Source: a virus. From it: a stretch of 64,000 nt of DNA. Below the pieces are notes generated by a model that saw only the letters and a list, made by a program, of their open reading frames with translations, was not told the origin of the DNA and did no database searches. The DNA lies in IMG/VR virus record IMGVR_UViG_3300005747_000263, positions 1 to 64,000 of that record; one strand, given 5' to 3'. This document shows positions 1-64,000 of the stretch, one piece after another; positions within the stretch are counted from its first letter, which is position 1, and the number at the start of each line of letters is the position of its first letter. The position numbers and the translations under genes are program-made.

Positions 1-72
1 AAAATCCCATTGCCAGGAATATGAAGGGGATGGGCCACGGGGCTTCTGGCAGTAGCGGCAGTGGTCGCGCAG

Positions 73-444
73 TCATGGCTCCTCCGTCGATGGTTTGGTT
101 TGACTTTCATCGATGGGTGTGAAACATGGCAATCGGGAGTCTGCGCGAGATAGGCACTGCGCGTCATTACAAGTTGTGCAAACAGGTTTCTCTACGGTTT
201 GCCGTGGCTCAAATCGAGCAAGGAACCTCTCCAACTTGGCGCGACCTTGATGTTCGGAGCCATGCTTGATGCACTCGATGGCTTCACGCATTGTGGTTAA
301 GGCTTCGTCGCGTTGTCGTGTGGCGGTAATGAGTGGTCGTATGTCAAGCATGACATCGTCATGCACCCCACCCCGAATCAACATCGCACCCAACGTGCTT
401 ACGTCATTGAGTTTTGCTTCCAGTGCGTCGAGGTCGAGGGTCAT
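73..444 (-). CDS. hypothetical protein (CxxC near C-terminus)
   Basis: 123-aa ORF; GGAAGGA RBS-like sequence before ATG; GC-richer than neighbours; no recognisable family. Confidence 0.6.
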   Translation of the reverse strand: MTLDLDALEAKLNDVSTLGAMLIRGGVHDDVMLDIRPLITATRQRDEALTTMREAIECIKHGSEHQGRAKLERFLARFEPRQTVEKPVCTTCNDAQCLSRADSRLPCFTPIDESQTKPSTEEP

Positions 445-514
445 AGTAATCCTTCCTCTTTACGTTCTTCATTATTCATTATTTCACCTATTAATATAGC
501 ATTCGCTACTTGAT

Positions 515-770
515 TAAAAAAAGTGACACGGCCCCATTTCAACTACCCTCCGTGTCAGTATTACACGCCAATACAAGTGAGACGCCTACGGCGACATCAA
601 CTTGCAACTATGACCCTCCTAAAGTACATTAGGGGTTGTGTAACGCCCGTTATTCCGAATTATGAGCGAGGCTCATAAACGGTTTCTAAGCCAGTTCTAC
701 CATGTCCCGGTACTAGGACGACCAATCACAAAAGAAGTGCCGGGAGAAGCCGATTCTGGCCCCTTACGTT
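515..770 (-). ncRNA. putative structured RNA / stacked terminators downstream of the 268-aa gene
   Basis: Non-coding; multiple stems (TTATGAGC/GCTCATAA, GTTACAC/GTGTAAT enclosing GCAAGT/ACTTGT and CGCC/GGCG, GTCCT/GGGAC); ends in a TGACACGG/CCGTGTCA hairpin plus a T-run. Confidence 0.45.
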
Positions 771-776
771 CGAATC

Positions 777-1583
777 CTAGACCGTAACAGTCTTGCCGAG
801 AGTGATAACACCCTCAAGAAGCACGTTTGCGGCGATTAGGTTCGCTCGTTCAATCGTAATTGGTTTAGCAGTTACGTTTGCTTGAAGAGTCGGATGGCTC
901 ATTAAGTAATCAATAATAGTCGAAACTTCCGTTTCGCTACCACTAACCTCTTGTAGAGCAGCCGCTTCATCCTTAGTTAACTCGAAGCGAGTAAACTTAG
1001 CAGTTGCAGCCTCCAATTCTTCGGTATCATATTCCTCACCTTGAACTGCAAACTTGAATTTGTACATTTCAATGGGGGAACGTTTCTTGTCGAAGTCAAT
1101 CGTAATGTAATCGTGAATGTTGGTACGAGGGTCGTCGTATACTTCACGAATCTTATCGTATTGACTTGCGCTCCAAGCAATCCATGCTCTATCCGTGGTA
1201 ACAGTAATGTTACTCTTGGATTCACTATCCCAAATGGTTGCTTCAGTTGGGGCATTGAATTCAATCAATGCCTTAAACTTGGGTTTCATGTGACTACGCT
1301 TCTGACCTTTTTCATCAACGTATTGATAGCGGGAGTAATTGTCTTCTTCGTACTCGTGTTTGGAGTACTTAAGGCAACTCATGAAGGTGCTACTTCCGTC
1401 GTCATTTTCGCGGAAGTACCCGATGCGGGTTTTCCAGCCGTTCGCTTTGTTCCATTCGAATTGGGTTTCCCAGAACTTATTACAGTTGGGGTGTCCATCG
1501 AGGACATTGCGGGGCGCTAGACGGAAGATTGTTCCATTCAGGGAGCCATTGTTGTCAATATTTACTTCTTCTCGGTGTTCCAT
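777..1583 (-). CDS. hypothetical protein, possibly a gp32-like ssDNA-binding protein
   Basis: 268 aa; GAGGA RBS and TATA-like element upstream; beta-rich aromatic core and a YDDP..I.I.F..K motif loosely recall phage SSBs (weak). Confidence 0.35.
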   Translation of the reverse strand: MEHREEVNIDNNGSLNGTIFRLAPRNVLDGHPNCNKFWETQFEWNKANGWKTRIGYFRENDDGSSTFMSCLKYSKHEYEEDNYSRYQYVDEKGQKRSHMKPKFKALIEFNAPTEATIWDSESKSNITVTTDRAWIAWSASQYDKIREVYDDPRTNIHDYITIDFDKKRSPIEMYKFKFAVQGEEYDTEELEAATAKFTRFELTKDEAAALQEVSGSETEVSTIIDYLMSHPTLQANVTAKPITIERANLIAANVLLEGVITLGKTVTV

Positions 1584-1659
1584 TTTAATTTCCTCTTAAT
1601 ATGGCATCAGTACAATGAATCCATGTGTACTTGTGCTGTACTATACTATATGTCTTCGT

Positions 1660-1673
1660 TACTATATAGAAGT
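1660..1673 (-). promoter_or_regulatory. TATA-box-like promoter
   Basis: ACTTCTATATAGT on the minus strand ~80 nt upstream of the ATG at 1583. Confidence 0.4.
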
Positions 1674-1714
1674 ATCTCTCGTACTTATCGCTAAGTACGG
1701 TGTGATTACTTCTA

Positions 1715-2419
1715 TTAGAGTAGTGCTTCTAGTGAGTATTTATAGTGTGGTAATAGTAAATCCCTTGCCGCTTTAGCGTATAGTTGGATTTCGTATTGGG
1801 CACTACTTTCGTCTCTTAATTTGATGAAGTGTGCAATGCTTTGTAGGCTACCAGTCCAATACCATCTTACATACATTCCGTATGCAGGTAAGAATAATCT
1901 GGCTTGTTCCGGGGCAATACCTAAATTCATTGCTTCTTCGTAGAGTCTTTCTCCTTCTTTAATGTAGTGGAGTAGGTTTTCTGTCACCATTTTACCGGTG
2001 TATTCATCTAAGTTTTCTTCACCACTCCCTTGTTTACTATTTTCTGGGGCGGTACGCCAGTCTTTGAAGTCTGGTATATAAAACTTTGCTTCTTCAGTAA
2101 TATATCTTCGACTGGATTCATTCCATGCAAATTGTTCTTCACTATGAGTGCTACTTACTAAGTGTTTGAACCATTGTCTTGCAATAAATAGTGGTGCGTA
2201 TACTTCGAATTGTGCTACGGCGTGTCTAAACGGCGAAGTGTGACCGTGTTCTGCTAAGAAGTTAATGAGTCCTTTATCTTTCTCTGATAATGATACACTT
2301 TGTTTATCGTATGAGACTCTTGCACTATTTGCTACGGTTAAGTCGGACCCCATTACGTCTACTAATCTAATATATCCCTTATCTAATAAAGGGATAGTAT
2401 TTTCTGGTAAATCAGTCAT
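1715..2419 (-). CDS. thyX: flavin-dependent thymidylate synthase ThyX
   Basis: ANSARVSY, GHTSPFRH, IARQWFKH, NESSRRY, PEQARLFLP and SAQYEI motifs; start moved to ATG 2419 (GAGGTG RBS, ATGA coupling to the upstream ORF). Confidence 0.95.
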   Translation of the reverse strand: MTDLPENTIPLLDKGYIRLVDVMGSDLTVANSARVSYDKQSVSLSEKDKGLINFLAEHGHTSPFRHAVAQFEVYAPLFIARQWFKHLVSSTHSEEQFAWNESSRRYITEEAKFYIPDFKDWRTAPENSKQGSGEENLDEYTGKMVTENLLHYIKEGERLYEEAMNLGIAPEQARLFLPAYGMYVRWYWTGSLQSIAHFIKLRDESSAQYEIQLYAKAARDLLLPHYKYSLEALL

Positions 2420-2580
2420 GCTTGCACCTCTGCCTTGGGGCATTTGCCGAGGGCTGGCGGCTCTGAATCAATGATGCGGGTGCGTTGCTCATTGCAAGCA
2501 CCGCAAGCCCAAATGTAGAGCGCCCCGGTGGGTAGGTCAAGGTCAACATTCTCCCCGATTTGCTCCCAGGTGTGGCTCAT
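2416..2580 (-). CDS. 54-aa putative zinc-binding protein (not in ORF track)
   Basis: MSHTWEQIGENVDLDLPTGALYIWACGACNEQRTRIIDSEPPALGKCPKAEVQA*; GGTG RBS; stop overlaps the thyX ATG. Confidence 0.65.
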   Translation of the reverse strand: MSHTWEQIGENVDLDLPTGALYIWACGACNEQRTRIIDSEPPALGKCPKAEVQA

Positions 2581-2604
2581 GCTTGCACCACTCTACTAAT
2601 TAAT

Positions 2605-3126
2605 TTAATCATTCTTTAACTCCTTATAAATTCTCTGATACACATGCTCACTTACTCTCGGCATATCCTCTGGTTGAACAAGCAATCCCTTAGCAGCATT
2701 ACAAATCATACACGTTTTCTGGATATTGTCGAGATTATACCCTTGGCCGGGGTCAATACGGTCATAAGTTAAGAACTGGTTAATGTTGTTATTGAAGCCA
2801 AGTAATCGTTGAATTTTCTTAATGAATACTGAGTCAGTCTTGGCTTGAGTAATTCTCGTCGTTAAACGTTGAATTGTTCTAGCGTGACGATTGCACCAAT
2901 AACACAAATCGGGTTGGTTAATCCACCATTCAATTAATGATTCCGGTGACGGAATATCGAATGGTAAGCCACGGCGCTTAGCGCCAGCCTTAATGCGAGT
3001 ATACCCCGTTTTACCGAATTTCTTTTCCTCGTAAGCATTCAATTGAAGTAATGTACCATCACTGAGAAAGTATTCATTATCAAGCAGAGAGTTCTTCTTC
3101 GGTAAGTTTTTCAATTTGTTGCTCAT
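2605..3126 (-). CDS. HNH endonuclease (free-standing, homing-like)
   Basis: CYWC ... DRIDPGQGYNLDNIQKTCMICNAAKG, a beta-beta-alpha-Me motif with Zn ligands. Confidence 0.8.
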   Translation of the reverse strand: MSNKLKNLPKKNSLLDNEYFLSDGTLLQLNAYEEKKFGKTGYTRIKAGAKRRGLPFDIPSPESLIEWWINQPDLCYWCNRHARTIQRLTTRITQAKTDSVFIKKIQRLLGFNNNINQFLTYDRIDPGQGYNLDNIQKTCMICNAAKGLLVQPEDMPRVSEHVYQRIYKELKND

Positions 3127-3457
3127 AGTATTCGGGTAACTTATTCTGGTTAATCAATACATTGATTAAGTGTTCGTCGCTAGTCATGTATTCCTCGAAG
3201 GATTTAACTAGAGCATTGCGTTGAGTATTTAAATGGGTGCTGTACTTGCGTTGCTTTTCAACGTGAGCCTTCCATTCCTTACTATCTTTCTTACCTTGAT
3301 TGCGCAATTCACTTAATTCAATGATATTGTCGTGCCACATTTTTCGCCAAGCGAAGTACCTCTTAATGGCCTTACTGAAATCTTCTTTACTGGCTTCATG
3401 GTTAGACATTGTGATTCTTTCTGTCGGTTTTTTATGTGTATTCTTTTTTCGTCCCAT
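3080..3457 (-). CDS. hypothetical helical protein
   Basis: 125 aa; AGGTGA RBS; in operon. Confidence 0.6.
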   Translation of the reverse strand: MGRKKNTHKKPTERITMSNHEASKEDFSKAIKRYFAWRKMWHDNIIELSELRNQGKKDSKEWKAHVEKQRKYSTHLNTQRNALVKSFEEYMTSDEHLINVLINQNKLPEYYEQQIEKLTEEELSA

Positions 3458-3465
3458 AGTATCAC

Positions 3466-4653
3466 CTAGAATAATTGCCTCAACTCATTAGCAATTGCGT
3501 CTTCAGTTTCTTTCGAAACATCATCGGTTAAGTATTCCAGCAGCAACTGAGTTTCATCCATGAAGTGTATCATGAAATCGTCAAATTCACGGAAGTTAAT
3601 AAATCGTTCATCATCAAAGGATAGAACTTCATCGCCGTCCATGATTTGAGATACTTCTTCCCAGTTAGCACTCAGTGTTTCTAATTCTTTATGTGTAATA
3701 GCCTGGGTAGTTCCATTCGTTGGGGTATTCGTCCCAGTCGTCTTTATAGCCGCTGGCAACCCCATTGGTTTTTTCATATCACAACCCGGAGCAGTTTGTC
3801 CGCCAAACTGTTTCATGTACATCTGAGCAGTCGGGAAGTATTGTACTTTAATTTGATGCAGGATAGCGCCCGTATTGTTATCAAACACTGTCACGGCGTC
3901 GTCCCAATCGGCACTATAATCCGATTCAAATTCAACTTTAGTATTATAAGATGCCGCTTTACAAGTTGCATTTACACGTTCCAATTTCAAGCCGTTCTTT
4001 TCAATACTCTTGATTACATCATTATGTTTGTATTCAACAATATCAGAACTGAATAACGAGTGAATGTCGTCGTTCGTATTCAAAATTGCAATACTATCGT
4101 TAATTAAGTGATACGTCACTCGCTTATTAACATTGGCAACAATTGTAATGTCGCCGCGAGTCATAAACAATGCGCCGTTACCGTAATCAACTACACTTTC
4201 AAGTAATTGTTTAATATTACCCGCCAATACCTCATGGTCTTCGGAGTAAAATTCATCGCTGAAAATTAACTTGAATAAACTTAATGAATCGTTATCGCAA
4301 GACATGAACTCGTCGGCCATACCTACAGTACCATTCATACTACAAGTAAAGCCTCGATAGTCCCACCCGTGAATATATTCCGGTGCAGTTTTACCCACAC
4401 TAGTTAATCTGGCATGACCATGTACTACGCCGGTATAATGGTCTACATTGTAATCAATGAAATTCATTACATCTTTGTATTCCATTGTACGAAGCGTGTC
4501 GCTTTTACCAGTAGGCTTAGTATAGTTAAATACATAACCATCGTCGTTATTTTTCATGTCAGAGTTCTTCATGTATCGAAGCATGATTCGACGCATTAAG
4601 TCTCTTGTTTCAGGAGAATTGTTTAAATTCAATCCAATAAATCCTCTACACAT
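3466..4653 (-). CDS. class II (Ntn) glutamine amidotransferase-like protein
   Basis: N-terminal Met-Cys (MCRG), DGY, HARLTS, (M)NGTV and DNDS motifs of GAT-II. Confidence 0.85.
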   Translation of the reverse strand: MCRGFIGLNLNNSPETRDLMRRIMLRYMKNSDMKNNDDGYVFNYTKPTGKSDTLRTMEYKDVMNFIDYNVDHYTGVVHGHARLTSVGKTAPEYIHGWDYRGFTCSMNGTVGMADEFMSCDNDSLSLFKLIFSDEFYSEDHEVLAGNIKQLLESVVDYGNGALFMTRGDITIVANVNKRVTYHLINDSIAILNTNDDIHSLFSSDIVEYKHNDVIKSIEKNGLKLERVNATCKAASYNTKVEFESDYSADWDDAVTVFDNNTGAILHQIKVQYFPTAQMYMKQFGGQTAPGCDMKKPMGLPAAIKTTGTNTPTNGTTQAITHKELETLSANWEEVSQIMDGDEVLSFDDERFINFREFDDFMIHFMDETQLLLEYLTDDVSKETEDAIANELRQLF

Positions 4654-4671
4654 TGTTTCATCCTTTATGTT

Positions 4672-5595
4672 TTAATAATTTTGTAAAAAGAATCCATTAT
4701 CAAGTCTACTGTATGTATAAATGAATGCGGTTCTAACTGTTCCTCGTTCGACTAACTTACCGTTAGCATTAAACTTATATTCTTTTGATACGTCACAATC
4801 TAATCCGAGAGTTGCATTGGGAATAAATCTGGGTACAACATTTTCCGCTGCATTACCCATTGTTTGTATAAAAGCGCCGGGGTTGCCGGTGATTTGACTC
4901 GTAGTAATTTTTGGGTCAAGTACGGAGTCGTCAGTAGTAAGTGACTTACAAACTGAAGTCTTACATGATACACCGTCTTTTTCAAGATTTGAAATATACT
5001 TATTGATAAATGCAATACTTCCATACACATAATCTTTCATTACGGAGCATTCCTTTGCGGGGAATAGTCTTAATTCAAAAGTTTTCTTCCCTTGGTATGC
5101 ACCAGTAAAGTTAATCATGTAGTACTTATTTTGTCTACCGGAATCTGGATGGCTATGTTTAAAGTAATGGTCTGGATATTCAGTCTTATAGAAATCAGTT
5201 TCGTATTCAGGACTGCGCCATGACATTCGTTCTCGGAAATATTCATCCATGTAGTTATCAGTCACGAACTTGTAGAAAGCGGTTGCAAATTCCTTATTGA
5301 ACAGAGCGCTGTAATATTTACTATTATGGAATGAGAAATGAATATGCAAGCCCATACCTTGACTGTAATAGTCTTCGTAATAGATTTGTTTGAGTTCATC
5401 GAAGAAACCATTGATTCGCTTCTTATTACTCAACGGAATGCTTACTGCTTCTCGTTGATAATAATCTCCTTCAGGATATCTCTGGGGCCATAAGTATTCC
5501 TCAACTAAACCGCTGATATGAGGATAAGGAGTATCATTGTAAGTGCTAAAAAGACCTTCAACTTCAATACCTATCGCAGCAATTTTTCCTAGCAT
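4672..5595 (-). CDS. putative amidoligase (glutamine-synthetase/GCS-like COOH-NH2 ligase, Amidoligase_2 type)
   Basis: IGIEVEG, REAVS.PL, GMGLHIHFS, KYYMIN, TFELRLF. Confidence 0.85.
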   Translation of the reverse strand: MLGKIAAIGIEVEGLFSTYNDTPYPHISGLVEEYLWPQRYPEGDYYQREAVSIPLSNKKRINGFFDELKQIYYEDYYSQGMGLHIHFSFHNSKYYSALFNKEFATAFYKFVTDNYMDEYFRERMSWRSPEYETDFYKTEYPDHYFKHSHPDSGRQNKYYMINFTGAYQGKKTFELRLFPAKECSVMKDYVYGSIAFINKYISNLEKDGVSCKTSVCKSLTTDDSVLDPKITTSQITGNPGAFIQTMGNAAENVVPRFIPNATLGLDCDVSKEYKFNANGKLVERGTVRTAFIYTYSRLDNGFFLQNY

Positions 5596-5599
5596 GATA

Positions 5600-6085
5600 C
5601 TATCCTACAATAACTGTTCCAGTTACGGTTGTAATTTTACCGTAACTAATATATAACGTCTGAATGAATCGATTAAAAGTAGTGCAATAATCTTCCAATT
5701 GTTGGTTATTATATAGACCCTGTAAACTAATCGCAATTCCATTATCTGCACCGTCAATTAATGCGAAAACTACATTGTGTCCGAAATCATAGTTGAGTTC
5801 GGGAGTGTTATACACTCCGGCACCATTTGGCATTCTAAGTTTACGAGTGTTAATTTGCTTACAAATGAACATTTTCCCGTCAGCATCGGTTAAAGTGTTT
5901 ACATTTTTAGTAGTAATTTCGTTCATAATCGCCGACATTACTGGATGCAATTTAATGCTCATTAAGAATTTTCCGTTATCTTGCAGTTCAAGTTTGATAT
6001 TGGAAAGTTCTTCGCCATTTTTGGCCGAAGGTGTTTTACTTAGATGCTCCACTAATGGAGCAAATTCACTAATCATTTCTGTCAT
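5600..6085 (-). CDS. hypothetical protein in the amidoligase operon
   Basis: 161 aa; start overlaps the ATP-grasp stop. Confidence 0.6.
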   Translation of the reverse strand: MTEMISEFAPLVEHLSKTPSAKNGEELSNIKLELQDNGKFLMSIKLHPVMSAIMNEITTKNVNTLTDADGKMFICKQINTRKLRMPNGAGVYNTPELNYDFGHNVVFALIDGADNGIAISLQGLYNNQQLEDYCTTFNRFIQTLYISYGKITTVTGTVIVG

Positions 6086-6885
6086 TATAGTTCTCCATTA
6101 AAATACTTTACGAATGCAGTAGTGTATGAATCAAGAGTAGTTCCTTCTAACGCTGGACTACTATTCAATTCAAGTACAACTGGCATTGAATTATGTTTAT
6201 CAATGCAAATGTCTACTGCCGCAAAATCTAGTCCGAGTAATCGGACTGAATTAATTGCAGCAATAAGTACTTGTTGTGGCACTTCTACATTTTCTCTCGC
6301 AAAAATCCATCCATTATCGTAACTACGAATGTCTGGATTCCACGAATCTAATTCTCGGGCACCATTTCTTGCTTTCTTTTCCGAGTAATCAATTACTTCA
6401 CCATTCAATACGTGAATGCGAAACTCTCGCTCTTTAGCAATACCCTTAACGTATAATGGTGCATCAATTACTTCATCGCTACTGCGAGCAACAATGATAC
6501 CCTCTCCGCTGTGACCGTTTAATTTGGTACGAATGAATACTCGTTTACAGATATCATTATCTAACCAATACTTTGCAATATTAATATCGGTAGTATAGTC
6601 GGGGATATTAGTAAAATCTTCATTGTTCAAGTGTTCGAACGTTCGTAGTTTATCAGTACTAATATCCACGCCATTCTTGTTGAGAATAGTTGGAGAGTGT
6701 CCTGGTGTAATATTGATTCTTGGGGCGCTGTTGCCCCAGTTAATAATTACGTCGCCGGTTCGGGCACGGAATTTACTTTCTTCGGTGCGGACCCTGAGAA
6801 TGTTAAGTTGTCGAGCCAAGTTGCGACCCGATTCACTTGCCATTTTATACGGTAATAGTCTGATTCGTCGTCTTTGATTTCTCAT
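6085..6885 (-). CDS. ATP-grasp ligase (phage RimK/YheCD-like)
   Basis: INWG, DKLRTF, GHSGEGI, EFRIHV, LGLDFAAVD, VLELNSSPAL; start set to ATG 6885 by the GGTGGAG RBS. Confidence 0.9.
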   Translation of the reverse strand: MRNQRRRIRLLPYKMASESGRNLARQLNILRVRTEESKFRARTGDVIINWGNSAPRINITPGHSPTILNKNGVDISTDKLRTFEHLNNEDFTNIPDYTTDINIAKYWLDNDICKRVFIRTKLNGHSGEGIIVARSSDEVIDAPLYVKGIAKEREFRIHVLNGEVIDYSEKKARNGARELDSWNPDIRSYDNGWIFARENVEVPQQVLIAAINSVRLLGLDFAAVDICIDKHNSMPVVLELNSSPALEGTTLDSYTTAFVKYFNGEL

Positions 6886-7519
6886 AATCTCCACCAATGT
6901 AATACCTAACATAATCGATGAATCCCATATTGTACCTACTATTAATAATAAGTTCTGGATGCTCATCTAACATGTGTAGATTTTGCCGAATATTTCTGCT
7001 TTGATAATAATCGCCCGGCGAGTATGAATTACTACTTATGTTGTTAAATAGCGTCTGGAAAGTAATTTCTTCTGGTAAATGTTTTTGCCATCCCCACCTA
7101 AGCGCATTGACAAAAAATGACGCAGGGATTTCGCGCCACTCGTAATCACGCGGCACAGTAATAAATACTTTAGTCGTATAACGTCCCACGGTAAATACAT
7201 TGAATGTTGGCATTCCGGGGATATTCTCCATCCATTCCAGAACCCTAACTAAGTTATGGAAGTCTCTCTTGCCATCTGCTTTCATTGCAAAGATTAACGT
7301 AGAATTGTCTCGCACGCGATATGTTGCAAATTCTTTACAATAAGCGTGGTCGCCGCTCCAGCCAAAAACATACGGTAAACCTCCATATCCATTATCTCTT
7401 GGTTTAATTGCATTGACTAACGAATATTTACGATTAGTAATTCTACTTAAGCGCAATAATTCAGGAACACTATCTACATTAAATTCTTTTAGATTGGGTT
7501 TATGACTCACATTTACCAT
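6845..7519 (-). CDS. hypothetical protein in the amidoligase operon
   Basis: 224 aa; shares CKEFA and NALRWG motifs with 8439-9284. Confidence 0.6.
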   Translation of the reverse strand: MVNVSHKPNLKEFNVDSVPELLRLSRITNRKYSLVNAIKPRDNGYGGLPYVFGWSGDHAYCKEFATYRVRDNSTLIFAMKADGKRDFHNLVRVLEWMENIPGMPTFNVFTVGRYTTKVFITVPRDYEWREIPASFFVNALRWGWQKHLPEEITFQTLFNNISSNSYSPGDYYQSRNIRQNLHMLDEHPELIINSRYNMGFIDYVRYYIGGDYEKSKTTNQTITV

Positions 7520-8422
7520 TTAAATCTTCCAGTTTTCAAATACATTAGTACCAAGTTTCTTGTCGGTACTAAACATTTCTGCCGAATCAAGAATAGTAGC
7601 ATATTCAGGGTAGTATTCCAGAATATCTACTACAAGATTATTGCAGTACACTTCATTGTTAGCATTGAGGGAATGTTCCAATGCGTTCCAGTCGGTCTTA
7701 TATTCTTGCTCCATTGCCATTTTCTTAACAATTTCTACGGAGTCAAACATGTATTCAACTAACTTGGGGTGTTTGTACCAGTAATTACTTTGGCTTCGAC
7801 ACTCGATGCCGTATGGTTTTAACCTGTGGGCACCGGCTTTGCCGTATAGATTCTTACGAAGCGCCGCTTCAGGAGTTTTATCTAGGAAGCCAACTGCACT
7901 TGCACCAATTAGTAATTCAAAGTGTTTACCGACACTTTGTACACCTTCGAAGGTATCGAAGAAGTTTGATTCTTTAGAACCACTTGGACTAATATGAACA
8001 TGGCCTCCGCAAGTACGGAAAGGACTTTCGGCCGCCCCTTCTGGAATTACGTTGCGAGAATTATTAAAGATATTAAAATCTGGTTCACAACCGAATACCT
8101 TACAAATGGGGTGGTCCAATTGTTCCTTACTGTATTCGAGCGCCGGAATAGTATGAATACTCATTCCTTCCTCGGCATCACTAAGCATATTCTTAGTAAT
8201 TTTAAACAAGTTAGTAGTAATATCAATTACTTCTTGTTTGGTACTGCCTGGGTTAATACTCATTTCGAGGTTAGCATTGTCTGGGAATACTAATCCGTAG
8301 CGAGTCTTAATCTTAGGTAGGCGAACTTTTTCCAATTTAGGAATAAGTTGCATGGCTTTAGGGGCGCTAATTACTTCGCCAGTTGGTCTTTTAATTACAA
8401 ATTCTGGGTCGCTTCCAAACAT
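7520..8422 (-). CDS. phiEco32-type COOH-NH2 ligase (type 2)
   Basis: FGSDPEF, DNANLE, FGCEPDFN, RTCGGHVH, R..LYGKAG.HR.KPYGIECRS.SNYW. Confidence 0.92.
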   Translation of the reverse strand: MFGSDPEFVIKRPTGEVISAPKAMQLIPKLEKVRLPKIKTRYGLVFPDNANLEMSINPGSTKQEVIDITTNLFKITKNMLSDAEEGMSIHTIPALEYSKEQLDHPICKVFGCEPDFNIFNNSRNVIPEGAAESPFRTCGGHVHISPSGSKESNFFDTFEGVQSVGKHFELLIGASAVGFLDKTPEAALRKNLYGKAGAHRLKPYGIECRSQSNYWYKHPKLVEYMFDSVEIVKKMAMEQEYKTDWNALEHSLNANNEVYCNNLVVDILEYYPEYATILDSAEMFSTDKKLGTNVFENWKI

Positions 8423-8438
8423 AATATACCTATACTAT

Positions 8439-9284
8439 TTAACAATCTCCGCAATCACAGTAATCATCATCATGACAACTTGAACAATCGCTATCACAGT
8501 CGTAAAAATCATTATATACAACCGCATCGCGCAGGTCAAAGTATGAATCGTTTGCACATTCGGTGCAAATATGCACCGAGGAAAACCTCTCTAAATGTTT
8601 TTCAATACCTACGCCTTTAATGGTATCAAATGTGCTACACTCTCCGTCTTGCAAGTAAACTTCCGCAGTATACTTGGCGTAGTTGTTATAACTTTTACTG
8701 AATGACTCGTTAAAGCCATTTACGTTTACGATTTCGCCGTCGCGCAATTCCTTATAATATTGACTCAAGTCTTTACCCCGATACTCGGGGAAGTAATAAC
8801 TTCCAAATCGAAGAATCAATGTGAGTAAATAAGTGTTAGGAACGCTTGCGATAAATAATGGATTGAATACTACAATACATAAGTCGTCACTTTCAATTCC
8901 AACATTACTGGCTTTAATGAATAATTCATCTTCGGGGAAGTTGAACCATTCCTTCATTACTTCACAGTAAGCGTTAATGTTATCTGCTAGGATTGCACCA
9001 TTCTTTGATTCGGCGCTCCTTGCTCCCATAAAGAAGTAATTACGAGTCCCATTGCGATAATGGTCGGATAAATAACCCGCCGCATAATCTCGACACTCCG
9101 ACGCGTGGTAATACTTATAAGTTTTAATGTAATGCGCAATATAAGTAGAACTGCTCGACTCGTCACTTTGAACTAATTTTAATTCTGCATCGGTCAATCC
9201 AATGACCGCATCGCGAATGTCAGGACTTAACTTACTTACAAGGTCTTCAGTAGTAATTGATTGCTTCAATAGTGTTTCTGTCAT
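8439..9284 (-). CDS. hypothetical protein with a Cys/Asp-rich C-terminal tail
   Basis: Start set to ATG 9284 (GGTGA RBS); CRDYA and LILRFG motifs; tail DCDSDCSSCHDDDYCDCGDC. Confidence 0.6.
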   Translation of the reverse strand: MTETLLKQSITTEDLVSKLSPDIRDAVIGLTDAELKLVQSDESSSSTYIAHYIKTYKYYHASECRDYAAGYLSDHYRNGTRNYFFMGARSAESKNGAILADNINAYCEVMKEWFNFPEDELFIKASNVGIESDDLCIVVFNPLFIASVPNTYLLTLILRFGSYYFPEYRGKDLSQYYKELRDGEIVNVNGFNESFSKSYNNYAKYTAEVYLQDGECSTFDTIKGVGIEKHLERFSSVHICTECANDSYFDLRDAVVYNDFYDCDSDCSSCHDDDYCDCGDC

Positions 9285-9645
9285 TCCAGTCACCAGATTC
9301 AATTAAATTATCTTCACTAACTCCGCCAAGATACAAGTAAATGTATGCAGGGCCAAGTTCGGTATCAATACTGATACGGTCATAGAAAGAGTTGTTATTA
9401 CTCCCCGGCGTATAACCTTCCAGTCCATTGATACTGCTTAATTCTTCATCATTAACCCAGTAAAGTTCCGCAACAATAGTATCACTATCTGATGCGCGCT
9501 TAATACCAGGGAAACTGAATAAAGAATACATTTTAAATCCAGGTACTTCAATAGTACTAACTGGGTCTTTACGCAAAAAGTAATTATGATTACCATTGCC
9601 TTGCCTCAATGTGCCATATACGGCAATAAGTGTTTCATTAGTCAT
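9247..9645 (-). CDS. gamma-glutamylcyclotransferase (AIG2/GGCT-like)
   Basis: VYGTLRQG.GNH, FPGI, LEGY...YDR, AYIY, IESGDW. Confidence 0.92.
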   Translation of the reverse strand: MTNETLIAVYGTLRQGNGNHNYFLRKDPVSTIEVPGFKMYSLFSFPGIKRASDSDTIVAELYWVNDEELSSINGLEGYTPGSNNNSFYDRISIDTELGPAYIYLYLGGVSEDNLIESGDWNDRNTIEAINYY

Positions 9646-9826
9646 TAACTTTTACTCCATGTACAACTTCAATGTTGATTTCTGTATTAGGGATAAGGAG
9701 AGTATTGTATAGTAAATTACGAGCAGTTTCTTCGTTAATTGATTTAACATATCCATTCTGCAATTGGTTATTAGAATCTTCGTATTCAAAGTAGAATAAC
9801 TTAAGTTTAGAATTCATCTTCATCAT
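9638..9826 (-). CDS. hypothetical protein
   Basis: Small coupled ORF. Confidence 0.5.
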   Translation of the reverse strand: MMKMNSKLKLFYFEYEDSNNQLQNGYVKSINEETARNLLYNTLLIPNTEINIEVVHGVKVND

Positions 9827-10019
9827 CTACCGTAATGGACATATTTAGTGTGATATCAAATCGGTTATGAGTAATTGCTTCATTCAAGTGGTCCTTAATT
9901 GCTTCTTTCATATCTTCGATTTTATCTCCATAATGAGTTATGGGACAATCGCTCGTTTTAGAACCAAGGCACTTGGCTTCATAATACCAATAATCAATTC
10001 CGACTGTATGTTGAACCAT
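9807..10019 (-). CDS. hypothetical protein
   Basis: Small ORF, AGGT RBS. Confidence 0.5.
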   Translation of the reverse strand: MVQHTVGIDYWYYEAKCLGSKTSDCPITHYGDKIEDMKEAIKDHLNEAITHNRFDITLNMSITVDDEDEF

Positions 10020-10027
10020 ATAATTAC

Positions 10028-10411
10028 CTATACATTTGTTTTCTTAAGAGTTTTATTATTGAATGGAATAGTGTGAACGTCGCCATCTCCCCAAGAAATC
10101 ATTACTGGTATAATTTCATTGGTCACTTGTTGTTGATACGGTACAACGGGGCCGTAAACATACCTATTATATTTCACGTTGCCGCCCATTAGTGAAATAC
10201 TTTGAATCCAACCGATGCTTTCGCCATACTTAACTTCGCCCAGTTTATTATGAGTGAATGCTTCAGTATTAAAGTGTAATGGTACATTACTGGAGATATT
10301 CTTTAATAGATTGACTTTATCGTCTTTATGGTATTCGTGTAAATCGGCGAAGTATGTTTCTTCTTGAATGCGATTACTAATCAGGCGTGTTAATTCACTT
10401 TTTGTATACAA
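10028..10411 (-). CDS. hypothetical protein
   Basis: 127 aa; GGAGG RBS before a TTG start. Confidence 0.55.
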   Translation of the reverse strand: MYTKSELTRLISNRIQEETYFADLHEYHKDDKVNLLKNISSNVPLHFNTEAFTHNKLGEVKYGESIGWIQSISLMGGNVKYNRYVYGPVVPYQQQVTNEIIPVMISWGDGDVHTIPFNNKTLKKTNV

Positions 10412-10436
10412 ATTATTTATCCTCCAACGTATTAAA

Positions 10437-10510
10437 CGGGCATACTGCGATTTGAACGCAGGTGAATCGCTTAGAAGGCGATACGGATATCCGAACTACC
10501 TCATATGCCC
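10437..10510 (-). tRNA. tRNA-Arg(UCU)
   Basis: Acceptor GGGCATA/TATGCCC; anticodon stem ATCGC/GCGAT with loop CT-TCT-AA; T-arm CTGCG-TTCAAAT-CGCAG; G18G19A20; no encoded CCA. Confidence 0.88.
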
Positions 10511-10536
10511 AAAAAGAGAGAAAAAGGTAGTATTGA

Positions 10537-10695
10537 TTATCCTTTATAATCTTTACCGCAGACGGTACAACTTACTTGACCAACGCCCACGTTCATAACG
10601 CGATTACCGGACCCATAAGTTTTATCTTGGAATTCGTTTTTGCAAGTGCAAGTTTGAACAATTGTTCCGCCTCCACTAATTTTCTTAGTTGCCAT
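10537..10695 (-). CDS. small zinc-ribbon protein
   Basis: CTC..EFQD.TYG.G.RV.N...SCTVCG; start at ATG 10695 after AAGGAAG. Confidence 0.6.
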   Translation of the reverse strand: MATKKISGGGTIVQTCTCKNEFQDKTYGSGNRVMNVGVGQVSCTVCGKDYKG

Positions 10696-10825
10696 GTTAT
10701 TCTTCCTTAATTGATTCTCGCAGCCCATTCATGGCTGCAATAGGAATGTCGAGGCCATACTTTTGTTCTAACTTCTCCATTCCCATTAGTAATTTAAATT
10801 CTTCTTCATTACTCATGTATATCAC

Positions 10826-11023
10826 TTAAAAGTTTTTATCGTAATACGTTTCAACGAGTACCATTACTTTATCGAGTTGAGGTTCACTCAAGAGTTTAAT
10901 TACATCGGGGAATAATTCCCGATGCATATCGTTCATACCGTGTACATTGTAGCCGAAATCTACTGATTCGGTAATGATTGAAATCTTTTCTTCTCTTGAT
11001 AAGTCGGGTGTTAGATTATCCAT
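10826..11023 (-). CDS. hypothetical protein
   Basis: AGGAG RBS; 65 aa. Confidence 0.55.
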   Translation of the reverse strand: MDNLTPDLSREEKISIITESVDFGYNVHGMNDMHRELFPDVIKLLSEPQLDKVMVLVETYYDKNF

Positions 11024-11290
11024 GCACCAACTCCTTTATATACTAAGATTCCAAGGAATGTTGCTACAATTACTTTTAACAGGAATACCATTGATTGACC
11101 GATAATTTCTTGTTTATTCATGGAAGATACCTGCTATTCTTAATAATTGATACGGATGCAATTATACCGATAGCACTAATTACTGCAACTCCAAACTGTT
11201 CCGTTACGATATTTAATACTAAAAGTGTGGTATTGGCAATTAAAGATACTACACCAAGAGTTAGTAGACCGAAAGTTATTCCTTTTTTAT

Positions 11291-11710
11291 TCATTTAACT
11301 AGTCTCCTCCAGAATGATTTCTTTTCACTAATTGGTGGTAGGTCTTCTTTACACTCGTCTAGTGTTGTATTGATACTATACTGTGTCCAGAATTCATCAA
11401 CGAATTTTAACATTATTAAGAAATTGCCGGTGGAAAGTTTTGCTCGCCGTTGGCCATCAAACGTTGAGAAATAAGGAGTACTATACCAAGTTTCGGGATA
11501 TAATCCTTGCATATAAAGGTGTTCATCCATGTAGTAATCATATCCCTTATCGAATAATATACCACACTTAGTGACAAGATAATCTTCACCAATGTCGGGC
11601 GTAAAACCTAAGACTTGTTCTACTTCTTTAGCAATTTCTTTGGCTTCGGTTAATTTACCTTCATTAATTTTATCGTGGACAAGTTTAATTGCTTCTTCGC
11701 AGGTTGTCAT
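11291..11710 (-). CDS. hypothetical protein
   Basis: 139 aa; ATGA coupling. Confidence 0.55.
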   Translation of the reverse strand: MTTCEEAIKLVHDKINEGKLTEAKEIAKEVEQVLGFTPDIGEDYLVTKCGILFDKGYDYYMDEHLYMQGLYPETWYSTPYFSTFDGQRRAKLSTGNFLIMLKFVDEFWTQYSINTTLDECKEDLPPISEKKSFWRRLVK

Positions 11711-12075
11711 TCGACATACTCCTTAATAATTCCCATACTCTTTGCTTGCTTTACTGCGTCGAGGAGGAACTTTGTACCTACTATTGGGATACAAATTGGA
11801 TTATAACCTGGGGTACAGAATTGTAATAAAGTTCCAGCCGTGCATTGTTTAACTAACGCTTCCCCATAATAAGTTCCGTCGTTATCCCAAGGTCCGGGTT
11901 CAACAACTGGAGTGAGAATTACTCTAACATCGTTTGGGCAATAATCGGCGCAAACTTCACTTACTAAGTCATTACCCATGTAGTCGTCATGTACAAGTAC
12001 TAATTGACCCCTCTTAGGTGAACCGCTCCGGTGTGTATACTTTTTACCGTTGATTTCGATAATATCTTCTGTCAT
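11707..12075 (-). CDS. hypothetical protein
   Basis: 122 aa; TAATG coupling, AGGAG RBS. Confidence 0.55.
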   Translation of the reverse strand: MTEDIIEINGKKYTHRSGSPKRGQLVLVHDDYMGNDLVSEVCADYCPNDVRVILTPVVEPGPWDNDGTYYGEALVKQCTAGTLLQFCTPGYNPICIPIVGTKFLLDAVKQAKSMGIIKEYVE

Positions 12076-12443
12076 TAAATTAACTCCTTGATTCTCTTAA
12101 ATAATTCACCCCAAGAACTCAAGTTCTTGTATTGTACGACGTTTGCGTCATCTTTTAATTCATCGCAATCATCAAAGAGTAAATCATATCGCACTTGTCG
12201 CTTAGAATACATATTCTGTGCTTCAGGACTACTCAATACACTAATATTGTGTAATCGGTGTGCCTTAAGATTGTAATGAATACTTCTTAGATTAGTAATG
12301 GGTCGAGCAGTTAAAATAAAACAACTTACTTCTGGTGTATCATTTAATACTCTTAGCGCTTGTAATGCCCCATGCGTCCATTTAAACTCTGTGACGGAGT
12401 TATCTCTACAAGTATCATCCCAATCTATTGCAACTCTAATCAT
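12075..12443 (-). CDS. HAD-superfamily phosphatase (nucleotidase-like, minimal)
   Basis: VAIDWDDT (motif I), ILTAR (II), K, LLFDD (IV). Confidence 0.75.
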   Translation of the reverse strand: MIRVAIDWDDTCRDNSVTEFKWTHGALQALRVLNDTPEVSCFILTARPITNLRSIHYNLKAHRLHNISVLSSPEAQNMYSKRQVRYDLLFDDCDELKDDANVVQYKNLSSWGELFKRIKELI

Positions 12444-12463
12444 ATTAAACTCTCAACTACTAG

Positions 12464-12545
12464 TGCCGGAAGTAGGATTCGAACCTACGAACCACTAAGG
12501 ACAGGTTCTTAAGACCCGCGTCGTTGGCCACTTGACTATTCCGGC
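12464..12545 (-). tRNA. tRNA-Leu(UAA)
   Basis: Acceptor GCCGGAA/TTCCGGC plus discriminator A; anticodon arm CGGGT-CT-TAA-GA-ACCTG; long variable arm; T-arm GTAGG-TTCGAAT-CCTAC. Confidence 0.93.
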
Positions 12546-12653
12546 GAGTGGGTTAATTATTCCTCGTAATGAATACACTCTAACTGACATTCATCAGTAA
12601 TAGTTCGCTTCCAGTACTCATAATAAGTGCGCTTGAAAAAACTCTTAATAAAG

Positions 12654-12887
12654 TTAATCATAGATAATTCCTGCAATGATTCCATTGCTAACAATTACTT
12701 TTCCGTAATTGCTGTCTGGAGTTGAAATGCAAATATATTGTCCATCGGGGATTCCAATCGGCGCAAGTTTACCAACTTTATAGTAATTACAATAGCAAAC
12801 AATATACCCATCAAAGTTCGTGTATGAATCATACCATTTAGTTTGCCAACTATATCCATCGTGCTCAATAGTGTCGTATAATCCCAT
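12654..12887 (-). CDS. hypothetical protein
   Basis: MGLYDT...WQTK N-terminus typical of small viral ORFs; coupled. Confidence 0.5.
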   Translation of the reverse strand: MGLYDTIEHDGYSWQTKWYDSYTNFDGYIVCYCNYYKVGKLAPIGIPDGQYICISTPDSNYGKVIVSNGIIAGIIYD

Positions 12888-13117
12888 TAGTCATCCCATC
12901 CGGGCATAATCATGTTAATCTCTGATGCAGCAATGCTAATAAGTTTAACTGCGCCGTCCTTACGTCGGTGCCTTACTTGCACCGGGCCATAATTCTTACC
13001 ATCCATGGCGCAATTTACTTCATACTCATGGAACTCGCTTGACATATTCTCAGTAATATTGAGCATAGTCAGTCGTCCAATAGTAGTATAATTGATTCGA
13101 ATATCGGCGTACAACAT
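12887..13117 (-). CDS. hypothetical protein
   Basis: Small coupled ORF. Confidence 0.5.
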   Translation of the reverse strand: MLYADIRINYTTIGRLTMLNITENMSSEFHEYEVNCAMDGKNYGPVQVRHRRKDGAVKLISIAASEINMIMPGWDD

Positions 13118-13118
13118 T

Positions 13119-13346
13119 TTACTTCACTTTCTTGTACGGATTAAAATAGCACCAAGTGTGAGTATTAAGTAAAGTTCTTAATGTTTCAATGCAGTCGTCC
13201 TTATCTTTATCGGTAGGACTAACTGCTCCACTAATTAACCAACTCTTGGTTAAGGATGAAATTAAGTGATAGGCGCGGCGTTGCCAAAAGCGAAACTTAT
13301 ACCCGCACCATAAACAATGAGTATGTTTGGGCAATTCAATTTGCAT
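13119..13346 (-). CDS. hypothetical protein (HC.WCG Zn motif)
   Basis: GAGGAAG RBS; HTHCLWCG. Confidence 0.55.
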   Translation of the reverse strand: MQIELPKHTHCLWCGYKFRFWQRRAYHLISSLTKSWLISGAVSPTDKDKDDCIETLRTLLNTHTWCYFNPYKKVK

Positions 13347-13433
13347 ATCTTAATCTTCCTCATCGCCTGTGATGAAAGGGATAATGTCAATGACTGGTAC
13401 TTTATTCATAATAAGTATACTCCTGATAATAAT

Positions 13434-13506
13434 TGGGGGCGTAGGGATTCCAACCCTAACTTAATTACAAGCGAAGTGCTATACCAAGCCGCGTTTGGTG
13501 GCCCCC
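13434..13506 (-). ncRNA. degenerate tRNA-like element (tRNA-Thr(UGU)-like)
   Basis: GGGGGC/GCCCCC plus A acceptor; T-arm TAGGG-TTGGAAT-CCCTA; GGTATAGCA D-loop remnant; CT-TGT-AA loop with an imperfect stem; variable loop almost absent. Confidence 0.55.
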
Positions 13507-13509
13507 GTA

Positions 13510-14015
13510 AGGAAATGAAAATAGAGTTTTCTCTCAACTATTGTTATAGCGCTGTTGAGAATATAGGATTACTCTATAAACCTAAGTCAAATAATATACG
13601 TTGCATCTTCCCGATGCTAACTATACTGCATTTTGTGTACCATGTTAATAGTTTAATACCCTTTAACAATATAACGCTTTGCTATCTTTGGTAAAAAGAT
13701 GCCACTCTTAATACTTTATACTCGGTAGCCCCCGAGTCTCAAACACACTTAAATAGTGTGTGGAGAGTGAATAATTGGCGCAAGCGGCTAACTTGACTTA
13801 GGCTGATAACAAAGCGCCTAACTTTGTGTCCGTATCTCAATTAAATAACCCTAGCCAGGACTTTTAAATTTAATCAGACCAATCATTTCATTATATACTC
13901 TTTTATGAGCAATTATCATCTCACTTAAAGAGTATAATACTTAACACGGTTTGACTCAATGTTAAGCAGAAAAGTGCCCCGACTCTAATCCAGTAATGGC
14001 GGTCGAGGACTTGGG
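13510..14015 (-). ncRNA. putative large structured (pseudoknotted) ncRNA
   Basis: Crossing long-range helices 13805-13818/13673-13686 and 13792-13804/13579-13591 with G-U pairs on the minus strand; at least 7 further local hairpins. Confidence 0.6.
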
Positions 14016-14048
14016 TTTTTATTCGTAATACTTCACAGTATTCTTCTT

Positions 14049-14504
14049 TTAACTGTCGCGGACAGATTGAAGGGCACCCATGTATTCTTGGAACGAATCC
14101 ATAGAATCAAAAGTGTCACCTCCGCTCATAAAGCCGAAAACTTCGCCCTTGACATCAATAGTCGCACCGGGCGTTCCATCGGCTTTAAGATACAATTCCG
14201 CCGGTAGGGGAATTCCATCTTCCGTTGTTTCTTGACGCAATCGACGAATACTTACTTCCGTGTATTCACCTTTCGTTGGGTGCATGACCTGAGTCTTTTG
14301 CACCAAACGAATGTGGTCGTTTCCGCGAATAAGGCGTTCGGAGAGAACATTACGTTCAATCTTTTGCCGTCCACGGGCTTTCTTTTCCAGATTAACCGCT
14401 TGGAATTTACTATTATGAATAAATCCCAGAACGGTTCCGCTGGAATCACGGACGATAACATTGTTATCATCAATGATTGCGCCTTCGGGTAGGTTAGAAA
14501 CCAT
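14049..14504 (-). CDS. hypothetical protein, possibly nucleic-acid binding
   Basis: 151 aa; GGAGG RBS; flanked by structured non-coding sequence. Confidence 0.7.
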   Translation of the reverse strand: MVSNLPEGAIIDDNNVIVRDSSGTVLGFIHNSKFQAVNLEKKARGRQKIERNVLSERLIRGNDHIRLVQKTQVMHPTKGEYTEVSIRRLRQETTEDGIPLPAELYLKADGTPGATIDVKGEVFGFMSGGDTFDSMDSFQEYMGALQSVRDS

Positions 14505-14508
14505 TTTA

Positions 14509-14633
14509 ATCCTCCATTATCCTTAATAAGAATACTCATGCCGTTAAATACCAAAACAACAACAAACCATGAACATCTACAAACAATACCTTTCCAGGTG
14601 ACATGAGTAAACTTATTAAGTAGGATAGAGGAC
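14509..14633 (-). promoter_or_regulatory. RBS-sequestering long 5' hairpin
   Basis: GTCCTC/GAGGAT, TATCC/GGATA, TTAATAAG/CTTATTAA and TACTCATGTC/GGCATGAGTA pair over the GGAGG RBS of the 14504 gene. Confidence 0.65.
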
Positions 14634-14639
14634 ATAAAG

Positions 14640-15350
14640 AGAACGATAAGTAGAAACTTACCGTTTAATCCCTTTATGCACGGATGAAGTCAGAGCAAAG
14701 ACTGTTATTCTTAAACCCCATACGCCGGGTTTATCCGCTTACCTAAAGGTCCTTTTAATTAGGTAAGAAACGTTTTCAATTTTTATTCACTTAAAGCGCT
14801 ACTCCTCGCTTGGTTATAATTAACAAGCAGAACTTTTAGTAAGCAAACGCCAATTTACTTTATTTCTTACCCTCATTAGTGTTATGTAAGGGGAATACAT
14901 CCCTGCGGCCAAACTAACGGTACTTATTTACCTTATCGCCGTTGCGTATTTTACGCCTCTAAAATTATCTTCTTACTATACTGAAACATAAAATCCATAA
15001 AATGGTTAAGATTTCGTAATCACTTTTATATTCCCGACAAGAGAGAATGTCACTTATCACGGAGGCGAATGTATCATTTTTATAGTCCACTACTTAAATG
15101 TAATGGACATATGTGGCTGTCGATGCACACAATAAAACAAATACCGTACCTTAAGGTATAGTCCAGCAAGGCTGTCCAGATACTTGAATTACATATCGCG
15201 TGGCTTACACGCCTTAACCGAAATACACGGGAAGGGCGACACCTATCCCAAAAATGAACCCCGAGGGATGCATAAATGAAATAGTTATCGCGCCGCCCAT
15301 CCCGCATATCGCAGATAAGACGCCACAAGACACCCTATTGGCCGGGATGC
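14640..15350 (-). ncRNA. putative large multibranch structured RNA
   Basis: Nested long-range helices GGCGATAAG/CTTATCGTT, TACCGTT/AACGGTA and GCAGGGATG/CATCCGTGC enclose hairpins CTTACCTAA/TTAGGTAAG, TAAACCC/GGGTTTA and GCTTG/CAAGC; more stems at 15085-15350. Confidence 0.55.
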
Positions 15351-15352
15351 CG

Positions 15353-15413
15353 AAAGGTATATGAACCCCTACGTTAGGGTTATATAGGGGGCCGGGAACC
15401 TACATAAGGGTTG
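15353..15413 (-). promoter_or_regulatory. cluster of TATA-like elements
   Basis: AACCCTTATGTAG, CCCTATATAACC and GGTTCATATACC on the minus strand just upstream of the structured region. Confidence 0.4.
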
Positions 15414-15772
15414 CGCCACTAAATACCTTAACTCGGCCGCCATACATACAAGTAATACGCACTCAGTATCTATACAGTATAATCATAACACCATAATGAT
15501 ACCCTTAAACGCAACTCATGCTCACTTAAAGAGTAATTACTTCTACTCGGTACGAGTAAAGTAAGTATAATAAATCGAGGATGTAAAGTAAATACAATAA
15601 ATTTTAGATTGTAAAGTAAATAACTTAAATGAATACTAATAAAAAAAGACACTCCCCGTATAATTATTCATGTTAGGTAAAGTGGGTAGAGGAGTAATTA
15701 CCTTAGACTTTAGTCACAGGGAGTAATTACTATTGTTGGGATGAGGGTTTTTGGGTTAAACACCGAAAACCT

Positions 15773-15880
15773 CAGAATCGCTTTCTAAGGCACTTTCTTT
15801 ACCCAAAAGGTAAGGATATACCACTATGTGCGGTAAAGTGTCTAAAAAGGCCGTTTCTGGGCTTCTGAGAGCATTTTAGA
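15773..15880. repeat. dispersed ~100-bp element, copy 1 (gyrase-site-like)
   Basis: CAGAATCGCTTTCTAAG, with GGGCTTCTGAG starting 80 nt after the CGC. Confidence 0.55.
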
Positions 15881-15918
15881 GTAAGGGGGATAAGGTAAGA
15901 TTGCACTAATGCGCTGTT

Positions 15919-16929
15919 TTAGTCCTTTTTGGCCGCGATTTGAACGTATTTTTGGACCGGAGCCTTCTTGGAAAGAAGTTTAGTCAAGTCTGTCTTAGGC
16001 AGACTAACACTTTCTCCTTCGGGAAGGTTTCCAATTGTTGGAATACGTCCATCAGCAGTCTTGAACACTTTACTGTTCTTCCGAGGACCATAAACATCAT
16101 AACTCATGCGGTTGAAAAGAGACTTAACCTCTTTCTTGGCAAGATGACTAACAGCCTTACTGTTGTAATCATCTTCTTCAATGTGCTTAATCATATTATC
16201 AATGACCAAGCCATTAAAGACAGGTAGATTCGTTTGGACCCCGTTAATAACAGCATTACAGTACCGGAGTTTATTGGCATAATTCAAGAAGTCTGCCTTA
16301 TCCATGTCTTTCAAGTTGGCAGGGAAATAACCATCTTTAATGGCTTTCTCCATTGTAAGTCCCAAAACATGATGGGCCACCAAGTCAAGAATCTTAGACA
16401 CGAAGTAAGGCGAATAGTGACTTACACCGAGTCCGGCACCGTAAAGTTCTTTGTTCCCTGGAGCGTCTGTAAGAGAAGAAGCCCAGGTCACGCCGTGAAT
16501 CGTATTAAAACGAACGTTGGCGTGTAAATCGCGCTTAGCGACACGGACATTGGACTTAACAGACTTATAGCCGGTTTCATCCTTAAACTTAGACAAGAAG
16601 CGCTTCTTAGCGACATAATCGCTAACAGTCTCGATGACCATGTTTTTCTTATCCATGACACCCGCCTTGATTTCTTCAATAACTTTCAGGTTTTGAGCCA
16701 TCAAGTAAGAAGCACAAAGGACCACAGCGTTTTCATACAACCTTTTCAGCGAGGCCGCACTTTGTTGCAGTTTTCCGGCGCTGGTGATTTTAATCTTAGG
16801 TTTGGATTGCTCCACCCAAAGATTAACATCTTTTTCGTGCGCCTTGTTCAGTTCAGCAAAAATGCGAGCATCGCGTGTGTTTTTGACATTAACCTTGTCG
16901 GTAATGTTCTTAAGTTTGTCGTTTTGCAT
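15919..16929 (-). CDS. hypothetical Lys-rich protein (probable early gene)
   Basis: 336 aa; AGGAG RBS; own TATA box and 5' hairpin ATAAGCAC/GTGCTTAT. Confidence 0.75.
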   Translation of the reverse strand: MQNDKLKNITDKVNVKNTRDARIFAELNKAHEKDVNLWVEQSKPKIKITSAGKLQQSAASLKRLYENAVVLCASYLMAQNLKVIEEIKAGVMDKKNMVIETVSDYVAKKRFLSKFKDETGYKSVKSNVRVAKRDLHANVRFNTIHGVTWASSLTDAPGNKELYGAGLGVSHYSPYFVSKILDLVAHHVLGLTMEKAIKDGYFPANLKDMDKADFLNYANKLRYCNAVINGVQTNLPVFNGLVIDNMIKHIEEDDYNSKAVSHLAKKEVKSLFNRMSYDVYGPRKNSKVFKTADGRIPTIGNLPEGESVSLPKTDLTKLLSKKAPVQKYVQIAAKKD

Positions 16930-17045
16930 AATCTAATCTCCTTATTTTTGGTAGAGATTTGAATTAAACTATACGGGGAGCGTATCAATCATAAGCACCT
17001 ATTCGCGCCCAAAATGCGTTATTGTGCTTATGGTGGGGGAGGGTA

Positions 17046-17062
17046 AGGTATAAAGGTTAAGG
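17046..17062 (-). promoter_or_regulatory. archaeal-type TATA promoter
   Basis: CCTTAACCTTTATACCT ~120 nt upstream of ATG 16929. Confidence 0.55.
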
Positions 17063-17214
17063 TTGGGCCATCGCGTAAAGCGGAATACCTGCGGCGCGTC
17101 CTGCGCTTATTCGTCTTAATATGGAGTATACCTTGCAACTAGATAAGGCTGTCGATGTCTAATCCGCTTACCCAGAATCGCCGCCGATAACCCGAATAAC
17201 CCAATTTCGCGGCC

Positions 17215-18160
17215 CATATGAGTAATTACTCCTGGTATATACTAATATAATACTATACACATACAGTATACACTAACATAATTACTCCCGTGTCCGTATA
17301 CTAATCAATATAATACTATACAATAAGTAATTATACATAATCAAAGTATACCTGTAATATATATAATTATACATAAGAAATAATTAACTTTGATTGGGGT
17401 AATTATACGCGAATCGACAGGTATAATTGACTTTTGAGGTAAATTTAGCACCACAAAGACATACTTATGTCCACCCCCCAAGACAATTACTCCTTACCCC
17501 CCAAGGTAATTTCTCCTTATCTGTCCCTCCAATCCAAGATAATTTATTCTTACTCGGAGTAAAGTTTAAAAAACTTTACGACTCGCAAAGATTTTTAATC
17601 TTTGCTCGATACGAGTTAGGAGTAATTACCTTTGCTCGGCGACTCTATTGTATTAATAATAAATTTTGGGGCAAGAGTAATTACCTTTGCTCGGCAGGGT
17701 GTATTTAAGATAAATAAGCGCTACTCGGCAGGAGGGTATTTAATTTAAATAATGAATCCCCAAGCAAAAGTAATTACCTTACCCCCCTAAGGGGGCAGGA
17801 AGTTTTATGATTAAATGACCGAATTGGTCGGTCAGGAGGAATTACCTTTGGTTCAGACGGTCAGAATCGCCGTCTAAGCCACTTCGAGCCTTCAACCCTC
17901 CACGGGATAGCCACCGTGCCGTCGAAGGCCACACGAGGCGCTTTAGGGCCTTTACGTTGTACTCGCCCCGCAAGAGTTAATCGAAATACTCTCTACTCGC
18001 CGGGGATAAGGTATTTATAATATATCGGGCGGATTTTTTAAAAAAAATAAATTTAAAATTTATTATAAAAAAAATAAATTTTCACATCGTAAGTAAAATA
18101 AATAAATCCTGATACCAAAAAAATTTAACCAATAAAATTTATTGGTTAAGAATAATAGAT
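17215..18160. other. AT-rich repeat-laden control region (candidate replication origin or terminus)
   Basis: Multiple GAGTAATTAC motifs, CTTTGCTCG x3, AATATAATACTATACAC x2, very AT-rich 18030-18150 with palindrome TTAACCAATAA-AAT-TTATTGGTTAA. Confidence 0.5.
17861..17955. repeat. dispersed ~100-bp element, copy 2
   Basis: CAGAATCGCCGTCTAAG, with GGGCCTTTAC starting 78 nt after the CGC. Confidence 0.55.
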
Positions 18161-18212
18161 AGGGGGTCGGCCATGGGATCCCATGGGGAAAAGAAGAAGG
18201 GGGAAAATGGGC

Positions 18213-18386
18213 CTAAGATTCTTCAAAGGTCCCTTGGACCGACAGTTCCCCGCCACACCACTTGACGCCGTAGGCGAAGCGGTGGCGGTGGAACCGCCGG
18301 CCGCCGGGATTCTGAGCCGCGCCAGACAAGACGGGTACGGAAGGATGGAGGTTGCACGTTGCGACGGTTGTCATTTGGGCCGCCAT
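18213..18386 (-). CDS. hypothetical 57-aa protein (GC-rich cluster)
   Basis: ATG just after the stop of 18388-18753; followed by a pyrimidine tract. Confidence 0.45.
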   Translation of the reverse strand: MAAQMTTVATCNLHPSVPVLSGAAQNPGGRRFHRHRFAYGVKWCGGELSVQGTFEES

Positions 18387-18387
18387 T

Positions 18388-18753
18388 TTACACAACCCTT
18401 CCGTCGTCAAGAAGGAGCCCGCAACGGATAGAATCGGTAGGAACCGATACCCATCCATCGGTCGTCACACTTCGCACTTCAACCCATCCCTTAACGAAAG
18501 ATTCACCGGGACGGATGAACCCATAATCGGGATGAACCAAGGAGCCGGTACGACCGACCACTTGGGACAATTCAACACCCAAGTTGGCCAGTTGGTCCGG
18601 CACTTTTGCCGCTTCTTCCTGTGCCCACTTGATTTCGTCGCGCATGAGGGCGTAAACCTCCTTTTGGGTCAAGCCTTCTTGACGGGCAACCCACTTCAAT
18701 TCGTAGTGTTTGCGCAGTAGTTTGTAGATTTCGCGTTTGTGCATATTGTTCAA
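18388..18753 (-). CDS. hypothetical protein (GC-rich cluster)
   Basis: 121 aa; GGTGA/AGGA RBS. Confidence 0.65.
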   Translation of the reverse strand: MNNMHKREIYKLLRKHYELKWVARQEGLTQKEVYALMRDEIKWAQEEAAKVPDQLANLGVELSQVVGRTGSLVHPDYGFIRPGESFVKGWVEVRSVTTDGWVSVPTDSIRCGLLLDDGRVV

Positions 18754-18828
18754 ATCCTGGTCACCGCGCCTTTCCGCGCCTGTCGCGACCGTATGGAGGG
18801 AAGAAGGGGAAAAGGGACCGGAGTCGGT

Positions 18829-19170
18829 CTAAGCGTCCAAGGACAGGCTAAGGAGTGCGTAAGCCTGTTCCTTAGTGTGTCCAGCGTCTTGAAGGGCCGC
18901 GATAGCCACTTCGTGCTGAGCCGCTTTGCGGCTTTCAATGGCCGCTTCTTGAGCGCGGACAAACCGGCCCGCTTCTTCAATCCCGGCACCGAACGCTTCT
19001 TGGGCCGCCATGAGGAACACGTCTTGAGCCTGTTCCATCAAGTCGTTCGACTTGGAGTAGTCGGCCGCCTTGAAAGCGTCCGAAGCACGGCGAAGAAGGC
19101 CCTTGGCGGTTTCAACAGCCGTGTTTAGGCCGGAGGCGGTGGTTTGTTGTGGTGGTTGGTATTTTGCCAT
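18829..19170 (-). CDS. hypothetical Ala-rich helical protein (GC-rich cluster, probable pre-early gene)
   Basis: 113 aa; first minus-strand gene after a TATA box. Confidence 0.7.
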   Translation of the reverse strand: MAKYQPPQQTTASGLNTAVETAKGLLRRASDAFKAADYSKSNDLMEQAQDVFLMAAQEAFGAGIEEAGRFVRAQEAAIESRKAAQHEVAIAALQDAGHTKEQAYALLSLSLDA

Positions 19171-19230
19171 TTTTGGTTATCCCGCCGGACCGGGTCCCGC
19201 CCAGTTCGACAAAGAAGCCATTATCGCCGA

Positions 19231-19245
19231 TAGTATATAACCCTA
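19231..19245 (-). promoter_or_regulatory. archaeal-type TATA promoter
   Basis: AGGGTTATATACTA ~65 nt upstream of ATG 19170. Confidence 0.55.
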
Positions 19246-19270
19246 TACGGTAAGCCCAATACGTCCAGAT

Positions 19271-19330
19271 TTCAGTATGGTGCAGTAAGAATCAGCACCA
19301 TTCAGTACCATGCAGAACCATGCAGTATGG
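19271..19330. repeat. six degenerate 10-bp tandem repeats
   Basis: ttcagtatgg/tgcagtaaga/atcagcacca/ttcagtacca/tgcagaacca/tgcagtatgg. Confidence 0.75.
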
Positions 19331-19420
19331 GAACCCGTCACTCTGAATCGCCGGACCCGGCGCCGCCGTGGTAAGGTCCATATGCGCCGTCGGGAAAATT
19401 GGAATTTTTTTAGAATCAAA

Positions 19421-19553
19421 TAATTACTCCTGTATCTAAAGATAGAGATAATTACCCCTGTGTCCAGGGACTAAGATAATTACTCCTGTGTCTAAAGACT
19501 AAGTTAATTACCCCTATGTCCTAGGACGAAGTTAATTACTTCTGTGTCCAGTG
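19421..19553. repeat. 28-bp tandem repeat (4 full copies plus 1 partial)
   Basis: Consensus TAATTACYCCTRTRTCYNNRGAYNRAGW; no unique spacers. Confidence 0.9.
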
Positions 19554-19664
19554 TTGGTGGTAATTTTTCCCGCTCGATGGGTAATTATCTTTGCTTGGTG
19601 ATGGGTTTAACGTATTTAAGTGAAGGCTTGGTTTTTGATTCACGATTATTTTTATTGGTAATTT

Positions 19665-20024
19665 ATGGAACTTAAGAAGGTTAGTCTTGGGGGGCACATT
19701 TTGTGTCCGGCGTTTTCGTTTAGCGGGGAGGGTGCTTTGCGGTGCGCGGCGAATTTGGCGCGGTCGTATGGGATTGTTGTTCCTGAGTTTGTTTGTGCGG
19801 ATGGTGCTGTCCTTGATTTGTTTTGTGATGGCGAGTTTTTGGTGTTGAATTTTTTGTCGGGGGAGCAATTAATTTTTGGTGACTTAATTTTTGGTCACGA
19901 GTTTAATGGTGATTTGAATAGGAACATTGATGTTTACTCTTTACTTTTTGGGTCGGGTTTGGCTTTTTCTTTTCTTGATGAGTGTTATGTTTGCGGTGAG
20001 GTTAGGGGGAGGCATTTTAAGTGA
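19665..20024 (+). CDS. hypothetical protein
   Basis: 119 aa; first plus-strand ORF; overlaps the next gene. Confidence 0.55.
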   Translation: MELKKVSLGGHILCPAFSFSGEGALRCAANLARSYGIVVPEFVCADGAVLDLFCDGEFLVLNFLSGEQLIFGDLIFGHEFNGDLNRNIDVYSLLFGSGLAFSFLDECYVCGEVRGRHFK

Positions 20025-20350
20025 TACTGGATTATAAGCGTGAGTCTTTGATGGCTTTTATTACGTCGGCGATTGGTTCTGCTAAGGTGGAGCGGATGTG
20101 GCCGCGCGTGGACCGGCTCGTGATTATGTGGCAGCAATGTAATGAGTTGTCGGGTTGGTTGGAGGAGAACGTGGATTTGATTGGTTCTAAGGAGTATAAG
20201 GAGAACGTGACTTCTTTGAATGCGTTGCTTCAGAATACGCGGAACTTGGAGAATGACCTCGCGGTGTTTGAGGAGCGGCGCGCTGGGGTGGATGATTCGG
20301 CGGATTTACTTTCTTCGTTGGGTCTCGGTAGTGGTAAGAAGGAGGTTTAA
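20021..20350 (+). CDS. putative terminase small subunit
   Basis: 109 aa, helical; GGAGG RBS; upstream of TerL (positional call). Confidence 0.5.
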   Translation: MILDYKRESLMAFITSAIGSAKVERMWPRVDRLVIMWQQCNELSGWLEENVDLIGSKEYKENVTSLNALLQNTRNLENDLAVFEERRAGVDDSADLLSSLGLGSGKKEV

Positions 20351-20351
20351 T

Positions 20352-20624
20352 ATGGATAATAATGAGATTAGGTTTACATTGTCAGATAAGCAACGAGAAT
20401 TGTTAGAAATGCATTTTGGTCCTGAGTATGGATTAATGCTTAGTGATAGAGTATTACATTTATTGACGGATATTCTTGTACAGAAGAGTAAGCAAGTTAC
20501 TTATCCTTCGGACCCACGGGTTTTTGATTTCGAGAAATCAAGGGATGGAACGAGCCCTATGGTTAATCCTTGGGATTGGACTATTACTTGCAATCAAGAA
20601 ATTCCAATGACTAGTATTTGTTAG
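20352..20624 (+). CDS. small protein, possible ribbon-helix-helix regulator
   Basis: Start at ATG 20352 after GGAGG; IRFTLSDKQRELLE strand-helix pattern. Confidence 0.45.
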   Translation: MDNNEIRFTLSDKQRELLEMHFGPEYGLMLSDRVLHLLTDILVQKSKQVTYPSDPRVFDFEKSRDGTSPMVNPWDWTITCNQEIPMTSIC

Positions 20625-20633
20625 GTGCAATGA

Positions 20634-22469
20634 GTGGGTGGTAAGTTGTATGCGGCGGTTCATGATGGCTTCATGTTTGCGAGGCAAGTCAGCGATGCAC
20701 TTCATAAACTGGATGCCGTTAATGATGTAACCATGAAGGGGCGCATTAATCGCCTCAAGTTTTTGAATGAGTTGCCCGTCGAAGTTAGGGAGGCGCTCCC
20801 TAGCGATGTGCAGCTTGGTTTGGAATTGAATCCTGACTTGGATACGATGTTCCTTCACCCGGAGGACCCCATGCGGGGCATTGTCGTGTCTTTTGTGGCG
20901 CGATACATTGGTAATCCGTGGAGTAACACGGAAGCGTTTGAACTGAATGACCTTCAATTAAAGATTCTTGTTTATGCACTTAGCAGTCGTTCCCTTGGTG
21001 TGCTTGCCCCCCGTGGTGTCGGAAAGTCAGTTGCTCTTGCACTCGCTGCCCTCATTTGGTGTTTCTTCTGTGCCATTGGGGAAGACGCGTTCATTATTGC
21101 TCCTACCACGAATCAAACCGACAAAGTGTTTGCATACATTACCGACTTTATTAAAGTCGGAAAGAATAACTTCTTAATGGATGGGGACCCTAACATTGGG
21201 TACGAGGGCATTGGTAGTATTCGTTTTGGTCAGAAACCCATGATTCACTGGCGACAGGGGTCGAGGTTGAGACCGGCGTGTGCTTCGCGCAACAATAAGG
21301 GTGAGACGATACGGGGGCAGCAGCCTACGTTTGCGTTGCTGGATGAATCCAGTTACATTCTCGATGACATTTACACGAAGACGTTGAAGAGCGGTTTGGT
21401 TAGTAATCGGAGCGACCACGAGATTCCAATCATTGAATCTGGGACGCCTGACGCGAAGAATCACTTCTACGACTTGTTCCATAACCCGAAGATGTACAAG
21501 GAGTACATGAAGATTCACTTCGATTACGAGGACGGGATTAGGGCGGGGCGGTATACCCGCGAGAACATTGAGAAGATTATTAACGAGACTCCCGGCGGGA
21601 AGGAATCCATTGAGTTCCAATCGGAGTACATGTGTAAGTTCCCAGAGGGTGCCATGTCGTTCTTTAAGAATCTCGAATACACTTTTAGCGGGGAACACAT
21701 TGAGTCGGCACCCCTACCCGGGGTAACATACGTTGCTGGTCTCGACTTGGGTCAGAAGCAGGACAGTACCGTGTTAACTATTGGTCGGTATAGTATTGAG
21801 GATGATGGGGACCACATTGATGTGGTTTATATTCTCGAATTGAATCCGGTTCAAGAATTGACGTATCCTCAACAGTATGCATTGATTTGTGATGAATTGA
21901 ATCGGTGGCGGGTTCAGTCGTGCTGGGTTGACTTTACTGGACCCGGTATTCCCATTTATCAGTCATTGGAGACACTGGTTAGGTCTAGTTGTCCTACCGT
22001 GACGTTTATTCCTTTCAGTTTCCAGTCGAATACTAAGTATCCGAACTTCGAGAAACTGCGTTTGTACTTGCAGAATCGTCCTACGCCGCGCATCCGGTAC
22101 CCGAAACTGGATGATAATCGCGTGATGAATCACCCTAAGTTTAAGGAATTCCAGAAAGCGAAGGGTGAATTCGTGGATATTGTTCAGAAGCGCACGAATA
22201 GTGCGAATGAAAAGAACAAGTGGAAGGTTGAGCCGGCGCGTTCCCGTGGTCACGACGACTACGTAGCGAGTTGCATCTGCCTTTGTCAGGCGATTAATGA
22301 GTCGTATTCTGGTGGCGGAGTGGCAAATGCTGTCGAAAAACAGCGCAATGTTGCACAAAGAAAGGTTTCAAGTGCCTCTGCGACGACGGCCGGGCGCGCT
22401 TTAGGCATCCGAGGAGGCAATAGTATAAATAGGGGAAGAGGGCATAGTAATATATGGAGGAAAGTATAA
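20634..22469 (+). CDS. terL: terminase large subunit
   Basis: Walker A APRGVGKS, Walker B LLDE, SGTP, RNase H-like GLDLG..QD, VDFTG.G, HDD. Confidence 0.95.
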   Translation: MGGKLYAAVHDGFMFARQVSDALHKLDAVNDVTMKGRINRLKFLNELPVEVREALPSDVQLGLELNPDLDTMFLHPEDPMRGIVVSFVARYIGNPWSNTEAFELNDLQLKILVYALSSRSLGVLAPRGVGKSVALALAALIWCFFCAIGEDAFIIAPTTNQTDKVFAYITDFIKVGKNNFLMDGDPNIGYEGIGSIRFGQKPMIHWRQGSRLRPACASRNNKGETIRGQQPTFALLDESSYILDDIYTKTLKSGLVSNRSDHEIPIIESGTPDAKNHFYDLFHNPKMYKEYMKIHFDYEDGIRAGRYTRENIEKIINETPGGKESIEFQSEYMCKFPEGAMSFFKNLEYTFSGEHIESAPLPGVTYVAGLDLGQKQDSTVLTIGRYSIEDDGDHIDVVYILELNPVQELTYPQQYALICDELNRWRVQSCWVDFTGPGIPIYQSLETLVRSSCPTVTFIPFSFQSNTKYPNFEKLRLYLQNRPTPRIRYPKLDDNRVMNHPKFKEFQKAKGEFVDIVQKRTNSANEKNKWKVEPARSRGHDDYVASCICLCQAINESYSGGGVANAVEKQRNVAQRKVSSASATTAGRALGIRGGNSINRGRGHSNIWRKV

Positions 22470-22738
22470 TGCCCACTTACACTAAAACCCCGATGGACAC
22501 TTCATTCTTAGATGGAGTAGACCCAGAAGTTATCCACTTATATTACATCAACCGAGGCGTGTTCCTTGACGGAGCAATGGGACACATCCCATGGGCTTTG
22601 GTTGCAAACATTTACGGACCAACAAAATCCGTAATGAATGAATCAGAGGATGGTAGTAAAACCATCCGATATACAATTGATATTGACTGCGTTATTCCTG
22701 CCGAGGAGCCAGAGAATGTACCAGAAAATAAAGATTAA
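22469..22738 (+). CDS. hypothetical protein
   Basis: TAATG coupling to terL; GGAGG RBS. Confidence 0.55.
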   Translation: MPTYTKTPMDTSFLDGVDPEVIHLYYINRGVFLDGAMGHIPWALVANIYGPTKSVMNESEDGSKTIRYTIDIDCVIPAEEPENVPENKD

Positions 22739-22739
22739 T

Positions 22740-23081
22740 ATGTCCGATAAAGTAGAACCCAAGAAGTTAAAACCGCGCCATAGTAAATTGGTGTGTAAAG
22801 ATTGTAAAGAAGAATTCTATGGGTTTTGCAAGAGACATCGATGTAATGAATGCGATGTTGAATACAAGAAAGAATGGAGGCGGAATTATCACCGTAAAGA
22901 CATGTTCAAGCGAAGACAAGAAAAATACAACGAAAGAAGTTTCAGCGACATTGAATACCTGAAAGACAATTACATGGTCGGATTGGGTACTATTAAGTTC
23001 AGTGAATTCGACGGAGACTTCGAAAAAGAATGGCGTGTAATCCGTGCGATGGCACGGGGAATTATTACTCGGGACGAGTAG
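22740..23081 (+). CDS. zinc-finger protein
   Basis: CKDC...C...RCNEC; start at ATG 22740. Confidence 0.55.
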   Translation: MSDKVEPKKLKPRHSKLVCKDCKEEFYGFCKRHRCNECDVEYKKEWRRNYHRKDMFKRRQEKYNERSFSDIEYLKDNYMVGLGTIKFSEFDGDFEKEWRVIRAMARGIITRDE

Positions 23082-23089
23082 TTATACAC

Positions 23090-23099
23090 GTTTAACATA
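23090..23099 (+). promoter_or_regulatory. putative late-promoter motif GTTTAACATA
   Basis: Same 10-mer at 36042 and 48353, variant at 19605; each upstream of a structural gene block. Confidence 0.55.
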
Positions 23100-23121
23100 A
23101 AAATGTGAGGATTAGGCATAG

Positions 23122-24345
23122 ATGGCTAAAGATGATTTAGGACAGGCGAAAGGTAAGGTATCTTTTGCCGCAAATGCCTTCTCTGGTGGACAGCGAACAG
23201 GCATCGCCGTTGAGCCTATTGGCGACCTCGACCAGTTTTTGAAACTGTACGTCACCACTAAGCAAATCCAGAAACTCATTGACTTCAAAACGAATTACAT
23301 CGTCAAGGACGGGTACTTCATTAGTAGTCGAGACGAGGAAGGTAAGGCAAAGGCTGAAGAGTTCTTCAACACCCTGCCAATCCTAGATATCATTCGTAGC
23401 TGGTCTAAATTCTCAATGGTATATGGCGCCGGGTACTTGGAGTATACGGGGAACAATCTAGTCCCCCGTGACTCCCGTGCCATTGTCCCATATATCGATG
23501 AAGAGGGTAATGGAGAAATTCTCCAGTACGTTCAAGAACTCGGTAATAACGAATCGGAATACCCCGAGTTTGACCCAGAAGACATGCTTGTTCTTCTAAA
23601 CAATCCAATCGACCATATTCGCGGCTTAAGTGAATTACTCGGTATCGAAGAGATTACTAATCTCGACTACCAAGCCATGGAAGATATCAGTGCTACCCTG
23701 AATAGGTCGGCGTATAACCGCACTATTTACAAGGTTGGCACACACGAACGCCCCGTTAGCTTAGAAAGCGATACGTTTATTAACACGCGAGACGCTATCG
23801 AGGGACTTCGCCCCGGTGAAGACTTAGTTGTCAACAGCGATGTTGAAGCTAAACCTCTCGACAATGCGCGTGTAGGAATGGATTACAAGGCATACATGGA
23901 CCTCATTAATGAGCGCATGTGCATGTTCCTTGGCGTCCCCTTCGACGTATTCTTCGGTAGTGGTAGTGGAGATACCATTACTCAGCGTCGATTACTTTTC
24001 GAGGAGGCAGAAATCATGCCTCGTCGAAGACAACTCGAAGACTTAATCAATCGGGAGTTAATCCCACGCATTGTTACTGTCAACCCTGAAGAACCAGTTG
24101 AGTTTAAATTCGGAGACATTAACATTGAAATGGCATTCATCCAGTCCAAGAGAGACTTGGTTGAACTCCAAACCGGCTCTAAGACTGCGGACGAACACCG
24201 CATCGAAAAAGGTCGAGACCCCCTCGGTGATGCAGCCGTACCGGGCAACACTAATCAACAAATTCCAATCTCTTCAAGAGATGAAACCGCAACCAGCACT
24301 ATTGGTGGAAACCTAACTGGTCAACGTGATTCCCCTGAACAGTAA
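23122..24345 (+). CDS. portal protein
   Basis: 407 aa after TerL; YGAGYLE, RGLSEL, LGVP, IMPRRRQLEDLIN, TADEHR..G.DP portal pattern. Confidence 0.9.
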   Translation: MAKDDLGQAKGKVSFAANAFSGGQRTGIAVEPIGDLDQFLKLYVTTKQIQKLIDFKTNYIVKDGYFISSRDEEGKAKAEEFFNTLPILDIIRSWSKFSMVYGAGYLEYTGNNLVPRDSRAIVPYIDEEGNGEILQYVQELGNNESEYPEFDPEDMLVLLNNPIDHIRGLSELLGIEEITNLDYQAMEDISATLNRSAYNRTIYKVGTHERPVSLESDTFINTRDAIEGLRPGEDLVVNSDVEAKPLDNARVGMDYKAYMDLINERMCMFLGVPFDVFFGSGSGDTITQRRLLFEEAEIMPRRRQLEDLINRELIPRIVTVNPEEPVEFKFGDINIEMAFIQSKRDLVELQTGSKTADEHRIEKGRDPLGDAAVPGNTNQQIPISSRDETATSTIGGNLTGQRDSPEQ

Positions 24346-24354
24346 GGAGACAAT

Positions 24355-25596
24355 ATGACAGAACATACAATTAACCCTGTTGTTGAGACCGTATTAGCTA
24401 CGCTTCGGAAGGGCAATAAGAATGCCAGCGAGGAAGACTTAGTGTCTCTTGCTGAAATTATTATGGCTGACGCCGAAGGGCGACATCAAGAAGTAGCTGG
24501 CTTCTATAACAAACCCAGCAAAACTCTCTCTAGTAAAGACTTCGGTGAAATGATTACCGATGGCGGAGAGATTATTAACATTCCAGAGAAAAAGCTCAAG
24601 TGGAAGGTTGCCGACACAGATACTATTTTTCTGCCTAATTCCAACGGCGACGCTGAAGCTTTTGCTTTCGACCCCTTAACCCTTGAAAAGTTAGGGGCGA
24701 AACTAGAAGGTATCCCCGTAGTGATTGGCGGTGAGGGACATGATTCCGAACTACCAATGGCTGCATTTACCGGCGACTACGAAGTTGTCGAAGAAACAAC
24801 CGATACCGGTAAAAAGATTAAGGTGCTCTATCAGTGGTCCAAGCTTCGCTCTGACGAAGACAGTCCTATTGATTTTGAATCCTTAGTAAAAAATCCTGTA
24901 TGGGATATTAACGGGGGCGAGCATTCATTGAATGGTTCTCTTCGTTTTACTTCAAGAGACATTCCGTATTACTACGGCGATGGTTCTAAGGTTAATTACA
25001 TGACGAGCCCAGTGCCAATCCATTATGCAGGAGTTGATTCTCCTGTTATTAGGGGTGCCGGTTTAGTCGAAAAGAATTTTGGTGAAATTATGACTAAAGA
25101 AGTTGAAACACCCGAAGCTAAGGCTCCGGTAGTCGATGCTCCCGATGTTACTGCACAAGTGAAGGAAATGCTGGCCGAAAAGCTTGGCGCCCTCGATATC
25201 GCCGCCCTCGTTAAAGAAGGCGCCGTTGCCGAGATTACGGCCCAAGTCGTTAAGGCTGTCGCAAATCCCGAAGTTATTGCTCGCTCCGAGTATGAAGCAG
25301 TTCTCAAGGAACGCGACGAATTAATTGAAGCTAGAGAGACTGCCGAACTTGACGGTCTTCGCAACGAGATTGTTGACAAATCCCTTGGTGCAGATGCATC
25401 CGAGGAAGATGTCGCAGCTTTCGTTGAAGACATTAAGAGTTTCGGTAAGACTGAACTCCAAGGCATTCTTCGCGGCCTAACTCTGGCCGCCGAGAAAACT
25501 GCAGACGCCCCCGCCGAAAAGAAAAACTTCGGCAAGGGCAAGGTGGATACCGCTAACCCTGAAAAGAAGCGTAAGTTCCCCCAAATCCAAATCTAA
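24355..25596 (+). CDS. prohead protease-scaffold fusion (putative)
   Basis: Between portal and capsid genes; GIPV..GH, S, and HYAGVDSPV..GA herpes/HK97-type protease pattern; acidic coiled-coil C-terminus. Confidence 0.7.
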   Translation: MTEHTINPVVETVLATLRKGNKNASEEDLVSLAEIIMADAEGRHQEVAGFYNKPSKTLSSKDFGEMITDGGEIINIPEKKLKWKVADTDTIFLPNSNGDAEAFAFDPLTLEKLGAKLEGIPVVIGGEGHDSELPMAAFTGDYEVVEETTDTGKKIKVLYQWSKLRSDEDSPIDFESLVKNPVWDINGGEHSLNGSLRFTSRDIPYYYGDGSKVNYMTSPVPIHYAGVDSPVIRGAGLVEKNFGEIMTKEVETPEAKAPVVDAPDVTAQVKEMLAEKLGALDIAALVKEGAVAEITAQVVKAVANPEVIARSEYEAVLKERDELIEARETAELDGLRNEIVDKSLGADASEEDVAAFVEDIKSFGKTELQGILRGLTLAAEKTADAPAEKKNFGKGKVDTANPEKKRKFPQIQI

Positions 25597-25608
25597 AGGT
25601 GAATAAAT

Positions 25609-25992
25609 ATGGTTAGAACAAATGGACCCATTCTCCAAAACGGCGACATCGCGGGAACCGCTGGCGAAGCACTCGATGCTTACGACCACGTTTCCTACGA
25701 AGCTGTTACGGGAGACATTGTTAAAGCAACTGCTGGCTCTGTCGCTATCGGCTACGTCGATAAGGCTTACGCTGACGGTGAAGAAGAAGTTAGCGTTCTC
25801 CGCTTCCAAGACCGCAAGCGCCCCGCTGTTGCCGGTGCCACCAACGTTGGTGTCATCGCTATCGGTGCCCCTGTCGCAGTTGACGCTGACGGCAAGGCTC
25901 GCGTCGGTGTTGTTGGAACTGATTACCTCGTCGGTGTTGCTGCTACGGCTTCCGCTGCAGAAGGCGACGAACTCGAAGTTGAGGCTCTCTGA
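25609..25992 (+). CDS. capsid decoration/cement protein (DUF2190-like)
   Basis: TAGEAL..Y..V, IAIGAPVAVDADGKA, GVA..ASAAEGD.LEV; directly upstream of MCP. Confidence 0.75.
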   Translation: MVRTNGPILQNGDIAGTAGEALDAYDHVSYEAVTGDIVKATAGSVAIGYVDKAYADGEEEVSVLRFQDRKRPAVAGATNVGVIAIGAPVAVDADGKARVGVVGTDYLVGVAATASAAEGDELEVEAL

Positions 25993-26002
25993 GGCGATTT
26001 AA

Positions 26003-26959
26003 ATGGTTAAAGGTATGCACACAGAAGCAGATTACGATGAATTCCTTCAAGAAGTCATTGCCCCTGCTGTAGAAGATTTCAAAATTACGAACGCCGATGC
26101 TCTCATCGGCCTCATGACTTTCCGTCACCCCATCACTCCCGGTCGCGATGGCTTTAAGATTCCGGTCTTGAAGCGCGGCGATGACGTTGTTCAACGTCTC
26201 GGCGAGTTTGGTCGTGCCGCGTACATGAAGAGTGACCGCGATGAACTCGAATTCGCCGCTGAACGCTACGGTATTTCCGTCGCATTCACCGAAGATGCCC
26301 TAGCTCGCGCTCTCGATGAAGGCGTTGTGGACCCCATCCAGAACGAACTCCGCCATGCTCGTCTCTTAATGAGCGACAAGTACGGCGCAACCATCAAAAC
26401 CCCCGTCATTTCTGGCTGGGGTGACGCCGAGGATGCTCCCAAGTACGCCGACCGCACGTTTGCCAACCACAGCCACCTGATTAACGACGGTGGCACTGGT
26501 GACGGTGACCTGCAAGGCGATGCCCAGCATTTCCCTGAGAATGCCGCCAACACTGACGAAGTTCTTCGTCTCTCCACGATTCGTGGAGCCAAGAGCCACG
26601 TTAGCGAACACGGCCAAGCCCCTGACACCATGATTGTCAGCGACTTCGGTCTCAACGACATTCTTACCCTGCTCGAAACCCAAGGTGTCGGTAGCCCACT
26701 GCTCCCTGCCACCATTGAGGGCAGTGTCGGTCGTCTCTACGGTATGAACATTTTCGTCACTCCCTGGATGAATGACAACACGTTCGTTATCGTTGACAGT
26801 CGTCAAAAACCCATTGTGTTCGGTGAACGCGAGTCCCTAGAACTCCGCACGGAACGCAACCTGCTTGAGCGCAAGTGGGATGGTCAAATGATGGCTGCGT
26901 GGGTGTTCGGTATGGTCCACAAGTGGGCCGGTATCGCTGTCACCTACGACTCTCCGTAA
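26003..26959 (+). CDS. major capsid protein (HK97 fold)
   Basis: 318 aa; YG.SVAFTED, PDTMIVS, G.VGRLYGMNIFVTP; strongly biased codon use; followed by a terminator. Confidence 0.9.
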   Translation: MVKGMHTEADYDEFLQEVIAPAVEDFKITNADALIGLMTFRHPITPGRDGFKIPVLKRGDDVVQRLGEFGRAAYMKSDRDELEFAAERYGISVAFTEDALARALDEGVVDPIQNELRHARLLMSDKYGATIKTPVISGWGDAEDAPKYADRTFANHSHLINDGGTGDGDLQGDAQHFPENAANTDEVLRLSTIRGAKSHVSEHGQAPDTMIVSDFGLNDILTLLETQGVGSPLLPATIEGSVGRLYGMNIFVTPWMNDNTFVIVDSRQKPIVFGERESLELRTERNLLERKWDGQMMAAWVFGMVHKWAGIAVTYDSP

Positions 26960-26971
26960 GACTAAAAAATT

Positions 26972-27016
26972 AGGAGCTTAAAACACTCCTTTTCCTTTTC
27001 CCTTTCTCCCTTTTTA
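26972..27016 (+). terminator. terminator after MCP
   Basis: AGGAG/CTCCT hairpin followed by a long pyrimidine tract. Confidence 0.65.
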
Positions 27017-27043
27017 TACCCCTTACGTTGAGAGTGACTTAGC

Positions 27044-27478
27044 ATGGCTTACGACTTTGATACCGATATCATTAATTTCACGCGCTACGATGACGTAGAC
27101 GCACCAATTCTTGCTTGGGCTATTAGGTTAGCTAAGACTATTTATATCTGCGGTAATCCTGCGGATTACGACGAAGACGAAAGTGATGTCGATAATATCC
27201 TCGTCGCCATGTTGGCGAGCGGTTTTATTACGATGTATGCGAACGGTGTTTCCGTTGCAGTTGATTTCTCTCTTGACGAATTAAGCGTCAAGGAGGATGC
27301 CGGTGTTTCTCCCGAAGGTAAATTCTTCGATATGTTTTATCACTGGCTTAACATGTATAAGCGTCGTGGTTGCGCATTACAATATGCAGATGCTACAAGT
27401 TTACTTGCTGTTACTGCTTTCGTCCCAGTTGATTTCGTGAATGACATTATTGCTGTACCGGTTAACGGAGACCAGTAG
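27044..27478 (+). CDS. head-tail adaptor (putative)
   Basis: 144 aa directly after MCP; helical with an FSLDELSV strand. Confidence 0.55.
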   Translation: MAYDFDTDIINFTRYDDVDAPILAWAIRLAKTIYICGNPADYDEDESDVDNILVAMLASGFITMYANGVSVAVDFSLDELSVKEDAGVSPEGKFFDMFYHWLNMYKRRGCALQYADATSLLAVTAFVPVDFVNDIIAVPVNGDQ

Positions 27479-27480
27479 TC

Positions 27481-27861
27481 ATGAGTGAGATTGAGTCTCG
27501 TTTGAGAGAATTAGATAATCGTATTAGTCTATACCAAGGGGACTTGACTTCTTTGAAAGCTACAGTTAGTCATATTGAAGGTAAAGCCGAAGCTATTAAG
27601 GACGACCACCAGAAGCATCTTATTGAGGCCATGGAAGACCGTACTAGAATGCGCGAACACATTCATGATTCGAGAGACCATGAATTAGATGTGCATAAAA
27701 TTTTACATGGTAACGGTAAGCCGGGTCTAATGAGAGATGTTGAAACTAATAAGAATAATATTGATAAGTTATTCTTCCAGATGAAAGTTTCTCACGGAAT
27801 GCTTTTTGGTAATTTACTAGCTCTTACGGTTCTATTGATGAAATCATTTGGTGTACTATAG
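27481..27861 (+). CDS. coiled-coil protein with C-terminal TM helix (lysis/holin-associated?)
   Basis: LHGNGKPGL motif followed by a hydrophobic C-terminus. Confidence 0.55.
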   Translation: MSEIESRLRELDNRISLYQGDLTSLKATVSHIEGKAEAIKDDHQKHLIEAMEDRTRMREHIHDSRDHELDVHKILHGNGKPGLMRDVETNKNNIDKLFFQMKVSHGMLFGNLLALTVLLMKSFGVL

Positions 27862-28062
27862 ATGGCGTTAATCACTAATTTAACGTGGAAGAAATTAATT
27901 TTCGTTGTTCTATTAGTGTGTCCCATGATTTTTGCTTTAATTGCGTATCCATTCTTTTACGTCGAAGCATTGCAACCTGCTATTAGTATTCTTAGTGGAT
28001 TGTTAGGCTTTACTATGCGGGAGTTGTTCGAGACGGCTAAAGACGGCAAGGGGGAGCTTTAG
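27862..28062 (+). CDS. two-TM membrane protein (holin-like)
   Basis: 66 aa; two hydrophobic helices and a charged C-terminus. Confidence 0.5.
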   Translation: MALITNLTWKKLIFVVLLVCPMIFALIAYPFFYVEALQPAISILSGLLGFTMRELFETAKDGKGEL

Positions 28063-29853
28063 ATGGGTGTTGACCACTTTGAGACTAATGAAGTCCATGT
28101 TTTAGATACTACTTCTACGAGGGTTAATCCTGCCACGGAGGAGACTCTTCAGGCGGTAGTGGATGCTGTTGATGGTTTAGAACTTAGTGCTGACACCATT
28201 AATATCAACTTAGAGGACCTTGAGACTCTAGTCGCCGCCACAAATGCCGCCATAGCCTCCCTGGAGGCCGCTAACGACCTTTCTGGCGACGATGTGGTGT
28301 CTGCTATCCAAACGGCACAAAGTGCCTTAGAAGCCGCCCTAGGGGCCCTACAAGCCAGTAACGAGACACATTCCGACGAGGAGCAAGCGGCTATTGCTTC
28401 TTTGGAAGCCGCAGTGGCCGCGTTCCACACTGCCTTCGATGTGCGGGACCTCGCCACGGAGACTACCCTCGCCGACCTCCTCGCATCCACGGGTGATGAA
28501 ACCGATGCCGAAGCAACGGCTGACGGTTCAGTCATCGCTATCCTGAAGCGCATTCGAACGCGCCTCGACCAATCCATCACGGACTTCAACGCGGAAGACT
28601 TCGCGTCGGAGACCACTCTCGGCGCATTCAAAGCTGCAAACAATGCAGACATTCAGGCCCTCATTGCGGCCAACGACATTTCAGGTGACGATATCGTCAC
28701 TGCCATCCAAGCCCTCGAAGCGGCCAGCGATGCCTCGGGCGATGACATTGTCACGGCAATCAATGACTGTTGTGTCACCATCGAAGCAAGCCTCACTGCA
28801 ATCGAGGCAAGCGTTGACGCATTCAAGGCCGCCTTTGATGCCCGTGACTTGGCAACTGAAACAACGTTGGCGGATGCACGTGATAACATTGAGGACATTC
28901 GTGCCCGGTGGGTGGGTGGCTACAGCACTTCGGTTGGTGATGGTCACAGTGGAGGCGGCGCTCTTCGAACTGAGGGGCACAACTACGGCTACAACGGCGC
29001 CGACTGGGACCGTTTGCGCTCAAGCATTGCGAACGGCCTTGAAGTGGATGCCACCATTCTTCGTAGCGCCCCAACGATTGAGAGTGGGTTGAGTGATGTC
29101 GAAACCTCTGTCGATGAACTCAAGGCCCAGAATCTCACCAAGCACGACTCCATCATCTCGGAGTTGCAGGACGTTGAAGCCGACATTGAGGCATTCAAGG
29201 CGGAGGCTCACGCCGATTCGCTTGACACGCAAGCCGCAGTGGACGAACTTAAGGCAGTCAACCAAGCCGAATTCGACGCAACACAAACCCTGCTCCAGAC
29301 GGAGTTCGATGAGACTCAAGCTGCAATTGTAGCAGCCTCTGCTCAGAACGGTTTGGACCTCCAAGATGTGGAGGATGCCGTTGATGAATTGAAGGCTGTG
29401 AATCAGGCAGAGTTTGATGCAACCCAGGCTCTACTGCAAGCAGAGTTCGATGCCACTCAAACCCTTCTACAAACTGAGTTTGACGAAACCCAGACTGCCA
29501 TCTCTAACGCTTCCGCTCAAAACAGCGCCGACCTCCAATCCATCGAGGACAATCAGACGGATGGCTCGCAAATAACTCAAGTCATCCTCCCTACACTTGA
29601 AGAAGCAATGAAGGTCAAGTTGGACTTGACGTACAAGTGGAAGAGTGCCAAGACTATTGTTGGTACAACTAAGACAACTTACACGGCTTCCGCGCCGGTT
29701 GGGACCGCAACGAGTGCCGCGTTGTGGGTAGTGGTTCGTATCATTGAAGACCTCGCCACAGGTGACTCCCAGATTGAAGGTCGCGCTAACATTGCTTATG
29801 ATAATCGCGCCGACCCCACGATTGACGGTGAAGCGGCATGGGAGGCATTGTAG
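28063..29853 (+). CDS. acidic coiled-coil repeat virion protein (fibre/whisker-like)
   Basis: Internal repeats ANDxSGDDIVxAI, RDLATETTLAD, AVDELKAVNQAEFDATQ. Confidence 0.65.
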   Translation: MGVDHFETNEVHVLDTTSTRVNPATEETLQAVVDAVDGLELSADTININLEDLETLVAATNAAIASLEAANDLSGDDVVSAIQTAQSALEAALGALQASNETHSDEEQAAIASLEAAVAAFHTAFDVRDLATETTLADLLASTGDETDAEATADGSVIAILKRIRTRLDQSITDFNAEDFASETTLGAFKAANNADIQALIAANDISGDDIVTAIQALEAASDASGDDIVTAINDCCVTIEASLTAIEASVDAFKAAFDARDLATETTLADARDNIEDIRARWVGGYSTSVGDGHSGGGALRTEGHNYGYNGADWDRLRSSIANGLEVDATILRSAPTIESGLSDVETSVDELKAQNLTKHDSIISELQDVEADIEAFKAEAHADSLDTQAAVDELKAVNQAEFDATQTLLQTEFDETQAAIVAASAQNGLDLQDVEDAVDELKAVNQAEFDATQALLQAEFDATQTLLQTEFDETQTAISNASAQNSADLQSIEDNQTDGSQITQVILPTLEEAMKVKLDLTYKWKSAKTIVGTTKTTYTASAPVGTATSAALWVVVRIIEDLATGDSQIEGRANIAYDNRADPTIDGEAAWEAL

Positions 29854-30008
29854 TGCCGCTCAAACTCGCCGCAGTCTGCGTGAATTGCTCCGATGGCGCA
29901 AGCCCACCCATGGCTTTCTCTAGCAATTTGGATGCAACCCAACACCTCACGGATAACCCATACCACATCATTGTCAGTCGCGCACTTATTCATGAGGAGG
30001 AAGAATAG
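29853..30008 (+). CDS. 51-aa C2H2-like zinc-finger protein (not in ORF track)
   Basis: GTG start after GGAGG; MPLKLAAVCVNCSDGASPPMAFSSNLDATQHLTDNPYHII...; fills the gap exactly. Confidence 0.6.
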   Translation: MPLKLAAVCVNCSDGASPPMAFSSNLDATQHLTDNPYHIIVSRALIHEEEE

Positions 30009-33000
30009 ATGGCGAACTACAAGGGTGAAGCCTACTGCACTTCCACAAACCTGACAGGAGCGGTTCACTTCAAACTCACCACGGACTCGGGTGGCACTTT
30101 CAGCGGTACTCGTGCCGACCGAAGCACTTGGGAACTGAACGCAGGGGCATCCGTCACGCTCTACTTCTACCGTGGAACCACGGGGACTCTCCCTCCCGCT
30201 CTACCGGATGGTGACGGCGGGGACTTGGTGAGACTCCGAGTCTATCATGAAACGGGCACGGGCACGCTCGTCCGTGAATTATTCACGGGGACTTCACCAC
30301 CAGCGAACGGTACGTCATACACATTCTATGCAACCAGCAATGGTCTTATAGGTGGCTCCCCTCGAGCCGGTACCCTTCGGCTACGCATTGAAGCCATCCA
30401 ATCCGGTGAATTGCTGGACAACTACAACATCGACAGTGACACGCAAGACCAAGGTGTCCTTCGATGCAATCAAGTCACTCCAGACACCAAACTCGTCCAC
30501 GACGGCTACCCCAGCGGTTCCACTTACGCCATCGGTCCAGCCAGCACTGAGAGCGTCGGCATCACATTCACCCACGACCCACCCTTCGGCACTGGCGCGC
30601 ATCAAGACATGCGCATTGATGTCCTTGATGCGGGGGCGGTTCAATTCGCGGGAACCCAACAAGACTTGGTGGGTACATCATCCACGCTGTCTGTCCCCGT
30701 GAACACCGCGAACTTCGACGACACCAGTAAAGCATACGGCCTCCGAGTCACGCCCATTGGTGCGGCGCTACTGCAACCAACCAGTGAAGGCTCCATGCTG
30801 TGGTGTCGCTTCGGGTCAGGCACGGGTACGACGCAGAACGGCAACTCCGTTGAACGCGCAAGTGGTGTATTCAACGTTGACCCCCGCGTCACCGTCCCGT
30901 CCCCGACCCTGTCTAAGTCCCTCCACAACCGAGGCGACAGCACGACAATTGATTACAACGTCAGGAACGCTCGGAATGAAAACCTCACTCGCTCCCTGAA
31001 CTACGTCCTCAAGGACAGCGGTGGAACTACACGCAAGAGTGGCTCCGACAGCGGCGCGAACTACGACATTGACTACACCATTGGCTCCGCAGATGCGGCG
31101 GCCTTTGACTTTGTCGGCTCCCAATGGACGTTCGAGACGAGCAACTCTGAATTCACTACTGTCACCTCTAACGCCTACAGGGTCAGCCGCAAGGTGATGA
31201 TTGGTTCCGGTGTTGGCTCCAATAATCTTTCAATTAATACGAACTTCGAGGTATACAATCGCGGTGAGACCGTCACCTATGACTTCTACGTCAGCGCCGC
31301 CGATGGCACTGCCTACACGCGCACCGTTACCGCCGAAGTCCACAACACAGCACACGGCGTCGAGAACCAACGCAGTGAATCCAACGGCGACGGGCACTTC
31401 CAAGATTCCTATGTTGTTGCCAGCGGTGATACTGCGACGGGTGACCAAACGGGCTCATTAAAGCACATTGAGATTGACCCCAACGGCACGGGCGGTAACA
31501 GTGCCGACGCGTCTGCCGCAGAGTGGGGCGTAAGCACCCTTCGCGTCATTCACAGCACAGCAACACTTCCCAGTGGCAACCCCGCCAACGCAGACAACAC
31601 GGTGTCAATCGTTACCACGACGAGTGACGACGGTGGGGGTGGCGACCGTTCGCTACTGAATGTCCTTGAGACGGCACAGATTGACTACTACCTTTATGGG
31701 GTTCGAGGACAGGCGTGGCCCTTCAGTTTTAACAGTCGCATCATCGCAGCCGATGGCAGCACCGACTTTACGGATGTCCGCACTCCCAGTGGTGCTGGTC
31801 TCGTGTCCTACACGCGCACGATGGCGAACGGTGTTGAATCCGCATTCGACCTCGTTGGTGATGCCAAGCACATTCGCGCCGACAGCAGTGACTCTAACGA
31901 CACCGTGAACAGCGCCGATGCCGCCGCCGTATCAAGCAAGATTCTCATTGGCTCCGCCGCTGGCCTTGATGACGGGGACCTCGTCATTGAAGTCGGCTCC
32001 GTTGGCAGTGGCGACGATGCAACAATGAGTGGCGTCTACCCCACCGCCATCTTCAACCGTGACAGTGGCGAAGCAGACGTTGCCATCAGCACCTACCTAT
32101 CCTACGCCCGTCTCACCAAGTATGCCAATCAAACAGTGAGCAGTGCAGTCCACTCCGATGTTCACGGTGTGGAAGATTCGCAGACACCCACGACGGATGC
32201 CAACGGTCTGCTTGCTTACACTTACACCATTGCCAACACCGACAAGGCCACCGCGCACGTTGAGAAATCCACGGGTGGCTACAGTACCCTGCCGACTGGC
32301 TCGCCCAAACACCTCACCATCACGGACGGCGACAACACTACCATTGACAGCGACGAAGCGTGGGGTGTCACGAAGCACCTATGGGTGGATGTTCACGACG
32401 AGCGTGAGGAACCTCTCAATAGGGACACATGGAACCCCGCTGACCCCAGTGATGGCTCCGAGAACGCAGAGGAAGAACCGTTCCAATACGTTATTCTTGG
32501 TGATACTCTCAAGGTATGGGCTCATGTCATGTCGGTTCGCCTCGACCGCGAAATCGAGACATGGGATGGGGACACAGGCTCCTATCCAGCGAATCGCGCA
32601 GTGCGTCTCCGCACAATCAAACCCAGTGGTTCCGTCAACGCCACCATGCTCACGGACACGGGCATTGATGGCTGGACGAGTGGCGTGGACGAAGCCGAGA
32701 CCGGTGAACTCAATGGCGCCACAGACCCAATGGTTGTTGAGGAAACCTACGAGACATTCTCTAGCGGTACCGACCAAATCACATTGACTGGCGTGGATGC
32801 CGTGAAGGGCAACCGCTACATCATCTTCTCCAGCAACGGCTCCGCACCCGTAGACATCACGGGCATCACTGGCATGGGATTCACTTGGGTCCAAGTCGAT
32901 GCCCAAGAATCTACTAATAACAGTGGTCGCTTGGAGGCTTGGATTTCCGAAGGCGCATTCACTGGTGCTGAGAACATCGTCATCGACTACAGTGGCGTGT

Positions 33001-33932
33001 TCCAAGACTGCGCCGTCACCCTCGTCCGTGTTAGTGGCGGTGACGTAAGTGAACCCGTCCTTGACTTCACGGGTGATTCACAGAACGGTAGCTCTTGGAG
33101 CCTCCCCACCTTGACTGGTGACACTGGCACGGGCATCGTCGTCGTGGGTGTGAACGGCAACGACAAAGATACCGTCACGATGTCCGCCCCACTCGCTAAG
33201 GAATCCGACAACCCCGGAGCAGGTAGTGAAACCGCTCTCGGTGTCGGCGCATTCACGGCGCAAGCTGACAACAGCACCAGTGGTTCATTCAGTGCACCCG
33301 GTAGCACTCGCTGGCAAGCTATCGCCGTCAGCCTACGAGCAGGAGACAGCGACGACCCCAACAGTGGTCTCAACTTCAACCGACCATGGAATCAGGAAAC
33401 GGGCAGCATGACTCCCGCTTCAAGCAACTGGCAGGTATGCGCCGAAGTGGATTTCGACGGCAACTCGGGTAGAGCGTGTGACCTCATCACGATTGCGTCT
33501 CCTCTCATCACCAGCAAGGCTCGCATCTTCGCACCGGCAACGGTGTCGCCAGCCGAGACATTCAAGGTCTACGTCGAAGTGCTGGACAAAGCCATCGCCA
33601 GCGGTGAGGTATTCGCCACATTCCAACCCGCCACCCCCGAGAAGCCCCCTGAACTTGGCGGTTTAGTGGTCGAGGAAGACAGTCCAGACTACGTCGATGA
33701 CAGTGTTATTGCTCGTGAGGTGGACAAGAACGGAGAATCCATGAAGAACGTAATCGACGACACAGCCACAGTGAATGGCTCCCTCTACTACCTCGAAGTG
33801 ACGGCTCCCGCGATTCCGGGAACTGTCATTAACTGGTTCGCCGTCGTAGCCCTTGGTGGCGACGCTTTCACGAATGGACAAACCCGCGTGACTGCACCAG
33901 AGTTCAACCCACTAGGAGAGATTTTCGCATGA
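30009..33932 (+). CDS. giant beta-rich multidomain (Ig-like) virion protein / adhesin
   Basis: 1307 aa, Ser/Thr/Gly/Asp-rich; repeated modules (NRG.T....Y, HGVE, Y.I...D.A, KHI, EWGVS). Confidence 0.6.
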   Translation: MANYKGEAYCTSTNLTGAVHFKLTTDSGGTFSGTRADRSTWELNAGASVTLYFYRGTTGTLPPALPDGDGGDLVRLRVYHETGTGTLVRELFTGTSPPANGTSYTFYATSNGLIGGSPRAGTLRLRIEAIQSGELLDNYNIDSDTQDQGVLRCNQVTPDTKLVHDGYPSGSTYAIGPASTESVGITFTHDPPFGTGAHQDMRIDVLDAGAVQFAGTQQDLVGTSSTLSVPVNTANFDDTSKAYGLRVTPIGAALLQPTSEGSMLWCRFGSGTGTTQNGNSVERASGVFNVDPRVTVPSPTLSKSLHNRGDSTTIDYNVRNARNENLTRSLNYVLKDSGGTTRKSGSDSGANYDIDYTIGSADAAAFDFVGSQWTFETSNSEFTTVTSNAYRVSRKVMIGSGVGSNNLSINTNFEVYNRGETVTYDFYVSAADGTAYTRTVTAEVHNTAHGVENQRSESNGDGHFQDSYVVASGDTATGDQTGSLKHIEIDPNGTGGNSADASAAEWGVSTLRVIHSTATLPSGNPANADNTVSIVTTTSDDGGGGDRSLLNVLETAQIDYYLYGVRGQAWPFSFNSRIIAADGSTDFTDVRTPSGAGLVSYTRTMANGVESAFDLVGDAKHIRADSSDSNDTVNSADAAAVSSKILIGSAAGLDDGDLVIEVGSVGSGDDATMSGVYPTAIFNRDSGEADVAISTYLSYARLTKYANQTVSSAVHSDVHGVEDSQTPTTDANGLLAYTYTIANTDKATAHVEKSTGGYSTLPTGSPKHLTITDGDNTTIDSDEAWGVTKHLWVDVHDEREEPLNRDTWNPADPSDGSENAEEEPFQYVILGDTLKVWAHVMSVRLDREIETWDGDTGSYPANRAVRLRTIKPSGSVNATMLTDTGIDGWTSGVDEAETGELNGATDPMVVEETYETFSSGTDQITLTGVDAVKGNRYIIFSSNGSAPVDITGITGMGFTWVQVDAQESTNNSGRLEAWISEGAFTGAENIVIDYSGVFQDCAVTLVRVSGGDVSEPVLDFTGDSQNGSSWSLPTLTGDTGTGIVVVGVNGNDKDTVTMSAPLAKESDNPGAGSETALGVGAFTAQADNSTSGSFSAPGSTRWQAIAVSLRAGDSDDPNSGLNFNRPWNQETGSMTPASSNWQVCAEVDFDGNSGRACDLITIASPLITSKARIFAPATVSPAETFKVYVEVLDKAIASGEVFATFQPATPEKPPELGGLVVEEDSPDYVDDSVIAREVDKNGESMKNVIDDTATVNGSLYYLEVTAPAIPGTVINWFAVVALGGDAFTNGQTRVTAPEFNPLGEIFA

Positions 33933-34465
33933 TTAGTAACGATGAATACCCATTCTGGGCACGATGGTACGTCAATCGCACACTAGAGTCGGATATCACC
34001 GATGTTGACTACGTTATCCAAGAGTACGACCCCGATACAGATGCATTCGTTACTGTTGATTCCGGTAATATCGCTACACGCGATGCGCGTGGACGATGGA
34101 TTGCTCCATTTACATTCCCTACAGATACAGTTAATATCGTATACTACGCAGAGTACACGCCGAACGGTGGGGACCATCCCGTTTTAAGTGAAGAAGTTAC
34201 GACAGACGATGGTGTAGTATTTGCAACACAAGGTGGCGCGGGTACGGAAGAATATTCTGGATGCGTTAAAGATAAATCCGGAGCACCCATTGAGGGTGCA
34301 TTAGTTAAAGCTGTGTTTTACGGTACGGTTAATACTGCCGCGAGTGATTTAACAGATATTAATGGGGACTTTACTTTAACGGGTTTGTATGATGGTGTTG
34401 CGTACACTATTACTGCTAACGCGGATGGGTTTACCGGTAAGATTGCGGATAAGGTGGTTATTTAA
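33929..34465 (+). CDS. virion protein with a carboxypeptidase-regulatory-like (transthyretin-fold) domain
   Basis: SGCVKDKSGAPIEGALV...TDINGDFTLTGL..G..YTITANADGF. Confidence 0.7.
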   Translation: MISNDEYPFWARWYVNRTLESDITDVDYVIQEYDPDTDAFVTVDSGNIATRDARGRWIAPFTFPTDTVNIVYYAEYTPNGGDHPVLSEEVTTDDGVVFATQGGAGTEEYSGCVKDKSGAPIEGALVKAVFYGTVNTAASDLTDINGDFTLTGLYDGVAYTITANADGFTGKIADKVVI

Positions 34466-34933
34466 ATGGTTTGTATTATTCTTGACCCAGTAGGTAATAT
34501 TACTCTTTCGAATCAAGGTGATTCGGTTAGTTGTACTAGAGTTCGTAATATTCTACGCAAGCATATTGTTCGCAATTCTACTTGTCTAACTCGTTCCCGC
34601 AATGATATCACTAAGGATGCTATCGGTAATGTTACTGATATCAGTAAGGATACTTTATTAATTGATTGTATTCCTTTTGACATTTTCTCTTCGTATAATT
34701 TGAGGTCTAGCGGTGTTAGTCGCAAGACTGATACTGGTACGAGTAAGAAGGAGACTCCTCGGTGTTATATCATGTATGATACGGATGTTTTACCGGGGGA
34801 TTATATCTTAGTCGATTACGACACAGACCTCGATACTTGGTCTGCTAAGTATTTGGTTGAGGAAGTTGAGCAGCACCACTTTAAGAAGTGTGTTGTGTTT
34901 AACACTATTTATTTGAAGAAGGTTGAGAATTAA
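34466..34933 (+). CDS. head closure (stopper) protein, putative
   Basis: Position; DVLPGD....YLVEEV beta pattern. Confidence 0.55.
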   Translation: MVCIILDPVGNITLSNQGDSVSCTRVRNILRKHIVRNSTCLTRSRNDITKDAIGNVTDISKDTLLIDCIPFDIFSSYNLRSSGVSRKTDTGTSKKETPRCYIMYDTDVLPGDYILVDYDTDLDTWSAKYLVEEVEQHHFKKCVVFNTIYLKKVEN

Positions 34934-35607
34934 TGCCGTCATTCACTAGTGGTTCCGAAATTACTAAGCCTACTGAGGAGAAGCGTCCTTTCTTCGTATT
35001 CGGTAGACCCGGTAAGTCGCCCCCTAGTGGTATGCGCGGCGCTGGCATGTTCTGGGAGAAGGGTATGCAAGCGGGTATGCAGGGTGCTAGTCGGTTCTTT
35101 GCTAATAAGATTAGTGTTGCGAATCGTCGATTGGAGTCTGTCCAGTACGCGATGAATACGAAGGGTAACGCATCTATTAAGGCTGGTATTGATATTCGGG
35201 CTGTTCAGAATCTTGATATTGAGTTGACTAAGTATTCCCGTCAAATTCCTAAGTTCCTTATGGAATCGTTTGCGGCTTCCACTAGCGTTGCGCACGCGGA
35301 GTTTAGTAAGGCATTGGATGCTAAGGCGTATAAGTTTGCAAACGATGGTGTTAGAAGTTCTGATAAACAGATTCGTAGCACTTCTGATTGGAAGAATGTT
35401 ACTAGTTATGTTGTGTCTCGCGGTGGACGCGGGAGTAATGAAGTGTCAATGAGTATTAATGTTCGCGCAAATGCTACTACTTTATCATTGATGCGCGGTG
35501 CCAACTTTGGCTTAAGGGCCGCAGGTGATGGTGAACAGCCTCGCTTTAGTTACGATGCTGCTGGCAACCCTGTCGCATGGAAGGGTCTTACGGAGAAGAA
35601 TAAATGA
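34933..35607 (+). CDS. neck/tail completion protein, putative
   Basis: Basic protein between closure and terminator genes. Confidence 0.4.
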   Translation: MPSFTSGSEITKPTEEKRPFFVFGRPGKSPPSGMRGAGMFWEKGMQAGMQGASRFFANKISVANRRLESVQYAMNTKGNASIKAGIDIRAVQNLDIELTKYSRQIPKFLMESFAASTSVAHAEFSKALDAKAYKFANDGVRSSDKQIRSTSDWKNVTSYVVSRGGRGSNEVSMSINVRANATTLSLMRGANFGLRAAGDGEQPRFSYDAAGNPVAWKGLTEKNK

Positions 35608-36047
35608 CGATTAAAGAAGATTTCCTTGAAAACTTCAGGGCGGAATTACAGACGGAACTCGACACATTGCTTAGCGGCGAGTCTACCGTTGTTCAAGAAT
35701 TTAACGATGCGGCAGAAGTTTTCCCTACTACTATTGTTAACTTCCAGACCGGTAACAGTCCTTACAGATACGTAGGCGGTCGCAGACGCGCAGTTGTTAA
35801 CATCTTAATTAGCAATTTAGCTATTCGTCCTACGGACTCAAGTCATATCATTACTTGTTCCGATGCAGTTGTTCGTAGCGGTAGAACTCTCGTGGAGTAT
35901 CTCTGCGTTAAGATTTTTAATCATTTAGAGAGATATCAACCGTCTTTCTCGTATGTCGATAATAATGTCGATATGCGTATTAATATGGACTTTGAGGAGC
36001 GCGATGACGTTTACAAGTCCGAAGTCGAATATCAGTTACTAGTTTAA
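35604..36047 (+). CDS. tail terminator protein, putative
   Basis: 147 aa, FPT.IV pattern, directly upstream of the tube genes. Confidence 0.5.
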   Translation: MTIKEDFLENFRAELQTELDTLLSGESTVVQEFNDAAEVFPTTIVNFQTGNSPYRYVGGRRRAVVNILISNLAIRPTDSSHIITCSDAVVRSGRTLVEYLCVKIFNHLERYQPSFSYVDNNVDMRINMDFEERDDVYKSEVEYQLLV

Positions 36048-36084
36048 CATAAATTAATGATATTCGGCACTAGGGAGAATATAC

Positions 36085-36915
36085 ATGGCTAATAAGAAAT
36101 ACATTCATGGTAGCGAACTCCGCATTTACAAGAATGGGGAATATCTCGGTACGTTAACTAGTGCTAGTTTGAATGCAACACAGAATACTATCGACCGTCA
36201 ATATATTGGCGATTACGATACTACCACGATTGCTACTAATAAATCATACGAGGGTACCCTGGACCGGGACATGTTCGATGAATCATTCGTCGAATTAGTC
36301 ATTGGTAATCAAGTTACTTCCTTGTCTACTGTAAGCAATTACACTCTGGACCCCGATACGGTCAAGGCGACCGTTAATTCCGGGTCCGATGAGGATATCT
36401 CGTTCACTACTCCTAATGTTACTGGCTTAACTGTTCAGGCTGTAGTGTTTAACGCCGTGAAAGTTGGTTCTTTTGCTGGCGGCTTGGACATTGAGATTTG
36501 GGAGGGGCTGGCTGGTTCCGGCACTTTGAAGGCTACCTTCAGTTGCGAGGCTGGTGAATTACCGGTTCTGGATAATGAGTTCCTTACGACAACCCTCGAT
36601 GAAGCCGATGAAGTTGCATTGACGGCTAATACCGCTCACACTATTCGATTCACACCTGCTGGCGCTCCCACGGGAGACGTTAACCTTTACGGCAACTCTA
36701 CTGAGACGGAGCCTTATTTCGCTATTCAATACGAAATGGCTACTACGGAGCCAGCCGATTACACTATTGATATTGTATTACCACTGGCTGACGGTTCGGA
36801 AACTATTTTCCGCGCTACGAATATTACTTTCACTTCCAATGGTATCAATATGTCTTCAGGAGAATTAATCACTGAAGCAATGGCTTTCAAGGCCAAGAAC
36901 GTAACTGTTCTATAA
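36085..36915 (+). CDS. tail tube protein 1 (with inserted beta domain)
   Basis: SLNATQNTID..YIG....IATNKSYEGTLD, FTS......GELITE.M.FKAK. Confidence 0.7.
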   Translation: MANKKYIHGSELRIYKNGEYLGTLTSASLNATQNTIDRQYIGDYDTTTIATNKSYEGTLDRDMFDESFVELVIGNQVTSLSTVSNYTLDPDTVKATVNSGSDEDISFTTPNVTGLTVQAVVFNAVKVGSFAGGLDIEIWEGLAGSGTLKATFSCEAGELPVLDNEFLTTTLDEADEVALTANTAHTIRFTPAGAPTGDVNLYGNSTETEPYFAIQYEMATTEPADYTIDIVLPLADGSETIFRATNITFTSNGINMSSGELITEAMAFKAKNVTVL

Positions 36916-36933
36916 TTTGTTGGAGATAAATAA

Positions 36934-37497
36934 ATGGCGAATAAGACTTACTACAAGGCAGACAATGTTGTTCTGACCATTGAAGATGCCGCTGTTACGG
37001 GCAAAGCTTATCAGTTGGCGGATTTCGCCGCTACTGAGATTGGCTCCGGTAACCTTGGTTTTTTCTGGAACGTGAACAGCATCAGTTTCACTGCCACACA
37101 AAACACTGTTGATAAAGGACATGTCGGTACCGATGAAATGGACCACATTGCCACGAACAAGACCTACGAAGCATCTATTGACATGGACTTCTACAGCGCT
37201 GACGCTGACGTTACCCTTGTCGATGGCGGTACGACCTACCACGCTGTTGACCCAGTTAGTATTGCTAAGCAAGTCATTGACGGCTTGGGCGAAAAGTACA
37301 CTGGCGTCCTTTACATTGGTTGCGACCTCGGTACTGATAACGCTAACAGCGAGGAAGACTATGCTCTCCCCAGCACTGCGGCTCTTAGTATTCAACTCGA
37401 TGAAGTAATGTTCACGAGTCTGCCCACGACTTACACGGCTGGCGAAATCACTACGATTAGCATTCCCTTGAAGGTCAAGAGCAGCGCAATCCTATAA
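36934..37497 (+). CDS. tail tube protein 2 (paralogue of 36085-36915)
   Basis: SFTATQNTVD..HVG....IATNKTYEASID, FTS...AGEITT.SIPLKVK. Confidence 0.7.
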   Translation: MANKTYYKADNVVLTIEDAAVTGKAYQLADFAATEIGSGNLGFFWNVNSISFTATQNTVDKGHVGTDEMDHIATNKTYEASIDMDFYSADADVTLVDGGTTYHAVDPVSIAKQVIDGLGEKYTGVLYIGCDLGTDNANSEEDYALPSTAALSIQLDEVMFTSLPTTYTAGEITTISIPLKVKSSAIL

Positions 37498-37534
37498 TAC
37501 TGGTCATCCAGTATTCCCTTTTCCCTTCCTTCTC

Positions 37535-37650
37535 TCAGAAGGCGTTTAAACGCCGTCTAACGGGATATCTTTTTTTCCCTACCCACGGGGTCCCGTGTGG
37601 GTATTAATGCGCTTAGACGCAGGATATGGGGCCTTAGAATCGATTAAAAC
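37535..37650. repeat. dispersed ~100-bp element, copy 3
   Basis: AAACGCCGTCTAA ... CTTAGA ... GGGCCTTAGAATCG (78-nt spacing). Confidence 0.6.
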
Positions 37651-37664
37651 GCAGAGGAACTAAT

Positions 37665-38048
37665 ATGAGTGAACTAATTGAAGACTTTGGCGACTTTATT
37701 TCCAAAGTTAATGAAAAAAATAAGTTCGAAGTTGAATTTGAAGTCAACGGCGAATTAAACACTATTGCTTATTCTGAACTAAGTAGCTCGGAAGAGATTT
37801 CTGTTCAGAAAGAATTCGGACGATGGTACAAGGATAACTACAAGGATACCACGTTCGATAAAGATGTGAGCCTTCAGCAATTCCGTTTCTTTAAAATGAT
37901 TCAGAAAGCTGGTGGCATGGGTAAAACTACGTTCGATGAATTCATGGCTATGCCTCGACTAATCACTAGTGCCCTCGCGGTTTCCATTGAGAAAGACCTC
38001 TTTGACCGCTACCCTCACATTAAGGACCAAATTAACGCCCTACGTTAA
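37665..38048 (+). CDS. tail assembly chaperone, putative
   Basis: Between tube and tape measure genes. Confidence 0.6.
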   Translation: MSELIEDFGDFISKVNEKNKFEVEFEVNGELNTIAYSELSSSEEISVQKEFGRWYKDNYKDTTFDKDVSLQQFRFFKMIQKAGGMGKTTFDEFMAMPRLITSALAVSIEKDLFDRYPHIKDQINALR

Positions 38049-38051
38049 TAC

Positions 38052-38618
38052 ATGCTTCAAGTAAATACTCTTAAAGAAGAAACTCCAGTAGATTTACTGA
38101 GAGGATTATTCTCTTACAAGAGTATTTACTGGGTTAGTGTTACGATTAGAGACGTTGACTACAGGTTTAAATTTACCCCCTTATCCCTCCTTGACCAATT
38201 AAATATCTCCAATAAGTATAGTAACATTGATGATATTAAAGTGCGACAAGAATGTATTGTTAAAGATTCTTGTTTATTAATGTTACAGAAAGCAGGTAAT
38301 AATACTAGTACTATCGAAACACTTAGTAGTATTCACTTGCTTAGTATTTATCAAGCAATGCTTGTCGAATTACAAGAGTTTAAAGAAAGTATTCAGAAGT
38401 TCTGCGATGCTAATAAGACTATCCCGTTAAAGCGTAGTACTAATCCTACTACTAAACTAGATAGTCTTGTTAATATTACAATGGTTGTTAAGGAGTTAAA
38501 CATGTCTCTCGACGATGTGTTACTTCTCGATGATGTTTCATTATTCTGTTTATTATCTGGTATGAACGAAATCGGTGTTCGCGAGAGTAATTCTTACGAA
38601 CAATCTAAGAGTAACTAA
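38052..38618 (+). CDS. second tail assembly chaperone, putative
   Basis: Directly upstream of TMP; shares M.QKAG motif with the previous ORF. Confidence 0.55.
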   Translation: MLQVNTLKEETPVDLLRGLFSYKSIYWVSVTIRDVDYRFKFTPLSLLDQLNISNKYSNIDDIKVRQECIVKDSCLLMLQKAGNNTSTIETLSSIHLLSIYQAMLVELQEFKESIQKFCDANKTIPLKRSTNPTTKLDSLVNITMVVKELNMSLDDVLLLDDVSLFCLLSGMNEIGVRESNSYEQSKSN

Positions 38619-38619
38619 T

Positions 38620-41600
38620 ATGTCCCTCGCCGCAACTCCTGGTTTATCTGGTGGCACCTTCGGTTCTGGTCGCGGTATTCTCGCTGGCCGCTTGGGTGGT
38701 AATCAAATTGGTATCGTCGCCATCGGTATCGATGCTGGTGCCGGAGCAATGCTTCGTAATCTAGCAGTAATGAGTAAAGTTACGGAGGGCAATATTAATC
38801 GTGCGGGTAAATCCATTATTGGGTTTAACGTTGCAGCTAGTGGCATGATTAATTCCTTGGCAGTTATGACTGCCGGTATTGGCATTGCCGCCGTCGTGGT
38901 TAAGGACTTTAATACTTCCATCGCCGAGATTAGTAGTATTACCGGTGCCGATACCGAAGAAGTTATGCGTAGCATTGGCGACACTGCAATTGAAATGTCT
39001 CAGAAGTGGGGTTTCAGTGCGGCGAAGATTGCCGATGCTGGTCGTATTATTGCTCAGGCTGGCTTTGACCTTGAAACTACTAAATCTATTCTCGTTGAGT
39101 TAACTGAATTCGTCCGCGCTACACCTGGGGCGGGTTTCGAGGACGCGGCTAAGTTTGCTACGGAAGCGTTCGCTGTATTTAATTTAACCGTTGAAGATTC
39201 GGAGCGTTTATTCAATTCACTCACTTTCACTATTAATAACGCCAAGGTTGCCATTGTCGATTTAAGACAAGGTTTTAATCAGTTGGCGCCGGTTGCGTCT
39301 GCATTGGGTATTAGTTTAGAGTCTACTCTTGCTACACTTGGCGCATTGGGTACTGCCGGTCTCGGCGGTAGCGCCGGTGGTACTGGTACTAAGACTGGTT
39401 TGCTGGAGTCATTATCTCCTACCGGCGAGCGACTTGAGAAGTACGGCGAAACGCTAAATGCGTTCAAGTTCGCTGTGTCTGAGACTGGCGACTTCGCTGT
39501 CGCATTCGATTTACTTCTTCGCGGTTTAGATACTAACTTAGTAGACTTTAGTCAATCCTTGGAAAAGTTGCGTATCGACGAACAAATTGAAAGTATCGAA
39601 GATATTAGTGATGTGAAACTTACCGAGTTTGGCACCAAGATTGATACTGTCTCCAAGTTAACTGAAATCTTTGGTATTCGCGCCGTGCGCGCATGGCTTG
39701 CGTACAGCACTGGTGCGGTGAAGGCTAAGCAAGATACTATTGCGATGGAACTTCAGTTGGAAGATACCACCGATGCCGCTAATAGAGCGATGGAGCAAAT
39801 GGGTGCTCAAGCGGGTCGCTTAGGCGCTCAACTTGCGGCGGCTCTATTACAAGGCGATTTCGGTAGTAACTTAACTGGTATGCTACAAGGGCTCGCAGAT
39901 AGCGGTGCGTTCGTAGAAATTGGTGAAGAAATCAATGATGGTATCAACGATGCATTGCTATCGTTAGCCGAGAATGCGGATAGTATCGCAGAATTGATGG
40001 TCACACTGTCTAAGAGTCTTAGTACTTTTGCAGACTCTGCTGTTATTGCGTTTGATGCTTTGAGCGGTGTGCTTAAGGTTCTTAATAGTCTCGGTCCGGT
40101 TGCTGATTTATTGGTTGCGAGAATGGCTATTGGTGCCCTCTTTGGTGGGGCAGCACGTCGCGGTGTAGACCAGTTTAGAGAGTTAACTAAATCTAACGCA
40201 ATTACTCGGTTAAATAAGCAATTACAAGATAATGTTAAATTTGCAGCTAACTCGAAGCTTGCAAACATGTCTTTGACTGCCACGTTTAACGAGGAACTTT
40301 TTTCTATTCAACAGTTAACGAGGGCAAACACTAACCGGATTGCCTCTATTAATTTATTAAACGCACAAGAAAAAGAGCAAGGTATCCTCACAAAGGAAAA
40401 CTTCTTGGCTCGACAAACTGAAATTGCAACTCTAAAGAAAGAAATTGCACACGAAAATCTTTTAAGTAACGCCATTCGAGAAGAAATGGCGGCGATGAAG
40501 GCTAACTCAGTTCAGACTACCGTCAACATGAGGGCGCATCAATCTAGGACTGCCGCACTAAAGGCGGAAATCCTTGCTTCTGAAAAAGCAATTACTGCCA
40601 ACAGCGCTCTCGGTGCTTCAACCGCTAAAACTCTTTCGAGGGGCACTATGGCTGCGGGTGGAGTTGCCGCAGGGGCGGCAGGTAAAGCCGCTCTTCGGGG
40701 CACTGCGGGTAGGGCGGCCGGAGCCGCGTTAGGATTGAGTAATCCCGTAGGATGGCTCATTATGGGGTTGACGATTGTTCTCCCATTAATTTCTTCGTTT
40801 AGTCGCAAGTCCCGAGAAGCCAGCGATATTACTTCCAGTTGGGCTGAAGAAATTCGCAATGGTGCCGGTGCATTTAATGAATTAGACCAATCTATTCTTG
40901 GCGTCAATGAAGCGATTGAGGCACAAGAGAAACTAGGTAAGAGTAAACTCCTAAGTAGTACGTTTGTACCCGGTACAGACGGTAGTGTTGACAAATTAAC
41001 CGATGTATACGCGGTAGATTTATCGGGAATGAGCGAAGAGAATCGTGAGCGCACTATGCAGTTAGCGATTGAGCAGAACAAGCGCATTGTTACTCTCGGC
41101 GAACTTCTTAACAGCGACTTATCTGACCTAGACCGTCAACGGTACACTGAGTTTCGTAATGCTAAATTACAAGAGTACGAGGCTCAACGACAAACCGAAA
41201 TTGGTAAAGTAACTCTGGTTCAAAAGACCGGTAATGCCGTCACCGATTGGTTCAAGACCAGTTTCGTTAATGCAATGAAGATTACCGTAGGTACTATCGG
41301 CGGGTTCCTTTACACCCTTGGCGGGAACGTTGTAGCATTCGTGTCGGAAGCTCTCGCTGCAATTCTAAGAGTGTTCGATAAGTTACCGGACTGGATGACA
41401 CCCTCTTATTTGGGAGATGCAATTGCCAGCCTAGAAGACTATGCTAAACAGTCGAGAGAAAGAGTAGAGGGCGGAATCGATGCTGCTCGCGACGATTTCC
41501 TTGATAATGTTGGCGGCCTTAATACTTTCATTGACACTATCGATAGTACTATTCCTACTATTGATGACTTCGTAATAATTATTGACGAAAACACTAGTCG

Positions 41601-42132
41601 TCTCGGTCAATTGGCCGACACCATTACTGGTTTCAAGGATAACATCGGCGACTTCGAATCTATCTTTAAGAGATTAGATAGTGCAGTATATGATACCGTA
41701 GACGGTGTCCAAGTGATGAATGGCACTTTCTTCGAAATTGCAAATACTGGATTCGAACTGTCTCAGGCAATGTCTAAGTTTAAGACTTTCCTTATCACTA
41801 AGGAAATGACTACTATTGCCGGGGAAATTAGTGGCGTGTTTACCTCCCTCGGCCGCGATGTTCCTGCTGGATTCCAGAGCATTATTGATATGCTCAATAC
41901 TCAATTACTCGGCGAGGCTACGGCTCTCGCTAACTTATTCGACCCCAACACTTTTAATGCAGAGTCTTTCATCGAGATTCTCGCTAAAGCAATGGACAGT
42001 CCTCGATTTGAACAGAACAACAACATTGTCATTCGTGTCAGTACTAGCGGCAATCCACAACAAGCTGTTGAGGCCGCAGACATTGTTGCTCGCAGACTGA
42101 CTGGACAAGGTATCCCCGTGAGGGACGTTTAA
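38620..42132 (+). CDS. tail tape measure protein
   Basis: ~1170 aa, Ala-rich helical; TP901-type core (LAPVASALGISLE...GLGGSAGGTG..T.L); start set to ATG 38620. Confidence 0.92.
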   Translation: MSLAATPGLSGGTFGSGRGILAGRLGGNQIGIVAIGIDAGAGAMLRNLAVMSKVTEGNINRAGKSIIGFNVAASGMINSLAVMTAGIGIAAVVVKDFNTSIAEISSITGADTEEVMRSIGDTAIEMSQKWGFSAAKIADAGRIIAQAGFDLETTKSILVELTEFVRATPGAGFEDAAKFATEAFAVFNLTVEDSERLFNSLTFTINNAKVAIVDLRQGFNQLAPVASALGISLESTLATLGALGTAGLGGSAGGTGTKTGLLESLSPTGERLEKYGETLNAFKFAVSETGDFAVAFDLLLRGLDTNLVDFSQSLEKLRIDEQIESIEDISDVKLTEFGTKIDTVSKLTEIFGIRAVRAWLAYSTGAVKAKQDTIAMELQLEDTTDAANRAMEQMGAQAGRLGAQLAAALLQGDFGSNLTGMLQGLADSGAFVEIGEEINDGINDALLSLAENADSIAELMVTLSKSLSTFADSAVIAFDALSGVLKVLNSLGPVADLLVARMAIGALFGGAARRGVDQFRELTKSNAITRLNKQLQDNVKFAANSKLANMSLTATFNEELFSIQQLTRANTNRIASINLLNAQEKEQGILTKENFLARQTEIATLKKEIAHENLLSNAIREEMAAMKANSVQTTVNMRAHQSRTAALKAEILASEKAITANSALGASTAKTLSRGTMAAGGVAAGAAGKAALRGTAGRAAGAALGLSNPVGWLIMGLTIVLPLISSFSRKSREASDITSSWAEEIRNGAGAFNELDQSILGVNEAIEAQEKLGKSKLLSSTFVPGTDGSVDKLTDVYAVDLSGMSEENRERTMQLAIEQNKRIVTLGELLNSDLSDLDRQRYTEFRNAKLQEYEAQRQTEIGKVTLVQKTGNAVTDWFKTSFVNAMKITVGTIGGFLYTLGGNVVAFVSEALAAILRVFDKLPDWMTPSYLGDAIASLEDYAKQSRERVEGGIDAARDDFLDNVGGLNTFIDTIDSTIPTIDDFVIIIDENTSRLGQLADTITGFKDNIGDFESIFKRLDSAVYDTVDGVQVMNGTFFEIANTGFELSQAMSKFKTFLITKEMTTIAGEISGVFTSLGRDVPAGFQSIIDMLNTQLLGEATALANLFDPNTFNAESFIEILAKAMDSPRFEQNNNIVIRVSTSGNPQQAVEAADIVARRLTGQGIPVRDV

Positions 42133-44972
42133 TGACGTTCATTTACTACGATGTATATCTAGCAGGGAGTCTTGTCGAACACTCTGATTTACAGTTCTCT
42201 ACGCCACCAAAGAATCCTAAAGATATACCTGTTGCATCCTTTAAGATTCCTAATCGAGTAACTAGCTCCGGCAGTGTGTATTCGGGGTTGAGTTCTGGGT
42301 CTTCAGTATTAATTTATGATGACCAAGGGACTCTTGTGTTTGACGGAGTAGTTGATTCCCGTAAATTCCTATTGGGGGAGCGAGACTCGACTGTAAAAAT
42401 TACTGCTGTTAATCGTCAATATAAAAAGCTGTCTAACTTTATTTGCGATTCATATGATTTCTTAGAGAGCAATGATGATTACGGTGTCACTATTAATCCT
42501 TGGGAGTATAAAATTCTTAGGTCCACAGACCCTTCGCACCCCGTTGAGAATTTAACGCTCATTGGACCGCCTGTATTTGGATTCAATCAGGCCGATGTTG
42601 CCAAAGCTATTATTGGTGAGAAACTATTATTTTCTCACGATTTTACTAGCAACGAGTATTTATTGCCAGTCACAACTGCTACTGAGACTTCGTATTTAAA
42701 TACCGCTAGGAATCCCGCAATCGACGGTGGAGCCCAAACTACTCCTCGTTTACAATTGATGCCGAACGGGAATGGTGTATACCGCACAAGCGGTAGTGTA
42801 GAGTCTGTTCCGTTTATGAACGGAGACCCGCACATTGACGCAATGGGTAATATTACTTCTGCCACGATTCGCGTGTATGGTGTAGTTCCTTCTGGCTGTA
42901 GTTTTACTGTCGATGTATGTCGCAATGGTGGAACAACTTTTGGTGACGATAATGAGGACTTTATTGGCGGAGATTATGCATCGAGAGACTATTCCACTGG
43001 CGTAATTAGCGCGACGAGCGGTAATGGTGTAGAACAAATTCTCGTATACGACGACGTATACGGCAATTCTCACGACACCGGACTTAACGAGGTAAGCTAT
43101 ACTTACTGGGAAGGCACCACTAGCTTTAGTGGCAAAGCTGCCGGTAATAGTTTGGCATACAAGATTAACATGACGGGGAATGGTAGTACTACTGCCTATC
43201 TCGAATACGTTGTGATTGATGCAGTAACTGTTAGCGACACCGGCATTAACGCTGGTACGGTTGATGTCTACGACGGAGACCCCGCACTATCTACTAGTAC
43301 TTTCTTTGAAGGAGACTTTGTTTCTAAGAATCGACTAGAAGCTCTCGGGGATTTACGACTCAGTACATTGAAAGACGATGTGCTAGAGCACTTCTGGAAT
43401 GTGTGGATTGACATTGATGGTGATTTACATTTCAAGGAAACTCGGGGTTCAGTAATTGGTACTACGTTTTCTTTTGCCAACATGAATCTCGATGATTTAG
43501 ATTATCAGTTCGACGACAATGATATCTGGCATAAATGTGTTGCATATGGCGCCGGTAGTGGTAAGTATCGAACTCGTATCGTTAGTAGTGCCGAATTTAC
43601 CAATGGCGGGTTGAGTTCTGCTAGCACTAAGGCTACTTACGGAGACCTCGCGAAAGTGGGTAAGTATGAGGACGGAAATGCTAGCACTGCTAGTCAGTTA
43701 CTGAGGAAGGCGCGAGCCGTCTTTAAGTTACATCAAACTCCGTTCGAGACTCTTTCCGTTAAAAAAGGTATTGTTATTACGGATAGTATTCCCTTTGATA
43801 TTGGAGATACTATTACCGTTAATGTTCCCCAGTTAGGGATTAATAAGTCATTCCCGGTTGAGGATTTAGTTATTAGTGAATCTGGAGACGGGGGTGTGAC
43901 CGTGGCTCCCGTCCTCGGAGAGCCCCTTGGTTCACTCGCCAACGCCATTGCTAGCATTGGGGGTAGTACGCAGAACATTCACGTTGTTAGACAGGCTAGC
44001 GGCTCCCAGACGGGTGCTACTGGGTCTGGTACGTATTTCACTAATCAGATTAATGGTGTGTATACTTTTGGACTGAGTGATACATACAATATCGATAAAG
44101 TATTCCTAAAGGCTATCACCGTTCCTTATGACATTACTTCTACGGGTGCCGGTGCTGCCGTAGCATTAGATGCTTCTGGTGCAAATGATACGTCAGAAAC
44201 AGTTGCTACTAGTTCCAAATTTTATGAGCCGGGTTATTTTATTGATGCGGATACATTGCCCGAATCATGGTTCCTCGATGTACCCGCAGCAGTTAATGGC
44301 GACTTTGCGGGAGCAGTTGTATCTTTTACAATCGCTAACCACTCGGGCGCATCCCGCAACTATACTTACACCATTACTAATGATACGCAAGCAACTACAT
44401 TAGAAACGGGGTCTACCGGCGGTATTGCGAATTTAGAGACTGAAGTATTCAATTTTAACTACGTATATCCCGATGTTGAAGAAGGAGACCGAGTAAGGAT
44501 TACTCTTGGTGGTCCACTTATCGGTACGAGCATGGATTCTAGAGACAATTGGACGAATTGTCAAATGACTATTCAATCTTCATCTAGTCACTTTCACGAG
44601 GGGGGGACGCATGAGCATCCGCCTCGCTTTGGTATTTGGGCGTTTAATGGTGACGACGGAGACGGAGACATTAGTCCCGGCACGGGAACGCCCCCTGTCT
44701 TTGCGTCCAACATCAATATCTACGTAGACCCCGATGACGATATTACACCAAATGTCGGGTCACAATTACCTATAACATTCGGGGACCCCAGTCAATCTAG
44801 TGAAATGGATGAAATTGATATTACTGCATTTTTGAGCAGACAAGATAACGGTAAAATTGTAGATGGTATGCATAAAATCATCGTTAACAGTTCTACTGTT
44901 TCGGGGAATAATACGAGCGGTTTAGGTAAAGTACAGTTTGTTGTGTACGATAAAAGGAGGACTAGTGAATAA
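42132..44972 (+). CDS. tail tip / hub (Tal-like) protein
   Basis: 946 aa after TMP; LVFDGVV, WIDIDGDLHF, FDIGDTITV..PQLGI. Confidence 0.7.
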   Translation: MTFIYYDVYLAGSLVEHSDLQFSTPPKNPKDIPVASFKIPNRVTSSGSVYSGLSSGSSVLIYDDQGTLVFDGVVDSRKFLLGERDSTVKITAVNRQYKKLSNFICDSYDFLESNDDYGVTINPWEYKILRSTDPSHPVENLTLIGPPVFGFNQADVAKAIIGEKLLFSHDFTSNEYLLPVTTATETSYLNTARNPAIDGGAQTTPRLQLMPNGNGVYRTSGSVESVPFMNGDPHIDAMGNITSATIRVYGVVPSGCSFTVDVCRNGGTTFGDDNEDFIGGDYASRDYSTGVISATSGNGVEQILVYDDVYGNSHDTGLNEVSYTYWEGTTSFSGKAAGNSLAYKINMTGNGSTTAYLEYVVIDAVTVSDTGINAGTVDVYDGDPALSTSTFFEGDFVSKNRLEALGDLRLSTLKDDVLEHFWNVWIDIDGDLHFKETRGSVIGTTFSFANMNLDDLDYQFDDNDIWHKCVAYGAGSGKYRTRIVSSAEFTNGGLSSASTKATYGDLAKVGKYEDGNASTASQLLRKARAVFKLHQTPFETLSVKKGIVITDSIPFDIGDTITVNVPQLGINKSFPVEDLVISESGDGGVTVAPVLGEPLGSLANAIASIGGSTQNIHVVRQASGSQTGATGSGTYFTNQINGVYTFGLSDTYNIDKVFLKAITVPYDITSTGAGAAVALDASGANDTSETVATSSKFYEPGYFIDADTLPESWFLDVPAAVNGDFAGAVVSFTIANHSGASRNYTYTITNDTQATTLETGSTGGIANLETEVFNFNYVYPDVEEGDRVRITLGGPLIGTSMDSRDNWTNCQMTIQSSSSHFHEGGTHEHPPRFGIWAFNGDDGDGDISPGTGTPPVFASNINIYVDPDDDITPNVGSQLPITFGDPSQSSEMDEIDITAFLSRQDNGKIVDGMHKIIVNSSTVSGNNTSGLGKVQFVVYDKRRTSE

Positions 44973-47900
44973 TGGGTAATGGACTAAATGATACGTTAAC
45001 TATTAACGGTATTACATACGGCGGATTAGATTCCAGGTATTCTCCTCGGATTCGAAATGCAGCAGACACTAATATGTGGGGTCACAGAATCCCAGTTAAT
45101 GACGGTGCGGTTGACCATTTTGCAACACTGAATGGTGAGGGTTTCATCTATGATAAAGATGGTATTTTATACTACGCCAGAACTAAGGATAGTGATTACC
45201 AAGTTTATGATTTAACCGCCAGCGGGGGCGGGGGTGGTTCCAATACCCTCGACATCGATGCAGACATTGGTTCTGGAGAAATTGATTTATCTAGCGAGAC
45301 GCTACTGGTGCAGGGGGGTACCGGCATTGACACCCAAATGTCGGGCAACACTTTAACTATTACTGCAACCGGGGGAGGTGGTGGCGGTTCCATGAATTCG
45401 TTCTTTATGAGAGACGACGGGACCCCCACTACTCTAGAAATCGACAATGCAAAATATGTCCAATTCCTCGGTGCATTCGATATCGACGTAAACTGGACAG
45501 ATACCGACAATGGCACCACAGGAGACCCGTACAAGTTAACATTTAGCGGTGTCGGTTTGCTACCCAGAGATGGCGTTCGCCCCATGACGGGCACTTTAGA
45601 CATGGATGGTAATGCTATCTCGGACATTCATTACTTACAAACCGAGGATAGAATTAGCGACTTGGTTGGAGTGGGCACTGGGGGTCGTTTATACACTATC
45701 GATTTAGACGGAAGGCTGCGATATGTACATAATACATATGATTCGGGCACACAGCAGTTAGTAGCGTTTGTGGATGAACTCATTACAGACCATGGAGCAT
45801 TGGACGGATTAACCGATGACGACCACACGCAATACTTACTAGCCACTGGAACTAGAGCATTAACTGGCGACTTACAATTAGGCGATAACGATATCATCGA
45901 TGTCGCAAGAATCTCTTCATCTACATCATTTACTGCTTCCGACGAATACATTGACTTTGCCGGACCCGGTAGTTACATGGTAATTAATGCCGGTAACAAC
46001 ACGGGTCTTAAGTTAATTCATAACAATGTAACACAACTTACGCTTGATACGGATTCAATCATTATTGCCCCTGATATTTTCCCAAGCACGAATAAAATCG
46101 AGATAGGTGCTAATACACTCGAATTAGTCGCGGCCAACACTAAGATTGATATGTTGGGTAATGATATCTTAAACACTGTTGACGGCGGCGGTTATTATCA
46201 AGTTAAGTTCGGTTCGACGGACGCCATTAAGTTTACTCATTCTATCACTACTACCACAGTGAGCACTGATTCGGCCGACATTAAGTATGAAGATGCTCAA
46301 CACTTAATGTTTATCGAGCAGGGTGGCGACCCGACTAACGGGGCCGATACGGGGTATATGTACACTAAACAGGCTGGTAGTGGGTACACTGAACTCTATT
46401 ACATGAATAGTAATGGAGATTCATTCCAGCTTACACCAAATACTACTTCGACCGGAATTAACATCGAAGACAATAACAGTCTTGAAACTGGATTGTTTAG
46501 TACATTGGATTTCACTTCTAGTACTGGCGTAGTTATGCAGGTTAACCCTTCGGGGTCTGAAGCAGTTGTTCTCGCTAGTCTGGACCTCACACACAGTCGT
46601 AATAAAGACCACGATGCACTTCACGTGTATTCTGGAGCAGGATTAACTAATGGTGGTAATGAAACTATAAACGCAGATATTACTCTTAACGTAGGTGCAG
46701 GTGAGGGTATTGTTGTAAATGCAGACGATGTTGCTCTTGACCCGGATATAGCGGGAAATGCGCTTATTTACACTGCAGGGACTTTGGATGTTAACCCCGA
46801 TACAACTACCATTGAGATAAATGGTAATGCGTTAAGAGTTAAGGATTTAGGCATTTCTACAGCTAAACTTGCCGACGTTTCCGTGACAACCGGTAAACTG
46901 GCGAATTTAGCAGTTAACGAAAGTAAGATTGCGGGTGGTGCAGTTACTGGCATTAAGATTGCAACTAACACTATTACTGCTAATAATATTGCCACAAACG
47001 CGGTCGGCGCATCAGAATTAGCAGACAATGCTGTAGATACTAATGCAATCGTTGATGTTGCAGTAACTAGCGGTAAACTCGCTAACGGCTCGGTGCTGAA
47101 TACTAAACTAAGTGACATGGCTACCTCTACCCTAAAGGGTAGAGTTACTGCCGGTACTGGGGACCCTGAAGATTTAACTGGCACACAAGCAACTACACTC
47201 CTCGACACGTTTACTAGTTCTTTAAAAGGTCTTGTACCCGGGTCTGGTGGCGGTACTACTAATTTCCTACGAGCAGATGGTTCTTGGGCGGCTCCTTCCG
47301 GTGGCGGTGGCGGCGGTACGATGGATGACTGGGTGGTACAAGACTCTGGTGCAGACACTCGAACAATTGGCGATGGCGCAACTCTTATCTTTACCGGCAC
47401 TGGCGATGGAAACACTGTAACCACAGACTTAACTGGTGCAGGACCATTCACTCTCACCGTTGACGTAGACAACACGGATAAGGGTTCTTCCCAGAACATT
47501 TTCAAAACCATTGACCCTTCTTCGGGAACCAATATTACTGCGTCGAGTAACTCCGACACGGTGTTCATTAACGGTAGTGGTGGTATCACTGTTACCGGTT
47601 CTGGCAGTACACTCACCATTGATGGTACTGGTGCTGGCGGCGGTGCAGACAACTTGGGTAATCACACTGCTACTCAAGAACTCAACATGGCCACTTACAA
47701 CATTTATTTCTCCGACGACACAGGTGTTAAGTACATTAGTGATGGCTCCACTGGAACACCGCTAGGTACAGACAACTATATTAAGTTCGATAAAGGGGCT
47801 TCCGACCACATACGGATTAACGGGGACGGTTACATTACTTTCTCTGCCGGTGGTAATAGTGTAATGAATCTAGATGCTAATGCGTTAACACTTTTGAATG

Positions 47901-48346
47901 GACTATATGTTAACTTGAATAGTGGAACCTTGTATAACACAGGATACATAACTAATAAAGTTCCGGCTCTTACCCCTGGTAACAGTGATGAATACATCCA
48001 GTTCTCGGGCAACGACATCAAATACAACGCTTCCGGTAGTCATCTTTTCTATGACACTGGTACATTAATGTTACATTTACAGGATAACTCTGGTGTCACT
48101 GAACAAATTACAACGAAGAATCGTGAAGCTGCTCTTGACTGGTGGGAGATTCAAATTAAGGCTTCTACAGCGTTCCGGTGTGAAACTACCGGTACTGCAC
48201 CAGAAATTTCTTTCTTTGGTGTTACACCTGTGGCTAAACAGGCCGCCATTAGCGACCCGAGTGGCGGGGTGACTATTGATTCTCAAGCCAGAACTGCAAT
48301 CAATGCAATTATTGACGCATTGCAAGCATACGGATTACTTGCATGA
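44972..48346 (+). CDS. tail fibre protein
   Basis: 1124 aa; DHGALDGLTDDDHTQYL, 10-aa AVT..KIA repeats, C-terminal FFG.TPV.KQ...IDSQARTAI..LQAYGL. Confidence 0.8.
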   Translation: MGNGLNDTLTINGITYGGLDSRYSPRIRNAADTNMWGHRIPVNDGAVDHFATLNGEGFIYDKDGILYYARTKDSDYQVYDLTASGGGGGSNTLDIDADIGSGEIDLSSETLLVQGGTGIDTQMSGNTLTITATGGGGGGSMNSFFMRDDGTPTTLEIDNAKYVQFLGAFDIDVNWTDTDNGTTGDPYKLTFSGVGLLPRDGVRPMTGTLDMDGNAISDIHYLQTEDRISDLVGVGTGGRLYTIDLDGRLRYVHNTYDSGTQQLVAFVDELITDHGALDGLTDDDHTQYLLATGTRALTGDLQLGDNDIIDVARISSSTSFTASDEYIDFAGPGSYMVINAGNNTGLKLIHNNVTQLTLDTDSIIIAPDIFPSTNKIEIGANTLELVAANTKIDMLGNDILNTVDGGGYYQVKFGSTDAIKFTHSITTTTVSTDSADIKYEDAQHLMFIEQGGDPTNGADTGYMYTKQAGSGYTELYYMNSNGDSFQLTPNTTSTGINIEDNNSLETGLFSTLDFTSSTGVVMQVNPSGSEAVVLASLDLTHSRNKDHDALHVYSGAGLTNGGNETINADITLNVGAGEGIVVNADDVALDPDIAGNALIYTAGTLDVNPDTTTIEINGNALRVKDLGISTAKLADVSVTTGKLANLAVNESKIAGGAVTGIKIATNTITANNIATNAVGASELADNAVDTNAIVDVAVTSGKLANGSVLNTKLSDMATSTLKGRVTAGTGDPEDLTGTQATTLLDTFTSSLKGLVPGSGGGTTNFLRADGSWAAPSGGGGGGTMDDWVVQDSGADTRTIGDGATLIFTGTGDGNTVTTDLTGAGPFTLTVDVDNTDKGSSQNIFKTIDPSSGTNITASSNSDTVFINGSGGITVTGSGSTLTIDGTGAGGGADNLGNHTATQELNMATYNIYFSDDTGVKYISDGSTGTPLGTDNYIKFDKGASDHIRINGDGYITFSAGGNSVMNLDANALTLLNGLYVNLNSGTLYNTGYITNKVPALTPGNSDEYIQFSGNDIKYNASGSHLFYDTGTLMLHLQDNSGVTEQITTKNREAALDWWEIQIKASTAFRCETTGTAPEISFFGVTPVAKQAAISDPSGGVTIDSQARTAINAIIDALQAYGLLA

Positions 48347-48428
48347 TAAATAGTTTAACATATAATATTGAAGAAGGTAATACTTCTTCCGTCAACAATG
48401 TTGACGGCTATTTTTCGGAGGAACAAAT

Positions 48429-48608
48429 ATGACTAAAGAAAAGCTTTTACAAGATTTTGCCCAAGAATTGATTACGATTATCAATGCGTCCCACAGAGAC
48501 ATGAATGTTCAGTATGAACTACTCATGCGCCGTCTGAAAGACTTGGACGAAGAATCTGAGCCCGAAGAGGCTGCTGCTAAAGTTACTAAACCAAAAACTA
48601 CTAAGTGA
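48429..48608 (+). CDS. 59-aa coiled-coil protein, possible fibre chaperone (not in ORF track)
   Basis: GGAGG RBS; MTKEKLLQDFAQELITII... Confidence 0.55.
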   Translation: MTKEKLLQDFAQELITIINASHRDMNVQYELLMRRLKDLDEESEPEEAAAKVTKPKTTK

Positions 48609-48618
48609 GTGAGTATTC

Positions 48619-49074
48619 GTGACGGACTTCTTTATTGAATCTTTGCAAATTAATGACGCCAACGTCGGCGTCGTAATTACTGAGACATCTCAGGTGCAAT
48701 CATTCGTTAACAGTTCGACCACGAGAAATAGACAGACCAGACAAGTAGTCCATCCGCTGGGTATGGAAGCTCCAAGCGTGAGTATTAAATTCACTTTGTA
48801 TGCAGATTCATACGCCAACTTAGTATCTAAGGATAACGACATGGAGACTGTACTGTTAACTCAGGTATCGTCTGGTATTCCATTGCGAGTAAGAACTAGT
48901 GACGTTCCAATTTACTTATCTCATAAAGATATCTTCCTCGTTCTGGAGTCTCCTTCATTTATGAGTAAAAGTGACTTTGGGGGTCACGCGGTTGAATACA
49001 CTTTAACGGGTAAACTTCACGGTATCAGTAATGTTGATGGCGGAGATATTGACCCGTTAGACCCGTGGGCGTAA
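48619..49074 (+). CDS. distal-tail (Dit)-like protein 1, putative
   Basis: Beta-rich, 151 aa; paralogue of the next ORF. Confidence 0.45.
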   Translation: MTDFFIESLQINDANVGVVITETSQVQSFVNSSTTRNRQTRQVVHPLGMEAPSVSIKFTLYADSYANLVSKDNDMETVLLTQVSSGIPLRVRTSDVPIYLSHKDIFLVLESPSFMSKSDFGGHAVEYTLTGKLHGISNVDGGDIDPLDPWA

Positions 49075-49077
49075 TAC

Positions 49078-49605
49078 ATGGTTGACGTTTACTTTAATGA
49101 TTTACAATTGAATGCTGCTGGCATAGAATGTAATATCCCCGATGTTAAGCGTAGTAAATCATTTAGTAATCGTTCACACGTATTTGTAGACAGTAGTAAT
49201 TACAGAACATATCCCATTAGCGCTGAGTCTACAAGTATTGACTTAGAAATTGTTCTACGAACTACTAGTGGTGTATGGACTGATTTACTCGACATGGAGA
49301 AATTAATTTTCGATGAATGTACGCGTCAAGCGTCAGAGAAAATTCCTATTCGTATTAGAACTACAACTAATACGTATTTAAATAAGAATGACTATTTTGT
49401 CTTCTTAGAAGACGTTAATTACCGACGCGTCGGTACTGACGGCGTACACCATTTAGTTATTAAACTGAATGGTTTAGTTTACGGTATCAGCACCGCCAAC
49501 GGCGGTACAATTGACCCGACGAATCCTTGGAATGAAGTTGCACCGACACCGGCTTTCGGTATCGGCACTAACATTATTGGTTCCACACTCATAGGCGGAG
49601 ATTAA
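49078..49605 (+). CDS. distal-tail (Dit)-like protein 2, putative
   Basis: Shares LQ.N.A, IP.R.RT and L.G...GIS...GG.IDP..PW with the previous ORF. Confidence 0.45.
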   Translation: MVDVYFNDLQLNAAGIECNIPDVKRSKSFSNRSHVFVDSSNYRTYPISAESTSIDLEIVLRTTSGVWTDLLDMEKLIFDECTRQASEKIPIRIRTTTNTYLNKNDYFVFLEDVNYRRVGTDGVHHLVIKLNGLVYGISTANGGTIDPTNPWNEVAPTPAFGIGTNIIGSTLIGGD

Positions 49606-49606
49606 A

Positions 49607-51985
49607 ATGGCATATCCCACCACTATTGCATCGTTTTCCCAAACGGAATTTAAGAAAGCCAGTAACCTAGCATCTAGCACTGCCGCTGCTAACTACAGTA
49701 GTAGCGCAACTGCTATTGCGGTAAATAACGCTTCAAACCTTACGGTTTGGCCGAGTGATAACTTTGTTATTTATAACCAAGATACTGATGAATTAATTTT
49801 CTGCTCTAGTCGGTCTGGTAATAACTTAACTGTTGTTCGTAACCATGGTGGCAATGGTGCCGCCGCAATTACATCTGGCGATACGTTAAGTGTGGTTTGG
49901 GATGCCGCTACTTATGAGCACATGTGTAATGAAATCATTAACATTGAAACTGCTCTGGGAACCAATTTCGATGCAACCGATTTCTTTGATAAAACCGTCG
50001 ATGATACCGACGATATTACCGAGAGTGCCACTCGGTTATTCTTTACTACCGCAGAGCAAGCTAAATTAGCTGGCATTGAAGCCGGTGCGACCGCCGACCA
50101 GACGGCGGCAGACATTAGGGGATTGGGATTCTTCGATGTAACGAACGACGGCACGGGTAGTGGCTTAGATGCCGATACAGTCGATGGCATTGAGGCTGCA
50201 GCATTCCTTCGTTCCGATACGGCGGATAATGCGGCAGGAATCATTACTTTCGATAACGGTTTAAAAACAGATACTATCAGTGAAGATACTCCCGACACGG
50301 GAGTTACGATTGACGGCTTACTCATTAAAGATGGAGAAGCGGATTTATCGACGGTTGCTAAGCAACTTAAGAGTGCAACTACAGATGTGGACATTAGCGC
50401 TTCTGCCGCACCGACGGTTGGTCAAGTTTTAACTGCAATCAATAGTACTAGTGCTAGTTGGCAAACTTTCGGAGCCACTAGTCAGAGTGTTACACCTAAT
50501 AGTCAGACTGGTACTACATACACTGTTGTCAACGATGACAACGGTAAATTAATCTCGTTTAATAATGCGTCTGACATTGCGGTCACATTGCCCGACGCTG
50601 CAGGTACGGGATTCGATAACGGATGGTATGCTTTCGTTCAAAATACTGGCGTGGGAACTGTAACTATTACTCCTACGACTAGCACCATTGATGGTGCGGC
50701 AACGCTAGTATTAACTACCGACCAAGGTGCATTGATTGCATCGGACGGGACTAATTACTTTAGTGAAAGGGGAACTGGTGGTCTAGACATTGATGGTTTA
50801 GACCTGGATGCTTCTCCCGGTTCCGACGACTTCATTGTATTTTACGATACTACAGAGGGAGTTAATAATAAAGCTGCTCCCGGAGATATTTCGCCACTAA
50901 TTGACCACGATGTCACTACGAACTTTGTAGCAGACGAACACATTGCTCACAGTGGCGTGGATATTACTGCCGGTGCAGGATTAACTGGTGGCGGTGACAT
51001 TACTGCTACGCGCACTCTTGATGTGGGAGCCGGAACTGGTATTACAGTTAATGCCAATGATGTAGCCGTAGACCAATCGTTTAGTCCAACTTGGACTGGA
51101 ACTCACGACTTTACGGGCGCAACGATTACTGTCCCAACTCCTACCGCATCTTCACAGGCTACTACTAAAGATTACGTAGACGGTTTAGTCGAAGGTCTCA
51201 AGGGTAAGGGTCTTGTCGTTGCAGTTAGCGATTCAAACATTGCTTCATTAAGTGGTACAACTACTATTGATTCTGTTTCTGTCGTCGCCGAAGATGTTGT
51301 TTTATTGACTGGTCAAACTACGGCTAGCGAGAATGGTTCTTGGGTTGTTAAGGCTGGCGCTTGGGTTAGACCCGATAACTTTGATGTGGGGGTGAGTGCT
51401 TCTACTGCATTCTGGCTGTGTGACGAGGGTACTAATTACGCAGATACTCGCTGGTGGTGTACTAACAATGTCGGTAGCGATGTTGTTGATACCGATAACT
51501 TAACGATTGTTCGATTTAGTGGTGCTGCCGAGATTACTGCGGGTTCGGGGTTAAGTAAGAGCGGTAACACTGTTGACTTGGATTTCCCCGGCTTAACTGC
51601 TGAAACTACTCCCGTCACGGGGGATTTACTCGCAATTTATGATACCGTGGGGACGGCGCATAAGAAACTCGACTGGGAGGACGCCACCACTCCTGCGGTT
51701 CCCGCCGAAGAGACTGGTGCTTTCACAATTGGCGACGCTGAACATAACAGTGTCATTCGCGCTTCTGGTACATTTACAATCACATTAGACCATTCCGCAG
51801 GGAGCGACCCACCCAGGACGGGTTTCAACTGTGTCATCATTAACACGGGCACTGGTACCCTAACGTTCTCTTCTACTGATACCATTAACAGTGTGGATGC
51901 GGCTGTGACTCACTTGACGCAGTACGGCCAAATCGGTGCCTTCTACGATGGTGCTGAATGGTACATTAGCGGCCAATTGGAGTAA
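49607..51985 (+). CDS. tail fibre protein 2
   Basis: KLAGIEAGATADQT, GSGLDADTVDG, ATTKDYVD, VLLTGQT..SENG fibre modules. Confidence 0.8.
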   Translation: MAYPTTIASFSQTEFKKASNLASSTAAANYSSSATAIAVNNASNLTVWPSDNFVIYNQDTDELIFCSSRSGNNLTVVRNHGGNGAAAITSGDTLSVVWDAATYEHMCNEIINIETALGTNFDATDFFDKTVDDTDDITESATRLFFTTAEQAKLAGIEAGATADQTAADIRGLGFFDVTNDGTGSGLDADTVDGIEAAAFLRSDTADNAAGIITFDNGLKTDTISEDTPDTGVTIDGLLIKDGEADLSTVAKQLKSATTDVDISASAAPTVGQVLTAINSTSASWQTFGATSQSVTPNSQTGTTYTVVNDDNGKLISFNNASDIAVTLPDAAGTGFDNGWYAFVQNTGVGTVTITPTTSTIDGAATLVLTTDQGALIASDGTNYFSERGTGGLDIDGLDLDASPGSDDFIVFYDTTEGVNNKAAPGDISPLIDHDVTTNFVADEHIAHSGVDITAGAGLTGGGDITATRTLDVGAGTGITVNANDVAVDQSFSPTWTGTHDFTGATITVPTPTASSQATTKDYVDGLVEGLKGKGLVVAVSDSNIASLSGTTTIDSVSVVAEDVVLLTGQTTASENGSWVVKAGAWVRPDNFDVGVSASTAFWLCDEGTNYADTRWWCTNNVGSDVVDTDNLTIVRFSGAAEITAGSGLSKSGNTVDLDFPGLTAETTPVTGDLLAIYDTVGTAHKKLDWEDATTPAVPAEETGAFTIGDAEHNSVIRASGTFTITLDHSAGSDPPRTGFNCVIINTGTGTLTFSSTDTINSVDAAVTHLTQYGQIGAFYDGAEWYISGQLE

Positions 51986-51990
51986 TCATT

Positions 51991-54900
51991 ATGGTTGGCG
52001 TTCTCGGTGGCACGATGCTCGTGTATTTCGCGCAATTGTCGCGCACGTTTGGCGTGTTCGCTCCGCAGGGTATGCGCGTGGAAACCACTTTGTCGCCGTT
52101 CGACCATTCTGGTAATGGTTATGATTTGACGGTGACGGGCGCGACGGCTCGTTCGACTTCGGACTCGGAGATTCTGGCGCGGTGGGGCCGAGGATACGAC
52201 TTCGATGGGGCAAGTGACTATCTTCGCTCAACGAATTCCGCACTACAAATCACGGGCGACTTCTCTGCCACTTGTGTATTTCATGCAGATAGCGTATCTG
52301 CCAAACAAACAATATTCGGTTACTTGGGGGATTCGTCAGCAGAAACGGAAGCGACGAATATCCTATACCGCCTGACTATTGAATCGGATGGGACGATTGA
52401 CTACCTACACGAATACAGCACGGGAAGCAACGAAATCTTGTCGTCAACGGAGACCATTTCGACAGGCATCCACGAACTAACTATCACGAGGGATGTTTCC
52501 ACCAACACTGTTGTAGTATATGTCGATGGCGTGGAATTCATCAATGATACGTACACGAATGACCCCACGGGAGGGACGGATACGACTGATGGGTTTTTGA
52601 TTGGTTCCAGCGATGTTGGCTCCACTGAAAACTTGAATGGTGCAGTATATGAACTCCGCATCTGGGATTCACTCGTTGACCAAGAACTCCTTGACCAAAT
52701 CGTGGACCCCGACGACCTTACATATCGGAATACACCAGAAGGCAATGAACTAGCGTGTTGGTTCATGGAGAAACCAGTCGATTCCTTTGTTGATTTATCT
52801 GGCAACAATAATCATTTAACAGAGACGGGCACGATTGATACGCGCTTCGGTCCAGAACAAAAGTTTGGCGGCGGTGTTGGTGGATTCACGACGAGTGATT
52901 ACCTCTCAGTCGCGTCTGGTCAGGTCGCCGACATTGAGGGAGATTTAACAGTTGCCGTTAGGGGTCGATGGGGGGACTTGTCAGCAAGTGAAGTATTGTT
53001 TGACGCCTCCGAGACTGGGTTCGGAACTAGCGCATACATGATTCAGGCGCTAACGGACGGTACTATCAGATTTGAGCAAGCAAGTTCTAGTAATTCTGTT
53101 AATACATACGACTCTTCTTCTGGGGTAGCCAGCGCAGGCGATGAATTCTTCATGAAAATTAGGCGCGACGCGGGAGCCTCGTTGATTGTTGAATACAACG
53201 GCACTGAAGTAATCAATACGACGCCTGCTACGGTGTTTAGCAACACTTTTACGAGCCTGTGGCTTGGAGTTAATCGTACATCTTCTAGTTACGACAGGCC
53301 GTTAGGTGGTGCGATTTACGCTCTCGCAGTTTGGGACAAACTCGCCGACGAATCGTTAGTCAACAAGTGGCTGAATGCCTCGACCCCTGACTATCGCCGC
53401 GCCGCCCCCGACAATCCCATTGCTCACTATGAATTTAACAGGTTGGAACCGACTATTGATTCATCCGAGAACGGCTTTGACCTCACGGAAGTGAGTGGGC
53501 CATTCACTGCCGTCTACAAGAACGGTTTAGCGGTCGCTCCAATCGATTACAGTGGTAACGGTTACAATTTAACAGTTACTGGCGCTACTGACCGTGGTTC
53601 GCCTGACGGTCGATGGGGTAAAGGATACAACTTCGATGGTACGAATGACGAACTCGAAACCACGACTGGTGGTATCGATTTCATGGATGATTTGTCTCTA
53701 ACCATTACATTTGTTCAAGATACAGATGCTGGAACATCCACAAACACTCACTCTATTATCGGTAATCATACCAGTGGTGGTGCGGACCTTGGATTCCTCC
53801 TTCGCGTTGAATCGGATTCTGGACAGAAACTGAAATTCTACCAAGAAACCAATGGAACTGGACAGGACAGTTGGGACGTTGGTACAGTAGTTAATGGTAC
53901 GATACACACTGTGACGGTTCGACGCAGTGATTCTGCCAAGACTCTAGTCATTTACTTTGACGGTGTCAAAACGGTCGATACGACTTACACGGACATTCAG
54001 GACGATGCCGTCACTCGTGAGATTTATCTGGGTCACTCCCCGTCTGGTTCCAGTCGATTTTTGGATGGTGCAATCTATGAGTGTCGTGTCTGGGACTCAC
54101 TCGTCTCGCAAGCCACTCTAGATGCAATCGTTGACCCCAACGACGACACTTACAAATTCACACCCGAAGGGACAGAGGTTGCTTGCTGGTTCATGCAGAA
54201 AGACCTAAAGGGTTTCGCGGAGGGGCAGACTTTGGATGGCTCGGCGGATTACTGGGACGTACCGAACGATGCGTCCTTGGCGCACACAGGTGACCAAACA
54301 ATTTTACTTCGTGCAAGTCTTGACTCACTTACTTCTGGGTCGGGTGCGCTGTTCTCACTCGGTGAGTCGGCAGGGGCAGATGCCAACGACGTAAACATGG
54401 ACTTGGTTTTCAGCACCGCGACGGATGAATACATTTTCCAAGTTGGGAATGGCACTACTCGGGATGACATTGTCGTCCCGGCTACGGCAGGGGAACATAC
54501 ATTCGTTTGTATTCGGGATGTGACCAATAATACGATTAAGTTACGAATTGACGGTTCTGAAACCACTGAAACTTTGACCGTTATCCCGACTACAACATCC
54601 CCGCGCTTCAGGATAGGGTCTAGACCGTTTGCGGCGGCAAGTGTATTCTGGGATGGGGTCTTTCACGACCTTCGCATCCTCAACCGCGTCCCAACCGCCG
54701 ATGAAATCACCGCTTACGAGAACGGTGAAATTGACAACTTGAATCCATTTGGGGATGAAGTCGCGGCGTGGGGCTTTGGAACTCCCTCTACACAAAAGGT
54801 ACGCAAAAACAGCACGACTGATTACACTCACAGCGGCCACGATTTGACGGAAGTCAGTGGTCCGTTTACCCCTGTTTATGCCACGGGTTACGCATTGACG

Positions 54901-56178
54901 CCGAATGATTTCTCTGGTAATGGTCACCACTTGACCGTGACTGGGGCGACTCAGCGGCCCGGTGTTGATGACCGTTGGGGGTTGGCTTACGACTTTGATG
55001 GAACAAATGATGATTTGAATTCGTCCAACTCCAACTTGAACATTACTGGGGACTTATGCATCACTTGGGTCGGAACGATTGACACGCTAGAGTCTGGTAA
55101 TCAGTTAATCGGCTGGTCCGATGCAGGGGAGACAGAAGCGACGAATGTCACATACCTGATTCAAAATGCATCTAACCAGTGGAGATATGTTCACGAATAT
55201 AGTGCAGGTTCTAATGAACTTGTTGACACGGGAACCGTTACGACGGGTTTGCATCGGATAACGCTGAGACGAGACGATTCCACTAAGAATGTTACCATGA
55301 AAGTCGATGGGGTGACTGTCATAGACTTCGATTATACCAATTCACCCACGGGCGGTACGACAGGGGCGTTCTCGATTGCTCACCAGTTAGACGGTGGCAA
55401 TACCTATATGGATGGGTCTGTTTACGAATGTCGCATCTGGGACAGCCTCGTCTCCCAAGCCACGCTGGACGCCATCGTTGACCCAAACGACACTACATAC
55501 AAAGGAGTCGCCGAAGGCACCGAAGTAGGTTACTGGTCCATGAATAAGGACTTGACAGGATTCGGGCACGGGCAGGAATTGGATGGTAGCGCGGATTACT
55601 ATACCGTGTCTAACGATGCGGATTTCGCTACGTCTGGCGACATGACTGTGATGACTCGCTACAAGAACGACTCGGTCGATTTTAGTAGTGGTGCTGATTT
55701 CATATTCAGTATATGTGAATCTGGAGGAACGTTGCTTGAAGATGCCGCGCTTGCGCTTTATTATTCTAGCGCAGACGACCATCTTCGTGCCTCGACGGGC
55801 AACGGTACGACTGTAGTAATAGCAGACTCCAATATCACTACGACAGCGTCAGAACATACAGTGATTGTAATCAGAGATAAGAGTGATGCTGATGAATTGA
55901 AGCTGAGACTGGATGGTTCAGAAGTCGATAATTCAGATATTTCTTCCATTACACCGACCACGTCGAGTATTGAGTTTAATATCGGACAAAGAGTCTACGA
56001 TGGTGGCGGGAATTATTTCAACGGTAGATTATATGATATCATCGTCCTAGACCGCTTACCAACCGCCGACGAGATTGCAGACTACGAAGCGGGAACCTTG
56101 ACTGCGGCTAACCCGCCAAGTGATGCCCTCGCCGCGTATGCGTTCGGGGACCCATTATTCGTAGACGAGGAATCATAA
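51991..56178 (+). CDS. multi-LamG (concanavalin A-like) receptor-binding protein
   Basis: About six repeats of D.SGNG..L..T.G / FDG..DY / G.IYE.R.WD. Confidence 0.85.
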   Translation: MVGVLGGTMLVYFAQLSRTFGVFAPQGMRVETTLSPFDHSGNGYDLTVTGATARSTSDSEILARWGRGYDFDGASDYLRSTNSALQITGDFSATCVFHADSVSAKQTIFGYLGDSSAETEATNILYRLTIESDGTIDYLHEYSTGSNEILSSTETISTGIHELTITRDVSTNTVVVYVDGVEFINDTYTNDPTGGTDTTDGFLIGSSDVGSTENLNGAVYELRIWDSLVDQELLDQIVDPDDLTYRNTPEGNELACWFMEKPVDSFVDLSGNNNHLTETGTIDTRFGPEQKFGGGVGGFTTSDYLSVASGQVADIEGDLTVAVRGRWGDLSASEVLFDASETGFGTSAYMIQALTDGTIRFEQASSSNSVNTYDSSSGVASAGDEFFMKIRRDAGASLIVEYNGTEVINTTPATVFSNTFTSLWLGVNRTSSSYDRPLGGAIYALAVWDKLADESLVNKWLNASTPDYRRAAPDNPIAHYEFNRLEPTIDSSENGFDLTEVSGPFTAVYKNGLAVAPIDYSGNGYNLTVTGATDRGSPDGRWGKGYNFDGTNDELETTTGGIDFMDDLSLTITFVQDTDAGTSTNTHSIIGNHTSGGADLGFLLRVESDSGQKLKFYQETNGTGQDSWDVGTVVNGTIHTVTVRRSDSAKTLVIYFDGVKTVDTTYTDIQDDAVTREIYLGHSPSGSSRFLDGAIYECRVWDSLVSQATLDAIVDPNDDTYKFTPEGTEVACWFMQKDLKGFAEGQTLDGSADYWDVPNDASLAHTGDQTILLRASLDSLTSGSGALFSLGESAGADANDVNMDLVFSTATDEYIFQVGNGTTRDDIVVPATAGEHTFVCIRDVTNNTIKLRIDGSETTETLTVIPTTTSPRFRIGSRPFAAASVFWDGVFHDLRILNRVPTADEITAYENGEIDNLNPFGDEVAAWGFGTPSTQKVRKNSTTDYTHSGHDLTEVSGPFTPVYATGYALTPNDFSGNGHHLTVTGATQRPGVDDRWGLAYDFDGTNDDLNSSNSNLNITGDLCITWVGTIDTLESGNQLIGWSDAGETEATNVTYLIQNASNQWRYVHEYSAGSNELVDTGTVTTGLHRITLRRDDSTKNVTMKVDGVTVIDFDYTNSPTGGTTGAFSIAHQLDGGNTYMDGSVYECRIWDSLVSQATLDAIVDPNDTTYKGVAEGTEVGYWSMNKDLTGFGHGQELDGSADYYTVSNDADFATSGDMTVMTRYKNDSVDFSSGADFIFSICESGGTLLEDAALALYYSSADDHLRASTGNGTTVVIADSNITTTASEHTVIVIRDKSDADELKLRLDGSEVDNSDISSITPTTSSIEFNIGQRVYDGGGNYFNGRLYDIIVLDRLPTADEIADYEAGTLTAANPPSDALAAYAFGDPLFVDEES

Positions 56179-56612
56179 TGAACGCACCAATACCACACCC
56201 AATACCAGATAACGAATGGATAGAGCACTTAACTTCCCGTGGCAAGTCAAAAAACGTCATGGCATACACATGGGGCAATGATGATGGCTCCCCTAATGGG
56301 GAAGACCATATTGTTCTCAAGGAGTCTGATTTCAAAGCTGTTCTTGCGGGTAATCCATCAAGGGCCATTAAGCGACGAATCGTCCATGAATTGGGTCACA
56401 ACTTCGATAAGGACCGGAACAGCTTCGACCGTGTATACGACCATCCACATATTGATACGGAGGGATTGTGGGCTGCGATTAAGGACGCTGTATTAGTGAA
56501 GAAGTTTGGTACGATGTCCGCCATTGAGCAACTTCAATGGTTTGCTAAACCTAAGCACATTTGGGCTATATATGATGATGTTGTAACTGAATGGCGCAAT
56601 TACACTTATTAG
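56178..56612 (+). CDS. HExxH zinc metallopeptidase-like protein
   Basis: IVHELGHNF. Confidence 0.6.
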   Translation: MNAPIPHPIPDNEWIEHLTSRGKSKNVMAYTWGNDDGSPNGEDHIVLKESDFKAVLAGNPSRAIKRRIVHELGHNFDKDRNSFDRVYDHPHIDTEGLWAAIKDAVLVKKFGTMSAIEQLQWFAKPKHIWAIYDDVVTEWRNYTY

Positions 56613-56621
56613 GAGTTATTT

Positions 56622-57323
56622 ATGATTAAGAAAATTTTGTTAGCCATTTTTATTTTAATGCTTGCCGTTTTGGGTATGCCGTTCGGTGTGGGTCAGTATG
56701 ACCCGGCGGACCCTAGTACTGGTAGTAGTGATTACGACCATGATATGTTGACGGCTGCCGAGGAGTACCAAATCTCCACGGACCCCCGCATCTTCGACAC
56801 CGACGGTGACGGGATGTACGACGGCTGGGAAGCGTTCTTTGATGTTGGTCCCGCTCTTTATAATCCTGAAGCCGACCCCGACATGGATGGGTGTAGTAAT
56901 CTACTCGAATTCGAGATGGCTACGCATCCACGTAAGGCAGACACCGACGGCGATGGCTTGAGCGACTGCAACGACAGTGACCCCTTGTTCAACCCCTACG
57001 AGGGTGGAGCGGCTGGCGGCGACTTCGTAGGCGACCGTGGCCCCAGTGGCACTCCTGAAGAAGGCGGCGGTACTGGCGGCGAATCTGGTTCCAGCGAAGG
57101 TGAATCCGGTGAAGGCCAGGGTGGTGAAGGCCAGGGCGAAGGCGGTAATGGCGAAGGTCAAGGTCAGGGTAATGGTGGAGAAGGCAATGGTGATGGGGGA
57201 GAAGGTCAACCCGGCGAGGGTGGCGAAGGTGAAGCTACTCCCGGTGAAGGTTCCGGCAACGGAAATGGTGGCGGAGATGGCGGACCAAGTGGTCCAGTGT
57301 CTCCACCCATCGGAAGTCCATAA
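56622..57323 (+). CDS. secreted protein with TSP3-like Ca-binding DxDxDG repeats and a Gly/Glu-rich tail
   Basis: N-terminal signal peptide; TDP..FDTDGDGMYDGWE, ADTDGDGLSD; GEGQG repeats. Confidence 0.8.
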   Translation: MIKKILLAIFILMLAVLGMPFGVGQYDPADPSTGSSDYDHDMLTAAEEYQISTDPRIFDTDGDGMYDGWEAFFDVGPALYNPEADPDMDGCSNLLEFEMATHPRKADTDGDGLSDCNDSDPLFNPYEGGAAGGDFVGDRGPSGTPEEGGGTGGESGSSEGESGEGQGGEGQGEGGNGEGQGQGNGGEGNGDGGEGQPGEGGEGEATPGEGSGNGNGGGDGGPSGPVSPPIGSP

Positions 57324-57425
57324 ACGCTTTCTAAGCGCATTTCTCGGGCCAAGTGGACCCGATGTACCTCTACCCCCATCAATCGCTCTTAGAAACCGTT
57401 CTAGGGGCCTTAGAATTGATTCTGG
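57321..57425. repeat. dispersed ~100-bp element, copy 4
   Basis: AAACGCTTTCTAAG ... CTTAGA ... GGGCCTTAGAATTG (80-nt spacing). Confidence 0.6.
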
Positions 57426-57535
57426 CACAATAGTTGTGCCCCAGTTTCGGCTGTAAACCGATTTAGGGCGGAATTGGCCGCCACATTCACACTCAGGCCC
57501 AAGGGAGGAGTTCCTCCGCACTCCCTTGGGTCCCC
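57425..57535. terminator. hairpin cluster at the convergent transcription junction
   Basis: CCCAAGGGAG/CTCCCTTGGG, GCAC/GTGC and TCGG/CCGA stems. Confidence 0.5.
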
Positions 57536-57580
57536 AGTGTGCGCGCCCCTAGTATACTATACACTATACTACGTATAGTA

Positions 57581-57823
57581 TTACTTCATAAGTTTCCTTG
57601 CTTTAGTTACTAGTCGAGGAGTAATTACTCTTATCAACCTATCATAATGATACCTTGATATGGTTCCTTGTTCTAATTGTTTATCTAATGCAGGTAAATA
57701 ACTCTTACTTAACCACTTAATGATTTCTTTTTCTCGTTCAACGCTAAGTTTCTTATGAGTAATTACTTCTCCCTCCGTAGGAGACTGGTTAGTATTACTC
57801 TTGTTTACTGTTTTCTTTGGCAT
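57581..57823 (-). CDS. hypothetical basic protein
   Basis: 80 aa; GTGAGG RBS. Confidence 0.55.
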   Translation of the reverse strand: MPKKTVNKSNTNQSPTEGEVITHKKLSVEREKEIIKWLSKSYLPALDKQLEQGTISRYHYDRLIRVITPRLVTKARKLMK

Positions 57824-58928
57824 TTCTAATATTCCTCACGTGTTTGAGTAGTAATTCTTTCTTACGGGCGGCACTATAATTATAGTGCGGGTAATTTAAT
57901 TCATGGTTTCCCTTACAGTATCCCTTTGCTTGGAGGGTTTCACAGGATGGTGCCCATAATTTCTTTTTAAGCATGTTGCTTAATTGCATGTGGCTGATTT
58001 TGTAGTCGAACTTTTCTGGGCCGCGAATTTGCCGGAATATTTCTAACATATCTTTAAGGTCGTACTCGCAACGCATTAATTCGAGGGCAATGTATGTGCT
58101 TTCTTCAAAGTTTGGATTGCTCTTCGTCATCATGTCTAGGATACAGGCACGGATTGGTTTGTGTCCGTAAGCTGTATTGGTGAGTTTGCGGAGCAATTGG
58201 TCTTTAATGGTTCGCTCTTGATAGTATTCTGTATCGACGCGGCGCAGCCTTTTATCTCGCAAGTGTTTGAGTACTGCTGGGATAATGTAATCGAAGTAAC
58301 TACTTGGTTCTGGAGTGTTGTTTAACTTTCTCTTCTTCTTGGCGAGATGCATGACTGCTTCTGGCGTGTAATTGTATGCTTCCTCAATTGTGAGTGGGAT
58401 GCAGTACAGGCCGCTCTTGTGGTTAATGGTGTTGGGGATGCGGCGCATTTGGGCGAAGCCATTGTTTGCTTGCATGTCGAAATCGACGCCGGATAGTTTA
58501 GCCATTTGGCGAATAATGTATTGGATAACATTTTTATCCTTCATTACGTCGAAGTCGCGGCTCAACTTGATTAAAATGTGATAGCCACTGCGACCGCTGA
58601 AAAAGATTTGTAAATTGATTTGCTTATCGGGCGTGGATTCTTTATTGCACCAATCAATGAAGTGGCGCAATTGATGCCAAGTCTTAGTATTTAACAGTTC
58701 GTGTCCCTCGCTGTCAATTTCGAGGAAGAACTTATCCATTCTGGCAGTATCATAAATGGGTGCCCCCTGTACATTGAGTTCAGTAAACTTGTACACACTC
58801 ATGTACAGGGAGTCGGTGGGGTTGGCTTTGACGAATGACTGGATATCCTTTAAGTATTGTGCATCACGAACAACTCTGATACAACCTTGTCCGTTAACGC
58901 TTTTTCCTAATTCAAAATATTCAGTCAT
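57795..58928 (-). CDS. archaeo-eukaryotic primase, PriS-PriL(C-terminal) fusion
   Basis: FLEID, FSGRSGYH and RRIPNTIN.KSGLYCIPL (PriS); ACI...PSCETLQAKGYC (PriL Fe-S-like domain). Confidence 0.88.
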   Translation of the reverse strand: MTEYFELGKSVNGQGCIRVVRDAQYLKDIQSFVKANPTDSLYMSVYKFTELNVQGAPIYDTARMDKFFLEIDSEGHELLNTKTWHQLRHFIDWCNKESTPDKQINLQIFFSGRSGYHILIKLSRDFDVMKDKNVIQYIIRQMAKLSGVDFDMQANNGFAQMRRIPNTINHKSGLYCIPLTIEEAYNYTPEAVMHLAKKKRKLNNTPEPSSYFDYIIPAVLKHLRDKRLRRVDTEYYQERTIKDQLLRKLTNTAYGHKPIRACILDMMTKSNPNFEESTYIALELMRCEYDLKDMLEIFRQIRGPEKFDYKISHMQLSNMLKKKLWAPSCETLQAKGYCKGNHELNYPHYNYSAARKKELLLKHVRNIRNAKENSKQE

Positions 58929-58934
58929 TTTATC

Positions 58935-59195
58935 TCACTTGTATGGTTTCAAACCATTGACTAAGTGTGTAACATAGAATGTTACTTTCCTAGTCTTCCA
59001 TGCTCGACGATTCTTTAAATAATTACCGTCGTCATCTGTTACGTACTGTAAGTAGTACCCTACTAAACCATTAGTATCACTACCGATATGGAGCCATACG
59101 TCACATATATCTTCGATATAGTTACCTCCGTCGTCTAAGACGATGAATGATTCCGTACTACTCCCTACCTGTAGTGATACCGGTACTCTGGACAT
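58935..59195 (-). CDS. hypothetical protein
   Basis: Coupled ORF. Confidence 0.5.
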   Translation of the reverse strand: MSRVPVSLQVGSSTESFIVLDDGGNYIEDICDVWLHIGSDTNGLVGYYLQYVTDDDGNYLKNRRAWKTRKVTFYVTHLVNGLKPYK

Positions 59196-59489
59196 TTACA
59201 CCAGTTTATTTAGCATTGCATTCACAACTGGTTCGTACTCGATGTACTTGCCGAAGTCGTGGATGAATACGTTATCGATACCGCTCTCCTTGATGTGGTC
59301 TTCTAGGAAGCGTGGTTCCCCATTCCAGTCAATGTTATGACTGCTTAGTTTGTTTTGGGGGTCGTCCACCGCTTTAATACCAATGTCGTAGTGGTACGAT
59401 ACTTTCTTTCCTTTACGGATTCCTACGGTTAATCGTAAGTTGCTTTTAATGTGTCCGAACTGTTCCATGTATTTATTTTGATTTACCAT
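59196..59489 (-). CDS. hypothetical protein
   Basis: GAGGAG RBS. Confidence 0.5.
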   Translation of the reverse strand: MVNQNKYMEQFGHIKSNLRLTVGIRKGKKVSYHYDIGIKAVDDPQNKLSSHNIDWNGEPRFLEDHIKESGIDNVFIHDFGKYIEYEPVVNAMLNKLV

Positions 59490-59615
59490 TATAATCTCTC
59501 CTCTACGATGTCGATGACATCCTTAATTGCGTCATTGTAACCCAGTACATATAATGGGTCGCCTAATGAACTATGTTCTCTCTTCATTGAATGTAGAAAC
59601 TTGATAATACTTTGC

Positions 59616-60189
59616 TTATTCATCGATTAACTCCAATACTAAATTGTATACATCCCTAAAGTTGTATACTCTATGCAAGTTTGCGCCCAGTTCTAAGTCT
59701 ACATTGTATGGCTGATGATAAATCGCTAATCTGCGTCCATCGTTATTCCAGTCAGTCATTCTGTATGCTTGCGGACTGTCGTCGATTAATAAATCAAACC
59801 AGTGGTCGCGCTTATCCTCAATAGAGTTAGTACAAATAATTGGTAATTCTAAACCAAATTCACTCAACCAGTAATGAATATTTTCTTGCATCCATTCCGG
59901 GTTACTAGTTAAAATGAATAACTCGTGACCCTCCTCGATGAGTTTATTAATCCATACCCAACAATTACTATCCATTGGGGATGCATACTTAATTGCTTTG
60001 CGACGGAAAATGTTAAAGAGCAATTCTTTTTCCCATGGTTCAACGTTCCATTTATCTTCAAGTGACCAATCTGTTAAGTCACTAATCTTAGGGATGGGAC
60101 GCTTCTCGGGGAATAATCCGGCATATAAATTATGCCATACTTGTAGTGAATCGCATAGGGTGTTATCGAAAGTCAATTGCAATTTTCAT
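59616..60189 (-). CDS. 5'(3')-deoxyribonucleotidase (HAD, NT5C-like), +1 frameshift near codon 7
   Basis: ATG 60189 with GGAGG RBS gives MKIAIDF; the +1 frame continues DNTLCD; FILTS, K..., LLIDDSP, QPYN motifs. Confidence 0.8.
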
Positions 60190-60284
60190 GCAGAATCCTC
60201 CTGAGAACACTTCCATTCTCCATTAATAATGGCACATTCTACGAATAGTAAGTTTGCCTTACACATTGGGCACCATTTACTCAT
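60186..60284 (-). CDS. 32-aa Cys-rich protein (not in ORF track)
   Basis: MSKWCPMCKANLLFVECAIINGEWKCSQEDSA*; ATGA-coupled at both ends. Confidence 0.5.
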   Translation of the reverse strand: MSKWCPMCKANLLFVECAIINGEWKCSQEDSA

Positions 60285-60430
60285 TGTTCTTTACTCCATT
60301 TACTCATGCACTTATACGAACACATGTGATATCGGTCCGACATACCCATACCAATATATTCAGGGGTAATGGTGTACAATGCTGAATCGAAATACTTCTT
60401 ACATCCATCGCATTGATACTTCTTCGTCAC
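60281..60430 (-). CDS. 49-aa TRASH-like zinc finger (not in ORF track)
   Basis: YQCDGCKK...HMCSYKCM. Confidence 0.55.
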   Translation of the reverse strand: MTKKYQCDGCKKYFDSALYTITPEYIGMGMSDRYHMCSYKCMSKWSKEQ

Positions 60431-60561
60431 ACTACCCTCGCTAGCAGTACCGTCGCAGCAATAAGGGCTGCAATAGTACGAACCACTTCCATGTATAGGC
60501 GCGGTTTACTTTGTTTATTGAACGACATGTTCATGTTTACTACGTTATGTTCTTCAGTCAT

Positions 60562-60753
60562 TTATAATCTCTCCGCATATTTAAGTAATTCTTCCTCGAT
60601 TTGATTATCGGTAAGAAGTGTAAGTAAGACATCGAACTCTCCCATGTAATCCAAGTTGCGAGCCTTTTGTCCTAAACCGAACGCAATGAGTTTACCGAAA
60701 CTTAAGTCGGGCCTCTTGCGTTGAATGCTGGCAATGGTGTTAAGAAGAGTCAT
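60562..60753 (-). CDS. hypothetical protein
   Basis: PDLSFGKLI motif; GGAGG RBS. Confidence 0.5.
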   Translation of the reverse strand: MTLLNTIASIQRKRPDLSFGKLIAFGLGQKARNLDYMGEFDVLLTLLTDNQIEEELLKYAERL

Positions 60754-60988
60754 TTGGGATTCCTCCCGAAATTCTAACTACTATATTATTATTACTTGGA
60801 ACTTGTCTCTCTAAATACCAAATAGCTTTCCTGATATCTTCCTCGAAGTTACCCTTGTGTTCTGCTCTTGCAATATACTTTAATGCATTACCAAGGCAGA
60901 AGTTAAGATTCCAATCTTCGATTACATCGATGACTTCAAACTTGCCCGTATTATAGTGAGCCGGGTGGTTAACGTTTTCTTCACTCAT
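60740..60988 (-). CDS. DUF3310 (SaV/T7 gp1.7-like) protein
   Basis: VNHPAHY...EVIDVIE...FCLGNALKYIARA.HKG..EDIRKAIWYL. Confidence 0.9.
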   Translation of the reverse strand: MSEENVNHPAHYNTGKFEVIDVIEDWNLNFCLGNALKYIARAEHKGNFEEDIRKAIWYLERQVPSNNNIVVRISGGIPNDSS

Positions 60989-61560
60989 TGCACCACTTCT
61001 AACTCAGGACTTGATTCCAAGATGTGAGTAAGAATCTCCATCGCAACAATAGCTTGATGCTTAGCATCGTCCAAGCCATTGTGATGCGTTCCTTCACGAG
61101 TAATACTCTTCTCGATAGATGGGTACAAGTTCTTCAGTGTACGGTAGCACCGTTCCTGATAGAATCTCCATGGTGTAGGAGTATTCGTACCGGTTGCGGC
61201 ACTAACTAATTTATATGAATGATTTAGGATAGCACAATCGAATGTCGGAGCATTACCCCATACATGCTTGATGCCTTTACCCAGACAGAACTTTCTAAAC
61301 TCAAGCATTGCATCGGTAAAGTCTTCTTTACCTTTCAATTCTTCTTGCGCTTCCGTAGACTGATTTATCCACCACAATACCGTATCGGCACCAACAGTTG
61401 CTCCGGCGGCTTGAGCCGACCGAGGATTGATTCGCACATGGAATTCATCCGTAACACCGTCTTTCAGGTTGAATACGACAGCACCAATTGCAGTAACTAC
61501 TGCGGTGCTAACATTATCCATAGTTTCAATATCAATCATTAAATGATTATCGTTATACAT
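60985..61560 (-). CDS. DEDDh 3'-5' exonuclease (Rv2179c/exonuclease VIII-like)
   Basis: MIDIET, WGNAPTFD, CYRTL, HNGLDDA. Confidence 0.88.
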   Translation of the reverse strand: MYNDNHLMIDIETMDNVSTAVVTAIGAVVFNLKDGVTDEFHVRINPRSAQAAGATVGADTVLWWINQSTEAQEELKGKEDFTDAMLEFRKFCLGKGIKHVWGNAPTFDCAILNHSYKLVSAATGTNTPTPWRFYQERCYRTLKNLYPSIEKSITREGTHHNGLDDAKHQAIVAMEILTHILESSPELEVVQ

Positions 61561-61839
61561 TTTTATTCCTCACTCTTAATATGTTCTATCACCATAAATA
61601 CACCTTTTACAAGTCTTCATTTCCCGAGATTTTCGAGAGTGTTCTAAATCGAAGTGGGGAATAGGCTTCTTACATTCGACGCAAATAATTTCAGCCACGG
61701 TAATCCATTGCCTCCTGTACGAAGTGTCTGAGCATTTCACAATTATTCATAATTGCGTCAACATCTTCTTCTCGAATTTGAGGTATACACGCCATCATGT
61801 GGATTCGCGTTTCAATATCTTTGATAAATTGTTCTGGGT

Positions 61840-62220
61840 TCATACTATAACCTCGTGAAATTCCTTACCATACTTACTTAGGCTCTCTTTGTATTTAGAA
61901 TGTTCTTCCTCATTCGTAGACAGAATGATTGCATTAGTACATTCGTGTACAACTTTAGCCCTCATGGCGTCATGTTTTCGGTCGCCCCACAAAGACTCAA
62001 TGGGCCAGTAAGGAATAGTTCTTAAACTATTCTTATTACAATAGTTAATGACAGTAACCATCTGTACGTCTTTATTGAACATCACTGTTCGGGTTTTAGA
62101 AAAAGGGGGAAGAGAAAAAACAGTAGTCAAGGATGGGATAATCTTTAAACTGTTAATCGTAGGACTAATAACCAGGAGTGTCTTCAAATTCATACCCCAA
62201 GTATTGTCGTAGCTCCTCAT
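61840..62220 (-). CDS. hypothetical protein
   Basis: In operon; start uncertain. Confidence 0.45.
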   Translation of the reverse strand: MRSYDNTWGMNLKTLLVISPTINSLKIIPSLTTVFSLPPFSKTRTVMFNKDVQMVTVINYCNKNSLRTIPYWPIESLWGDRKHDAMRAKVVHECTNAIILSTNEEEHSKYKESLSKYGKEFHEVIV

Positions 62221-62371
62221 AAATTTTCATGATTACGCTACCAATAACTTCAATTTCGAATTGGTCCTTAGATTCCGCTTTCAAAACGATATCCTTCTTG
62301 TCAAGAATCATTTCAAGGCGCGGCAGTGTTCTAGATTGATTTTCAGATTTGTGGTAAATAATTGTACTCAT
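62165..62371 (-). CDS. hypothetical protein
   Basis: Directly after polB. Confidence 0.5.
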   Translation of the reverse strand: MSTIIYHKSENQSRTLPRLEMILDKKDIVLKAESKDQFEIEVIGSVIMKIYEELRQYLGYEFEDTPGY

Positions 62372-62372
62372 T

Positions 62373-64000
62373 TTAAAATAGTCCCCATTTTTCGAGACTA
62401 TCCTGGTTAGGATTCCTAGTCATGTAAATGAATTCATTATCACTAATCACTTCGCACAGATTCATTCTTTCCAATGCATCCATAACGATACCAAGATAAT
62501 ACTTTTTGTCAAGATTCTTAAGTGCAGATTCGCTGGGAATATCGTACCCGTCAAACGTTTTAATGTAATCCAGAGTCATTCCCGACTTTAACTTTGCACC
62601 CGTCTTGTCGCTAACCATTCTAGCAACACTCGGAACGAGTGAGTTAGGGTTGGCGTACTTATGTAATGGTTGACCAATACGAACGGTCATAATGTAATCT
62701 TCTACATCGTACCCTTCGAGGTCAATCATTTCCCTCGCTACTTGTCTGGCGGCATCCTCGCCTTCTTTAAGGAACACTGGTGCCACCCTATCAATAATCT
62801 TGTTAAAAATAGAAGTGTACTTGGTTCCCTTAAAGGCGCCACCTTTCTTTACTAACGCACCATCTTCGTTAAAGAAGAGGTATGTTTTAGGTTGCTTAAA
62901 GAACGCATTCCCGAGTTCTTCGCGCTCCCATTTAATCATTGGTTTTGCCTTCAATACTTCCGGCATCCATACTTCAAAGTGAGCATTTAGTTCGGCCAAT
63001 GGTTTCGCCAAATGCGGCTCATACTTCATGGAATCCGTATCAACGAATAGTACAATATCTTCTCCCATGAACTTCATGCCTTCCGTCAGCACCATGCGTC
63101 CACTTAATGCAGTCATTACTGCCACACCAAGTTCTCCGAATGGTGAAAACTTCTCACCGCCCAATCCATAAGCACTGTTCAATACAACTTTGAGTGCATA
63201 CGCAATGCCGAATAATGCAAGACTATGTTCAACTTTAGCTCGGTGTTTAACTTCCAAGCGTTCAACTAAGTACTCTTCAATTTTATCGGCAACAGGTGAA
63301 CGACCAACAACTTCAATAACCCAAGTCCATTTACGAACATCGTCGGGCATATAATAAGTTTTAGTGTCGCCGTTAACTTCAACTTTGAATTCTTGTGCAG
63401 GTCGGCCACCTTTATAAACAATACTTTTCTCACCTTTATTATTCACTCGGTCAACGAATTCAACATCAACGAATGGAATAGTATCGACGATTTGAGTATT
63501 GTCAGGACCAATGCCCAGTGCCGCCATTAAAGTTGGATACAATGACCCAACGTCGTCTTCAATTGCGGCCTCGTATCGACCCGGCTTAAAGCAATCACTA
63601 ATGGCACCCTGGAAGGGGCCACGGTTTTTACGCTCATTAGTTCTCAAGTCGAAGTATTCAGTCCCTTCAAGGTCTGCATAGTAATTCTCGTAACGAGTAA
63701 TATTATTACTGTCGGCAATAATGTTATTCGATTCAAGAATACCAGCAAGAAGAATCTTAAACGCATACGTTGTACTGAGCGGAACAACACGATGGAGCGG
63801 AGCCCCAACGAAGTTAGCCACCGAAACACTGTTAGCAATGTAATGGTTGAATAACTTCCACGTTAATGTAACGTCACTGTTATTGTATGCCTTTAGTTTC
63901 TCAGGTTCTTCCAGAAGCCATGCAGTGCCCTTACGAGCGATATCTTCCTCTACAATGAGGTCTATCCCCAAGTCGTCTTTAAAATGCTCTGAGACGGCCT
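62373..64000 (-). CDS. polB: family B DNA polymerase (5' part outside the window)
   Basis: ExoIII YNNSDV, region II DVGSLYPT, region III KVVLNSAYG, region I VDTDS. Confidence 0.95.
   Translation of the reverse strand, partial: AVSEHFKDDLGIDLIVEEDIARKGTAWLLEEPEKLKAYNNSDVTLTWKLFNHYIANSVSVANFVGAPLHRVVPLSTTYAFKILLAGILESNNIIADSNNITRYENYYADLEGTEYFDLRTNERKNRGPFQGAISDCFKPGRYEAAIEDDVGSLYPTLMAALGIGPDNTQIVDTIPFVDVEFVDRVNNKGEKSIVYKGGRPAQEFKVEVNGDTKTYYMPDDVRKWTWVIEVVGRSPVADKIEEYLVERLEVKHRAKVEHSLALFGIAYALKVVLNSAYGLGGEKFSPFGELGVAVMTALSGRMVLTEGMKFMGEDIVLFVDTDSMKYEPHLAKPLAELNAHFEVWMPEVLKAKPMIKWEREELGNAFFKQPKTYLFFNEDGALVKKGGAFKGTKYTSIFNKIIDRVAPVFLKEGEDAARQVAREMIDLEGYDVEDYIMTVRIGQPLHKYANPNSLVPSVARMVSDKTGAKLKSGMTLDYIKTFDGYDIPSESALKNLDKKYYLGIVMDALERMNLCEVISDNEFIYMTRNPNQDSLEKWGLF

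Follow-up and report, generated by a model that had tools for sequence, protein, structure and literature searches.

A putative phiEco32-type amide-ligase cassette, divergent and rearranged, in an uncultivated tailed virus

Positions 3466-9645 (minus strand) of the window, the whole 64,000-nt stretch of DNA analysed here, are filled by eight co-directional ORFs. On balance, we lean towards reading them as one of the phiEco32-type cassettes, diverged, rearranged and in part hybrid, which would be co-transcribed in the early/replication arm and make an amide-linked product. Cassettes of this type are already annotated in hundreds of bacteriophages and, judging from sequence comparison, the present one is a rearranged, partly swapped version. 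Its carrier is an orphan, an uncultivated tailed virus of 74 kb.

The ORFs are separated by 0-18 nt or overlap slightly, and between 3466 and 10411 no neighbouring called ORFs lie more than 20 nt apart. Read in the direction of transcription, the eight encode a gamma-glutamyl cyclotransferase (GGCT), the ORFan u287, a COOH-NH2 ligase, the ORFan u224, an ATP-grasp ligase, the ORFan u161, an amidoligase and a class-II glutamine amidotransferase (GAT-II). An earlier sequence-only reading had described eight tightly packed genes in this order, as the ORF layout bears out, and its five enzyme labels and three unknowns were all correct according to Pfam, PHROG, HMMER, HH-suite and structure searches. 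The same leftward transcription block includes a tRNA-Arg(TCT) just upstream of the cassette (10436-10511, minus strand; ARAGORN) and, downstream, the thymidylate synthase ThyX (1715-2443, minus strand; Pfam Thy1 5.1e-39, TIGR02170 1.3e-37).

Catalytic residues, conserved or at the level of motifs, were found in all five enzymes. The first gene (9247-9645) encodes a gamma-glutamyl(amine) cyclotransferase of the AIG2/GGACT-like type, 132 aa long (Pfam PF06094 6.4e-17, phrog_2520 3.8e-16). Its YGTLR motif (Y10, G11, L13 and R14) and L75-E76-G77-Y78, which includes the catalytic-type Glu, are invariant in comparison with the GGCTs of phage NJ01 and Vibrio phage 275E43-1. The COOH-NH2 ligase type 2 (7520-8422, 300 aa), a GCS2/GS-like carboxylate-amine ligase, was identified by phrog_3815 (1.3e-42) and by a profile built from six phage homologues (1.6e-45), across which E7, E53, H141, H143, E207 and R209 are invariant. 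The RimK-like ATP-grasp ligase (6085-6885, or to 6966 in the longer ORF) matches phrog_2599 at 4.4e-77 and Pfam RimK at 26 bits (cut-off 21), and the NCBIfam models rimK_fam, MptN and RimK at about 1e-5. The N-termini of its phage homologues align near residue 31 of the longer ORF, and the true start is probably M28 at 6885, giving a protein of 266 aa and a 41-nt overlap with u224. K106, R146, the SGEGI loop, E181, R183, D252, E266 and N268 are invariant relative to the phage homologues.

The last two genes encode the amidoligase (4672-5595) and GAT-II (3466-4653). The former is an Amidoligase_2-related ligase of the GS fold, with a catalytic domain at about aa 1-206 and a C-terminal extension of about 100 aa. 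An exhaustive HMMER search gave 73 homologues, and G9, E11, E13, E49, H84, H86, T172, E174 and R176 are invariant. All three ligases keep invariant sets of catalytic-type residues. The AF2 model of the amidoligase (pLDDT 77) retrieved nearly only glutamine synthetases at the top Foldseek ranks, every E-value being above 0.001, and comparison with the phage-cassette amidoligases by hhalign gave 92.9% (E 3.8e-7). GAT-II is predicted to be a class-II (Ntn) glutamine amidotransferase with a domain at aa 1-200 and a 195-aa C-terminal region that has an acidic helical tail. The protein begins MCRGF, and all four members of its lineage alignment begin MCR and conserve the H-x-R, NG and NDS motifs. 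This identity comes from language-model and predicted-structure searches, with an Atlas feature score of 0.93 to viral GATase_6/7/4 clusters and a TM-score of 0.75-0.80 between residues 1-200 of the Atlas model and GlmS/PurF-type class-II GATases, plus a modest HH-suite match of the four-member alignment to the phage-cassette GAT-II (84.8%, E 6.6e-6); Pfam, PDB and a separate AF2 model were uninformative.

Curated HMMs, which the sequence-only reading had proposed as a check on the five families, recovered GGACT and RimK. The COOH-NH2 ligase scored 23.1 bits against PF14395, slightly below the curated cut-off of 25 bits, PF12224 matched 41 of the 48 sequences of the amidoligase alignment A1 but not the query, itself one of the 48, and GAT-II matched no curated HMM.

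Homologues of the ATP-grasp and COOH-NH2 ligases, with 30-43% identity, occur in about 310 sequenced phages and at least 465 IMG/VR contigs. The ATP-grasp ligase matched 312 phage records, including Kuravirus, and is 35-45% identical to the phage homologues aligned with it, and the COOH-NH2 ligase gave tblastn matches in 311, at about 29-34% identity among the matches listed and 24-35% over the phage homologues compared. The partner enzymes lie alongside, and the resemblance to the phiEco32-type system suspected earlier is real. Indeed, a matching enzyme set surrounds the homologues in NJ01, Alcaligenes phage QDWS535, 275E43-1, Citrobacter phage CVT22, Pseudoalteromonas phage Slicky01 and Pseudomonas phage PA11, in most of which the cassette occupies the replication region, upstream of the primase/helicase and DNA polymerase. 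The repertoire shared with the phiEco32-type cassettes (Kuravirus NJ01 and phiEco32 relatives; PA11, CVT22 and 275E43-1 of the Zobellviridae; many IMG/VR contigs) comprises the COOH-NH2 ligase type 2, the RimK-like ATP-grasp ligase, an Amidoligase_2-type ligase and a class-II GATase, tightly clustered in an early/replication region in both cases. An AIG2-like GGCT, present here, is found in some members. Among the best 80 IMG/VR ATP-grasp loci, a canonical GAT-II was present in 60, an amidoligase in 52 and a COOH-NH2 ligase in 35, while a GGCT lay within 7 kb of the ATP-grasp gene in only 12, so that the role of GGCT may be accessory and not that of a step in the pathway.

The present cassette also differs from these relatives. 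The usual order is GAT-II, COOH-NH2 ligase, hypothetical protein, amidoligase and ATP-grasp, whereas here GGCT, the COOH-NH2 ligase and ATP-grasp are each followed by an ORFan, and the amidoligase directly by GAT-II. The carrier encodes PolB and an AEP primase, while phages with the canonical cassette have PolA and a DnaB-type primase-helicase. Moreover, BLAST did not detect the present amidoligase/GAT-II lineage in the 80 canonical loci, and only HH-suite connects it to the canonical enzymes; by these comparisons the pair is a rare lineage distinct from them. The two genes are adjacent on three further independent contigs, all small metagenome contigs, as expected for a two-component amidotransferase.

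Three interleaved ORFans stand in place of the one conserved hypothetical protein (182-219 aa) of canonical cassettes, which HH-suite could not detect here. None of the three has a Pfam or PHROG match. u287 (8439-9284, or to 9302) is 281 aa long when counted from the ATG at 9284, a length also called in a collection of 5.8 billion proteins that contained no homologue; its C-terminus is an acidic Asp/Cys-rich tail. u224 (6845-7519, 224 aa) sits in the slot of the canonical hypothetical protein, to which hhalign gave E 0.15; its Atlas model is poor (pLDDT 0.35), and tblastn found no match across 50,697 phage records. u161 (5600-6085, 161 aa), whose start codon and the stop codon of the ATP-grasp gene share the sequence ATGA, had no tblastn match in phages, and HH-suite detected no similarity between either u287 or u161 and the canonical hypothetical proteins.

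The retention of five activities despite a non-orthologous amidoligase and GAT-II argues that they act together. Several phage papers interpret such genes as metabolic (e.g., PMC10945688; PMC10580990), and the eight genes could be loosely linked auxiliary metabolic genes that divert the host's glutamine, glutamate or glutathione (nitrogen) metabolism without forming a single pathway, common metabolites being possible substrates of GGCT and GAT-II. We find this very unlikely, as the ligase set recurs tightly clustered in very different phages and is kept here with two members replaced, catabolism would hardly call for three distinct ATP-dependent ligases, and the proteins are distant from housekeeping GS, GshA and RimK, all scoring well under the equivalog cut-offs.

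In the favoured phiEco32-type reading, the three ATP-dependent ligases would each convert a carboxylate into an activated acyl-phosphate and couple it to an amine; acting together, they would assemble on a carboxylate acceptor a short amide-linked chain derived from Glu/Gln. The RimK-like enzyme would extend a terminal carboxylate by an amino acid, most likely glutamate, and the GCS2-like COOH-NH2 ligase would form a gamma-glutamyl-type amide. The Amidoligase_2-like enzyme and the adjacent GAT-II would constitute a two-component amidotransferase, with GAT-II hydrolysing glutamine to ammonia and a free carboxylate being converted to a carboxamide. GGCT would release a gamma-glutamyl group as 5-oxoproline, either to remove a protecting group that is only transient, like BtrG in butirosin synthesis, or to edit or recycle. 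A peptide or protein carboxylate, perhaps on an ORFan of the operon such as u287 with its acidic tail, seems to us a likelier acceptor than a free small molecule; the earlier caveat that the sequence does not reveal the substrate was correct. The literature yielded no study, biochemical or genetic, of any such cassette, so the chemistry is drawn from family analogies; the order of the steps, the substrate and the purpose are likewise inferred.

The cassette lies in the nucleotide-metabolism/replication arm, with ThyX and an endonuclease downstream; the arm also contains RNR, PolB and primase. Nucleotide-metabolism and replication genes surround it in the reference phages as well, which would suit a role in appending or amidating an amino-acid moiety on DNA bases against restriction. 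We know of no report of modified DNA in phiEco32-like or PA11-like phages. Lee et al. describe amidoligase and amidotransferase genes adjoining thymidine-hypermodification genes in viral contigs (PMC8989533). Nevertheless, we regard base hypermodification as highly improbable here, given that the virus's ThyX is ordinary and that general Pfam and PHROG scans, the only searches covering these families, detected no kinase-, glycosylase-like- or hydroxymethylase-type family (5-hmdU DNA kinase, aGPT-Pplase, dUMP hydroxymethylase, TET/JBP).

The same location, outside any lysis or structural module, speaks against a role for the cassette, in a bacterial host, in modifying the stem peptides of peptidoglycan or another envelope component, for example through amidation or extension of iso-glutamate, so as to prevent superinfection or adjust lysis. 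Glutamate-adding and amidating chemistry does suit stem peptides, by a logic like that of MurT/GatD, and cassette relatives occur in phages of Gram-negative bacteria. The suggestion was made for phiEco32 and is credited to Iyer et al. 2009 (PMC10580990; PMC11706807), but we found no experimental test of it in the literature. By family matches only, the eight proteins include no recognised membrane or export protein and no Mur-ligase-like component, and no endolysin was detected in the virus; we consider this reading quite unlikely.

The sequence-only reading had taken the virus to be apparently archaeal, an interpretation rather than an observation, on which the evidence is mixed; we hold an archaeal host to be possible, at somewhat less than even probability. 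A Pfam search of nearly all ORFs of at least 60 aa found no peptidoglycan hydrolase, endolysin, holin or spanin family. The best primase match among 50,697 virus records was Methanobacterium virus PhiF1, and one of only two TerL matches was an Altiarchaeum virus. PolB matched no phage record and clusters with contigs from two MAGs, one of Woesearchaeota and one labelled 'archaeon'; its clade lies mostly on contigs in archaeal MAGs, with the caveat that the scan pattern favoured an archaeal-type PolB. Distant viral relatives sharing ATPase-PolB-primase-RNR carry Rep_fac_C (RFC-like) and ERCC4 domains, and neither sigma-70 promoters nor intrinsic terminators were enriched. Against this, ThyX shares 64% identity with a Geobacillus phage gene, RNR 47% with actinophage genes and the exonuclease about 40% with proteobacterial phage genes, and a DUF3310 phage protein is encoded. 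One contig of the PolB clade comes from a bacterial bin, only generic matches appeared when 401 genomes from the phylum of the Woesearchaeota MAG were searched for TerL, and the phage records with cassette homologues name bacterial hosts wherever a host is given. An archaeal host lacking peptidoglycan would allow glutamate tagging of an S-layer, receptor or host protein, erased by GGCT and serving, for example, superinfection exclusion. This is unlikely in our view, the sequence giving no hint of reversibility or of a target on the cell surface. The write/erase scheme proposed earlier is not established, since GGCT fits a remover of gamma-glutamyl protecting groups or a recycling enzyme equally well.

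The proposed amidoligase/GAT-II coupling has precedents in two-component and fused amidotransferases (AsnB, MurT/GatD and GAT-II-synthetase fusions), which likewise place a class-II Ntn glutaminase beside an ATP-dependent carboxylate-activating enzyme; the presumed partner here is neither an AsnB-type PP-loop synthetase nor a Mur ligase but a GS-fold amidoligase. Among characterised families, those closest to the ATP-grasp ligase are the alpha-L-glutamate ligases RimK, MptN and CofF, whose Mg/ATP-binding residues it conserves, but its scores of 24-25 bits against equivalog cut-offs of 143-350 bits make it an orthologue of none of them. In the butirosin AHBA side-chain pathway, the ATP-grasp ligase BtrJ works with BtrG, a gamma-glutamyl cyclotransferase that removes a gamma-glutamyl protecting group. 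The pairing of an ATP-grasp ligase with an AIG2/GGCT-fold enzyme recurs here as an analogy of logic only, and no homologues of BtrI, BtrK or BtrH (carrier protein, decarboxylase and acyltransferase) were detected. Finally, Vyasavirus brisbanense, a putative virus of the archaeal Poseidoniales, is described as carrying an amidoligase and a GATase, which were compared with those of phiEco32 and likewise prompted speculation on superinfection immunity (PMC11706807). That virus is unrelated to the present one. It has holins and a muramoyl-alanine amidase and no DNA polymerase, and ATP-grasp, COOH-NH2 ligase and GGCT are not among the genes described in the excerpts of that report (PMC11706807). 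Its auxiliary metabolic genes (MPE, amidoligase, GATase and 2OG-Fe(II) oxygenase) are also listed among those of marine OM43 bacteriophages (PMC10580990). Given Vyasavirus brisbanense, the idea of amidoligase-type genes in an archaeal virus is not wholly new (PMC11706807).

Eight co-directional ORFs on the minus strand (3466-9645), separated by 0-18 nt or sharing short overlaps, make up the amide-ligase operon. The sequence-only reading had named five of them as enzymes and left three as unknowns. The profile, motif and fold results obtained gene by gene support all five labels and the three unknowns, and show this gene list to be correct. The first gene encodes a GGCT (9247-9645), which matches the Pfam family GGACT (6.4e-17) and keeps the YGTLR and LEGY motifs. 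The COOH-NH2 ligase type 2 (7520-8422) was identified by phrog_3815 (1.3e-42) and by a profile of six phage homologues (1.6e-45); its PF14395 score, 23.1 bits, lies just below the 25-bit cut-off. When aligned with the phage homologues, its residues E7, E53, H141, H143, E207 and R209 (E/E/H-x-H/E-x-R) are invariant.

The RimK-like ATP-grasp (ORF 6085-6966) matches phrog_2599 (4.4e-77) and scores above the cut-off for Pfam RimK. Its Mg/ATP residues are invariant in the homologue alignment, and it is 35-45% identical to the cassette ATP-grasps of five phages. The alignment of homologues also suggests that the true start is probably M28, at coordinate 6885. The overlap with the preceding ORF, u224, is 122 nt when counted from the listed start (6845-6966) and 41 nt from M28, and the distance to the COOH-NH2 ligase gene is 553 nt, or about 634 nt with the M28 start. 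Equivalence to RimK or MptN was ruled out, as the protein reaches 24-25 bits against the NCBIfam models, whose equivalog cut-offs are 143-350 bits.

The third ligase, an Amidoligase_2-related GS-fold protein of 307 aa (4672-5595, minus strand), has no direct Pfam match, with an E of only 0.21 against PF12224 (Amidoligase_2). An exhaustive HMMER search collected 73 relatives, and PF12224 is matched by 41 of the 48 sequences in the lineage alignment, in which the query itself stands without a match; membership in Amidoligase_2 is transitive, through the relatives. Nine residues (G9, E11, E13, E49, H84, H86, T172, E174 and R176) are invariant across the lineage, and hhalign against the amidoligases of six reference cassettes gave 92.9% (E 3.8e-7). 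The AF2 model (pLDDT 77) predicts a GS-like fold, its top-ranked structural matches being almost exclusively glutamine synthetases, all with E above 0.001.

The last gene encodes a class-II (Ntn) glutamine amidotransferase of 395 aa, GAT-II (3466-4653, minus strand), which starts MCRGF and so has the N-terminal Cys. In the ESM-Atlas, residues 1-200 fall among class-II glutamine amidotransferases (feature score 0.93), with a TM of 0.75-0.80 to GlmS/PurF types. All four members of the lineage alignment start with MCR, and the H-x-R, NG and NDS motifs align with those of the cassette GAT-II (hhalign 84.8%). The curated HMMs gave no match to GAT-II; sequence searches of Pfam, NCBIfam and PDB found nothing for this protein, nor for the amidoligase when queried directly. 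The AF2 model of GAT-II, built on a 2-sequence alignment, was uninformative (pLDDT 35).

Three ORFans, u287 (8439-9302), u224 (6845-7519) and u161 (5600-6085), are interleaved with the enzyme genes. None has a family, phage or PDB match, and none resembles the hypothetical proteins of the six reference cassettes by HMM and HH-suite comparison. No homologue of u287 was found among 5.8 billion proteins, and neither u224 nor u161 has a tblastn match in phages; the Atlas search with u224 was uninformative. The u287 protein ends in DCDSDCSSCHDDDYCDCGDC, an acidic Asp/Cys tail.

As to the chemistry, the three ligase families would use ATP to turn a carboxylate into an acyl-phosphate, which would then be coupled to an amine. 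The closest characterised families to the ATP-grasp in NCBIfam are RimK, MptN and other RimK-family ligases, enzymes that add alpha-L-glutamate to a terminal carboxylate. The amidoligase and GAT-II could together form a two-component glutamine-dependent amidotransferase that converts a carboxylate to a carboxamide. For the AIG2-like GGCT, the expected reaction is cleavage of a gamma-glutamyl group, set free as 5-oxoproline; this could serve deprotection, as with BtrG in butirosin synthesis, or editing or recycling. For the acceptor we favour a peptide or protein carboxylate, possibly that of an operon ORFan such as u287. Hypermodification of DNA is a rival reading, and amidoligase and amidotransferase genes are noted next to thymidine-modification genes (PMC8989533); however, no family of that pathway appeared in the scans here, and the virus encodes an ordinary ThyX. 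Our literature search found no experimental study of any phiEco32-type cassette.

The record is 74,011 bp long with a 52-bp direct terminal repeat, and the window covers its first 64 kb. It is the genome of a tailed virus, encoding TerL, a portal, an HK97-type major head protein, a 1185-aa tape-measure protein and very large tail proteins. Genes for replication and nucleotide metabolism include those for a family-B DNA polymerase (PolB), an AEP (PriS-like) primase, a monomeric class-II RNR, ThyX, a Cas4-like nuclease and a 3'-5' exonuclease. For the 510-aa ATPase, a PDB profile search returned P-loop matches only. The structural arm lies on the plus strand from about 18 to 57 kb, and the early/replication arm, which contains the cassette, on the minus strand, where it extends from about 17 kb across the record ends and up to 57.6 kb. 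Between the two arms, at 19420-19500, there are tandem 28-bp units starting ATAATTAC(T/C)CCTGT, with a further copy at 17278-17300; a role as iterons or operators is possible. A block of 54-57% GC (28001-34000), set in a genome otherwise of 36-50% GC, coincides with a 596-aa ORF and a 1307-aa ORF (30009-33932), both lacking a family match.

Signals for the host are mixed, archaeal and bacterial both. Several count towards Archaea. Neither a peptidoglycan hydrolase nor a holin came up in Pfam scans that covered nearly all ORFs of at least 60 aa. Among all virus records the best match of the primase is Methanobacterium virus PhiF1 (3e-16), with Bacillus phages at 2e-7 or weaker; TerL has only two matches, one of them an Altiarchaeum virus, and PolB has no match in phage records. 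Others count towards Bacteria. ThyX (1715-2443) is 64% identical to that of a Geobacillus phage and 57-61% to those of Streptomyces phages, the RNR (L007 7669-9675, genome 69669-71675) is 47% identical to actinophage RNRs, and the exonuclease shares 38-42% identity with genes from proteobacterial phages. In addition, the virus encodes a DUF3310 phage protein, and the named hosts of cassette-bearing phages are all bacterial. We also observed that ThyX and the RNR are far closer to bacteriophage genes than is any hallmark gene of the virus.

A further signal towards Archaea is the clade with which the viral PolB groups at 24-25% identity. Of the MAGs into which its contigs were binned, one is assigned to Woesearchaeota, one is labelled 'archaeon' and one 'uncultured bacterium'. 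The clade also occurs on IMG/VR fragments that share the ATPase-PolB-primase-RNR module with the virus. Some of its IMG/VR fragments carry Rep_fac_C (RFC-like) and ERCC4, one with the primase-ERCC4 pairing seen in PhiF1. Members of the clade (contigs L008, L009, L043 and L088-L094) are about 24-32% identical to one another, and glycosyltransferase and reverse-transcriptase domains were noted on some of the IMG/VR fragments. In the genome scan 79/80 PolB matches were archaeal, which is not strong evidence because the search pattern excluded E. coli-type Pol II.

Shine-Dalgarno use is strong (43/92 genes) and fits both domains; scans for sigma-70 promoters and terminators were without enrichment and uninformative for the host, and the major capsid protein has no phage match. 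PF14395 was found in none of the five MAGs and in none of 14 control genomes either, so that this result too is uninformative. TerL gave only generic weak matches in 401 genomes of the Woesearchaeota MAG's phylum, and neither the cassette nor TerL was found in four partial viral relatives. No endolysin or holin is recognisable across the 74 kb; candidates for a role in lysis or at the envelope are the products of the two genes following the tail module (56178-57323). One, of 144 aa, has a zinc-peptidase-like motif (HELGH); the other, of 233 aa, combines a hydrophobic stretch at its N terminus with TSP3-like Asp repeats and a tail rich in Gly and Glu. Overall, we place the chance of an archaeal host somewhat short of even.

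The host bears on the classical suggestion that such cassettes modify the envelope or peptidoglycan. Were the host archaeal, peptidoglycan modification would become unlikely for the whole family and the search for the substrate would narrow; this would also be the first well-supported archaeal virus with a full phiEco32-type multi-ligase cassette. An amidoligase and a GATase in a putative archaeal virus have already been likened to phiEco32 (PMC11706807). The virus described there, the 'Poseidoniales' virus Vyasavirus, has as auxiliary genes a metallophosphoesterase, an amidoligase, a GATase and a 2OG-Fe(II) oxygenase, and carries holins and a muramoyl-alanine amidase. Each of these auxiliary genes also figures in the set reported for OM43 bacteriophages from the sea (PMC10580990). 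On account of the holins, the amidase and these common genes, the archaeal assignment of Vyasavirus looks doubtful and may need caution.

A far-reaching reading joins an archaeal host, recruitment of a non-orthologous amidoligase/GAT-II pair and of lineage-specific ORFans, and a virus-encoded acceptor, u287 with its acidic Asp/Cys C-terminal tail, extended and amidated by the ligases. We consider this combination improbable; if true, the virus would carry a system for tagging proteins or peptides that acts on a non-peptidoglycan host. Demonstration of an archaeal host or of an ORFan acceptor would raise the importance of this cassette variant.

The phiEco32-type cassette was predicted by Iyer et al. 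2009, a proposal summarised in PMC10580990 and PMC11706807, and it is among the most widespread function-unassigned multi-enzyme clusters of tailed phages, with >300 sequenced phages and hundreds of IMG/VR contigs. Homologues of the ATP-grasp occur in 312 and of the COOH-NH2 ligase in 311 of 50,697 phage records (30-43% identity), from phages of Pseudomonas, Escherichia, Vibrio, Aeromonas and others, and at least 465 IMG/VR stretches carry a homologue of the ATP-grasp. In 6/6 reference phages inspected, the same enzymes form a cluster. The genes usually follow one another as GAT-II, COOH-NH2 ligase, a hypothetical protein of 182-219 aa, amidoligase and ATP-grasp, and the loci of the Kuravirus and the Vibrio phage also have a GGCT close by. 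For most of the six phages, the cluster sits among early/replication genes, upstream of primase/helicase and DNA polymerase. In the Pseudoalteromonas phage Slicky01, ribose-phosphate pyrophosphokinase and nicotinate phosphoribosyltransferase genes (NAD-salvage type; L112, 985-3266) lie a few kb upstream of the cassette.

The resemblance of the present locus to this system, proposed in the sequence-only reading, was borne out for the COOH-NH2 ligase, the ATP-grasp, the amidoligase and GAT-II. Nevertheless, the gene order differs from the canonical one, the 182-219-aa hypothetical protein is undetectable, with three ORFans interleaved instead, and the amidoligase and GAT-II are non-orthologous. 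The u224 gene holds the position after the COOH-NH2 ligase, and neither hmmsearch nor hhalign (E 0.15-0.7) found similarity to the canonical hypothetical proteins; as these are very divergent among themselves, a loss of signal is possible. A DNA-level search of phages with the cassette gave no match, and the COOH-NH2 ligase, used as the only query in a scan of IMG/VR, retrieved no match.

In the 80 IMG/VR loci whose ATP-grasp is most similar to the present one, we found canonical GAT-II in 60, amidoligase in 52, the hypothetical protein in 37, COOH-NH2 ligase in 35 and GGCT in 12; BLAST detected neither the present amidoligase/GAT-II lineage nor the ORFans in any of them. Elsewhere this lineage forms a two-gene module that stands on its own, apart from the phiEco32-type cassette. 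The two genes are adjacent on the metagenome contigs L114 (776-2328) and L117 (156-1237), and apparently also together on a 3259-bp Logan contig, whose proteins P0002 and P0004 (38% and 42% identity) are the closest homologues of the two enzymes; the GAT-II alignment gave no match in a metagenome scan. On L114 and L117, both small, the MCR-starting GAT-II-like and Amidoligase_2-like genes overlap, in either order. A single inherited unit, orthologous throughout to the canonical cassette, was rejected, since BLAST found the pair's lineage in none of the 80 loci and the pair recurs alone elsewhere.

For the same reasons, the cassette is a hybrid that has retained all five activities. A rival view takes such genes as loosely linked nitrogen auxiliary metabolic genes; retention of the five-activity set despite non-orthologous replacement of the amidoligase and GAT-II is evidence, by comparison, for a single pathway uniting the enzymes and for a functional couple of these two. 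The carrier here is an orphan PolB/AEP-primase virus, possibly with an archaeal host, and not one of the PolA-type phages of Proteobacteria in which the cassette is usual. The kind of system is known and widely annotated; new here is the hybrid variant, in which the amidoligase/GAT-II couple is non-orthologous and three ORFans are present, and its occurrence in an orphan PolB virus.

What the first reader, a model, noticed from the sequence alone, without database searches (positions are those of the whole stretch)
13350..15415. Possible RNA-protein module: promoter, ~850-nt structured leader, one 151-aa gene, ~500-nt structured RNA, tRNA-like element
In a genome that is otherwise densely coding, about 1.5 kb of base-paired non-coding sequence flanks one unknown protein whose RBS is itself sequestered. 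The arrangement suggests a self-contained system, such as an RNP in which the protein binds the RNAs and autoregulates, or an RNA decoy/anti-defence locus. This is my best candidate for an undescribed system; the function is pure inference.
Basis: inference. Interest (0 to 1): 0.8.

Follow-up and report, generated by a model that had tools for sequence, protein, structure and literature searches.

The report
Long hairpin-rich leader around orphan phage gene
In a very divergent 74-kb phage, a real but orphan 151-residue gene sits in genuinely non-coding DNA whose RNA would form the strongest hairpin in the genome and a second hairpin that hides the gene's ribosome-binding site; this looks like translational control of an early gene, and no test of an RNA-protein machine was possible.

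Summary
Partly confirmed. The window is bases 1-64000 of a 74,011-bp virus record. Stretches 13347-14048 and 14505-15918 are truly non-coding: no ORFs under four genetic codes, no period-3 signal, stops even in all six frames, no Pfam/PHROG remnants. The 151-aa gene is real, with one 41%-identical homologue among 1.84 billion representatives.

"Base-paired" is only partly special. Coding stretches of the same genome fold as far below their shuffles (z to -8.2) as the leader (z -8.0). Two minus-strand hairpins do stand out:
- H1 (15196-15338): -71 kcal/mol, z -7.3, top hairpin genome-wide, weak on the plus strand.
- H2 (14505-14638): z -5.3, pairs the Shine-Dalgarno with an anti-SD.

The 0.7-kb downstream stretch is not above background. 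It appears to start its own unit, with a duplicated operator block and a sigma-70-like promoter. The "tRNA-like" element is sub-threshold.

No Rfam family matches and the protein's fold is unknown. No relative covering the locus was reachable, so co-occurrence and covariation are untested.

Best reading (0.4): a long early-mRNA leader with a processing-type hairpin and RBS occlusion. The RNP or decoy idea stays possible (about 0.1-0.15).

The parts
15417..15741 (-). Cluster of four copies or variants of the recurrent box AAGGTAATTACTCC (palindromic core GAGTAATTACTC). It is probably a regulator-binding (operator) cluster upstream of the leader.
   Evidence: Motif count is 32 against 4.9 expected. 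Families D1, D2 and D5. The alignment shows the same orientation relative to the downstream genes at 13.9, 15.4-15.7, 17.2-17.8 and 19.4-19.55 kb.
15556..15622 (-). 27-nt tandem repeat (2.4 copies) that contains the best minus-strand sigma-70-like promoter candidate, TTTACT-17-TATACT (15592->15564). The inferred transcript start is near 15557.
   Evidence: TRF; promoter scan, 9 of 12 matches. Function is inferred, not shown.
14505..15557 (-). ORF-free leader ('RNA A', about 1.05 kb) upstream of the 151-aa gene.
   Evidence: No ORFs under four genetic codes; no period-3 signal; no protein-family remnants; GC island of 50-55% at 15160-15440; z -8.0 on the minus strand and -4.0 on the plus strand, but coding controls reach -8.2.
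15196..15338 (-). H1: a 143-nt extended hairpin of about 44-48 bp, roughly a quarter of them G-U pairs. It is the strongest local hairpin in the 74-kb genome.
   Evidence: -71.1 kcal/mol, z -7.29, 0 of 200 shuffles as good, MFE frequency 0.56; the plus strand gives only -35.5 kcal/mol, z -2.0. Helix score 66 against shuffle mean 39 and maximum 56 (shuffles run with a stricter minimum span of 60 nt). Rank 1 of all windows on both strands.
14905..15440 (-). Predicted domain of about 535 nt, closed by a 13+8-bp long-range helix (15440-15420 with 14926-14905) and containing H1.
   Evidence: MFE helix list. This is a prediction only; its significance was not established separately.
14505..14638 (-). 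H2: a 134-nt hairpin that pairs the Shine-Dalgarno GGAGG of the 151-aa gene with an anti-SD about 110 nt upstream. It has a U/G-rich apical loop.
   Evidence: Inverted repeat of 31 nt, 81% complementary; -41.7 kcal/mol, z -5.27, 0 of 200 shuffles; 33 of 38 pairs, score 47, about the 97th-98th percentile genome-wide.
14049..14504 (-). Gene for a 151-aa orphan protein with acidic ends and a basic middle (residues 39-95, pI 10.6).
   Evidence: ATG start with GGAGG 7 nt upstream. One homologue at 41% identity over the full length. No Pfam, PHROG, NCBIfam or PADLOC family. pI values.
13890..13949 (-). Second copy of the roughly 35-nt operator block (15-mer CTCACTTAAAGAGTA identical to 15521-15535) overlapping the sigma-70-like promoter ATGATA-18-TATAAT (13919->13890).
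   Evidence: blastn-short; promoter scan, 10 of 12 matches; sequence reading.
13347..13889 (-). ORF-free stretch ('RNA B'). It is probably the 5' leader of the next leftward operon rather than a 3' partner of the 151-aa gene.
   Evidence: Non-coding. z is -4.2 on both strands, within the coding background. The best helix score, 37, is reached by 5 of 60 shuffles.
13434..13506 (-). Degenerate tRNA-like cloverleaf: 6-bp acceptor stem, T-arm GGG-UUGGAAU-CCC, no proper anticodon arm. It may be a dead tRNA gene or a processing signal.
   Evidence: Fold z -0.74. Not called by ARAGORN at default, -i or -ps settings or by Rfam. Called only at the -ps80 threshold as tRNA-Ala(cgc), with two other dubious calls.
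13350..13409 (-). Possible 19-codon small ORF with AGGAG 10 nt upstream of its ATG. Its stop lies 4 nt before the ATG of the 75-aa gene (13346).
   Evidence: Read directly from the sequence; untested.

Best explanation
The locus is part of a 5-kb, ORF-poor, leftward-transcribed early/control zone (13.3-18.35 kb) of a very divergent tailed phage. Clusters of a palindromic regulator box (GAGTAATTACTC) divide this zone into units. One unit starts near 15.56-15.74 kb and makes a leader of about 1.05 kb followed by the orphan 151-aa gene.

Two RNA elements in that leader are under evident structural selection on the minus strand. H1 is a very stable hairpin of about 45 bp, of the size and shape that double-strand-specific RNases (RNase III type) cut in phage early transcripts. 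H2 locks the gene's Shine-Dalgarno sequence in a duplex of about 30 bp. Translation of the 151-aa protein is therefore off by default. It would be switched on by cleavage or melting of the 5' arm of H2, through processing, a trans-acting factor, or conceivably the protein itself.

The 0.7 kb downstream is most likely the leader of the next operon (small ORFs, then tRNA-Leu). It has its own operator block and promoter and holds a decayed tRNA-like element.

Shown: the non-coding status, the reality of the gene, the exceptional stability and strand-specificity of H1, and the SD/anti-SD pairing of H2. Inferred: the transcription starts, the processing, the direction of regulation and the unit boundaries.
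For: - Non-coding status.
- Gene conserved over its full length with P0002.
- H1: z -7.3, MFE frequency 0.56, twice as stable as its complement, rank 1 in the genome.
- H2: z -5.3, with SD paired to anti-SD.
- The regulator box recurs in one orientation relative to downstream genes in front of each unit and of the late operon.
- A relative's terminase-upstream region (L084) carries a different palindrome, also as an upstream array, as expected for operator sites.
- A duplicated operator block and a 10/12 sigma-70-like promoter sit at the head of stretch B.
- Domains typical of bacterial proteins (Big_1, TSP3_bac), together with Shine-Dalgarno use, fit a bacterial host.
- From my own knowledge, not tested here: RNase III sites in T7 early RNA, and RNase III relief of RBS occlusion in the lambda N leader, are the precedents.
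Against: There are no transcript data, so starts, ends and processing are all inferred. No covariation test was possible because no homologous locus was reachable. About 1 kb is very long for a leader whose only needs would be H1 and H2, and about 700 nt of it has no assigned role. The promoter candidates are modest (9-10 of 12 matches), and the host, and so its promoter type, is unknown. The hairpin after the gene's stop codon is not a convincing intrinsic terminator, so B could still be co-transcribed with the gene.
Confidence: 0.4

Rival explanations
1. One reading: a self-contained RNA-protein module. RNA A and/or RNA B are stable structured RNAs bound by the 151-aa protein, which also autoregulates through the occluded RBS.
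For: One conserved orphan gene sits between ORF-free stretches. The RBS is occluded, as in many autoregulated RNA-binding proteins. H1 is strand-specific. The protein has a conserved basic middle segment with invariant R46, K48, R51, R57, R88 and R90.
Against: Overall fold stability is no better than that of coding RNA. B is not above background and seems to have its own promoter and operator. The protein is acidic overall (pI 5.6) and matches no RNA-binding family. The ORF-poor zone extends beyond the proposed module.
Confidence: 0.12
2. One or more independent large non-coding RNAs of a new family, analogous to GOLLD or ROOL (large phage or prophage RNAs found next to tRNA genes), or an RNA decoy against host defence, working without the 151-aa protein.
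For: A GC-rich island (50-55% against about 35% flanks) lies at 15160-15440, as for RNA genes in AT-rich genomes. H1 and a predicted domain of about 535 nt closed by a 21-bp helix. tRNA-Leu lies 0.8 kb away and tRNA-Arg 2.8 kb away, and there is a tRNA-like relic. GOLLD and ROOL are reported from phages (papers listed); that they lie near tRNA genes is my own knowledge.
Against: No Rfam family matches, even at E<=5. There are no homologues, so no covariation evidence. Outside H1 and H2 the structure signal equals the coding background. No convincing terminator defines a separate RNA.
Confidence: 0.15
3. Mostly DNA-level or neutral sequence: a control/origin zone (operators, iterons, AT-rich unwinding tracts) plus spacer left by gene loss. 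H1 and H2 would be the only functional RNA features, or incidental.
For: Dense regulator boxes, 23-28-nt arrays and extreme AT tracts (18030-18160, 17200-17420) lie in the same zone. Most of A and B is not distinguishable from background in folding.
Against: A (14505-15400) and B (13347-13890) themselves carry none of the repeats. No coding relics are detectable. H1's 2-fold strand asymmetry, with about 25% G-U pairs, argues for selection on RNA, not DNA. Phage genomes rarely keep kilobases of neutral DNA (general knowledge).
Confidence: 0.25

Closest known systems
RNase III-processed early leaders of coliphages (lambda N leader; T7 early-region R sites). This comparison rests on my own knowledge, not on a tool result.
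   Same: Long imperfect hairpins sit in an early, operator-controlled leader. A hairpin occludes the ribosome-binding site of the first gene, so processing or melting would activate translation.
   Different: The leader is about 1 kb long, much longer than those leaders as I recall them. There is no sequence similarity, cleavage is untested, and the host and its RNases are unknown.
GOLLD and ROOL large ornate RNAs (Rfam families; papers listed)
   Same: ORF-free, GC-enriched sequence in a phage genome, close to tRNA genes.
   Different: No covariance-model match even at E<=5. There is no family of homologues, no covariation, and no evidence of a discrete stable RNA.
tRNA genes, tRNA pseudogenes and tRNA-like processing signals in phage tRNA clusters
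   Same: Acceptor-like stem, T-arm-like hairpin (UUGGAAU loop), same strand, and less than 1 kb from a bona fide tRNA-Leu.
   Different: There is no anticodon arm. It falls below the detection thresholds of ARAGORN and the Rfam tRNA model, and its fold is not better than shuffles.
PC4 / Whirly / PUR-like single-strand nucleic-acid binders
   Same: Small, predicted beta-rich protein with a C-terminal helix. One low-scoring ESM-Atlas structural neighbour carries DUF3276; that this family is PUR-like is my recollection, not a tool result.
   Different: No Pfam or PDB sequence match. The models are too poor (pLDDT 37 and 46) for a fold comparison, and Foldseek found nothing at E<=0.001.

Membership tests
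tRNA | Cloverleaf with a 7-bp acceptor stem, D arm, a 5-bp anticodon stem with a 7-nt loop, and a T arm; detected by ARAGORN or Rfam RF00005 | tested here: not met
   Not called by ARAGORN (default, -i, -ps) or by Rfam at E<=5. It appears only at the -ps80 threshold, with two other dubious calls. There is no anticodon arm in the MFE fold.
GOLLD / ROOL / other Rfam large ncRNAs | Match to the family covariance model | tested here: not met
   cmscan at gathering thresholds over the whole window, and at E<=5 over 12400-18800, found only tRNA-Leu and chance-level hits.
GOLLD / ROOL / other Rfam large ncRNAs | Conserved structure supported by covariation among homologues | not testable with these tools
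   No homologous locus was found. Logan contigs could not be fetched.
Group I / group II introns and self-cleaving ribozymes | Match to the Rfam intron or ribozyme models; interrupted host gene | tested here: not met
   No Rfam match at E<=5. The flanking ORFs are separate complete genes.
RBS-occluding translational operator in a phage early leader | Shine-Dalgarno sequence base-paired in a stable local structure, beyond chance | tested here: met
   H2 is -41.7 kcal/mol with z -5.3 and 0 of 200 shuffles as stable; AUGGAGG pairs with CCUCUAU.
RBS-occluding translational operator in a phage early leader | Demonstrated relief of occlusion (RNase III cleavage, factor binding) | not testable with these tools
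   This needs in vitro cleavage, toeprinting or reporter assays.
PC4 / OB-like nucleic-acid-binding protein | Sequence-profile or fold match to the family | tested here: inconclusive
   There were no Pfam, NCBIfam or PDB sequence hits. AF2 pLDDT was 37 and 46. Foldseek found nothing at E<=0.001. The Atlas neighbours have TM<=0.52 and mixed folds.
Recoded (alternative genetic code) coding region | Long ORFs appear when a stop codon is reassigned | tested here: not met
   TAG=Q, TGA=W and TAA=Q open no credible ORFs in 13347-18350. There is no period-3 signal.

The most novel reading that the evidence does not exclude
The roughly 0.9-kb minus-strand RNA from about 15560 to 14640 is a discrete, stable, large structured RNA of a new family carried by a deep-branching phage lineage. 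It would contain H1 and a domain of about 535 nt closed by a 21-bp helix. It would act either together with the adjacent conserved orphan protein, as a viral RNP, or as an RNA decoy against a host RNA-sensing defence. The occluded RBS would couple protein synthesis to the state of the RNA.
Probability: 0.12. Interest if true: 0.75.

Novelty: new member of a known kind. Interest (0 to 1): 0.35.

Why it matters
If the conservative reading holds, this is one more case of translational gating by RNA structure in a phage early region. Its interest is that it comes from a lineage with almost no relatives: the closest phage-database terminases are about 25% identical. The leader is also unusually long.

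The more useful result is methodological. In this genome, MFE z-scores as low as -8 also occur in ordinary coding RNA, so "structured" claims for the ORF-free stretches need a genome-internal control. Only H1 and H2 survive that control.

If the less likely reading is right (a stable large RNA, with or without the orphan protein), it would add a new large viral ncRNA, a class with few members whose functions are still unknown.

Tried and rejected
- Alternative genetic codes (table 4, TAG=Q, TAA=Q): no ORFs open in the zone.
- Decayed genes: stop-to-stop frames hit nothing in Pfam or PHROGs, and there is no period-3 signal.
- Known RNA families: Rfam at gathering thresholds and at E<=5 gave only tRNA-Leu.
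- Phage database: megablast and blastn of 13000-18500 found no match. tblastn of the 151-aa protein found none.
- Relatives of the 151-aa protein: none in IMG/VR, JGI metagenomes or GTDB genomes. The word-indexed search found only the protein itself. The full HMMER scan found one homologue, on a 948-nt Logan contig.
- The 336-aa neighbour is an orphan.
- Terminase route to relatives: six homologues at 49-56% identity, all on Logan contigs. IMG/VR hits are at most 33% identical. One JGI contig, L084 (52% identity), ends 1.4 kb upstream of the terminase and does not reach the locus. GTDB genomes gave none.
- tblastn and nhmmer of the proteins and the ORF-free stretches against all 160 fetched loci found nothing.
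- Exact 18-mer of the tRNA-like T arm in IMG/VR: none.
- Sequencing runs: none was listed and no RNA holder was listed.
- Protein structure: AF2 single-sequence pLDDT 37, two-sequence pLDDT 46. Foldseek against PDB gave nothing at E<=0.001. Atlas neighbours are weak and mixed. The PDB profile search gave nothing.
- NCBIfam and PADLOC: nothing.
- Phage-encoded RNA polymerase, as an explanation of the repeated box being a promoter: no Pfam evidence in the large ORFs.
- The tRNA-like element as a recent copy of the phage's own tRNAs: the alignment shows no close likeness.
Full report
CONTEXT. The window is bases 1-64000 of a 74,011-bp IMG/VR virus record. Its 'terminal repeat' is only 52 bp, so it is probably a circularly closed assembly. 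Genes run leftward from about 19.2 kb to 1 and rightward from 19.65 kb, where the terminase (20634-22469), portal, capsid and tail genes lie. tRNA-Arg (10436-10511) and tRNA-Leu (12463-12545) are on the minus strand.

The phage is very divergent. The 13000-18500 stretch has no DNA match in 50,697 phage records, and the best terminase matches there are about 25% identical. Domains typical of bacterial proteins (Big_1, TSP3_bac), a phiEco32-like ligase set and general use of GGAGG Shine-Dalgarno sites point to a bacterial rather than an archaeal host. This is not proven.

The ORF-free status is solid. Stretches 13347-14048, 14505-15918 and also 16930-18350 have no ORF of 90 aa or more under table 11, table 4, TAG=Q or TAA=Q. 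They are the three largest gaps in the genome. They lack the period-3 signal of coding DNA (1.2-2.6 against 7-18), and stops are spread evenly over all six frames. Their longest stop-to-stop frames hit nothing in Pfam or PHROGs.

The 151-aa ORF is a real gene. A full HMMER scan of 1.84 billion representatives found one homologue, P0002 (153 aa, 41% identity, E 1.7e-20). It aligns end to end, with 61 invariant positions.

IS IT 'BASE-PAIRED' BEYOND CHANCE?
Taken alone the numbers look impressive: z -8.0 for 14505-15470(-) and z -4.0 for 13347-14048(-). The genome-internal control removes most of this. Three 966-nt coding stretches gave z -8.2, -6.2 and -2.9. Twenty-eight 420-nt coding segments averaged z -2.3 (sd 2.0, minimum -7.3), and the leftward early genes averaged about -3.8. 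Segment by segment, 14641-15000 gives z -2.1, 13510-14048 gives -4.2 on both strands, and 15421-15918 gives -2.7. None of these is unusual for this genome.

Long helices do distinguish the locus. A Smith-Waterman helix scan gave a top score of 66 for 15333-15290 / 15242-15200 on the minus strand. Dinucleotide shuffles of the same 966 nt averaged 39 (sd 4.8, maximum 56), although they were run with a stricter minimum span (60 nt against 8), and coding controls topped out at 33-37. Scanned over the whole 74 kb on both strands, this hairpin (H1) ranks first. Folded alone (15196-15338, minus strand) it is -71.1 kcal/mol, z -7.3, with 0 of 200 shuffles as good, and the MFE structure holds 56% of the ensemble. 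The complementary strand reaches only -35.5 kcal/mol (z -2.0). About a quarter of its pairs are G-U. This is a signature of selection on the RNA of the gene-sense strand, and it lies in a GC island (50-55% against about 35% flanks).

The second outlier is H2 (14505-14638, minus strand). It has 33 of 38 pairs, -41.7 kcal/mol and z -5.3. In H2, AUGGAGG (the Shine-Dalgarno sequence, 7 nt before the AUG) pairs with CCUCUAU about 110 nt upstream.

A 13+8-bp long-range helix (15440-15420 with 14926-14905) closes a domain of about 535 nt in the MFE fold. I could not establish its significance separately.

THE OTHER CLAIMED PARTS.
The 'tRNA-like element' (13434-13506, minus strand) does draw a cloverleaf with a T-arm-like hairpin. 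However, it has no anticodon arm, and its fold is no better than shuffles (z -0.7). Neither Rfam at E<=5 nor ARAGORN at default, intron or pseudogene settings calls it. Only ARAGORN's 80% threshold does, alongside two dubious calls. It is not a recent copy of the phage's tRNAs. A dead tRNA gene or a processing signal are both possible.

The best minus-strand candidate upstream of the leader is TTTACT-17-TATACT at 15592->15564, inside a 27-nt tandem repeat.

HOW THE ZONE IS ORGANISED.
A box with the palindromic core GAGTAATTACTC (consensus AAGGTAATTACTCC in the direction of the downstream genes) occurs 32 times at up to one mismatch, against 4.9 expected. It is concentrated at 13.93, 15.42-15.74, 17.2-17.86 and 19.41-19.55 kb (the last a 28-bp array in front of the late operon) and at the 57.6-57.8 kb convergence point. 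A 52%-identical terminase relative (L084) has a different palindrome, CATTGATTCAATG, repeated upstream of its late genes. That is what operator sites co-evolving with their regulator would look like. No phage RNA polymerase was detected.

The head of stretch B carries a second copy of a roughly 35-nt operator block, with a 15-mer identical to 15521-15535. This block overlaps a 10/12 sigma-70-like promoter, ATGATA-18-TATAAT, at 13919->13890. So B is more simply read as the leader of the next leftward operon than as a 3' RNA partner of the 151-aa gene. That operon would comprise a possible 19-codon ORF at 13409-13350 with an AGGAG, then the 75-aa gene at 13346, then further small genes and tRNA-Leu. 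The hairpins just after the gene's stop codon are not a convincing terminator, so co-transcription is not excluded.

THE PROTEIN.
It matches no Pfam, PHROG, NCBIfam or PADLOC family, and a PDB profile search found nothing. AlphaFold2 gave pLDDT 37 with a single sequence and 46 with two sequences. The Foldseek result (nothing at E<=0.001) and the weak, mixed ESM-Atlas neighbours therefore say nothing about a PC4 or OB fold. The protein is acidic overall (pI 5.6) with a basic, arginine-conserving middle third (residues 39-95, pI 10.6). That is compatible with nucleic-acid binding but is not evidence for it.

COMPARATIVE EVIDENCE: NOT OBTAINABLE HERE.
The protein's only homologue sits on a 948-nt Logan contig. 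Six terminase relatives (49-56% identity) are also on Logan contigs, up to 19.8 kb long. Searches of IMG/VR, JGI metagenomes and GTDB genomes with proteins, alignments and a DNA pattern produced no locus covering the region. No sequencing run was listed.

VERDICT.
The best-supported mechanism (confidence about 0.4) is a long leader of an operator-controlled early transcript. The gene's translation is gated by RBS occlusion (H2). An exceptionally stable hairpin (H1) serves as a processing, stability or factor-binding element. The precedents I know are the RNase III-processed lambda N and T7 early leaders (my own knowledge, not tested here).

The finding is real as an oddity: 3.5 kb of non-coding DNA within 5 kb of a compact phage genome, plus the genome's strongest RNA hairpin. 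The evidence for an 'undescribed system' is thin, and the headline claim of 1.5 kb of special base-pairing does not survive the internal control. Interest 0.35. Novelty: new member of a known kind.

Noticed in passing
window 13926-13949, 15417-15741, 17220-17860, 19413-19550, 57619-57768: A palindromic box, GAGTAATTACTC (consensus AAGGTAATTACTCC), occurs 32 times against 4.9 expected. It lies in clusters that always face the downstream genes, and it forms a 28-bp (or 56-bp) tandem array in front of the late operon. It is probably the operator of a phage regulator. A 52%-identical relative (L084 70-190) has a different palindrome, CATTGATTCAATG, also repeated upstream of its late genes.
   Followed up: partly
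window 16930-18350: A second 1.4-kb ORF-free stretch lies upstream of another orphan gene (336 aa, 15919-16929, pI 9.6). It has 23-nt repeats, many operator boxes and extreme AT tracts (17200-17420 at 27% GC; 18030-18160). It is a candidate origin/control region.
   Followed up: partly
window 1-17000, minus-strand coding regions: Ordinary coding RNA of the leftward early genes folds far below its dinucleotide shuffles. Ten 420-nt segments average z of about -3.8, with -7.3 at 6100 and -6.4 at 800, and a 966-nt stretch at 5800-6765 gives z -8.2. This genome-wide excess of predicted mRNA structure is unexplained.
   Followed up: partly
window 15652-15662 (+) and 16970-16980 (-): Exact 11-mer CTCCCCGTATA lies in inverted orientation on either side of the 336-aa gene, each copy followed by a TATAAT- or TATAGT-like sequence. 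These may be convergent or divergent promoter-like or terminator-associated elements. The motif is not enriched elsewhere in the window.
   Followed up: partly
window 15772-15795 and 17861-17884: A 24-nt direct repeat, TCAGAATCGC..TCTAAG.CACTT (88% identical), has copies 2,089 bp apart, bracketing the 336-aa gene and its upstream region. A third weaker copy lies at 18891-18916.
   Followed up: no
window 13350-13409 (-): A possible 19-codon ORF (MNKVPVIDIIPFITGDEED) has AGGAG 10 nt upstream of its ATG. It ends 4 nt before the ATG of the 75-aa gene, so it may be a leader peptide or a small gene.
   Followed up: no
window 3466-9645 and 28000-34000: A phiEco32-like COOH-NH2 ligase / RimK ATP-grasp / GGACT gene set lies in the early region. 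The structural genes at 28-34 kb have 55-57% GC against 36-40% in the early genes, a strong compositional split within one genome.
   Followed up: no
G000 1-52 and 73960-74011: The record's 'direct terminal repeat' is only 52 bp. This is more consistent with a circular or permuted assembly overlap than with true phage terminal repeats.
   Followed up: partly

Follow-up and report, generated by a model that had tools for sequence, protein, structure and literature searches.

Phage early transcripts carry long structured 5′ leaders and intercistronic processing structures, such as the T7 early-region RNase III hairpins (~60 nt) and the precursor RNAs of the T4 tRNA cluster. The large RNAs GOLLD and ROOL are widespread and are found near tRNA genes, in viruses or prophages (PMC5737381). 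The locus described here is a ~640-nt ORF-free gap (13410-14050) in a 74,011 bp virus genome (IMG/VR record IMGVR_UViG_3300005747_000263), the first 64 kb of which form the window, i.e. the whole stretch of DNA analysed (64,000 nt). It shares with GOLLD and ROOL an ORF-free length of several hundred nucleotides, multistem junctions, a possible pseudoknot, a viral source and proximity to tRNA genes (PMC5737381). However, GOLLD and ROOL are defined by widely conserved, covariation-supported structure, with ROOL present in three phyla, whereas the gap is known from one sequence and has no known relatives; ROOL has six junctions and three pseudoknots, versus one predicted closed domain with five hairpins in the gap, and the gap RNA has no defined 3′ end of its own. 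Like the T7 and T4 leader structures, the gap lies between same-strand genes and downstream of a promoter-like element, with a Shine-Dalgarno sequence and ORF coming immediately after its stable hairpins and long-range helix, and its tRNA-shaped element could direct endonucleolytic processing. It is, however, much longer than the ~60 nt of a T7 site, and its tRNA-like element fails the tRNA model. The reading preferred here, with a probability of roughly 0.4, is that the gap comprises a promoter followed by a structured, possibly processed, leader RNA.

All genes from position 1 to ~17,000 lie on the minus strand, with the gap inside this block, and plus-strand structural genes (terminase, portal, major head protein) start at ~20.6 kb. 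Although its CheckV completeness is 58%, the record is classified under direct terminal repeats; its first 100 bases do not occur a second time in the record as an exact stretch, so either the terminal repeat is short or the record has been rotated. Each of the six frames of the gap carries at least six stop codons of mixed kinds (TAA, TAG and TGA), so no stop-codon reassignment opens a frame, and a recoded genetic code was rejected. A hidden protein gene was also rejected: a 125-aa plus-strand ORF looks spurious, being of low complexity, without a ribosome-binding site and antisense to the gene block, while on the minus strand of the gap ORFs >43 aa are absent and Shine-Dalgarno-led ORFs were not seen by eye. 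Further long ORF-free stretches lie at ~14505-15920 and 16930-18350. A replication origin at the gap is unlikely, with the cumulative GC-skew minimum at 17-18 kb. Features of the gap and its borders, in the 5′ to 3′ direction of the minus strand, are as follows.

14504-14049, minus strand: orphan gene (151 aa) with a strong GGAGG ribosome-binding site, bordering the gap.
13972-14012, minus strand: terminator-like hairpin (AAGUCCUCGAC...GUCGGGG.CACUU, then UUCUGCUU), just past the stop codon of the 151-aa gene.
13938-13968, minus strand: hairpin UGCUUAACAU/GUGUUAAGUA, corresponding to CTTAACA/TGTTAAG; z -3.3, pair probability 0.94.
13916-13959, minus strand: 46-nt promoter-like element (TTGAGT, 17 nt, TATACT, then CTTTAAGTGAG), with a second copy at 15516-15560.
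13894-13936, minus strand: hairpin UAUACUCUUU..GUGAG/CUCAU.AAAGAGUAUA; z -3.8 (more stable than all 200 shuffles), pair probability 0.85.
13805-13818, minus strand: 5′ strand of helix A, GGCGCUUUGUUAUC; duplex energy -18.3 kcal/mol.
13579-13804, minus strand: 226-nt domain closed by helix B, with five inner hairpins (probabilities 0.73-1.0).
13788-13782 and 13707-13701, minus strand: inner stem of the helix B domain, GCCGCUU/GAGUGGC.
13761-13743, 13737-13720, 13700-13684, 13668-13643 and 13627-13593, minus strand: inner hairpins of the helix B domain.
13673-13686, minus strand: 3′ strand of helix A, GAUAGCAAAGCGUU, taken in the MFE structure by a local hairpin (AUCUUU/AAAGAU) and short pairings.
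13521-13577, minus strand: hairpin AUAGAGU...UCUCAAC / GUUGAGA...ACUCUAU; z -3.1, inner stem probability 0.71.
13434-13507, minus strand: weak tRNA-like cloverleaf, ending 10 nt before the next Shine-Dalgarno sequence.
13423-13417 and 13409-13350, minus strand: Shine-Dalgarno sequence CAGGAGU and 19-codon ORF, from the sequence and the ORF list.
13346-13119, minus strand: 75-aa ORF after the 19-codon ORF; these two are the genes that a putative leader would serve.

The only Rfam 15 match in the window at gathering score is a tRNA (12464-12545). At E≤10, a search of 13200-14300 gave three chance-level snoRNA/thermometer matches (E 4.9-9.3). The comparison with Rfam, which the earlier note had named as the check on novelty, thus leaves the gap without a known-family match at gathering scores or at E≤10, and because no Rfam family matches, the gap RNA is not of a known class. 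GOLLD (RF02032; 416 model positions, gathering score 150 bits) has no match at E≤10 in the whole record, nor does ROOL (RF03087; 574 positions, 99.1 bits) at E≤10 across all 74 kb, with control genomes that themselves hold no ROOL.

The large pseudoknotted RNA proposed in the earlier note was built on two minus-strand helices, both of which are present as claimed. Helix A pairs GGCGCTTTGTTATC (13818-13805) with GATAGCAAAGCGTT (13686-13673) over 14 bp, three of them G-U, and helix B pairs AGCCTAAGTCAAG(T) (13804-13791) with (A)TTTGACTTAGGTT (13592-13579) over 13-14 bp, including two G-U. In a scripted helix search these are the two longest uninterrupted helices of the gap (14 bp each); their order is indeed A-B-A′-B′, so that they cross, and their 5′ strands are contiguous. 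The smaller pairings listed alongside them were found as well (CACTCT/AGAGTG; ATAGAGT/ACTCTAT around TCTCAAC/GTTGAGA; TATACTCTTT/AAAGAGTATA; CTTAACA/TGTTAAG). Helix B is predicted with a mean pair probability of 0.94-0.99 for RNAs starting at either 14050 or 13925. Helix A, being incompatible with B, has a probability of ~0-0.01 in the nested ensemble. With B forced and the strands of A left free, the energy is -74.0 kcal/mol versus -85.1 for the nested optimum, and the nested pairings displaced by helix A are worth ~-11 kcal/mol. The usual penalty for pseudoknot initiation is ~9-10 kcal/mol (Dirks-Pierce), and after this conventional charge the A × B pseudoknot is calculated to be iso-energetic at best with its nested alternatives. 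With linkers of 105 and 81 nt, the topology is sterically feasible. On these models an A × B pseudoknot is possible rather than indicated, and the argument for a large pseudoknotted ncRNA is a weak one.

The terminator-like hairpin at 13972-14012 has pair probabilities of 0.89-0.98 and a local z of only -1.8; it is not called by a consensus terminator scan and has a large loop, atypical for an intrinsic terminator. The hairpin at 13938-13968 overlaps the -35-like hexamer of the promoter-like element, and the 5′ arm of the next one (13894-13936) is the conserved promoter-like motif itself. By eye, none of the hairpin loops of robust stems has GNRA form. The downstream Shine-Dalgarno sequence has an unpaired probability of 0.3-0.97, and because it is not clearly sequestered no simple translational switch is evident. 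A short element that immediately precedes the 5′ strand of helix A (GTGTCCGTATCTCAATTAA, 13826-13844) is 79% identical to GTGTCCGTATACTAATCAA (17290-17308) in the AT-rich repeat region at 17.3 kb, a resemblance that may be due to chance.

The fact that the non-Watson-Crick positions of A and B are all G-U on the minus strand had been taken as pointing to selection on an RNA. This argument is circular: G-U pairs are no independent sign of selection because the helix finding itself allowed G-U on the minus strand. In the same type of search, again allowing G-U, helices of ≥10 bp number 15 on the minus strand and six on the plus strand, against a mean of 10 in dinucleotide-preserving shuffles of the 641 nt. 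At least one helix of ≥14 bp was obtained in 96/500 shuffles (19-24% overall) and two in 11/400 (2.8%); helices of ≥13 bp average 0.64 per shuffle, and an abutting pair of them arose in 4/400 (1%), in a test chosen after the pattern had been seen. When the minus-strand block was tiled into 27 windows of 641 nt, two or more helices of ≥14 bp were present in two, the two holding long ORF-free stretches. The excess of helices over chance is modest.

Folding energies are similarly close to what the genome offers elsewhere. The fold of the whole gap (-173.2 kcal/mol) has a z-score of -5.85 (20 shuffles) or -3.7 (12 shuffles), and coding windows of 641 nt from the same genome give -4.3, -4.5, -6.2 and -9.4, placing the gap within the genome's own background. 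Coding regions throughout the genome fold more stably than their own shuffles, with a mean z of -2.5 and a minimum of -6.8 in 226-nt windows. For the 226-nt helix B domain z is -4.99 (minus) and -5.95 (plus); the thermodynamic signal is therefore not strand-specific, the plus strand folding as well against its own shuffles as the minus. Within the gap, the 298-nt stretch 13560-13857 has a z of -4.55, with 0/200 shuffles as stable, and local hairpins range from -3.1 to -4.4.

When the gap was compared with the rest of the 74-kb genome by blastn, the 46-nt promoter-like element was the only part found repeated, 13916-13959 matching 15516-15560 with 78% identity over 46 nt (E 0.02); its core 15-mer (TACTCTTTAAGTGAG) occurs exactly twice in the window. 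TTGAGT-17-TATACT matches 9/12 positions in a sigma-70-like scan, a consensus that may not fit the host. The second copy has a poor -10 hexamer (ATTACT) and is not called sigma-70-like by the scan. Both copies head several hundred ORF-free bases of the minus strand, followed by a gene with a strong Shine-Dalgarno sequence, and the element is a candidate virus-specific promoter or start element. Sigma-70-like sites in general number 19 in 12400-15000, compared with 7.5 ± 2.7 in shuffles. A consensus scan of the minus strand found no intrinsic terminator within 13410-13970, and transcription would accordingly be expected to continue into the ORFs downstream.

The second copy heads a neighbouring ORF-free kilobase (~14505-15520) which, like the gap, is on the minus strand, contains many helices of ≥13 bp, has no Rfam match and precedes a gene with a Shine-Dalgarno sequence. 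The bodies of the two stretches lack sequence similarity, however, and paralogy was rejected, the 46-nt head being all that they have in common. They also differ in that the neighbouring leader buries the Shine-Dalgarno sequence of the next gene in a long hairpin, which the gap does not clearly do. This imperfect hairpin (14510-14632, minus strand) has 31-nt arms, 81% complementary, and pairs the GGAGG region of the 151-aa gene with sequence ~90 nt upstream; a terminator-like hairpin (14665-14642) lies just ahead of it, and of all fold z-scores obtained for the genome the most extreme (-8.7 to -9.4) belongs to 14100-14740 (641 nt). Because the neighbouring leader buries the Shine-Dalgarno sequence of the 151-aa gene, structured leaders seem to be a habit of this genome, and given that predicted hairpin RNA-level control is plausible in the early region. 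About 250 nt of the 151-aa gene are also covered, in a different frame, by a 127-aa ORF (14252-14635, minus strand). This ORF lacks a ribosome-binding site and is probably spurious; if so, 14505-14640 is likewise non-coding. At ≤1 mismatch, a palindromic motif (GTAATTACT; consensus AAGGTAATTACTCYT) occurs 79 times, versus 20.8 ± 4.7 in shuffles, with its matches concentrated in the ORF-free 15.5-15.7 kb and 17.2-17.8 kb and scattered elsewhere; this is likely an operator or promoter array near the switch between the divergent gene blocks.

Searches for relatives of the locus returned little. The gap has no match among the 50,697 phage records of INPHARED (blastn 'distant'), and the flanking proteins of 151 aa and 336 aa have no homologues in IMG/VR; in a set of 5.8 billion proteins the 151-aa protein matches itself only. 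Relatives of the terminase with 49-56% identity were found solely in Logan assemblies. The terminase gave no usable relative in IMG/VR, where the best match in terminase alignment is 33% identical, a single 2-kb contig (52%) not reaching the locus in JGI metagenomes, and no match in GTDB genomes. Exact DNA patterns for the tRNA-like end and for the A/B junction have no match in IMG/VR; the tRNA-like pattern has two in GTDB genomes, both in unrelated sequence and at the chance level estimated for a pattern of this size. The promoter 15-mer occurs at 36 loci in IMG/VR, none with extended similarity (blastn, nhmmer).

The earlier note was right to place the gap beside tRNA-like genes: tRNA-Leu lies at 12463-12545 and a weak cloverleaf at 13434-13507. 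The cloverleaf has a 6-bp G-C acceptor stem (GGGGGC/GCCCCC), a T-arm (UAGGG-UUGGAAU-CCCUA) and a D-like arm, lacks a proper anticodon arm (3/5 anticodon-stem pairs) and carries G in place of the expected C56 in its T-loop, UUGGAAU. Its acceptor stem is predicted with a probability of 0.99, in two transcript contexts, and its T stem with 0.64; the z-score of the whole element is -0.7. A tRNA assignment would call for ≥29 bits, five base pairs and a 7-nt loop in the anticodon arm, and a T-loop of canonical form; RF00005 gives 13434-13507 10 bits (E 2.8), far below the 29-bit cut-off, and the element falls outside the tRNA family. ARAGORN reports 13434-13506 as 'tRNA-Ala(cgc)' solely at the relaxed setting -ps80 and makes no call by default. 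Elsewhere in the minus-strand block, ARAGORN identifies tRNA-Arg(tct) at 10436-10511 (minus strand), which the Infernal tRNA model does not report at gathering score or at E≤10 and which may be a divergent or degenerate tRNA.

With an 80% threshold ARAGORN also extends the cloverleaf into a 300-nt tmRNA candidate (13434-13733), whose 5′ GGGGGC could pair with the 3′ GCCCCC. What recalls tmRNA (RF00023) is this potential pairing of a G-rich 5′ strand with a tRNA-like 3′ end, together with the ~300-nt span and the crossing helices. Tags encoded by tmRNA usually end in a hydrophobic ...LAA-type sequence, and G3-U70 is the alanine identity pair. A tmRNA should match the covariance model, carry G3-U70 in an acceptor stem resembling that of tRNA-Ala and have a tag reading frame that includes a resume codon. 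RF00023 has no match at E≤10 in the whole record, while 14/14 control genomes match, and the tmRNA-clan models have none at E≤10 over 13200-14300. A tmRNA was rejected: the gap differs in lacking the model match, in having G3-C70 rather than G3-U70, in its aberrant T-loop and in the implausible tag that it would encode (ERKLYFHFLTGATKRGLV, without a ...LAA-type end).

In the preferred reading, the gap would be a transcribed non-coding spacer in the leftward (minus-strand) early gene block. From 5′ to 3′, the terminator-like hairpin of the 151-aa gene would be followed by the 46-nt element, acting as a promoter or other cis-acting start, from which we infer that transcription begins, then by ~500 nt of structured leader. 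The leader would have one robust predicted long-range feature, helix B closing the 226-nt multi-hairpin domain; it would also take in the 13577-13521 hairpin and the tRNA-like cloverleaf, which ends 10 nt ahead of the ribosome-binding site of the 19-codon and 75-aa ORFs. An acceptor/T-arm minihelix is the minimal shape that RNase P recognises. The corresponding part of the cloverleaf could provide an RNase P-type cleavage site, parting the structured RNA from the mRNA, and the whole may act in cis on the downstream genes, as a module for stability, processing or expression. Helix A would represent an alternative or chance pairing and not a stable pseudoknot.

That the structure is incidental, the gap being a plain regulatory spacer made of a terminator hairpin, at least one promoter and AT-rich filler in which A, B and the domain are chance pairings, is quite possible, if on the doubtful side. 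Such a spacer would fit the occurrence of a ≥14-bp helix in 19-24% of shuffles, the negative z-scores of the genome (mean -2.5 in coding windows, with single values of -6.8 for 226 nt and -9.4 for 641 nt), a plus strand as structured as the minus, robust-stem loops without the GNRA form typical of large folded RNAs (judged by eye) and the enrichment of sigma-70-like sites in 12400-15000. However, two ≥14-bp helices arose in 11/400 shuffles and abutting pairs in 4/400, multiple ≥14-bp helices are confined to the 2/27 windows with long ORF-free stretches, none of 200 shuffles is as stable as 13560-13857 (z -4.55), and an ORF-free gap of 640 nt is long for a compact viral genome, all of which argue for something beyond filler. 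A decayed or divergent gene of the tRNA family, either a degenerate tRNA (13434-13507) or a divergent viral tmRNA (13434-13733) that starts with GGGGGCU as acceptor strand, contains pseudoknots and ends in a tRNA-like domain, would account for the relaxed ARAGORN calls, the partial tRNA match of 10 bits and the tRNA genes in the region, but is very improbable given the lack of a match with default ARAGORN or RF00023, the G3-C70 pair, the implausible tag and the UUGGAAU T-loop.

A stand-alone, trans-acting viral ncRNA of 300-500 nt, comparable in kind to GOLLD and ROOL and with an A × B core (a 27-bp quasi-continuous helix formed by one contiguous 5′ strand with two distant partners), is unlikely; it would be new because no known family matches. 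Helices A and B could stack coaxially because their 5′ strands are contiguous, and on this geometry the linkers of 105 and 81 nt would suffice; abutting long helices are rare in shuffles (4/400), the sum of -74.0 and the A duplex (-18.3) comes near the nested MFE of -85.1 after the pseudoknot penalty, and a viral location near tRNA genes matches the context of GOLLD and ROOL (PMC5737381). Against this, helix A gains less than the displaced nested pairings (~-11 kcal/mol) once a penalty of ~9-10 kcal/mol is charged, a terminator or defined 3′ end of its own is absent, GNRA loops (by eye) and conserved-looking junctions are lacking, the z-score is not above the genome background and the G-U argument is circular; in addition no homologue was found, whereas GOLLD and ROOL are widespread (PMC5737381). 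A bolder version, in which a coaxial A+B pseudoknot on the 27-nt strand organises a ~240-nt domain of a new large viral ncRNA class, released by cleavage at its 3′ tRNA-like module (mascRNA-style, in a prokaryotic virus) and forming one of two promoter-led RNAs that flank the orphan 151-aa protein, perhaps the partner of this RNA, is more unlikely again.

The main value of this locus, represented at present by one sequence, is as a marked site for revisiting with related genomes or metatranscriptomes. If real, the structure would be another large viral RNA near tRNA genes, a context in common with GOLLD and ROOL. In that case two promoter-led, highly folded non-coding RNAs around one orphan gene would take up ≥1.5 kb of the early region of this virus, an allotment that would be unusual for compact viral genomes.
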